A stretch of 63,666 nt of DNA, counting the filler, from Octopus bimaculoides (lineage: Eukaryota), in assembly GCF_001194135.2 (NCBI RefSeq). It is 6 parts of 6 records of this genome, joined end to end, with 100 filler letters (N's around TTAATTAATTAA, not from the genome) between each part and the next. Parts side by side here need not be neighbours in the genome. Positions count along the whole stretch, not along the records: positions 1 to 23,960 come from NC_068981.1; 5 more parts are not named here. One strand, 5' to 3'. Below, one piece after another: positions 1 to 63,666 of the stretch; within the stretch, counting starts at the first letter, position 1, and each line of letters begins with the position of its first letter. The translations under genes and the position numbers were made by a program. The notes under the pieces are model-generated. The model saw only the letters and a program-made list of their open reading frames with translations, did not search any database and had not been told where the DNA came from.

Positions 1-554
1 ATATATATATATATATATATAATCTGTTACATGGTATGCCAAGTTAAGCAGTTCTTTTTCTAAATTGCAATTGGGTGGAGTGGATTTTTGGCAGTTAAAT
101 GGATCTCAAGCCTTCGGTAGATAAGTCTAAACCTTGTCAACAAGGCAAACTGCAACTCAAATAATAAAAAAGTATATTTATTACTGTTGCGACAGACTAA
201 ATATATTATGGTATTTTGTTCTAACTTAATATGTTTTGACTTTAAATTCTGCCAAGAGCGATTTTGACTTTCGTCTATTCAAGTATCAGTGAAATAAGTA
301 CCAATCAAATACTGACATTAATATGATGAATAGTACCTTTCTGTAAATTTGACTTCTATTTTCCATGGGTTGGATACTTTGACATGATCCAGCAAACCAC
401 AGATCTGTGTCAAGTTCTAGCTTTGTCATGGCTTCTACAGCTAGATACTCTAGATACACATTACTTGTGTGCTGCGTGCTTTTTATGTGCAACTGGCACT
501 AGTGAGCCAAGTAACTTACAAAACAGAGAAAGAACAGTGTAGAAAAATAAAGAT

Positions 555-706
555 CTTGTGGTAGTTAGTTACTTCCTTTTACAATCTAAGTTCAGTTCAA
601 ATCATGTGGTGTCCATAAAATATCCCTCGAGTACTGGGACCAATGTAATTAATTATACACCTCTCCTAAAATTACAGGCTTTGTGCTGATGCAAGAAATC
701 ATTATT
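555..706 (+). mobile_element. Old, decayed SINE fragment (family B core and tail)
   Basis: gagtactgggaccaatgtaatt...ctcctaaaattacaggctttgtgc resembles the intact family-B copies at 36552 and 43912. Confidence 0.5.
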
Positions 707-713
707 GTATATA

Positions 714-1115
714 CAAGATGGGGCTGAAAAGTTTCTGGCTTTCATCATCATCCTCATCATCATCATCCTCATCATCGTTTAAATGTTCACCTTCCATTCT
801 GGCATGGGTTGGACAGTTTGACAGGAGCTGGCCAGGCAGGAGCCTAAACCAGACTTCTGTGTCTATTTCGGCAGGGTTTTTATGGCTGGATACCCTTCCT
901 AACGCCAACCACCCAGCAGAGTGCTTTGGGTAAAAGAAAATACAGGAGGATCAGTTAATTATCATTTTATTCAACATATTCCCCTCTCAGATTCACACTC
1001 TTATTGCAGTGGTCCTTCAGTTTTTCTGTACCCTGTAAAAGAACTCGGAAGTTTGGGTCTCCAACAAGGCGTTTCGTGATACCCTTAAAGCCAGGAACTT
1101 TTCAGCACCCCCTCA
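714..1115. mobile_element. Mariner-derived MITE with an RTE 3'-tail insertion (742-929)
   Basis: Left TIR caagatggggctgaaaagtttctggcttt and right aaagccaggaacttttcagcaccccctca are inverted; TA on both flanks (712-713, 1116-1117). Confidence 0.8.
742..929 (-). mobile_element. 5'-truncated RTE 3'UTR / (GAT)n tail copy
   Basis: catcatcgtttaaatgttcaccttccattctggcatgggttggacag...ggatacccttcctaacgccaacc is the reverse complement of the tail seen at 18163-18313 and 36972-37134. Confidence 0.8.
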
Positions 1116-1162
1116 TATAAGGCAAAGGAGATAGCTGGAAGTATTTTAACAAGTTGTTGTTG

Positions 1163-1375
1163 TTGTTTAGTTCCAAGTCAGCCCTAACTAAGCCAACTTA
1201 GGATCAAATGTATTTCAGCCATGACCAACCTGTTTATTTGCAGACATTGAATTTTGTAGTCCTTTATCAAAGTCTTACAAAATCCACTGCATTCTTCTAC
1301 TTTTAAGACATGAGGGTATGATTTGAGGGAGACTTGGCTACTATAACTTTCAGGTTGAGCAACCACAGAGAAGCA
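1163..1375. mobile_element. Decayed SINE-like interspersed repeat
   Basis: (GTT)n followed by tttagttccaagtcagccctaact...gatttgagggagacttggctactat, recalled as a common octopus repeat; single copy in this window. Confidence 0.35.
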
Positions 1376-1606
1376 ACAAGTTAGAAGTAATACATCATTG
1401 CAGATTTTAATTTCATCATCCTTGGTTCCAAATTCAAATTTGGGTGGGTTAACATTGATTCAAAAGCTGCATAAATATTTACCTTAATTATATATATACT
1501 TAATTAACTTCAGGTATATACCTAGCGTATACATCTGAAGTTCTTGCAGGTGATAGCTAACTTTGTGAACTCTTAATAATTCTTTTCTTTTATCATTTCA
1601 TTATAG

Positions 1607-1741
1607 ATGATGTATTTGACAGCAATACTTCCATATATTTTGGTCCTGCCTCTCCTAATTTGCATTTGCATGTTAGATGGTGCTTTACCCGGTGTAAAAT
1701 TTTTTCTTACACCTGGTTGGGACGCATTACAGAAACTACAG
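1607..1741 (+). CDS. SLC6 (SNF/NSS) transporter, internal exon encoding TM5-EL3 (135 nt, phase 0/0)
   Basis: Acceptor ttatag| and donor |gtatgt. Translates MMYLTAILPYILVLPLLICICMLDGALPGVKFFLTPGWDALQKLQ, matching SLC6 VVYFTATFPY...LPGA..G..FYL.P.W. 135 nt is the size I recall for this exon in vertebrate SLC6 genes. Confidence 0.93.
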
Positions 1742-1824
1742 GTATGTAATCAACTATTCACAAAATTCAATAGAAAATAGTTTATTTCATTTATAATCAC
1801 AAAAAAAAAAAACTTTGTCTTTTC

Positions 1825-2428
1825 TTTTATTTCTTTCAATCACTAGATTGCAGACATACTGAGGCACAACTTTGATGAATCTAGTTGACCAAATAACCCT
1901 ACTGTTATGTTTTTTAAGTCTGGTACTTATTCTGTTGGTCTTTTTTTGCCAAAGTGCTAAAGCGTTAAGTTATAAGGAAGTACATTAGCCAACAACAGTT
2001 CTCAAGTGGTGGTGGTGGTGGTGGTGATGGTGGTGGTGGTGGGAACAAACACACACACATATCCATGTACATTTCATCATCATTACTATCATCATTTAAT
2101 GTCCACTTTCCATGCTGGCATGGTTTGGACAGTTTGACTGAAAATTGGTAAGCTGAGGAGCTGCACCAGGTTCCAGTTCTGATTTGGCAAGATTTCTATG
2201 GCTGGATGCCCTTCCGAGCATCAGCTAGTCCAAGAGAGTAGTGGGTGCTTTTTTTACATGCTACTGACATGGGTGCCATTGACTTGACGCCAGCATCAGA
2301 CATGACTACAATCTCTCTTAGCTTGACAGCTCTACACAAGCATGGTATATCGCCAAAGGTCTCAGTCACCTGTTACTACCTCTGTGAGGCCCAATGCTTG
2401 AACAATGCTTTTTATGTGCCGCCGGCAC

Positions 2429-2478
<50 letters not shown>

Positions 2479-2603
2479 TTACCAAATTCACTCTTACCAA
2501 ATACACAAATAGAAGACACTTTCCCAATCTGCCATGCAGTGGGACTGAATCTGAAATCCCATGGTTGCAAAATGATCTTCTTAACTGCACAGCCATGCTT
2601 GTA
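1825..2603 (-). mobile_element. Decayed family-A SINE (1825-2060 and 2475-2603) split by an RTE 3'UTR insertion (2076-2430)
   Basis: Both flanks align to the intact family-A copy at 3113-3513; the middle matches the RTE 3'UTR at 49690-50091. Confidence 0.7.
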
Positions 2604-3112
2604 GTATTTTGGCTTGAAAATTTATAATTATTTATCCATAAGTAACAGTTTTTTGTTGTTCTTTAGACAGTTAATGTGAACAAATATCGTTTATAACTTT
2701 AATTAAATTAAAGTTCAGTATTTTCAAATCTTTGACATCAATGAGATGTTCATCCTTTTTGTGTTTTAGCTAATCTATTAACTTTACAAGTAATACAGTT
2801 ATTACTGTAATGTAATTTCATAGTTCCATCATATAGCTCTAAATTGGTCTGAGAAATCTGTAAACATCCAGCTTCCTCTTCGAATTGACAGGAAGGAAAA
2901 TCAAAGGGAACAGCCATGAACATAAGATAAACACTAATGTATATGGTGAATTATGCACACCAGAATTAAATTGTTAGATGTCATAGTAGTGGGGCAGAAA
3001 GATTAAATTATTAAGCCAGAGATCATCGGGGGAGAAGGTTAGAAAAACAATCAAGAAGAAAACATGCGATTTACAGGAATGATTTGACCTATACAATACA
3101 GAGAGAAACAAA

Positions 3113-3513
3113 TACTCTTTACTCTTTTACTTGTTTCAGTCATTTGACTGTGGTCATGCTGGAGCACCGCCTTTAGTTGAGCAAATTGACCCCAGGACTT
3201 ATTCTTTGTAAGCCTAGAACTTATTCTATTGGTCTCTTTTGCCGAACCGCTAAGTTACGGGGACGTAAACACACCAGCATCGGTTGTCAAGCGATGTTGG
3301 GGGTACAAACACAGACACACAAACACACATACATATATATACATATATACGACGGGTTTCTTTCAGTTTCTGTCTACCAAATCCACTCACAAAGCTTTAG
3401 TCGGCCCGAGGCTATAGTAGAAGACACTTGTCCAAGGTGCCACGCAGTGGGACTGAACCTGGAACCATGTGGTTGGTAAGCAAGCTACTTACCACACAGC
3501 CGCTCCTGCGCCT
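3113..3513 (-). mobile_element. Near-intact tRNA-derived SINE, family A (~400 bp)
   Basis: - strand head aggcgcaggagcggctgtgtggtaag...ggttccaggttcagtccc with A/B-box-like motifs, conserved core gggcaag/acaagtgtcttctactatagcctcgggccgac, internal AT/GT microsatellite and an (AAAGAGT)-like tail. Multiple copies in the window. Confidence 0.9.
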
Positions 3514-3601
3514 ATTGTAAAGTTTATATGAAAATGATAACTGAATTTACTCATTTTAATGCTTTCAAAATGTGTCACTGATTTCTTTGTCATTTGTTTT
3601 C

Positions 3602-3836
3602 AAAACTCTTTTGACACTGGTTTACCTGAAACTTCCCCTGGTCCTATGATTCAAATTTCTTGTTTTAAAGTGATCTAAATCAAAACCTTCCATCAAAACT
3701 TCCTGTTTCAATTTATGCTCCAAATACCAGCTTAATAATGACAAATTTATTTAACTACATTCTTCATTATTTTTTATAATTAACTAAAAGAAAGAAGTGT
3801 GCTATTTCTACAGAGATATGGTAACAAGAAGGTTAA
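3602..3836. mobile_element. Decayed piggyBac-type (TTAA) MITE
   Basis: Starts aaaactcttttgacac and ends ggtaacaagaaggttaa, degenerate versions of TTAACCCTT...AAGGGTTAA. Confidence 0.4.
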
Positions 3837-3864
3837 CAAAATATTATCATTCTATCATTTTCAG

Positions 3865-3968
3865 GTGTGGTCTGATGCAACTAAACAGCTTTTTCTTTCA
3901 TTAGCTCTCGGTACAGGGAGTATTTCAGTATTAGCTGGTTATACTCATTTTCACAGCAACTGTTTTAG
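3865..3968 (+). CDS. SLC6 transporter exon encoding TM6 (104 nt, phase 0/2)
   Basis: Acceptor tttcag| and donor |gtaagt. Translates VWSDATKQLFLSLALGTGSISVLAGYTHFHSNCF(R), matching VWxDAAxQIFFSLGxGFG.L...ASYNxFxNNCYR. Frame is continuous with the previous exon. Confidence 0.95.
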
Positions 3969-5299
3969 GTAAGTTCATTTATTTTTTTAATTCATTTCTT
4001 AATAAAAATGAAAAACATTTCATAACTTAACATGTAAACCATGCACTGAATTCATTAACTTATGGAGGTTTAAAAAAAATCCAGTCTTTGTTTAAAGTTA
4101 ATATTAAGGACTACAAAATACCAATCAAAGAATGCAAACCAAAACCTTGTGAGTGTAATTTGGTTGTTAGAAACTGTGTGGAAGCCTGTCAGAAAGAGCA
4201 TTCCTATTTTGATGGTGGTAGATTTACCTTGGTCATTGCCTGCCCTTAATACTCTACTAAATTGCAAAAATGACAAGAATTCAGACCAGTTCTGCAGTCT
4301 GAAGATGGTTTCCTGCCTGCCTTCCACCAGTCGCAAAGACCCTCAAAAGACCATAAGCATTGCCTTTCCTTTTCTGACTATACCATGTAAAGAAAATATA
4401 TTTTTTAAAACCCAACATGAAAGAAACTGGCTATAGAATGGAACTGTATACAAGGAATGTCTATTACAAATCTATAATGTCTTTTAGATTTGATTTGTCG
4501 TAGATTGTATCTCCTCTTTTTCTGTGGTCAGGCTTCAATGAAAATTTGAAGGTTTGGTCTTCTTCTCTGAAAGATGATTTTAAATGTATGGTCTTAGAAG
4601 CAAATTATTATTAACTATATCCTACCAAGTACTTTAAATCCATTCTGCAGATTTATGGTTTTCCTGATTCTTCACTAAATAAACTGTCTATTACCATCAT
4701 TACAACCTAATTATCTAGTTAATCTTGCTGGTTGTTGTGGTAGCATATGATTAACTAACTGATTCACTAGTTGTCCATCTGGCTAGTTGTCCATCTGGCT
4801 AGTTGTCCAACTAAGTAGTTGATTTGTTGCTCATTGGCAATTTTACATATCATATAAAAAATTATTTTGCTCTATGGTCAAAGCATTTTTGTGATTGCAT
4901 GAAGATTGCAGGTTGAGTTGGGTCAAGTAGCGTTTTAAAAATATTTTAACAGTATTAATTAAACTAAACCATTAATATTGGATACATTATTAATAAATTT
5001 TATAGAAAACATAAGATCTTTAGTGTAAGAAGAAAGTTTAGATTAGAAGCATCATTGTCAATGGTAGGCTTAATTCATTGTCAAGGTCAACTCCATCATC
5101 TCACCCTTGGATGCCTTTAGTAGACTGAATCTCACTTTGAGGATAACTTCCTCCTTTCTTCCACAAGCCTTGGAGATCTTATAAAGGGTCATGGGCACTA
5201 CTCTTCCATCTCTAATTAAGCCAAAAGCAATTTCTTTTTTAAATGTTTGAGTCTAGTGAATTCTTATAATTGTTTTAATACAGGTTTTTCCCACACTGA

Positions 5300-6560
5300 C
5301 ATAAATTGGACTGGTTATATGTTTAATATTTTTATTTAGGTTTCTAGGTTTCTGACAATAAGTCCATTCGGTGAAGAGAAGTAGTCTCAGAACTAACCTT
5401 ACCATTTCTTTCCAGGTCTTTCTTGGTCTGCTCACACAACAGAAATTTTTCACCAACAATACTTTCACTCAATTATGTGTAATCCATCAACAATACATAA
5501 TTAAACCAAAGTAATCCTCTCCTGCAGTTAATAGCTTCTGGTGCAAAAACAAATCATTTGCACTCTTCTTTCATGTAAATCAACATTGCACACCCAACGT
5601 GCTATACTCATATCATTTCTCTCCAGCCACTGAAGGTCATTATACATCTTCCATGGTAAATATCAAATAGCAGTACATATTTTATGTATGCTTCAGAGCA
5701 TCTAATTTTCCTAAAGTGAGAGAATAAAAGTAACAGATCCATGAGCCTCTGTCATCCTATTCTTATCATAAATACTATAATTTTACAACATCCAAGCCAT
5801 GCTCTGTAGTAACTGTGTTGCCTAAGTAGAAGAACAAATCTACAACTTTTGGCTTTTAATTCAAGGTTGTTACTTCTGTGCGTTTGAAGTTCTGATTCCC
5901 TACTGAGACTCTGTTTGTTATCTCACTACACATGTTATGTATCCATTGCTTACAGCAATATTTAGTATTAAGTTCATTCTGCTACCTTCCATTTCATTGA
6001 ACAAAGCTCTCTTCCTAGAATGCCACAGGGTTTTTCTTTTCTATCAAATAATACTCTAATCTTTTTTCATATTTAACTTTAAACTTTCTGACTAGACCAC
6101 TCTTCCATGTTTTGAACTCCTCAATAGATTCTATAGAGAGAACCAGATTATTGGCATATAAAAATTTCCAAGGACATCTAGTTCTGAATTCCTGAATAAT
6201 TACCTTAAAGACTATGATGAAGAGAAGATGGATAAGAGCAGGTCTACTGGAACTCACCTGTAAACTAAGATGTTCAATGAATTCATTAATCAAACTCATA
6301 TTACTTGACATCTTTATGTTCTGAAGTACTCTCCTTAACCATTTCTCTACTGGTGATCTTCTGAATACCCACCTGGCCAGACAGCATGGGAACCTTGTCC
6401 CCTTACAGTTTAATTTTTTCCACCAGAAATATAGTATCCATGGTCCTTCACTTAGGCACCAGCATGAATTTCTACCAGCCCAACCTAACTTCATTTTGCA
6501 CTATTTATGATATGTCTTTACCCTACTTACATAAACTGATCTGTCCACTTGTATCTCTCT
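5300..6560 (-). mobile_element. Heavily decayed RTE-clade LINE, RT and C-terminal region
   Basis: LLFIIVFKVIIQEFRTRCPWKFLYANNLVLSIES corresponds to RTE LLFIIVLEALSREFRTGCPWELLYADDL; SRPRKTWKEMVRLVLRLL corresponds to GRPRKTWDEVVKHDL. Many stops and frameshifts. Confidence 0.8.
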
Positions 6561-7044
6561 AATTTTCCATGTCTCTTCGAAGAAAGTTAGTTATGTTTCT
6601 ACAGGAAGGAGCCATAAACTGCCATTCTACATACATGTATAAGACAATATTTGATTAAAAAAATAACAATAGATTCTTTTTGTATCCATTTCTGATAACA
6701 TTGCCAAATGATCTGATACCTGCTTCTGGTTGCCAGGTGAATTTAAGGATGTAAAAATGAAGGGGTTACTCACACACACACACACACACACACATATAGA
6801 TATGACAAAACATATCTAGAACTATAAGCTAGTAATCTCATGCCAAAAATACTGCACAATTTAACTTCTACTTGTGTTTGAGCTGCTGCTAGAAAAATAT
6901 CTTTACAAGATTCTAGACTAATTTTGAATTTTAAAGTTAGTAACAGTTTCACGCTGAAGGTCATTATTCATCAATAACGTTAATTAAGTTATTGAAGGAT
7001 TTATTTATCTCAGTTTTGTCTAATTATGCTGCACTGGGATGGCA

Positions 7045-7450
7045 GTCATATTGTCTTGGGTCCAGTTTCACTGCATGCCACCTTCAGAAAGTATCTTTTA
7101 CTATAGCTCCTGACCAACCAAAACCTTATGAGTGGATGTGGTAGATGGAAACTGAAAGAAACTCATCATATATATATATATATATGTATATATGTACATA
7201 TATGTGTGTGTGCGTGTGTGTGTGTGTGTGGCATCATATGATGGTTGTAAATAAACATCATTGGCATACAAGCAAGGTTGTTTGTTTCCAGTCTTCCTTC
7301 AAAAGCATGCCTACATATGGAAAATTATTACCTTGCTTGGAAACCAATGAGTATTAGCAACAGGTAGGGCATCAAGCCATATAAAATCTGCCTCACTAAA
7401 TTCCATCTGACCCATGCAAACATGGAAAAGTAACATTAAATGATGGTGGT
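7045..7450 (+). mobile_element. Chimeric SINE (family-A head and core, different body, RTE-type (GAT)n tail): family D
   Basis: Core aaaccttatgagtggatgtggtagatggaaactgaaag, microsatellite, body ...attattaccttgcttggaaac..., tail agggcatc...aaaatctgcc...cccatgcaaacatggaaaag...ttaaatgatg. Confidence 0.75.
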
Positions 7451-7750
7451 GGTGGTGATGATGATGATGATGACGATGATGACGACGACGACGACGACGA
7501 TGATGGTGGTGGTGGTGGTGGTGGTGGTAGTGATGGTGGTGAAATCACTAAATTGAAGTTGGATTTATTAAATTAGTAATAATTTATTTTTTTAAATAAA
7601 GAATCCAGTCATAAGTCATTATTTCTGTACCTTTTCTCTCTCCTTTTTCATTTCCCAATTAAAATCCATTTACTGTTTGAAACTTAGACAATTTCAATAA
7701 AAAGAAATGTTTATCTAATTCCCTTTTATTTATTTATTTTTTTTGTTTAG

Positions 7751-7875
7751 GTTTTCACTCCTAGGTTGCACTGTTAACCTTGTTAGTACAGAAATATTGG
7801 GACTATTAATGTTTGCCATTCAAGGAGTTTTCACAAAAATTTATCAACTTCCACTCAATCGTCTAGAAATTCCTG
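7751..7875 (+). CDS. SLC6 transporter exon encoding TM7-EL4 (125 nt, phase 2/1)
   Basis: Acceptor ttttgtttag| and donor |gtaagt. Translates (R)FSLLGCTVNLVSTEILGLLMFAIQGVFTKIYQLPLNRLEIP. Phases fit both neighbouring exons; the TM7 Asn and Gly positions are kept. Confidence 0.88.
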
Positions 7876-7966
7876 GTAAGTTATAATATAGAATTTACAA
7901 ACTTCTACCAATTTAGTTTCCAATGAAACTTGCTGAGTGAAGTATTTATATTTCTCACTTATTTAA

Positions 7967-8185
7967 CCCTTTAGTGCTTAAACGGTCATATCTGGCCAAA
8001 ATATTCTACCTGTTTTATGTTCAAACTAGTCAGATATGGTCATTCATAGCTACCTTATTGTGTCATTTTAAAAATAAACAATCACATAATTGAAATCTCA
8101 AAGCCATGAAATGATGCAAGATTAATTTTACATGGTGTGAATACATAAGTTTTACATTTGACAGAATAATCTGAATGCTAAAGGG
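7967..8185. mobile_element. piggyBac-type MITE with TTAA target duplication
   Basis: TTAA|ccctttag ... ctaaaggg|TTAA (TSDs at 7963-7966 and 8186-8189). A related diverged copy lies at 36115-36338. Confidence 0.85.
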
Positions 8186-8395
8186 TTAAGACCATAGTAA
8201 TTAAGTATCTTTTATACTTGTTATTCTTTTTAGTCTCAATAATTTCTATATGGTTCAAGAACTGTTTCAAAAGCAAGAATTTTCAATGAATTTATAATGT
8301 GTTTGCTGATAAAAATTCTAAAATCACTGGCTTTGTGCCAAAATGTGAAAGAATTTGACACAGAAAAGACAGTCTATAAGATCTTTTATATCTTA

Positions 8396-8801
8396 ACTTT
8401 TACTTGTTTCAGTCATTTTGACTATGGCCATGCTGGAGTACCACCTTGAAGGGTTTTAGTCAAACAGATCGACCCTTGGACTTATTATTTTTTGAAGCCT
8501 AGTACTTATTCTATTGGTCTCTTTTGCCAAACTGCTAGGTTACGAGGGACATAAACATACCATCACCAGTTGTCAAGCAGCAGGGGGCGGGGAACAAACA
8601 CAGACACAGAGACACACATACATAGAAATATACATATAAAATCGGTTTCTTTCAGTTTCCATCTACCAAATTCACACACAAGGCTTTGGTTGGCCCGAAA
8701 CTATAGTAGAAGACACTTGCCTAAGGTGCTAAGCAGTGGGACTGAACCTAGAACCATGTGGTTGAGAAGCCAGCTTCTTACCACACAATCATGCCTGTGC
8801 C
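8396..8801 (-). mobile_element. Family-A SINE, full length, diverged
   Basis: Collinear with 3113-3513 over its whole length. Confidence 0.88.
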
Positions 8802-9197
8802 ATAATTCAGTGAAAATATTTCAAAAGTATCTTTTTCATCCACACATACATGCACAAGCATACACACACAACACATGCATACTCACATACACACACATAT
8901 TGATTCAATGAAAGTCGATTACCTTCATATATAGTACTCAGTACATATTACAAGTGTAGAGTTTCATATTTTTATATTTAATCATTTGTACTATGATCAT
9001 TTCAACTCCTGGTCAGCTTTAAGTGTCCAGGACAACCAGGAATTACAACAAATGATTAAATAAATATATATACATATGTAAGTATGGTGGGGGTACCCGA
9101 GCATGGGCACAGCCACTGGTTGAAAGCAATAAAAGGAATTACATGTGTGTGTGTGTGTGTGTGTCTGTGTTTGCACGCACGCGTATGTATCTCTTGT

Positions 9198-9420
9198 CTT
9201 TTACTCGTTTTAGTCATTCAACTGAGCCAGGCTGGGGCTCCACCTTGAAGAGTTTTAGTTGAATAAATTGACCCTGGTACCTTTATCTTTTAAGCCTGGC
9301 ATTTATTATATCGATCTCTTTTGCCAAATAGCTAAGTTTGGGTATGCAAATGCACTGACACCAGTCGTCAAACAGTGGTGGATGATAAACACAGCCACAA
9401 AGACACACACATAGATATAT
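9198..9420 (-). mobile_element. Family-A SINE, 3' half
   Basis: Aligns to the 3113-3330 portion of the intact copy. Confidence 0.75.
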
Positions 9421-10732
9421 ATGTAGGCATGATTGTATGAATGCATGTATTTATGTATGTTTGTATTTTTGTATGTACATATGTATGTATGTCATTATTC
9501 AGTTTTATTTCAAGATTTCTTACCAAATGACTGAAACAAGTAAAAGAGTAAAAGAGTATACATTAGACAGTTTATATTTCTAGTCATTTCTAATTGCATA
9601 TTACAAACTGAGGATAGACAGAATTTTGGACTGTGGGATTCTCAATTATTAAAATGTATCATTTACTGTCTAATTTGTGAAAAAAATGTATTTTAATAAA
9701 TGTAGGATAATAATTTGCATGGAACTGCAGGCAGAGTTCTTTTGGATATGTTAGACCAACCCTAGCTATGTTCTATATTCCATGTTTCATTTCTTTTCTT
9801 TGCCATTTAAGTTTCCTACTTCTTTCAAACAAGCTTTGATCAAAACGTAATTAACTATATTGTCAGTACAAGTTTAGCTCTTCTTTCTCTTTTCCTTCTA
9901 TTGATATTAACAACTTGTATAAATATGTATTCAATTTGTAAATGAATGCAATTCAGAAGCAATATTCTCTTGTAAGTGCATTCTTTTACCTCATTATCTG
10001 ATTACAGGAACAAACTAACCACAAGTGCTGACACGTTTTTCTTTATTGATAATCACTCTATAAGAATAAAATATTTGCCCCTACATTTATCTCTTTTGAC
10101 ATTACTCTGCATATGTAGTTAGCTTGCAATTGTATTTGTGTAATCTAATTACATGACTTTATTAATTTCCTATTGCTACTGTACTTTGCTGTGAATGACC
10201 TGTCTTTATAAGTAAACCTTTTACAACAGCATTCTTTTATGATTACCTGCTTACATGAAGTTACTTGTTATGATGATATTCTGCTGTGATTACCTATTTG
10301 TATAAACAAACTGCTTACAGCTATATTTACCTCATCTAATAACATCTATATAAAACAAATACCTTTATAACTGCATTCTTCATTTCAATCAGATTTCTGT
10401 AAGGACATATTCTTTACAATAGCATTTTTTTTTTTTTTTACCCTGAATAAACCACTTCAGCATAATTATTCATCATTGCAATTATGTATTTTAGAATAAA
10501 ATAAGTCTAACATATAACTTTCATTTCTATATAATACTTTAAAAACATCATAATAAGTTTATACCTTTCCAAGTTGTATGATTAATTCTTAGTAATAATA
10601 TTCCACCTTTCTGTTTGAGCCATTATCAACTTCCTAAAATCTTTCCCATTATATTTCCTAATGTACTCAACTTAAAATATCTATTCTAATTTCTGAACCC
10701 TTCAGGGATTTAACCTTCTACATCATTATATC

Positions 10733-10771
<39 letters not shown>

Positions 10772-11061
10772 AGTAAAAATAAATACAAAAAAGGTGTTTT
10801 TTTTGTATGATTGTGTATAGAGGAATATATTATTTTGTTTAAAAGAGTTCCAACACTGTCTGTTTTTTATGTTTTATTTATATTCCTGCAGAACCAATGT
10901 GGGGTATAGAATATGGAATATACAATATATAATATAATATACAATATATAATATAAAATAAGATAAAATAAAAATGGATGGCACCATGAAAGAAAGTATT
11001 GAATGTAGATGAAATATTGAGTGTTCAATATAAAGGATCAAATATATAAATATAAGTATAT

Positions 11062-11106
11062 AAAGGCGACTCGAGTTTCAGGGCTATTTCCCTTCGTCAT
11101 GGCTGG
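11062..11106 (-). ncRNA. Hammerhead-ribozyme-like motif (type I, minimal, Penelope/retrozyme-like), probably decayed
   Basis: - strand reads aUGACGA-AGGG(aaauag)CCCU-GAAA-C(UCGA)G-UC: core boxes, 4-bp stem II, short stem III with palindromic loop and a GUC triplet. C3 is changed to A and stem I is imperfect. Confidence 0.5.
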
Positions 11107-12152
11107 TATGACAGACTTTAACAGATGTATGTATGTATGTATGTATGTATATATTCATTTAGAACTTCATATACTTAACATTTATTTTTCTATACTAGCA
11201 TGGGTTAGAAGGGAAGTTATTTTAAACAAGATTTTACCGTTGAATAATGCTCTTCCTATCAGCAACCCTTAACTATTTCCAAGTAAGGGATTTTTTAAAT
11301 TCTAGACATCTTCAAAACACAGAGGAACCAGGCATAATGTCAACAAGGAATGTTATATATATATACCCACACATATAAATATATATATGGATGGATGGAT
11401 GGACGGACGGACAGAAGGATGGATAGACAAACAGATAGACAGAAGGATGAACAGATATAAATGAAGTGTATATAACTAAAACTTTTGGTAATTTCCTCAG
11501 AATATAAGAGGATAAGTTTAAGTTGAATATGAAGAGGATTCTGATTAATGATTTGATAAAATAACTATCAAATGAGTTCATTCAGAAAACTGAAACTTAG
11601 ACTAAAAGAAAAGATAGAGATATACCAAGATAATTAAAAATGATGAAAATGAACCTATCCAGTTTGTGTTCAAGATTATTAATCCATAAGGCATAATGAT
11701 TTAGTGGTATTTAAGCTGCATTTCATAGGCAGCAGTGCTAATTACTCTTAATGTCTCTGTTTATTTAACTGAAAGTAATTACCATTATCTTTTACAATTG
11801 ACTAATTATTTTTCCAAGGAACATTTAACTAACCACAAAATGCTCTTTAGATTTGCTGAAATGATCACATCATAGAGACTAGAAAGAGTAATTACTAGTT
11901 AGATAGAACAATTACAAATTCTTTCAAACACAATCTTTGTTTCAGTAGGTTCAAAATGAAAGAATTCTTTTTGTCTGCCATTTGCATCTGCTTTTTGTCT
12001 GCCATTTGTTGGTGAATATGCATATTGATATTTTGAGTTCAATCTCACTACACAGTACCTTGGGCAAATGTCTTCTTCTGTAGCCCTGGGCCAGCCAAAG
12101 CCTTGTGAGTAGATTTGGTTGATGGAAACTGAAAACCTGTTGCATATGTATA

Positions 12153-13442
12153 TGTTGGGTCATCCTATAAATAATGCATTTTTTTATACTTCTTTTATTT
12201 TTCAAAATTAAGATAAACAAAGTTCTTTTTTAATCTAAAATATACTCTCCTTCATTTTCTACAATGCTCTTCCATCTATCTTGTAGACTTGCAAGGCCCC
12301 TCTTCCAAAATTCACTTGTCCGTGACGAAAAATACTCCTCCAGTACTGTTCTGACCTCGACTACAGAATTCATATTTTTACCCCTCCAAATGATTTTGAA
12401 GACTGTGGAATAAATGATAATCAGATGGGGAAACATCTGGCGAATATTGTGGGTAGGGCATCGTTTCCCATTCAAACTGCTCCAGCCTTTGAAATGTCAT
12501 CCTTGCTATATGTTGCCAAACATTATCATGATGGAAGAACACCTTTTGTGTTGAAACCAAAGATAGTCGTTTTTCTCCTAGCGCTGACTTTAGCCACTCA
12601 AGCTGCTCACAGTAGATCTCCTTTGTTATTGTTTGGTTTGGTTTAAAAGTTCAAAGTGGAGTAAACCATTCATATTCCACCAAACAGATAACAACACCTT
12701 ATGTGGCTGAAGACCTTCTTTAACCTGGGGTGCCGGTGTTTCTCCTTTCCCTACCCACTGTCTTTGGTGCTTGACATTTTTATAGAGAACCCATTTCTTG
12801 TCACCAGTCACTATTTGGTCCTAAAAAGGTTCATTCATGGGATACAACAGTAAAGAAGAGCACACGTTCACTCTCTGCATGCAATTAGACCAGGGAAGTT
12901 TATGAGGAGCCTACTGACCTAGTTTGCTAACTTTTCCAATGGCACACAGGTATCGATGACTGATTGAATGACCAAATCCAAGCTTCTTTGATAGTTCCTC
13001 AACAGTTACAATGGGATTTTGTTCCACCAGGGTTTGCAGGATGTCCTTGTCAAGCTCTACAAATCTTCCAGGAAGAGGTTTGTCTTCTAGGCTGTAGTTT
13101 CCAGCTCAGAATTTCCGGAACCACCATTGACACTGGCTTGTGCTTATTGTCCGATCTCCATATACTGCATTAATATTTCTCGTACTTTCCATTGCGTTGT
13201 TGCCTTTATTGAACTCATAAAGCAAAATATGCTGAATATGCTCCTTTGTCACTTCCATTATAGCTTTGAAAAAAAATGGCTGTTAAAATTGAACTGCACT
13301 CTTCAAAACTTGCACTAAGAATAAGGACGAGATAAAATTACTACCTGTTTTTATAGCAAGTTGATGCAGGTAGATTAACCTGTCCCCATCCAACTTTTAG
13401 TTCATGCAATTGAAAAAACCACATTATCTATAGGTTGAGCCA

Positions 13443-13445
<3 letters not shown>
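12153..13445 (-). mobile_element. Full-length (~1.3 kb) mariner DNA transposon, inactive
   Basis: TIRs tgttgggtcatcctataaataatgc and cattatctataggttgagccaata, flanked by TA; canonical mariner length. Confidence 0.92.
12230..13258 (-). pseudogene. Mariner DD34D transposase pseudogene
   Basis: MEVTKEHIQHILLYEFNKG...WWFRKF*; IVTGDKKWVLY; KVLLSVWWN; HHDNVWQH; YSPDVSPSDYHLFHSLQNHL; W...VENEGEYILD*. At least three in-frame stops plus frameshifts. Confidence 0.92.
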
Positions 13446-13473
<28 letters not shown>

Positions 13474-14537
13474 TGTATGTATGTATGTGTGAATGCTTGT
13501 CTGTATCTTCTCATCTTAATGTCAAGTGATGGTTGTAAGTGAGTGTCACTGTCATACAAGCAGTGCCATTCATTCCCAATATTCTGTGGAAACATGCCTG
13601 GCTATAGGGAAATATTACTTTGCTTGGAAACAGGTGAGGGTTGATGATAGGAAGGGCATCCATTCATAGAAAATCTGCCTTAATAAATTCTGTTTCACCC
13701 ATGGGAACATGAAAGGGGATGTTAAAATGATGATGATGAATCACCAATATTAGATAGTCTTAAACCATCAAAATTATTTTCATTTTTAGATTTTTAAATG
13801 TATTTTTGTTTTATTTTCCTTTATACAAGAGGGAAGTATAAGTACCATCAGTATTCTCAAAGCCCATTGCTACATAAATCATTGCCTCGAATGAATAATT
13901 GCCATCAGTATCGGCTAGTGTAAGGAGTTTGAGTTGCATTATGCATTCATAAAAAACACAGAAAGCATAGCAAGTTCAAACAATGTTAGTTGAAGCTATT
14001 TTACAATTATAACTAATTGATATTTTGATATCTTCAAAATATAGTTAGTTTGTGCAGATTATTAACTGAAGTAGGGAAAACACACATTCTATGAATTTCT
14101 TCCAGACTACCTCTTTTCATAAAATGTTTAATTAGGCTATGTAATGTCCAGAAAATTTCTAAAAAGGATGAAATAGTAATTACATGATTACCACTGAATA
14201 GAAATTTTAAGCACTTCATAATAAGTAAACAATAAAAAGAAAATTAGATATGTACATTCTATGCATTTTCCCCTTATTCAATAATTCCAAATTTAAATTT
14301 CCATTCCTACCTAACACTATGAAGAATTTATTATCAACTGTCCAACAGGGGACATCGTGTGTTTGTAAAATTTCATTTGACTGATTCAAAATAAGGAACC
14401 GCCTTAATCTATTTTTTAATCTTATTGGATTCTTATCAAAGGTGTCTTTTATTCATTTTATACTTCGCATATCTGTTTATATTAAAAAATTTTTTTTTTT
14501 TACTTCTCTAATGAAATCTTACCATTTATCTTTACAG

Positions 14538-14785
14538 CCCTTGACATAGCATTCATTATATTTCCTGAGATCACATCATTAATGCCCTTTCCACCAGTGT
14601 GGTCAGCTCTTTTTTATCTTATGTTGACCATCATCACCTTAAATAGCATTGTAATATTCACCCAACTAGTTGTATCAGGACTGGAGATAATATGGCCAAT
14701 GCCTGAAAGGAACTGTTACAAGCTGTTCTGGTTGTTTGTCATATGTGTATTATCTTTCATTTTTTCCCTCTTCATACTTTCTCAG
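14538..14785 (+). CDS. SLC6 transporter exon encoding EL4b-TM8-TM9 (248 nt, phase 1/0)
   Basis: Acceptor tctttacag| and donor |gtaaga. Translates (A)LDIAFIIFPEITSLMPFPPVWSALFYLMLTIITLNSIVIFTQLVVSGLEIIWP...FSLFILSQ, matching LAFIxYPEA...MPxxxxWSxLFFxML..LGLDS. Confidence 0.95.
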
Positions 14786-14985
14786 GTAAGAAACTTTTGC
14801 TAAAAAAAAAGGAAATTATCACTGTACAGTTATTTTAAATATTCTCTAATTAATTATAAAACATTTTTGTGAAGATTAATTAAATGATAGCATGTGAAAT
14901 CTTCTAAATAAATATTCCAATAACTCTATATGATACTTTTCTGTGTCTTGGGAGAATCGTTATGCCAACTTTTTCTTTAAGTATA

Positions 14986-15187
14986 CTATATTTTCTGGCA
15001 TACAAGTCGACATAGTTTATAGTGTAAACATGTGTAAACATTCAAACATCATCACTAACTTTCCAAATCCTGTTGCCTTCAACATGGAACGTTTGGTTCT
15101 CCAAACTTGTTTTGGTATATAAGACAACCTACTGTTTTTGGCTAACTTTTGGTCTGAAAAATTCGACTTGTATGCCAGGAAATACAG
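14986..15187. mobile_element. Tc1/mariner (Tc2/pogo-like) MITE, 202 bp
   Basis: TA|ctatattttctggcatacaagtcga ... tcgacttgtatgccaggaaatacag|TA: 25-bp TIRs with 2 mismatches. Confidence 0.85.
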
Positions 15188-16989
15188 TAATGAGTTTGTT
15201 AATTTCAAGCCTAAAAATATGAACAAACATGATTTAGCTATTTTTTTTATTTGTGTGAGATTTTTTTTTTTTTTATTAGGTTTTTGAAATAACTTTTCTC
15301 GTAGAGTTCTTATTAATTGATTATTTAATATAAAATACAAGTGAAGCAATTATGATACAAATAGCCTATTGTCAGATTTGCTATAGTATTTTAAAAGAAA
15401 CTAGGAAGTTTTCCCCCTACACATGCCTAACCCTACACATATATTCATAAGAAACACAGAAAAAATAATTGGTATTTGTAAGCTTTATGTAAGATATGTG
15501 CATTTCTACACGCCTGTTGTAATTACGTGTGCTAATTAACCCATTACACTAACCAATTGGCATGCTTCTTCAGTATTATCAACAAAACAACACAATATGA
15601 TATGTGTTGCATATCCTTATATACCCAGTCATGCATATTGTAAATAAGCAAGTTGGTAAAGCAGAAAAGAGCCAACTGAATTGCCTAAGAGGTAAATCAG
15701 TTTATGTAGAGAGCTGCACAATATGCTAGAAATATCAGTTAAACCTCCCTGAAATCATATTTTGCCATCTTGTAAAAAGAATAAACACATTGGACAAGGT
15801 GGTTTCTGTATACAAAATGATGGGATGATCATGGCTGGAATGCCTCTGCTCTTAGGTCTACTCCCTCAGAACAGACCCAAAGCTAAACAAGAGGCCATCA
15901 ATAACATTTGAATTTGTGTCAAATGGAGTTGTATTTATATTCTGTTGCCAGAATAGCAGCATGTCATTTGCTAATGTAATTGTTCTCTAGCTGGTAATTA
16001 GCATTTGCATTACCCAATCACTATCAGCAACAGCAGCGTTTTTATCACAATTACCATCACCATTATTGTCATGTTAATTGTCATCATCATCATCAATATT
16101 CCAATTTTTGGTGTATTACTTGGGACTGTCAAAGGTCTTCTCAGACTAGTGAAATTGACACAGGAAGAACTGGACAAAGTTATTAATGTAAAACTACAGA
16201 AGAGAGATAAATGGTGGAAGGAGAGATAAGTGGGTCAGGTGAAGTTTGGATGGAGACTGTGGGCAACTAATTAGTGCAGAGAAGCAGAGGCTTCAGTGAT
16301 AACAATAGAAGAGGCAATGAAAGAAAGTTAAATGAAAGGACATTGCACATTTGTGGATAAGTGCCTGCAATGTGTTAGTGATGGAATCTTCATCACTAAA
16401 GAAATGAAAGAAACCCTGATTTTATTATAAAAACCTAGTTTTATCATCAAAACCTAGTTCTTAATTTTATATTTAGAAGGAATTAAGCACAAAAGACTAA
16501 ACTCATTGGATAGGACAGCAATGTGATTAATTTAATAGATCTAATTTCCTAAAATTTTTCTGCAATTCTATGAAAAATAAGGCAAACTTCATTCCATCGT
16601 AATATACAATTTACTTTCCAGAAATAAGGTAACTGATGGTGGTCTGAGATCAAATTGATTGAAATATTATTGTATAGATATAAATATTGAAGAAAAGTTT
16701 TCATCTCTAAAGTTAACACTAATTGAAAAATTATGATCCTAGAATTAATAATGCTCCCAAGACAATGGAATATTTGCTGCATGATAATATATCATTAATA
16801 TATTGTTAATTGTTAGTCTGGCATTTTCCATTTAGCAAAATTACTCTCTATTCTTCTAAAAAGACATATTTTTCAAAAATGCTGTTGTTATAAAAAGTAT
16901 TATTCTTTGCAATGTCTTCTATTATTTATTTACTTTTTTTGCTCATATTGATATTTACTTAGATATTATTTTTTTGTCTACTTTACAAG

Positions 16990-17190
16990 GCTGATATTTA
17001 CACTGATCAAACAATGGATGTTTACCTTCCAAGCTGGTCCTTGCCATTTATTTGCTTTTTTGAATGTTTGATTCTGATGTGGTTCTATGGTCCAAAGAAA
17101 ATTTTGCGACATATCACTGACATGACTGGTAGCCTTGATCGCTTTTTTTGGAAATTAATGTGGAAAGCAATTACACCAATAACAATACTG
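16990..17190 (+). CDS. SLC6 transporter exon encoding TM10-TM11 (201 nt, phase 0/0)
   Basis: Acceptor ctttacaag| and donor |gtaagt. Translates ADIYTDQTMDVYLPSWSLPFICFFECLILMWFYGPKKILRHITDMTGSLDRFFWKLMWKAITPITIL, matching FExxxxxWxYG.....DIxxMxG....xWKxCWxxxTP. Confidence 0.95.
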
Positions 17191-17237
17191 GTAAGTTATC
17201 TAAAAACAACTCTTTCTCTGACAATCCTAACTTCATT

Positions 17238-17238
<1 letters not shown>

Positions 17239-17328
<90 letters not shown>
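17239..17328. repeat. (CT)n microsatellite about 50 nt downstream of an SLC6 donor
   Basis: Perfect CT dinucleotide run. Confidence 0.95.
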
Positions 17329-17333
<5 letters not shown>

Positions 17334-17566
17334 TCCCTCCTAAATACACATATTTAATTGGAGAGTAGTCATTAAGAAGATAAAATGGAAAACAAAAATA
17401 TTGATGTTGTCCATATATATAATATAAATGTTTATACCCATATTGTCTATGAGGAGAACTTCTCAAGAGACACTTGTGTAGCATTGCTATTTTCAAATTT
17501 CACAAAACCACATACACAGATGCACACACACACACACACACACAAATTCATAGATAGATAATTATA

Positions 17567-17598
<32 letters not shown>

Positions 17599-17823
17599 GA
17601 GAGAGAGAGAGCGAGAGCGAGAGAGAGTTATTGTCATCATCATATGGAAGTCAAACAGATAAATAAACCTATCTTCATCTCTCAAACCTCCTGACTTTAG
17701 GCTTTTTATATATATATATACACGTTTGTGTATGTGTGTGTGTGTGGAGCATTATTCGTTTGGCAAGTTTTTTACACCTCGATGTCCTTATATATATGTA
17801 TGTATATATATATGTGGGTGTGT

Positions 17824-17860
<37 letters not shown>

Positions 17861-18162
17861 GGATTCTTCATAGAACCAGGTACTTAAAAGGATATGCACC
17901 AGGTAAGGTTCGATAAACCTGTGATCACCACCTCTGGTTGATTAAATATCTAGTAGGATATTCAGGTTATGCATACAGAGAAAACCACCCCTACAAGTAT
18001 TAAGTACCTAGGGGTTGTGTTGATCATACATTGTTTGGAATACTCCAGCGTATCTGATGTGCCATGAATCTCTATGGTGCATTATAAGCAAATGAATAAT
18101 AACAGACGATGGATAAATGTCAGCTCATTACAGCTGTTTTTTACACATTTTTTAATATGTAT

Positions 18163-18313
18163 GTTTGGCGTTAGGAAGGGCATCCAACTGTAGAAACTCT
18201 GCCAAATCAGATTGGAGCCTGGTGTTGCCATCCGGTTTCACCAGTCCTCAGTCAAATCGTCCAACCCATGCTAGCATGGAAAGCGGGCGTTAAACGATGA
18301 TGATGATGATGAT
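18163..18313 (+). mobile_element. Young 5'-truncated RTE 3' tail ending in (GAT)n
   Basis: tggcgttaggaagggcatcc...aaatcagattggagcctgg...gttaaacgatgatgatg; nearly identical to 36972-37134 and 49990-50091. Confidence 0.9.
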
Positions 18314-19005
18314 ATATATGTATGCATGTATATATGCATACACACATATGGCAACTTTCTTTTTATTTTTGTGAATATCTATGAATACATTTAATTTCTT
18401 ACCTCTAATTTATTAATATCTGACATAAAATAAGTTGTTTGCTCTTTGCTGTTGGAATTGCATTAGTGCAACACCACCACCACCACCACCACCAACAACA
18501 ACAACAATTTCAACCATACTTAAAGGTAGCAATATTTTTTACATATTAGATTGTCTCGGTAGTCTAAAATAACTCTTGAACTCTGTCATGGTTCTAGGAA
18601 ATACCTGTCGCAGCAACTGTGTATCATTTCCAGTGGTTAATGCCAGGGATTGAAGGTGAGAAAGACTGTTGGCATCTTTCAAGCCCATTATTACCACCAG
18701 TCATTGTCACAGTGTATGCAAACTATTTACTGTATATTTCATGCTGCTAATCTAGTGGTAGCCAAGTTAATTAGCTTACACATGGTCATTGAAATTTACT
18801 TGCTTACTTCAACTGATAACAGTTACTTACACCATCAAGACACAACAGTCTCTAGAATCTCTCGGTATTAAGAAGCTACAGTGAAATGTATAAGGGCCAC
18901 AAGATCTATTAGTGTTGTGTTATCTGATTATATACAATGTACAGAAAAACACAGAAATGTATGTTTTATTATTTTCAAGGTATGTTACCTTCAATTTGAA
19001 TACTA

Positions 19006-19211
19006 CAGGGTGTCCACAAAGTTTGGGTACATGGGGATTAACCCATACTTTAAGAAATTATTATTTCTTATATTTAATTGTTTATGTTATGATTTTATTT
19101 ACTCCATGTACCCACATGGGGATTAGAACATACTTTAAGAAATTATTATTTCTTATATTTAATTGTTTATGTTATGATTTTATTTACTCCATGTATCCAG
19201 ACCTTGTGGAC
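19006..19211. mobile_element. Tc1-type MITE with an internal 85-bp tandem duplication, cut by a gap
   Basis: TA|cagggtgtccacaaagtttgggtacatgg ... ccatgtatccagaccttgtggac|N; repeat units at 19030-19114 and 19115-19199. Confidence 0.8.
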
Positions 19212-20111
19212 NNNNNNNNNNNNNNNNNNNNNNNNNNNNNNNNNNNNNNNNNNNNNNNNNNNNNNNNNNNNNNNNNNNNNNNNNNNNNNNNNNNNNNNNN
19301 NNNNNNNNNNNNNNNNNNNNNNNNNNNNNNNNNNNNNNNNNNNNNNNNNNNNNNNNNNNNNNNNNNNNNNNNNNNNNNNNNNNNNNNNNNNNNNNNNNNN
19401 NNNNNNNNNNNNNNNNNNNNNNNNNNNNNNNNNNNNNNNNNNNNNNNNNNNNNNNNNNNNNNNNNNNNNNNNNNNNNNNNNNNNNNNNNNNNNNNNNNNN
19501 NNNNNNNNNNNNNNNNNNNNNNNNNNNNNNNNNNNNNNNNNNNNNNNNNNNNNNNNNNNNNNNNNNNNNNNNNNNNNNNNNNNNNNNNNNNNNNNNNNNN
19601 NNNNNNNNNNNNNNNNNNNNNNNNNNNNNNNNNNNNNNNNNNNNNNNNNNNNNNNNNNNNNNNNNNNNNNNNNNNNNNNNNNNNNNNNNNNNNNNNNNNN
19701 NNNNNNNNNNNNNNNNNNNNNNNNNNNNNNNNNNNNNNNNNNNNNNNNNNNNNNNNNNNNNNNNNNNNNNNNNNNNNNNNNNNNNNNNNNNNNNNNNNNN
19801 NNNNNNNNNNNNNNNNNNNNNNNNNNNNNNNNNNNNNNNNNNNNNNNNNNNNNNNNNNNNNNNNNNNNNNNNNNNNNNNNNNNNNNNNNNNNNNNNNNNN
19901 NNNNNNNNNNNNNNNNNNNNNNNNNNNNNNNNNNNNNNNNNNNNNNNNNNNNNNNNNNNNNNNNNNNNNNNNNNNNNNNNNNNNNNNNNNNNNNNNNNNN
20001 NNNNNNNNNNNNNNNNNNNNNNNNNNNNNNNNNNNNNNNNNNNNNNNNNNNNNNNNNNNNNNNNNNNNNNNNNNNNNNNNNNNNNNNNNNNNNNNNNNNN
20101 NNNNNNNNNNN

Positions 20112-20427
20112 ATGAAATTAACGTGCAAGTGGCTGAGCACTTCACAGACACGTGTACCCTTAACGTAGTTCTCAGGGATATTCAGCGTCACACAGTGTGA
20201 CAAGGCTGACCCTTTGAATTACAGGCACAACAGAAACAGGAAGTAAGAGTGAGAGAAAGTTGTGGTGGAAGAGTACAGCAGGGTTCGCCCCTATCCCCTG
20301 CCGGAGCCTCGTGGAGCTTTAGGTGTTTTCACTCAATAAATACTCACAATGCCCGGTCTGGGAATCGAAACCGCGATCCTATGACCACGAGTCCACTGCC
20401 CTAACCACTGGGCCATTGCGCCTCCAC
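20112..20427 (-). mobile_element. tRNA-derived SINE, family E
   Basis: - strand head gtggaggcgcaatggcccagtggttagggcagtggactcgtggtcataggatcgcggtttcgattcccagacc (A box TGGCCCAGTGG, B box GGTTTCGATTCC), followed by a non-tRNA body shared with 32286-32540. Confidence 0.8.
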
Positions 20428-20508
20428 GACACAACTTATATAAAAGAGACATTTGTTTAGAATCCACATGTGATATCAAAATACACACACTTACACATGT
20501 CCACACAT

Positions 20509-20545
<37 letters not shown>

Positions 20546-20879
20546 CATACACATGTGTACACTTGTATATGACAGGCTTCTTTCAAGTTCAATTTATCAG
20601 ATCCACTCATGGGGCTTTAGTTGGGCTAATACTATAGTAAAAGACATTTCCCCAAAATGCCATGCATTGAGACTGAACCCTCCACCTATGTGGGTGTGGG
20701 TATGTATATGAGTATGTATGCATGAGCTTGTGTGTTTGTGTAAGGGTAAAGTGTAAAGACCCCCTTCAGTCAGGAATGACCATAGGTTTGCACCTAGAAG
20801 TTCTTCTCCGAGGCACAAGTCCGGACATGGTTGTTTATGGAAGACCAGCAGTATGGAAGACAAGACGTACTTTGGCCTG

Positions 20880-21262
20880 TCTCTTCTCAAAGCTCGTTTT
20901 GTTCACCGTTCACCACATCCCCTTGTTATGGCTTAACAGCCCTCACCATTTGTTTTTACCGTTTTGCTCTTACTGTCCTGTTTTTGTTACTACTTTAACC
21001 CTATGCAAAAAGTCCCAAATTTTATTTAATTTGTTTTGCATGAAGGACTGTTTTAACAAAGTCGCGTCTTGTCCCTTCTTTCAAAATGTGGAGTAGATAA
21101 AACAAGGGACAACTGATGAAGGGAATATTCTTTATGTTGCCTGTCTCGTTTCTCTCTTTGTTTCTTTCGTTGCTCGAAAAATGTTCGTTTTCCATGCTTT
21201 TGCTTTTTATGTTCTCGTTTCTCATTCTGTTCACATTTTTTTGACATCCAGTACCCATATAT
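20880..21262 (+). mobile_element. Probable Penelope-like element terminal remnant carrying a hammerhead half-site
   Basis: gGTC-ttgtccctt...aagggacaa-CTGATGA, followed by a T-rich tail of a type I recall from octopus Penelope-like repeats. No coding homology seen. Confidence 0.4.
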
Positions 21263-21952
21263 GCATGTATATATACATATATAAGTAGGCATGCACATGT
21301 ATGTGTGTATATATGCATATATATGTATATATATATATGTATGTATATATATGTATATATATATATATATATNNNNNNNNNNNNNNNNNNNNNNNNNNNN
21401 NNNNNNNNNNNNNNNNNNNNNNNNNNNNNNNNNNNNNNNNNNNNNNNNNNNNNNNNNNNNNNNNNNNNNNNNNNNNNNNNNNNNNNNNNNNNNNNNNNNN
21501 NNNNNNNNNNNNNNNNNNNNNNNNNNNNNNNNNNNNNNNNNNNNNNNNNNNNNNNNNNNNNNNNNNNNNNNNNNNNNNNNNNNNNNNNNNNNNNNNNNNN
21601 NNNNNNNNNNNNNNNNNNNNNNNNNNNNNNNNNNNNNNNNNNNNNNNNNNNNNNNNNNNNNNNNNNNNNNNNNNNNNNNNNNNNNNNNNNNNNNNNNNNN
21701 NNNNNNNNNNNNNNNNNNNNNNNNNNNNNNNNNNNNNNNNNNNNNNNNNNNNNNNNNNNNNNNNNNNNNNNNNNNNNNNNNNNNNNNNNNNNNNNNNNNN
21801 NNNNNNNNNNNNNNNNNNNNNNNNNNNNNNNNNNNNNNNNNNNNNNNNNNNNNNNNNNNNNNNNNNNNNNNNNNNNNNNNNNNNNNNNNNNATATATATA
21901 TATTTATATATGTATATATATATATGTATATATATATATGTGTGTGTGTGTG

Positions 21953-21987
<35 letters not shown>

Positions 21988-22409
21988 CTTCATTTATCTA
22001 TTTTTGTCACAGTTTGGCTGACCAAAAACTGTTGGTAATAGCTCTAGTTAAGAATTCAAATGTCCAGTTCTATCTCATTATTATCATTAATATTTTCTCG
22101 CACTGGCAGCCAGCCTGAGTTTTTGCTGTTTTGTGGTGTGCTCGCCATTTCCACCCCCACCACCTGTACCAAAAGTCTCTATCTTCTGACCCCTCTCGGA
22201 TGTCTCTTTTATGAACACCTCCAAAGGCTTATATAGGGTTTATCCTTTCTTAGGGTTTATCTCTTATGTAATGTAGTGATTATGTAGCACATAAAAATAA
22301 TGGTGTACTGTATGCAAGTTGAAGGATTTTGTATGTTTATGAGTTCTGCCAAATGCGAGCTTTCTTTTCAGGTACATGACGCTGCTACCTCACATCCCAG
22401 GGTCTTGAG

Positions 22410-22625
22410 TGCCCACACCTCTCACACCCTCAGAGTTGGCACACTGAGAGGTAAGTTTGGTGAGATTGTTGAGATGCTTAAATGGGAACATGTGGATTTG
22501 TGCTGCATCCAAGAATTAAAGTGGAGAGGAAGTTCTGCTAGGTTCCTCACAAGCAAAGAACATAGGTATAAGATTTTCTGGGCAAGGAACACTGACAGTG
22601 TCAGGAACATGGGCATACTTCTACT
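22410..22625 (+). mobile_element. RTE LINE APE-endonuclease fragment
   Basis: HTLRVGTLRGKFGEIVEMLKWEHVDLCCIQELKWRGSSARFLTSKEHRYKIFW...MGILL corresponds to RTE/BovB EN (LRVGTxNV...VDxCCxQExRWxG). Confidence 0.85.
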
Positions 22626-23866
22626 ATAGTCTCAGGCTGACCAATGCTTTGTGAGTGAATTTGGTACACAAATTGTGTTGAAGGCCTTTGTATGTATCCG
22701 TAAAGATGTTGGTGTTAGGAAGGATATCTAGCCATAGAAACCATGTCAAAGTTAAGATAGCAATTCCCTGTCAAACTTTCCTACTGATGCCAGCATGGTA
22801 TGCATAAATACATACATTCAGACAAACAGACAGACAGATAGATAGATAGATATGTAAACAGACACATGTACATATGCATACAAATATATACATACCTTAT
22901 ATACACACACTCACACACACACACACACACACACACACTTGTATACACACTTGTATACACACATGCTTCCACTTAAACATGCAGGGAAAAGGGAATGTCA
23001 GCATACATATATTCACAAAACAGTACACAAGAAGAACATTAGTATAAACATACTAACAACTATATTTCTGCTTGTTTCCAATCAGAGCAGTCATTGATAT
23101 TCATTATACCTTTATCATTTGGGAAAATTTTGTATCGATGTCACCAGCTGGAGGAAAATTATGCATATATAGTCAGTGTTGTGCATAATGCATTCGTATT
23201 TGTTAATAAAATATATTTATTTATTGTTCCATTGCTGTTCTGTTATTGAATCACTACCATGACTGAAAGGGAAGACAAAATATTTAGGAAAGACTTGTCC
23301 TCTACAACTATCTAGATATTTGTTCTGGGATATCTTTCTTGCATATGATTTCCTGAATTGTTGGTGGTGTACTGACATTCTTTTTCTGAGTGTCATACCA
23401 GTTTGTGTGTTGTAGTGTTCTGGCAACCTTTACATCATATAATGTAGATTAGGTTGTTCAAATTACAGGAGAGGTAGAACTTTGTTTGAAGTAGAATTTG
23501 GACCCCTCTTTAGAAATCAATATTTCTTTATGCTTTATTTCCTGGTTTTATTTGCTGCAGTACACATGAACTTACCGCAAAGAATTATGAAAGGCAGTAG
23601 GGTAAATCAATTATGTTCTGCACGTACTTATATTAACTATTTCGTTCAATATTGATTGTTTCTTGAAAAGAATTTATAAATTTTTGTATTTGCTTTATAT
23701 TTTCCATTTACTTTGAACTGTGGTGATTGAGAGAACATTTTACATACATACAAACATACGTACACACACACACACACGTGCGTGTGCACATCCACACACA
23801 CATACATGTATACATACATATATATGTGTATGTCTGTGTGTATATATCTGTGTGTGTGTGTGTAAC

Positions 23867-23909
<43 letters not shown>

Positions 23910-23916
23910 AACACAC

Positions 23917-23960
<44 letters not shown>

Positions 23961-49221: not shown

Positions 49222-50091
49222 CTGGGATGAGGTGGTGAAGCACAACCTTTGAATGTTAGGCCTCACCAAAGCGGTGACAAATAACCAAGACCTTTGGAGA
49301 TATGCTGTAGTTGAGAAGACCCGGCAAGCCAAGTAAGACCATAACCATATCCTATGCCAGTGCAACATAACCAGCCCATTTAAGAGTACCCTTCAATCAT
49401 TGGGCATTAAACTGCGCTTGCAAAGACCTGTTGAGGCAAGTGAAGTCGCTGTCATGGCCAATGACAGTACCACTTGATTGGCACCTGTATGGTAGGTATG
49501 AGAGATTTGATTTGGTCAATTTTAACATAAAACAGGGAGAATATTTGGGCCAAGTATGACCAGATTAAATACTAAGGGGACATACATAAATAAAAGTATA
49601 TTGCATTTGCTGTTTATGGCAGATGCACTACATATTTTGTATTACATATTTTACGGTATATAGTTTATTGGAATCAGAATCGAATTAAATTGATGACTGG
49701 TACCCATGCCAACGTCATCTACTTCATTGGACATGAAACTCAGCTTGCGAAGACCTGTTGGGGCAAGCGAAAGCGAAATTGTGATGGCACCTGTGCCCAG
49801 CGTCGCCTTTCTGGCACTTGTGCCCGCGGCATGTGTAAGGACTTTCAAGCAAGATTGTTGCCAGTGCCCCTGGACTGGCTCTTGTGCGGGTGGCACATAA
49901 AATACACCAATTTGAGCGTGGCCGTTGCCAGTACCGCCTGACTGGCCTTCGTACCGGTGACACGTAAAAGCACCCACTACACTCTCAGAGTTGTTGGCAT
50001 TAGAAAGGGCATCCAGCTGTAGAAACTCTGCCAAATCAGATTGGAGCCTGGTGTAGCCATCTGGCTTCACCAGTCCTCAGTCAAATCGTCC
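49222..50091 (+). mobile_element. RTE LINE 3' end: ORF C-terminus and long 3'UTR (49222-49500, 49690-50091)
   Basis: WDEVVKHNL*MLGLTKAVTNNQDLWRYAVVEKTRQAK*, then a UTR ending in the tail found solo at 742, 18163 and 36972. Confidence 0.85.
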
Positions 50092-50191
50092 NNNNNNNNN
50101 NNNNNNNNNNNNNNNNNNNNNNNNNNNNNNNNNNNTTAATTAATTAANNNNNNNNNNNNNNNNNNNNNNNNNNNNNNNNNNNNNNNNNNNN

Positions 50192-50349
50192 ATATATATA
50201 CGACGGGCTTGTTTCAGTTTCCGTTTACCAAATCCACTCACAAGGCTTTGGTCGGCCCGAGGCTATAGTAGAAGACACTTGCTCAAGCTGCCAGTGGGAC
50301 TGAACTCGGAACCATGTGGATGGTAAGCAAGCTACTTACCACACCGCCA
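50192..50349 (-). mobile_element. Family-A SINE 5' half
   Basis: cgacgggcttgtttcagtttcc...ggtcggcccgaggctatagtagaagacacttgc...gctacttaccacac. Confidence 0.88.
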
Positions 50350-50521
50350 CATATATTTACTATGTATGTTTGTATGTATTTATGTATGTATGTATGTTTT
50401 GTGTGTATGTTTGTATATCTATACATACACATACACACACACACATATATATATATACACACACACACGCATATCTATATATATAAAAATGTGTGTATAT
50501 ATTAGTATGTATATGTTTATA

Positions 50522-50563
<42 letters not shown>

Positions 50564-52679
50564 CACACACATATGCACTTGTTCATGCATGTATATATAT
50601 TATGTATATATATATATGTATATATTTACTTATTCATATTTATATATGTGTAGGTACATATAAATATATGTGTGTGTGCATACATACACACGCACACACA
50701 TATAAACAAGCATGCATGCATACATACATACATCCATACATACATACATACTCCACGCAATGTGTCATTGATCTAAACAGTTTAGCTATATTTATACAGC
50801 TAATTTAATATATTTATTCAGTTAGTTCTATTTCGTCAATCAGCGTTCATTGTCCTGCTTGGAGTAGTACATTTTACTTCCTCGTCTGATACACTTTCAG
50901 CAGAATTGTTTAAAACAGATATAAGAAGAAGAAACTCCGATGCAATAATGGAATTGTATTATGGTTCTACAGCGCTCTTCTACCTTTCATTTTTCCCTGT
51001 ATGCATTGCAATTTTGGATTAGTTTTTTCTTCTAGCATTGTGGTTGTGGCGGAGTAATGGGCATTATTTTCCTTCGTTCATTTCATCCATTTAGCCATTC
51101 TTTCCTCTCTCCGACTTCTTTTGTTTGATCATTATACATGGTTTTTGAAAAAAATCCTTGTTTGTATGTTTCTTTCTTTCAGTTTTTTTTCTTTCGTTCG
51201 TTCGTTCGTTCGTTCTGTCGTCTGCTTGCTCGTTCGTACCTTCGTTCATTGTGTCGTCTTTTCTATTCGTTCGTTCGTTCGTCCATTCGTTCGTTCGGTT
51301 AATATTTCTTTTCCTTTTTCGTCATTCTGTCCGACTGCCATCTTTGATTTTTTTTTTTTGGGGGGGGTTCTTCTACTCTGTTCTGTTCCCTCGTTTGTTC
51401 TTGTTTGCTCCATCGTCTGCTTTCTTTAATGATCATTTTTAATCTATTAACCTTTCTCAAAGAAGAAGAAAAAAAGAAGAAAAATCACCGTTTCTGTCAT
51501 CCTTTTTCTCTCTAGCTCCGCCAATTTTTTCCTGTATTTTCTCTTCTTTCAATCATCCTTTTTTTTAAATTTCATTTCTGAATATCTCTTTTCTTTCAAT
51601 CATTTTTTTTACTTCATTCCAACTCTCTTTCTCCCTAGCACGCATATAATATACCTCACCCTCTTTCCTTCTCTCCCTATTTTTTTTTCTCTCTCTCTAT
51701 CTCTCACAACTACCAGCTCAACTATATTTCTCTCCCTTTTACTCACTCTTTTCTTCATTTCATTACAATTTTATTGTCTTCCATTTTTTCTTCAACTGAT
51801 TGTATTTGTCGTCTGCCTTAATGATCGTTTTCAATCTGTCAAACTTTATTGTTTTCTTCTTAGCCTATCATCCTTTTCCGCCATTATTAGTTTTTGTGTG
51901 TGGATAAAGAGGGCTCGTACGATGTTTTTGCCATTTTTCGTGAAGGAATGGTTTAAATCTTCCACAACGGTATTTGAACTCGAAATGCGAATTGATAAAA
52001 ACAAAATACAGCAAGGCATTGAGTAAGGCGGGCTATAATTTCTATCATAGAGTTTCTAAGTAATCACCCGACCATCTAAAAATAGCAGCTGGATCTGATT
52101 CAAATCATATCTTTAAAAACCAAGGACACATGGGATAGTCCAATATATAGAATGTCATAACAAATACAGATGTGATAGTCACTAACGGAAAGTCTTTGAT
52201 TATAGGCTTTTTCGTTCAGAAACAACATCAATGCTTATATCAATGAACCAATGAAGACACATCTAAATATCACTTAAATCACAATCTGCAACCTTGAAAA
52301 AAAATAAAGAAGAAATTTTGGATCCAGCAGAATGGAATATACACTCTCTCTAAAAAATGGGATAGTCGTGACTGGAATGTCATTGGCTTCTGACCTTAAA
52401 GGATTGGAAGTGTTAACACGTATATGTTTTTTCTTTGTGTAAAAAGATGGGCTACAGTAAATATTCTGCTCAATATTGCAGATTTGCGTTTCATCCCTCT
52501 GTGGTCCATCCACTAATGTTATATCGCCCGAAGAAATGAAACAATAATGATGATTAACCGGAGGCCCACGGATACTATGGACTACACTGAAATCATCCCG
52601 GGAATACAGACTGTGATCTTAAAAGTAATCTGATCGGTGGAAACGCGTGTATCGATGCATTGTTTATAAATTCCATCCT

Positions 52680-52691
52680 AGGATGATGATG

Positions 52692-52782
<91 letters not shown>

Positions 52783-52883
52783 TAAAAGCTGCTCTCCGTA
52801 GTGTAGTGAAAGCACGTGATAAAAATAAGNNNNNNNNNNAAAAATAAGACTACTGAATAATAATAATAATGATGATGATGATG

Positions 52884-52962
<79 letters not shown>

Positions 52963-55817
52963 TAATAATAATAATGATAATAATCATAATTAATAATAAT
53001 AATATATACACACACACACACACTCCCTCTCTCACGCACACACACACACACACACAAACACACACAAACACATACAGAAACACCCCAACAGTGGCTAGCA
53101 GGCCGAAATATCGAGCTCACTGTTACACACACACATATATGAACTTATTTATAAATTTATGTATGCATGTATATATGTTTGAATGAATATAGATGCATAG
53201 AAACACACACATACACAAACACACATGCATATATATGTAATATGAAGTATATATATATGTGTGGGTGTAGATATAAATGTATAAATACAGTGCTGTATCC
53301 ATGTATGCAAATGTATTCAATATTGGAATGGTTTTGATACCCATATATTGATAGTATAAACGGTTTTAAGAATATCCTTGGAGTGTTTTGTGTATTGCCA
53401 TGATGTCGGCATTTACACATACATACATACATACATACATACATACATACATACATACATGCATGCATACGTACATACATACATACATACATACATACAA
53501 GCGTACATACATACATCAATGTAGATATGCATACTTATATATATATTCATAGATATATACATCCATATATACGTACACACTCACTAAAACACAACTAGAA
53601 AGGTACATATATATGTACACACACATATTTATATGCATATATATNNNNNNNNNNNNNNNNNNNNNNNNNNNNNNNNNNNNNNNNNNNNNNNNNNNNNNNN
53701 NNNNNNNNNNNNNNNNNNNNNNNNNNNNNNNNNNNNNNNNNNNNNNNNNNNNNNNNNNNNNNNNNNNNNNNNNNNNNNNNNNNNNNNNNNNNNNNNNNNN
53801 NNNNNNNNNNNNNNNNNNNNNNNNNNNNNNNNNNNNNNNNNNNNNNNNNNNNNNNNNNNNNNNNNNNNNNNNNNNNNNNNNNNNNNNNNNNNNNNNNNNN
53901 NNNNNNNNNNNNNNNNNNNNNNNNNNNNNNNNNNNNNNNNNNNNNNNNNNNNNNNNNNNNNNNNNNNNNNNNTATATATATATATATGTATATATATATG
54001 TATATATATATATAGATATAACATACTGACAGACATATACATGCAAACACATATGTAGGCACACGCACATATATTCGTTGAAATCATGCATTCATGCAAA
54101 TATATGCATATAAAAAATACAGATATACACATACGTATACGCACATATGCACACATATACACATACACGCATATACACACATGCGTACACAACACACTCT
54201 CTCTGTATGTGCACTTGATGCCAGAGTTTAAGGTCGTCTATGTCACGTAGGTTTTGTCTGTAAAGGCCAAGTCTTGTTTTGTAGTGAAGGAATCGGTTTG
54301 AATGGCAGCGTCTATTGAAAATGTTCCTCGATTGTTTTAAAAGGGTGTTAATTGACAGACAAACGGAGGGCGGGAGAAAGAGAGAGGGAGAGGGAGAGAG
54401 AGAGGAAGAGGAAGAGAGAGACAAAGAGAGAAAGAGAGAGTGATAGATAAATACAGTGATAGACAGAGGGCGGGAGAGAGAGAGGGCGGAGAGAGAAAGA
54501 GGGGAAGAGAGAGACAAAGGCCGGGAGAGAGAGAGAAAGAGAAGAGATAGAGGAGTGAGAGAGAGAGTGGAGTGAGAGGGATAGTGAGAGATAGAGAGAT
54601 GAAGAGAGAGTGAGATTGTGAGAGAGTGAGAGTGTGAGAGAGTGAGAGAGAGAGTGAAAGGGAGCAAGAGAGACTGAAATAGAGGGACGGAGAAACGTAC
54701 AGCTATACGTAGACGAAAGGAACGAGTGTGGGTGTGTGAGAGGGAGAAAGAGAATTTGAAAGGCTCACAGATATGAAGGAAGTAAAGAAGGGCGTGATAA
54801 AGGAAGGAATAACTGAAGGACATTTTGGGTGAAATAACGAATGGTAGAGACGAAAGAGGTGAACGAGCCACGAATGATGATAATGATGAGGAGGCTGGTG
54901 GTGGGTACTGAAGGGGGGGGCTCATGATGAAGGCGATGGTGATATTGAGGGTAACGATGATGATGATGATGGTGATGATGTNNNNNNNNNNNNNNNNNNN
55001 NNNNNNNNNNNNNNNNNNNNNNNNNNNNNNNNNNNNNNNNNNNNNNNNNNNNNNNNNNNNNNNNNNNNNNNNNNNNNNNNNNNNNNNNNNNNNNNNNNNN
55101 NNNNNNNNNNNNNNNNNNNNNNNNNNNNNNNNNNNNNNNNNNNNNNNNNNNNNNNNNNNNNNNNNNNNNNNNNNNNNNNNNNNNNNNNNNNNNNNNNNNN
55201 NNNNNNNNNNNNNNNNNNNNNNNNNNNNNNNNNNNNNNNNNNNNNNNNNNNNNNNNNNNNNNNNNNNNNNNNNNNNNNNNNNNNNNNNNNNNNNNNNNNN
55301 NNNNNNNNNNNNNNNNNNNNNNNNNNNNNNNNNNNNNNNNNNNNNNNNNNNNNNNNNNNNNNNNNNNNNNNNNNNNNNNNNNNNNNNNNNNNNNNNNNNN
55401 NNNNNNNNNNNNNNNNNNNNNNNNNNNNNNNNNNNNNNNNNNNNNNNNNNNNNNNNNNNNNNNNNNNNNNNNNNNNNNNNNNNNNNNNNNNNNNNNNNNN
55501 NNNNNNNNNNNNNNNNNNNNNNNNNNNNNNNNNNNNNNNNNNNNNNNNNNNNNNNNNNNNNNNNNNNNNNNNNNNNNNNNNNNNNNNNNNNNNNNNNNNN
55601 NNNNNNNNNNNNNNNNNNNNNNNNNNNNNNNNNNNNNNNNNNNNNNNNNNNNNNNNNNNNNNNNNNNNNNNNNNNNNNNNNNNNNNNNNNNNNNNNNNNN
55701 NNNNNNNNNNNNNNNNNNGAAGGCGATGGTGATATTGAGGGTAACGATGATGATGATGATGGTGATGATGTTGATGCTGCTGATGATGATGGTGATGATA
55801 ATGATAGTGATGATGGC

Positions 55818-55865
<48 letters not shown>

Positions 55866-55875
55866 ATGCTGCTGC

Positions 55876-55911
<36 letters not shown>

Positions 55912-56183
55912 TGATGATGATGAGGAGGAGGAGGAGGAAAAGGCTGATTATGATGATTTTGATGATTTTGATGATATTGACGACGATGTTGATAATGATG
56001 ATGATGGTGATGATGAGGGTGGGGAGGATGGGAAGGATAATATTGCTGATATTGGTGATTATGATGATGATGATAGTGATGCTGCTGCTGCTGCTGCTAA
56101 TAATAATAGTTATAATAGTAATAATAATAATAATTATATTAATAATAATAATAGTAACAACAACGACAGCAACAACAACTACG

Positions 56184-56223
<40 letters not shown>

Positions 56224-57018
56224 TAATAATAATAATAATAATGATGATAATAATAATAATAATAATAATAATCGTAATAATAATAATAATAATAATAATG
56301 ATAATAATAATAATAATAATAATGATNNNNNNNNNNNNNNNNNNNNNNNNNNNNNNNNNNNNNNNNNNNNNNNNNNNNNNNNNNNNNNNNNNNNNNNNNN
56401 NNNNNNNNNNNNNNNNNNNNNNNNNNNNNNNNNNNNNNNNNNNNNNNNNNNNNNNNNNNNNNNNNNNNNNNNNNNNNNNNNNNNNNNNNNNNNNNNNNNN
56501 NNNNNNNNNNNNNNNNNNNNNNNNNNNNNNNNNNNNNNNNNNNNNNNNNNNNNNNNNNNNNNNNNNNNNNNNNNNNNNNNNNNNNNNNNNNNNNNNNNNN
56601 NNNNNNNNNNNNNNNNNNNNNNNNNNNNNNNNNNNNNNNNNNNNNNNNNNNNNNNNNNNNNNNNNNNNNNNNNNNNNNNNNNNNNNNNNNNNNNNNNNNN
56701 NNNNNNNNNNNNNNNNNNNNNNNNNNNNNNNNNNNNNNNNNNNNNNNNNNNNNNNNNNNNNNNNNNNNNNNNNNNNNNNNNNNNNNNNNNNNNNNNNNNN
56801 NNNNNNNNNNNNNNNNNNNNNNNNNNNNNNNNNNNNNNNNNNNNNNNNNNNNNNNNNNNNNNNNNNNNNNNNNNNNNNNNNNNNNNNNNNNNNNNNNNNN
56901 NNNNNNNNNNNNNNNNNNNNNNNNNNNNNNNNNNNNNNNNNNNNNNNNNNNNNNNNNNNNNNNNNNNNNNNNNNNNNNNNNNNNNNNNNNNNNNNNNAAT
57001 AATAATAGTAATAATGAA

Positions 57019-57109
<91 letters not shown>

Positions 57110-57143
57110 GTAATGATAGCAATAATAATAATAATAAATAATA

Positions 57144-57186
<43 letters not shown>

Positions 57187-57504
57187 GTAAAAAATTAGGA
57201 ATAATAATAAAAATATTGACGGTATTAGAGAAGACAACAAACAAGATGAAAAGAAGAAAAACGAGAAAAAGATAAGCATAAGAAACAAACAAAAAAGAAC
57301 AAAGAAAAAAAGAAGAAAAGAAAAAAAGACCTGAAGCAAAATAAGAAACGAAACGTCGACAATGATGAAAGAATGAAAAGAATCAATGATGGAATGAAAG
57401 AAAGAAGAAGAAATGAGAAGAGAAGAAAGAAGAAGAAAAAGAAAAAGAAAGGTGAGCAGGAAATATAAAGGGAAGAAATACTACTAATAACAACAACAAC
57501 AACA

Positions 57505-57548
<44 letters not shown>

Positions 57549-57691
57549 AATAATAATAATAATAATGAAGACCGAAAGAAAACGAAGAAAGAAATATGAA
57601 AGCCGAGTGGAACAGATGAATTGCAAATGCTAAGATTTTACAAAAGGCATTTGGGAAAGAAACCGAATATGTGTATAATAATTACACCGTC

Positions 57692-57724
<33 letters not shown>

Positions 57725-57790
57725 NNNNNNNNNNTGGTAGTGGTAGTAGTAGTGGTAGTAGTAGTAGTAGTAGTAGTAGTAGTACTAATC
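52680..57790. repeat. Microsatellite / low-complexity domain: (AAT)n, (GAT)n, (GAC)n, (GA)n, (CATA)n, (GTA)n, with large gaps
   Basis: Direct reading; this region accounts for the very long spurious ORFs in the track. Confidence 0.95.
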
Positions 57791-57879
57791 GTAGTAGCAG
57801 TTATTTTAATATTAGCAGTTGTAGCGTTCTTATCTGAAGTTGCAATGAAGCAACTTTCTGAAGTTTACTCAGAGTTTAC

Positions 57880-57965
57880 ATGAGAAAAGACCTCCCTAAC
57901 GATACTCAATACAGAAATTCTTCTGCAGTTGTTGCAGAGGTCATCAATTGTGCAAATAGCATGCA
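57880..57965 (-). mobile_element. Small decayed RTE RT fragment
   Basis: - strand IDDLCNNCRRISVLSIVREVFS corresponds to DCNNYRGISLLSIVGKVF. Confidence 0.45.
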
Positions 57966-58097
57966 GTTGTGCCGCCGGCACAAACTGTGCCAGCGCTGGA
58001 GTGAAGGAGTTGCCTCACAGGACAAGAGAGACCACCCTATAGAATGCCATCTAATAATGGTGCCTTGCCACTGGGAGGAGAGTAACCAGCTTTACTT

Positions 58098-58215
58098 CAG
58101 TGGTTCTCAGCCGGGGTCTGTATGAGCCCTGGAGGCTCGTATAAAATTTTTAGGGTCCACATGATCTAAATAGGAAATTGCATATAGACAGTAGTATATT
58201 AAGGGTTCATAAAAA
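58098..58215 (+). mobile_element. Possible hAT (Charlie-like) MITE left end
   Basis: Starts cagtggttctcagccggggtc; the right end is not visible because of the SINE and gap. Confidence 0.3.
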
Positions 58216-58225
58216 AAAAATTGCT

Positions 58226-58402
58226 AGGCGTAGGAGTGGCTGTATGGTAAGCAGCTTGCTTGTGAACCACATGGTTCCGGGTTCAGTCCCACTGCGTGGC
58301 ACCTTGGGCAAGTGTCTTCTACTATAGCCTCGGGCCGACCAAAGCCTTGTGAGTGGATTTGGTAGACGGAAACTGAAAGAAGCCCGTCGTATATATGTAT
58401 AT
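58226..58402 (+). mobile_element. Family-A SINE 5' half, young
   Basis: aggcgtaggagtggctgtatggtaag...ggttccgggttcagtcccactgcgtggcaccttgggcaagtgtcttc...gaagcccgtcg. Confidence 0.9.
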
Positions 58403-60099
58403 ACCACCACCACCACCACTACCACTACCACCACCACCACCACCACCATAAAAAAAGTCTCTTTTTTCNNNNNNNNNNNNNNNNNNNNNNNNNNNNNNNN
58501 NNNNNNNNNNNNNNNNNNNNNNNNNNNNNNNNNNNNNNNNNNNNNNNNNNNNNNNNNNNNNNNNNNNNNNNNNNNNNNNNNNNNNNNNNNNNNNNNNNNN
58601 NNNNNNNNNNNNNNNNNNNNNNNNNNNNNNNNNNNNNNNNNNNNNNNNNNNNNNNNNNNNNNNNNNNNNNNNNNNNNNNNNNNNNNNNNNNNNNNNNNNN
58701 NNNNNNNNNNNNNNNNNNNNNNNNNNNNNNNNNNNNNNNNNNNNNNNNNNNNNNNNNNNNNNNNNNNNNNNNNNNNNNNNNNNNNNNNNNNNNNNNNNNN
58801 NNNNNNNNNNNNNNNNNNNNNNNNNNNNNNNNNNNNNNNNNNNNNNNNNNNNNNNNNNNNNNNNNNNNNNNNNNNNNNNNNNNNNNNNNNNNNNNNNNNN
58901 NNNNNNNNNNNNNNNNNNNNNNNNNNNNNNNNNNNNNNNNNNNNNNNNNNNNNNNNNNNGTTAAATATTACTCAGCAATTTCTATTTTTCTTTTTAAAAA
59001 AAGAAGACGTTGGTGGGAAGACGTAGGTGACACCATGTGTAGTAGTTAAGAACAAAAATGAAAATAAAAAACTGAATTACACTTCTGTAAAAAAAAGCAT
59101 ATGTATGTATGTATGAATATATTCATGTGTGCATGTCTGTGTGTATACATGCATGCTTGTATGTGGCATATATGTATGCTGCATGTATGTATATATGCAT
59201 GTACTTATGCATGTATGCATGCATGTTTGTATGTATGTATTCATGTATGTATATATGCATGCAAGCATCCATTATTTATGCATGTATGTACGTATGTATG
59301 CATGTATTTTTGTGTATGTGTGTGTATATATCTGGGTGGGGCTCTCTCTATATATGTATATGTATTTGTGTGTATGTATGTAACTCTATCTATCTATCTA
59401 TCTATCTGTCTGTCTGTCTTGTCTATAAATATATAAATATGTATGCATATAGGAACAAAACAAGATATGAAACAAACAATTTGAAAGAAAAGACACGACC
59501 CAGGGAAAAGTGTATTCCAACAGACAATCATGCATAGACGGAGTAGGAGGAGAAAGGTGAGAGAAAAAGAGACGAGGAAGAAGATAAGGATGAAAAAGAA
59601 GAAAAGAAGAAGAGATAGGGAAAGAAAGAAACAGAAGAGATCCCGGAGATGATGAAGGAAAAGGAGGAGGAGGGGGAGTGGGAAGTGTAGAATAAGAATA
59701 AGAATAAAGGAAAAGAAGAGAAGGAATGAACAAGAGATTAGGTCCCCTCTATATATGAAGAAAGAAAACAATCTGAAGCAGATGCGATGCATATAGCTTA
59801 AGGATGGAGTACGGTCTGTGCCTACATATAGAGACATGCACATACCTTTACGCACATTTTCACAGACTCTTATATACACACGTATACATGTACGTTCTGT
59901 TCCAAACGATCCGGCTTTAACACAGCTGAGCCTAGGAGTTGTATTTTAACAGTGCAAAGTAGGAAATTTTGACTCAGCAAAATGTGTAAAGTTCCGTGTT
60001 TTCTTCTGCCTGTCTGAAAACGGCATCTGTTATTTTCATCTTTTATTTTATAGTTTTTAGAGTCATTGGACTGCAGCCATAATGGGGTACCGACTACAT

Positions 60100-60600
60100 A
60101 ACAACAACACAATTACTGCATTGCATTAGACTATTATACAATTATCAGACTGATACGATACAATTAATGTAGACTATACAACACAACACCAACACAACTG
60201 CAACACAGTTGCTACAGAACACAACAGAACTACAACGCAACTGCTACAACTATAGCACATGTTCAGTACAACTGCAATACAACGGATATATACACAAAAT
60301 AGCACAATACAACTACTAAACCATTGTAGACTATACAACTACTATACAACACTACATTACATATTTTCACAAATTCAACATTGCAATAGACTATACAACA
60401 TGACTGCAACACATCTATTTCAACACGAGACTACACTAAACATCACAACTGCTATACAACTAATCTATACAGCACAACTGCAACACAACTGCAACACAAC
60501 TGCAACACAGCTACTGCACCACTCTCGACTATGCAACTATAATACAACGACTACATAACATAACATGACGCAACAATGGATTTATTCTACACCACACAAC
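60100..60600. repeat. Degenerate tandem array of CAACTGCAACA / GACTATACAAC-like ~11-bp units
   Basis: Cleanest at 60473-60510 (cacaactgcaa repeated three times). Confidence 0.75.
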
Positions 60601-60975
60601 ATCACAGGAACGAACGAAGCTAAATATATTACGTTAGATATTGTGTATATATTTAGTTATTTAAAGCTGCCATCTTAGAACGTTTCAACGTTTCTATGAA
60701 TGTCAACGCCTTCGTCGAGCACGCCGCCGCCGATTCGGCCACCCCTACCTTTCAGTGTTCTTAATAAAGACAAAATAAAATACCTCCACTACTCTCAATG
60801 AAACATGCGTGTTACCTCATGGTGCATAAAAGGAATGGAGAGTGCATAATCTGCATTTTACAAATTTTCAAAAGTGCAATTGCGGCAGATCAATGGAGGA
60901 AAAGTTACTCCACGTTTAATGTTAAGATATGTGGAGAGTTACGCAACGCTATTGATTCAATCAATCAATCAATAT

Positions 60976-61042
<67 letters not shown>

Positions 61043-61152
61043 TACATACACACAAACACACACACACACACGTATATATGTTTATATGTGCATATATATA
61101 TAGATGTATATATACATGTATATATATATATGTATATATCTATGTATATATA

Positions 61153-61210
<58 letters not shown>

Positions 61211-61297
61211 NNNNNNNNNNGCATATATATATATATATATATGTAAATAAATATATATACATGCGTACGCGCGTGTGTGCATATATATGTATATGTA

Positions 61298-61346
<49 letters not shown>

Positions 61347-61498
61347 TTATATACATATATATATATATATATATATACGAATATATACACACATACATAT
61401 ATATACATATATACGTATATATATATACATACATATGTATACACATATATACGTACATCTGTGAATATATGTGTGTACAAACATGAATATATGTATGA

Positions 61499-61565
<67 letters not shown>

Positions 61566-61678
61566 CGTGCGTGCGTGTGTGTATATTTATATATGTGTAC
61601 ATATATTTATAGACGTACATGTATATACAAACACATATACATGGTTGTAAATGCATACATACATACATACATACATAT

Positions 61679-61725
<47 letters not shown>

Positions 61726-61888
61726 NNNNNNNNNNNNNNNNNNNNNNNNNNNNNNNNNNNNNNNNNNNNTTAATTAATTAANNNNNNNNNNNNNNNNNNN
61801 NNNNNNNNNNNNNNNNNNNNNNNNNCAGAAATGAAACTGATTGATAACATACATACATACATACATACATACGTATATACACATACAT

Positions 61889-62080
61889 GTGTCTAGAGCG
61901 AGAACCAAGTACTGCAAGAGCATGGGATACAAGGGCCCACGCATATTTAATGCCTTGCCGAAGCATCTGACAAATCTACATGGCGTAGGATTAGATGTTT
62001 TCAAAAAACAATTCGACCTCCAGCTCTCCAAGTTCCCAGATGGACCTACATCAGGGCAAGAAACTCAAACGAGAGCAGTA
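61889..62080 (+). mobile_element. CR1/L2-like LINE ORF2 C-terminus
   Basis: TKYCKSMGYKGPRIFNALPKHLTNLHGVGLDVFKKQFDLQLSKFPDGPT corresponds to GPxLFNxLPxxIRN.......FKxxLDxxL...PD.P. Confidence 0.75.
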
Positions 62081-62099
62081 ATACGAACTAAGTTTATTT

Positions 62100-62510
62100 C
62101 AGGACAGTCCATTGTGAATTGTTTTAGCAACAACATCATGCCGCATAGGGAAGTAGTACCGTGAGGACATTTTAGGACAACTGCTAATCACATGCGTGAT
62201 GTCTTCCACAAAAACATGACATTGCCTACACATGCGGTTACACCTTGGGGTTGCAAGAGCGTCACTGTCTCCCTTGTTCACCAGGTACTTTGTGGCAATC
62301 TCTTGTTTCTGGATTGCGAACGCATAACCTTCAAAGTGTGATGTGATGTAGTGGTCTTGTGTCCAAGAGAGGCTGCGCTTCGTGTCAATTCTACTGTCCT
62401 CTTCAAGCTTCCAGGCAACATACCCATGCATGGTCTTTTTTTTTTTTTTGTATGTTGAGTGCTTTCCATCCAGGTCTTCTCTGAGGTAAGCGAACCCAGC
62501 TGTTTTGGGG
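62100..62510 (-). mobile_element. RLE-clade (R4/Dong-like) non-LTR retrotransposon fragment: CCHC knuckle and RHD motif
   Basis: MHGYV...FAIQKQEIATKY...CRQCHVFVEDITHVISSCPKMSSRYYFPMRHDVVAKTIH corresponds to AxQDQxxxT..Y...CRxCxxxxETxxHIxxxCxxLAxxxYxxRHDxVAxxxH. Confidence 0.85.
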
Positions 62511-63285
62511 CTGTATAGGAGATCATCAGGAAGAGAGTGTTTGTATGTATGCATATCTCTTCTATTTTTTAATTATTATTAATCTTTCACTGAGGAAGGA
62601 GCCGGTTTTCAACAAAGATTCNNNNNNNNNNNNNNNNNNNNNNNNNNNNNNNNNNNNNNNNNNNNNNNNNNNNNNNNNNNNNNNNNNNNNNNNNNNNNNN
62701 NNNNNNNNNNNNNNNNNNNNNNNNNNNNNNNNNNNNNNNNNNNNNNNNNNNNNNNNNNNNNNNNNNNNNNNNNNNNNNNNNNNNNNNNNNNNNNNNNNNN
62801 NNNNNNNNNNNNNNNNNNNNNNNNNNNNNNNNNNNNNNNNNNNNNNNNNNNNNNNNNNNNNNNNNNNNNNNNNNNNNNNNNNNNNNNNNNNNNNNNNNNN
62901 NNNNNNNNNNNNNNNNNNNNNNNNNNNNNNNNNNNNNNNNNNNNNNNNNNNNNNNNNNNNNNNNNNNNNNNNNNNNNNNNNNNNNNNNNNNNNNNNNNNN
63001 NNNNNNNNNNNNNNNNNNNNNNNNNNNNNNNNNNNNNNNNNNNNNNNNNNNNNNNNNNNNNNNNNNNNNNNNNNNNNNNNNNNNNNNNNNNNNNNNNNNN
63101 NNNNNNNNNNNNNNNNNNNNNNNNNTTTGTCTCTGTATTGTTCCTCCTCGTCCTTCACCCTTGTGGCAAATAAATGAAATCATCATCTTCATCATCATCA
63201 TCTTCATCATCATCATCATCACCATCGTCATCACAGTCGTCGTCCTCCTCCTCCTCCTCCTCCTCCTCATTATTATTATTATTGC

Positions 63286-63323
<38 letters not shown>

Positions 63324-63666
63324 GCTAGTAAGCCGTATGGTATAGGCCTGATAGTTTGCCGGTTAAAGCACGTTCACTGGTTCAGAGTATGTATGCGCAT
63401 GTATGGATGCATGTATGTATATATATATGTGTATATATATGCCTTAATTTGTTATTAATTCTGTGAGACGACAGAAAGACCATAGCAATTTGTCTTTCTC
63501 TAAACTATTTTGTTTTCTCAGCCTCAGCTGGAGTTCTGCAGTGTAATATGTATTCTCCTTTGGAGAGATGTGTGTCTACGTACGTGTGTACGTAGGTGTA
63601 TATATGTATATAGATATCTTTGTAGATATTTGTATGTATACATGTACGTATATATATATATATATA

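What the first reader, a model, noticed from the sequence alone, without database searches (positions are those of the whole stretch)
1607..17190. Intact but strongly atypical SLC6: gate and ion-site residues substituted
Five exons splice into one open 271-codon frame with canonical splice sites, suggesting a maintained gene (seen). Aligned by eye to human SERT numbering (from memory): extracellular gate F335 to L (QLFLSL); F341 to T; G435 to T; Na2-site D437 to N (TLNS for GLDS); E444 to Q; intracellular-gate D452 to I with a Glu one position earlier; the EL4 GPGL motif becomes PALD; Cl-site S372 to T followed by Glu (NLVSTEILG versus LeuT NEKAEVILG, an acidic residue one position from LeuT E290). 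Q332, S336, Y350, N368, S438, an acidic 493 and E508 are kept. Inference: a lineage-specific SLC6 with altered ion coupling or substrate, possibly Cl-independent, or a non-transporting/sensor role.
Basis: partly seen in the sequence, partly recalled or inferred. Interest (0 to 1): 0.7.

Follow-up and report, generated by a model that had tools for sequence, protein, structure and literature searches.

The report
Degenerate half of a double SLC6 transporter
The five exons are real and intact, but they are not a one-off odd transporter: they encode the middle of the fast-evolving, degenerate first half of a two-in-one SLC6 transporter gene that is conserved across molluscs and, as far as I could find, has not been described.

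Summary
Five + strand exons (1607-1741, 3865-3968, 7751-7875, 14538-14785, 16990-17190) have AG/GT borders and splice into 271 open codons. They match Pfam SNF at E=1.8e-55 and cover TM5 to TM10/11.

In 1.84 billion representative proteins nothing is more than 36% identical. The closest relatives are the N-terminal modules of ~1600-aa "uncharacterized" bivalve and gastropod proteins. These carry two SLC6 modules joined by a conserved linker. The window groups with those N-modules (NJ bootstrap 94/100), keeps 29 of their 31 invariant residues, and shares all five intron positions and phases.

The Octopus bimaculoides orthologue of the second module (LOC106884409) exists. An upstream same-strand SNF model is split from it by an assembly gap.

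Several "odd" residues are hallmarks of this clade (T for F341, acidic EL4, N351T). D452I and G485D are unmatched among the 55 canonical relatives compared. The chloride-site residues visible here are kept, so chloride independence is not supported.

Most likely reading: a non-canonical, probably non-cycling partner module. Physical linkage of this window to the second module was not shown.

The parts
1607..1741 (+). Exon a, codons 1-45: TM5 and the start of EL3 (MMYLTAILPY...LQKLQ). Phase 0 at both ends. C19 replaces the conserved Arg (SERT R298).
   Evidence: Acceptor ...TTATAG| and donor |GTATGT. tblastn matches SLC6 proteins. The Ylistrum N-module exon has the same borders, VVY...NPQ, phase 0.
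3865..3968 (+). Exon b, codons 46-80 (the last codon is split, phase 2): unwound TM6, VWSDATKQLFLSLALGTGS...HFHSNCF(R). Contains Q53, L56 (3895-3897), S57, A59, T62 (3913-3915), Y71 and T72.
   Evidence: Borders ...TTTCAG| and |GTAAGT. Best exon-level matches are to N-modules, for example Ylistrum at 61% identity. Ylistrum has the same phase-2 intron in the CF|R codon.
7751..7875 (+). Exon c, codons 80-122 (split codons at both ends): TM7 and EL4a. Contains N89, T93 (7788-7790) and E94 (7791-7793).
   Evidence: Borders ...GTTTAG| and |GTAAGT. Aligned to GAT1, SERT and LeuT TM7. The phase-1 donor is the same as in Ylistrum.
14538..14785 (+). Exon d, codons 122-204: EL4b (A-L-D-I in place of G-P-G/S-L), TM8 (I154, T155, N157 at 14642-14644, S158, Q164), the intracellular-gate region (E171, I172 at 14687-14689) and TM9.
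   Evidence: Borders ...TTACAG| and |GTAAGA. Alignments. The phase-0 donor after Q is the same as in Ylistrum.
16990..17190 (+). Exon e, codons 205-271: A205-D206 (16993-16995; canonical Gly-Gly), TM10 (D214, E229), the DMTGS loop and the start of TM11.
   Evidence: Borders ...TACAAG| and |GTAAGT. Best exon-level match is to N-modules (Mytilus 48% identity, E=2e-10). The phase-0 donor after ...IL is the same as in Ylistrum.

Best explanation
The five exons encode TM5 to TM10/11 of the N-terminal, degenerate SLC6 module of a two-module (about 24-TM) SLC6 gene that is conserved across molluscs.

Architecture in bivalves and gastropods. One protein of about 1570-1700 aa carries, in order:
- a fast-evolving N-module;
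- a conserved cytoplasmic linker (..WGPGPL.NQEP..P[DE]YVICTPDI..GLAL.TANLY[IL]PN..);
- a well-conserved glycine-transporter-like C-module;
- a long tail.

What is shown: the window's sequence is the cephalopod (Octopus) counterpart of that N-module.

What is inferred: the N-module keeps the LeuT fold but has lost parts needed for canonical Na+/Cl--coupled alternating access. In this copy the losses are:
- the intracellular-gate Asp (D452 to Ile);
- the invariant Gly of the pre-TM10 Gly-Gly (to Asp);
- the aromatic lid F335 (to Leu);
- the EL4 GPGL tip;
- Gly435;
- the Na2 Asp (to Asn).
In other molluscs the TM1 gate Arg is also lost in all nine species checked, and the TM1 Na1 Asn is lost in the seven bivalves. 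So the N-module most likely does not cycle as a transporter. It probably acts as a built-in partner protomer for the attached C-module, with a structural, trafficking, regulatory or ligand/ion-sensing role.

The octopus copy still has the TM6/TM7 ligands of the Na1 and Cl- sites (Q53, S57, N89, T93), so ion or ligand binding may persist.

Not shown: that this window is physically joined to the octopus C-module gene.
For: Closest relatives.
- The best hits among 1.84e9 representative proteins are two-module molluscan proteins from Mytilus, Ylistrum, Physella and Lottia. The same architecture is annotated in Pecten, Mizuhopecten, Argopecten, Saccostrea, Ostrea, Pinctada, Crassostrea and Sinanodonta, with two separate stretches of SNF match in these proteins.
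- In 10 of the 11 two-module proteins scored per module, the query scores higher against the N-module (153-173 bits) than against the C-module (125-139 bits). The exception is Crassostrea P0170, whose N-module match is partial.

Clade membership.
- In an NJ tree of 86 sequences by 270 columns, the query plus all 13 N-modules form one clade in 94 of 100 bootstraps.
- The query keeps 29 of 31 columns that are invariant in 7 diverse N-modules. Annotated orthologues keep 72-97% in leave-one-out tests. Canonical SLC6 proteins match only 21-24 of the 31.
- Clade hallmarks are shared: T at SERT F341, D/E at SERT 404, T/S/C at N351, and the HFH and DMTG motifs.
- All five intron positions and phases (0, 2, 1, 0, 0) are identical to those of the Ylistrum N-module, where both modules lie in one 98-kb gene.

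Constraint.
- The query's identity to bivalve N-modules is 34%. Lottia's is 35% and Physella's 31%. So the query diverges at the normal rate for this module and is not decaying faster.
- 271 open codons and 10 of 10 canonical splice sites.

Octopus context.
- O. bimaculoides LOC106884409 (P0019/P0193) is the C-module-plus-tail orthologue: 60% identical to bivalve C-modules, with shared tail motifs.
- Its model starts inside EL2. About 3.5 kb upstream, an 843-aa same-strand SNF model ends with the C-module TM1 and TM2 exons. The TM3 exon is missing next to assembly gaps.
- 843 aa is about the size of N-terminus + N-module + linker + C-module TM1-2 in other species (784-850 aa).
- The window shares 92-97% identical interspersed repeats with that Octopus locus.

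Degeneracy of the N-modules.
- They keep 23-28 of 41 columns that are at least 90% conserved in canonical SLC6. C-modules keep 37 (Physella's 29).
- In TM1 of N-modules the gate Arg is K, W or Q in all nine species checked. The Na1 Asn is lost in the seven bivalves and kept in Physella and Lottia.
Against: - No overlap between the window and the Octopus locus L001 was found. The linker motif and the TM11-12 exons are in neither sequence. The fusion is therefore inferred for this copy.
- No protein in the searched collections contains these exons, although Octopus proteins are present there. So either the exons are unannotated or the annotated model skips them. Skipping all five would keep the reading frame.
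- The tree is NJ on divergent sequences, so long-branch attraction between the query and the N-modules cannot be fully excluded.
- Loss of transport is inferred from residues only. D437N, F341T and E444Q occur in ordinary relatives, and GAT1 D395T/C still transports (PMC10137170).
- TM1-4 of this copy were not seen.
Confidence: 0.7

Rival explanations
1. A stand-alone, lineage-specific SLC6 transporter with altered ion coupling or substrate. This is the reader's main reading and includes chloride independence through Glu94.
For: - Intact frame and SNF match.
- The visible Na1 and Cl-site ligands are kept, as are S438, the acidic residue at 493 and E508.
- This copy is closer to canonical SLC6 than other N-modules are: 28 of 41 conserved columns against 23-27.
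- Asn at D437 and Thr at F341 exist in otherwise ordinary relatives.
- Fusion to a second module was not shown for this window.
Against: - It groups with N-modules of two-module proteins and shares their hallmarks and intron pattern.
- An Octopus C-module orthologue with a truncated 5' end and an upstream same-strand SNF model exists.
- The residue at the LeuT E290 / GAT1 S331 position is Thr, not an acid. Glu94 is one residue further along the helix.
- D452I and G485D hit positions where none of the 55 canonical relatives has these residues (52/55 Asp and 55/55 Gly).
Confidence: 0.15
2. A relic. Either the exons belong to a recently inactivated N-module, or they are skipped in mature mRNA and are no longer under selection.
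For: - No annotated protein from any cephalopod in about 15 billion sequences contains them.
- Exact ORF look-ups found nothing.
- Skipping all five exons (813 nt, phase 0 to phase 0) would keep the frame.
- Several highly conserved residues are lost.
- Transposon remnants sit in the introns.
Against: - 271 open codons (P about 1e-7 by chance) and ten canonical splice sites with conserved phases.
- 29 of 31 clade-invariant residues are kept, as well as in annotated orthologues.
- Divergence equals that of gastropod orthologues.
- My rough estimate: stop-creating changes plus indels give about 118 disabling hits per unit of neutral divergence over 813 nt. An undamaged frame therefore allows only about 2-3% neutral divergence since any loss of constraint.
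Confidence: 0.12

Closest known systems
N-terminal SLC6 module of molluscan two-module 'uncharacterized' proteins, e.g. Ylistrum balloti XP_060064335.1, Physella acuta XP_059161224.1, Mytilus galloprovincialis VDH94761.1, Lottia gigantea XP_009060822.1 (partial)
   Same: - Same clade (bootstrap 94/100).
- 29 of 31 invariant residues kept.
- Same five intron positions and phases.
- Same hallmarks: T at F341, acidic EL4, N351 replaced, HFH and DMTG motifs.
   Different: - Only 30-36% identical.
- The octopus copy keeps Q332 and N368, which most bivalve copies lost (to L and H).
- Its own changes: T155 (G435), I172 (D452), D206 (G485), E94, C19.
- Fusion to a C-module is not shown here.
Canonical eukaryotic SLC6 transporters (GAT1/SLC6A1, GlyT1/2, SERT, DAT)
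   Same: - Pfam SNF match and LeuT-type fold (Foldseek TMq 0.63-0.71 to GlyT2, GAT1 and TauT).
- Conserved intron positions.
- Kept residues: Q332, S336, Y350, N368, S438, an acidic residue at 493, and E508.
   Different: - 27-31% identity.
- 13 of 41 near-invariant positions are lost, including D452, G485, G435, G402/G404, N351 and S372.
- F335 is Leu and D437 is Asn.
Human DAT D421N (Na2-site Asp to Asn disease variant)
   Same: The same Asp-to-Asn change at the Na2 site (query N157).
   Different: In DAT this is a single change in an otherwise canonical transporter. It gives an inward-facing bias, a cation leak and anomalous efflux (PMC9617621). Here it is one of many changes, and 4 of 55 ordinary relatives also carry Asn.
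LeuT and other chloride-independent NSS proteins
   Same: Gln at the SERT E444 position (LeuT Q361). An acidic residue near the TM7 chloride-site position.
   Different: LeuT's Glu290 aligns with Thr93. The query's Glu94 aligns with LeuT V291. The defining acidic residue is therefore absent.
Fused or degenerate transporter modules in other families: NarK1-NarK2 tandem MFS fusion, asymmetric ABC transporters with a degenerate site, yeast transporter-like sensors Ssy1 and Snf3/Rgt2 (all from my own knowledge, not tested here)
   Same: The concept is the same: a duplicated transporter fold in which one copy loses coupling residues and serves as partner, regulator or sensor.
   Different: These are different folds and families. 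No tandem NSS/SLC6 case turned up in the literature searches.

Membership tests
SLC6 / NSS (Pfam PF00209 SNF) | Significant match to the family profile | tested here: met
   E=1.8e-55, 189 bits against a cut-off of 27, profile positions 206-474 of 524. 104 PDB SLC6/NSS sequences match at E<=1e-3.
SLC6 / NSS (Pfam PF00209 SNF) | Complete 12-TM LeuT fold (5+5 inverted repeat) | tested here: inconclusive
   Only TM5-TM10/11 are in the window. No other SLC6 exon was found. The fragment model has pLDDT 62.7 and matches SLC6 structures at TMq 0.63-0.71.
SLC6 / NSS (Pfam PF00209 SNF) | Na1-site ligands (TM6 Ser/Thr, TM7 Asn; the TM1 ligands are outside the window) | tested here: met
   S57 (S336) and N89 (N368) are kept. 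The TM1 ligands cannot be tested here.
SLC6 / NSS (Pfam PF00209 SNF) | Na2-site TM8 ligands (Asp/Thr 437, Ser 438, backbone of 434) | tested here: inconclusive
   N157 replaces the Asp; S158 is kept; I154 replaces Leu. Asn occurs in 4 of 55 canonical relatives. GAT1 D395T/C is tolerated.
SLC6 / NSS (Pfam PF00209 SNF) | Gating network: the acid partner of the extracellular Arg, the aromatic lid F335, and the intracellular Tyr350 and Asp452 | tested here: not met
   D214 and Y71 are kept. F335 is Leu (1/55) and D452 is Ile (0/55). The Arg partners in the N-terminus and TM1 lie outside the window.
Chloride-dependent eukaryotic SLC6 | Chloride-site residues Gln332, Ser336, Asn368 and Ser372 (Tyr121 is in TM2) | tested here: met
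   Q53, S57 and N89 are kept. S372 is Thr93, a conservative change that keeps the hydroxyl. The TM2 Tyr cannot be tested.
Chloride-independent NSS (LeuT type) | An acidic residue at the position of LeuT E290 / GAT1 S331 | tested here: not met
   That position is Thr93. Glu94 aligns with LeuT V291. The feature definition is taken from PMC10137170.
Molluscan two-module SLC6, N-module clade | Phylogenetic grouping with N-modules rather than with C-modules or canonical SLC6 | tested here: met
   NJ bootstrap 94/100. Per-module scores are 153-173 bits against N-modules and 125-139 against C-modules in 10 of 11 proteins. Caveat: a distance method on long branches.
Molluscan two-module SLC6, N-module clade | Clade-invariant residues and motifs (GTG with T at F341, [ST]HFH, D/E at SERT 404, DMTG, C230, K259) | tested here: met
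   29 of 31 invariant columns are kept. The two lost are N81F and G206D. Hallmark columns are shown.
Molluscan two-module SLC6, N-module clade | N-module exon structure | tested here: met
   Five of five junctions are identical in position and phase to Ylistrum. The TM5|TM6 intron is absent from the C-modules of Ylistrum and Octopus. Most of these introns are also ancestral SLC6 introns (from my own knowledge), so this test is weakly discriminating.
Molluscan two-module SLC6, N-module clade | Continuation through the conserved linker into a C-module within the same gene | not testable with these tools
   The linker motif and the TM11-12 exons are absent from both the window and the Octopus locus L001. 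DNA upstream of L001 could not be fetched.
Pseudogene | Stops, frameshifts or lost splice sites | tested here: not met
   None in 271 codons and 10 splice sites. The exons outside the window were not seen.

The most novel reading that the evidence does not exclude
Molluscs, cephalopods included, carry a natural concatemer of two SLC6 transporters (about 24 TM). Its N-terminal module is a conserved but non-transporting pseudo-transporter that regulates, targets or senses for the attached glycine-transporter-like module. I found no description of such a tandem in the NSS/SLC6 family.

A further speculative twist for coleoids: two of this copy's deviations are G-to-A changes relative to the conserved state. 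These are Asn157 (AAT, against GAT Asp at 14642-14644) and Asp206 (GAT, against GGT Gly at 16993-16995). A-to-I RNA editing could reverse both at the mRNA level.
Probability: 0.4. Interest if true: 0.75.

Novelty: new variant of a known kind. Interest (0 to 1): 0.58.

Why it matters
SLC6 transporters are studied as single 12-TM units whose oligomerisation and protomer cross-talk are still debated. A covalently fused pair that has been conserved since before cephalopods split from bivalves and gastropods would be a ready-made natural experiment, because one half has shed its gate and ion-site residues while staying under selection. It could show what an SLC6 fold does when it no longer transports, and how one protomer influences another.

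It also matters for annotation. In Octopus bimaculoides the gene is split into two incomplete models, and the exons in this window appear in no protein record I could find. Inventories of cephalopod neurotransmitter and amino-acid transporters are therefore missing it.

Tried and rejected
Searches that gave nothing useful:
- Word-index homology searches with the 271-aa model found nothing at E<=1e-10. A search with a 5-sequence N-module profile returned only a Lymnaea fragment and unrelated NSS proteins.
- Exact look-ups of two window ORFs and of isoform P0019 found nothing.
- tblastn with 192 SLC6 proteins found no further exon in 1-1606 or 17191-23960, at E up to 5. A regex scan for the linker motifs found none in the window or in L001. 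A first Pfam scan of raw frames failed because of stop codons.
- blastn of the window against the Octopus locus L001 gave only interspersed repeats and no collinear overlap. The window's position relative to LOC106884409 remains open.
- tRNA and Rfam scans of the window were empty.
- Three literature searches for tandem, fused or double SLC6 proteins found nothing relevant.

Low-value result: the AlphaFold2 model of the fragment has only pLDDT 62.7, with TM6 below 50. Coordinates are not returned, so it cannot show where Glu94 points.

Readings rejected:
- Chloride independence through Glu94, because the Glu is in the wrong register.
- 'Cephalopod-specific', because orthologues exist in bivalves and gastropods.
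- 'Long-dead pseudogene', because of the open frame, the intact splice sites and the kept invariant residues.
- The two-module models as a mere annotation read-through. Against this stand the conserved linker at fixed spacing in 11 of the 13 species with N-module sequences, the single 98-kb Ylistrum gene, and the lack of a separate tail or stop after the N-module.

Full report
**1. What is in the window**

The piece is AT-rich (about 34% G+C). It is full of microsatellites and has two assembly gaps, at 19212-20111 and 21373-21891.

On the + strand there are five short open segments bounded by canonical AG acceptors and GT donors:
- 1607-1741
- 3865-3968
- 7751-7875
- 14538-14785
- 16990-17190

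They join into 813 nt, which is 271 codons without a stop. Non-exonic frames of the window carry a stop every 17 codons or so. An open frame of this length has P about 1e-7 by chance. In four of the five exons the frame closes 4-39 nt past the donor; after exon 5 it stays open for about 150 nt.

The product matches Pfam SNF (PF00209) at E=1.8e-55 over profile positions 206-474 of 524. That corresponds to TM5 through TM10 and the start of TM11. It aligns almost without gaps to human GAT1 (E=6.6e-45).

tblastn with 192 SLC6 proteins finds no other SLC6 exon in the window. The gene therefore runs off both ends of the window, or into the gaps.

**2.

Both are essentially identical to PDB chains with native numbering. 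I placed them, with GAT1 240-508, in an 86-sequence MAFFT alignment.

| SERT residue | Query residue |
|---|---|
| F335 | L56 |
| F341 | T62 |
| G435 | T155 |
| D437 | N157 |
| E444 | Q164 |
| D452 | I172 (E171 one position earlier) |
| S372 | T93 (followed by E94) |

Residues kept: Q332, S336, Y350, N368, S438, an acidic residue at 493, and E508.

Only the EL4 register differs. G402-P403-S404-L405 aligns with A122-L123-D124-I125, not with 'PALD'.

Against 55 canonical SLC6 representatives the changes fall into two groups:
- Within natural variation: Asn at 437 (4/55), Thr at 341 (4/55), Ala at 338 (9/55), Gln at 444 (2/55).
- Rare or unseen: Leu at 335 (1/55), Thr at 372, Thr at 435, Ile at 452, and Asp at 485 (Gly in 55/55).

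Overall the query keeps 28 of 41 columns that are at least 90% conserved in canonical SLC6. SERT keeps 38, GAT1 41 and LeuT 20.

**3. What its relatives are**

A full HMMER scan of 1.84 billion representative proteins found 2851 SLC6 relatives but none above 36% identity.

The top hits are long molluscan proteins named 'uncharacterized':
- Mytilus (1093 aa)
- Ylistrum (1573 aa)
- Physella (1699 aa)
- a partial Lottia protein

Each full-length one contains two SNF modules. Between the modules lies a linker with a motif conserved at fixed spacing in 11 of the 13 species with N-module sequences: WGPG, then 16-17 residues, then Y[VI]IC.PD, then 18 residues, then TANLY.

A search with the Ylistrum protein shows the same ~1570-1670-aa architecture in Pecten, Mizuhopecten, Argopecten, Saccostrea, Ostrea, Pinctada and Crassostrea. 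Sinanodonta has a shorter (1387-aa) two-module model. In Ylistrum both modules lie in one 98-kb gene.

The second (C) module is well conserved. Its nearest outside relatives are insect glycine-transporter-like proteins. The first (N) module evolves much faster: the mean Kimura distance between N-modules is 0.88, against 0.49 between C-modules.

**4. The window belongs to the N-module clade**

- *Scores.* In 10 of the 11 two-module proteins scored per module, the query scores higher against the N-module (153-173 bits) than against the C-module (125-139 bits). The exception is Crassostrea P0170, whose N-module match is partial.
- *Tree.* In a neighbour-joining tree (86 sequences, 270 columns, LeuT as root) the query is sister to all 13 N-modules. 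That clade appears in 94 of 100 bootstraps. This position is what a cephalopod orthologue would give.
- *Invariant residues.* Of 31 columns invariant in seven diverse N-modules the query keeps 29. In leave-one-out tests the annotated orthologues keep 72-97%, while canonical SLC6 proteins match only 21-24.
- *Hallmarks.* The kept columns include Thr at SERT F341, the HFH and DMTG motifs, C230 and K259. An acidic residue at SERT 404, and Thr/Ser/Cys at N351, are also clade-wide.
- *Gene structure.* All five splice junctions have the same position and phase as in the Ylistrum N-module (0, 2, 1, 0, 0). The intron between TM5 and TM6 is absent from the C-modules of Ylistrum and Octopus.
- *Rate.* The query's identity to bivalve N-modules is 34%, the same as Lottia's (35%) and above Physella's (31%). 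It has therefore diverged at the usual rate of this module.

Caveat: a distance tree on long branches can be misled. The motif and intron evidence is independent of the tree.

**5. The octopus context**

One representative inside the C-module clade, P0019, is Octopus bimaculoides LOC106884409, 'uncharacterized protein'. It is 60% identical to bivalve C-modules over the region. It also shares their tail motifs:
- NWGPALE.HW..IEY.PTV
- D.V.FTT.G.RVPSLS
- MR.RAILNHAYSNPQC
- a C-terminal PAVLE.EVTQ

Its SNF match starts at profile position 135, so TM1-3 are missing from the model.

In the genomic locus (L001; CM046601.1:86219093-86276460) that model occupies 10001-47368. About 3.5 kb upstream, on the same strand, another model ends at 6503. 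That model is 843 aa, hits SNF, and runs off the start of the locus. Its last two exons encode the acidic pre-TM1 stretch plus TM1 (about 4960-5220) and TM2 (6363-6500) of the C-module.

The TM3 exon is not found, and gaps of 663 and 391 N lie exactly in between. So one gene has been split into two models by an assembly gap. The upstream 843-aa part has the size expected for N-terminus + N-module + linker + C-module TM1-2 (784-850 aa in Ostrea, Physella and Ylistrum).

The window shares interspersed repeats at 92-97% identity with this locus, so it comes from Octopus or a very close relative. It does not overlap the locus. The linker and TM11-12 exons are in neither sequence.

I could not fetch DNA further upstream. 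That this window lies inside that 843-aa model is therefore likely but not shown.

One unexplained point: no protein in the searchable collections contains these exons, although Octopus proteins are present there. Three explanations remain open:
- the 843-aa model is absent from the searchable sets;
- the model skips these five exons (such a skip would keep the frame);
- the window is a separate copy.

**6. How it most likely works**

*Shown.* The sequence is a maintained member of the N-module clade.

*Inferred.* The N-module is not a canonical Na+/Cl--coupled transporter.

In this copy the following are lost:
- the intracellular-gate Asp;
- the invariant Gly before TM10;
- the EL4 tip;
- Gly435;
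- the aromatic lid.

The Na2 Asp is Asn. In human DAT that single change gives an inward-facing bias, a cation leak and anomalous efflux (PMC9617621). GAT1, however, tolerates Thr or Cys there (PMC10137170).

In the other molluscs TM1 of the N-module has lost the extracellular-gate Arg (K, W or Q) in all nine species checked. The Na1 Asn is lost in the seven bivalves and kept in Physella and Lottia. Most bivalve N-modules also have Q332L, N368H and a non-polar residue at S372. Yet the module has been kept, with about 30 invariant residues, since before the classes diverged.

The simplest reading is a non-cycling partner protomer tethered by a cytoplasmic linker to a working C-module. Both termini of an SLC6 fold are cytoplasmic, so a tandem needs no extra helix (from established topology). 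Its role would be structural, trafficking, regulatory or sensing.

The octopus copy is the least degenerate N-module seen (28 of 41 conserved columns against 23-27). It keeps the Na1 and Cl- ligands of TM6 and TM7, so ion or ligand binding may survive.

*Chloride independence is not supported.* The diagnostic position (LeuT E290 / GAT1 S331) is Thr93, and Glu94 is one residue further on. Glu94 is unique to this copy; other N-modules have mostly L, I, V or M there, and canonical SLC6 mostly I, F, V or L. A Glu in that hydrophobic position remains unexplained.

**7. Rivals**

*A stand-alone atypical transporter* is possible only if the fusion does not hold for this copy. The clade membership and the octopus locus argue against it.

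*A relic* is argued against by:
- the open frame and intact splice sites;
- the kept invariant residues;
- the normal divergence rate.

By my rough estimate, an undamaged 813-nt frame allows only about 2-3% neutral divergence since any loss of constraint. The absence from all protein records keeps this rival alive at a low level.

**8. Novelty**

The SLC6 family is well known, and the two-module proteins already sit unnamed in public databases. Three full-text searches found no description of a tandem or fused SLC6.

I rate the finding a new variant of a known kind. It is of moderate to good interest to transporter biologists and to those annotating cephalopod genomes.

A side idea, untested: Asn157 (AAT) and Asp206 (GAT) are G-to-A changes from the conserved Asp and Gly. 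They are of the kind that coleoid A-to-I editing could reverse in the mRNA.

Noticed in passing
window 12233-13258, minus strand (intron between exons c and d): A degenerate mariner (Mos1-like) transposase broken into several ORFs. Pfam HTH_48 (PF17906, E=2e-20) matches at 13109-13258 and Transposase_1 (PF01359, E=1e-15) at 12629-12811.
   Followed up: partly
window 3113-3513, 18162-18342, 20113-20427, 923-1102; L001 at many places: Short interspersed repeats are shared at 86-97% identity with the Octopus bimaculoides locus on CM046601.1. This points to an Octopus genome as the source of the window. The repeat family was not identified, and tRNA and Rfam scans were empty.
   Followed up: partly
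L001 1-10156 (O. bimaculoides CM046601.1:86219093-): The annotation splits one gene in two. An 843-aa upstream model ends with the C-module TM1 and TM2 exons. LOC106884409 starts inside EL2 at an internal Met, although the EL2 exon is open further upstream (from about 9959). The TM3 exon is missing next to N gaps at 7523-8185 and 9162-9552.
   Followed up: yes
C-modules of the two-module proteins, including Octopus P0019 (outside the window): The conserved second module is itself unusual. It has Asp at the Na1 Asn (SERT N368), Ser at the Na2 Asp (D437), Ser at G338, and a non-acidic residue at the TM10 Glu (E508) in every species seen. This suggests altered ion coupling in the 'working' half as well.
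   Followed up: partly
window 14642-14644 (AAT, Asn157) and 16993-16995 (GAT, Asp206): Both deviations from the conserved Asp and Gly are single G-to-A differences. A-to-I RNA editing, which is common in coleoids, would restore the conserved residue. No RNA data were available to check this.
   Followed up: no
window 17239-17339: A (CT)50 microsatellite begins about 50 nt after the donor of exon e. It keeps the exon's frame open for about 150 nt as a Leu/Ser run, so a naive ORF call (17014-17343) overshoots the real exon end.
   Followed up: yes
window 19029-19199, next to the gap at 19212-20111: An 85-bp unit is repeated twice at 95% identity right at the edge of an assembly gap. It is possibly part of a longer tandem array that broke the assembly.
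   Followed up: no
window 6015-6494 (minus) and 22300-22629 (plus): ORFs of 159 aa and 109 aa that look transposon-derived by eye, but neither has a Pfam match at E<=0.01.
   Followed up: partly
P0014 (O. bimaculoides XP_052824442.1, 'glycine transporter 2'), outside the window: A separate, otherwise canonical-looking octopus SLC6 also has Leu at F335, Thr at F341, Asp at N368 and Gln at E444. Some of the 'atypical' residues therefore recur in other cephalopod SLC6 genes.
   Followed up: no
P0003 (Gigantopelta aegis, 1227 aa) and P0005 (Strigamia maritima, 1023 aa): Other two-module SLC6 models in which both halves look canonical and lack the molluscan linker motif. Whether they are real fusions or merged tandem genes was not examined.
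   Followed up: no
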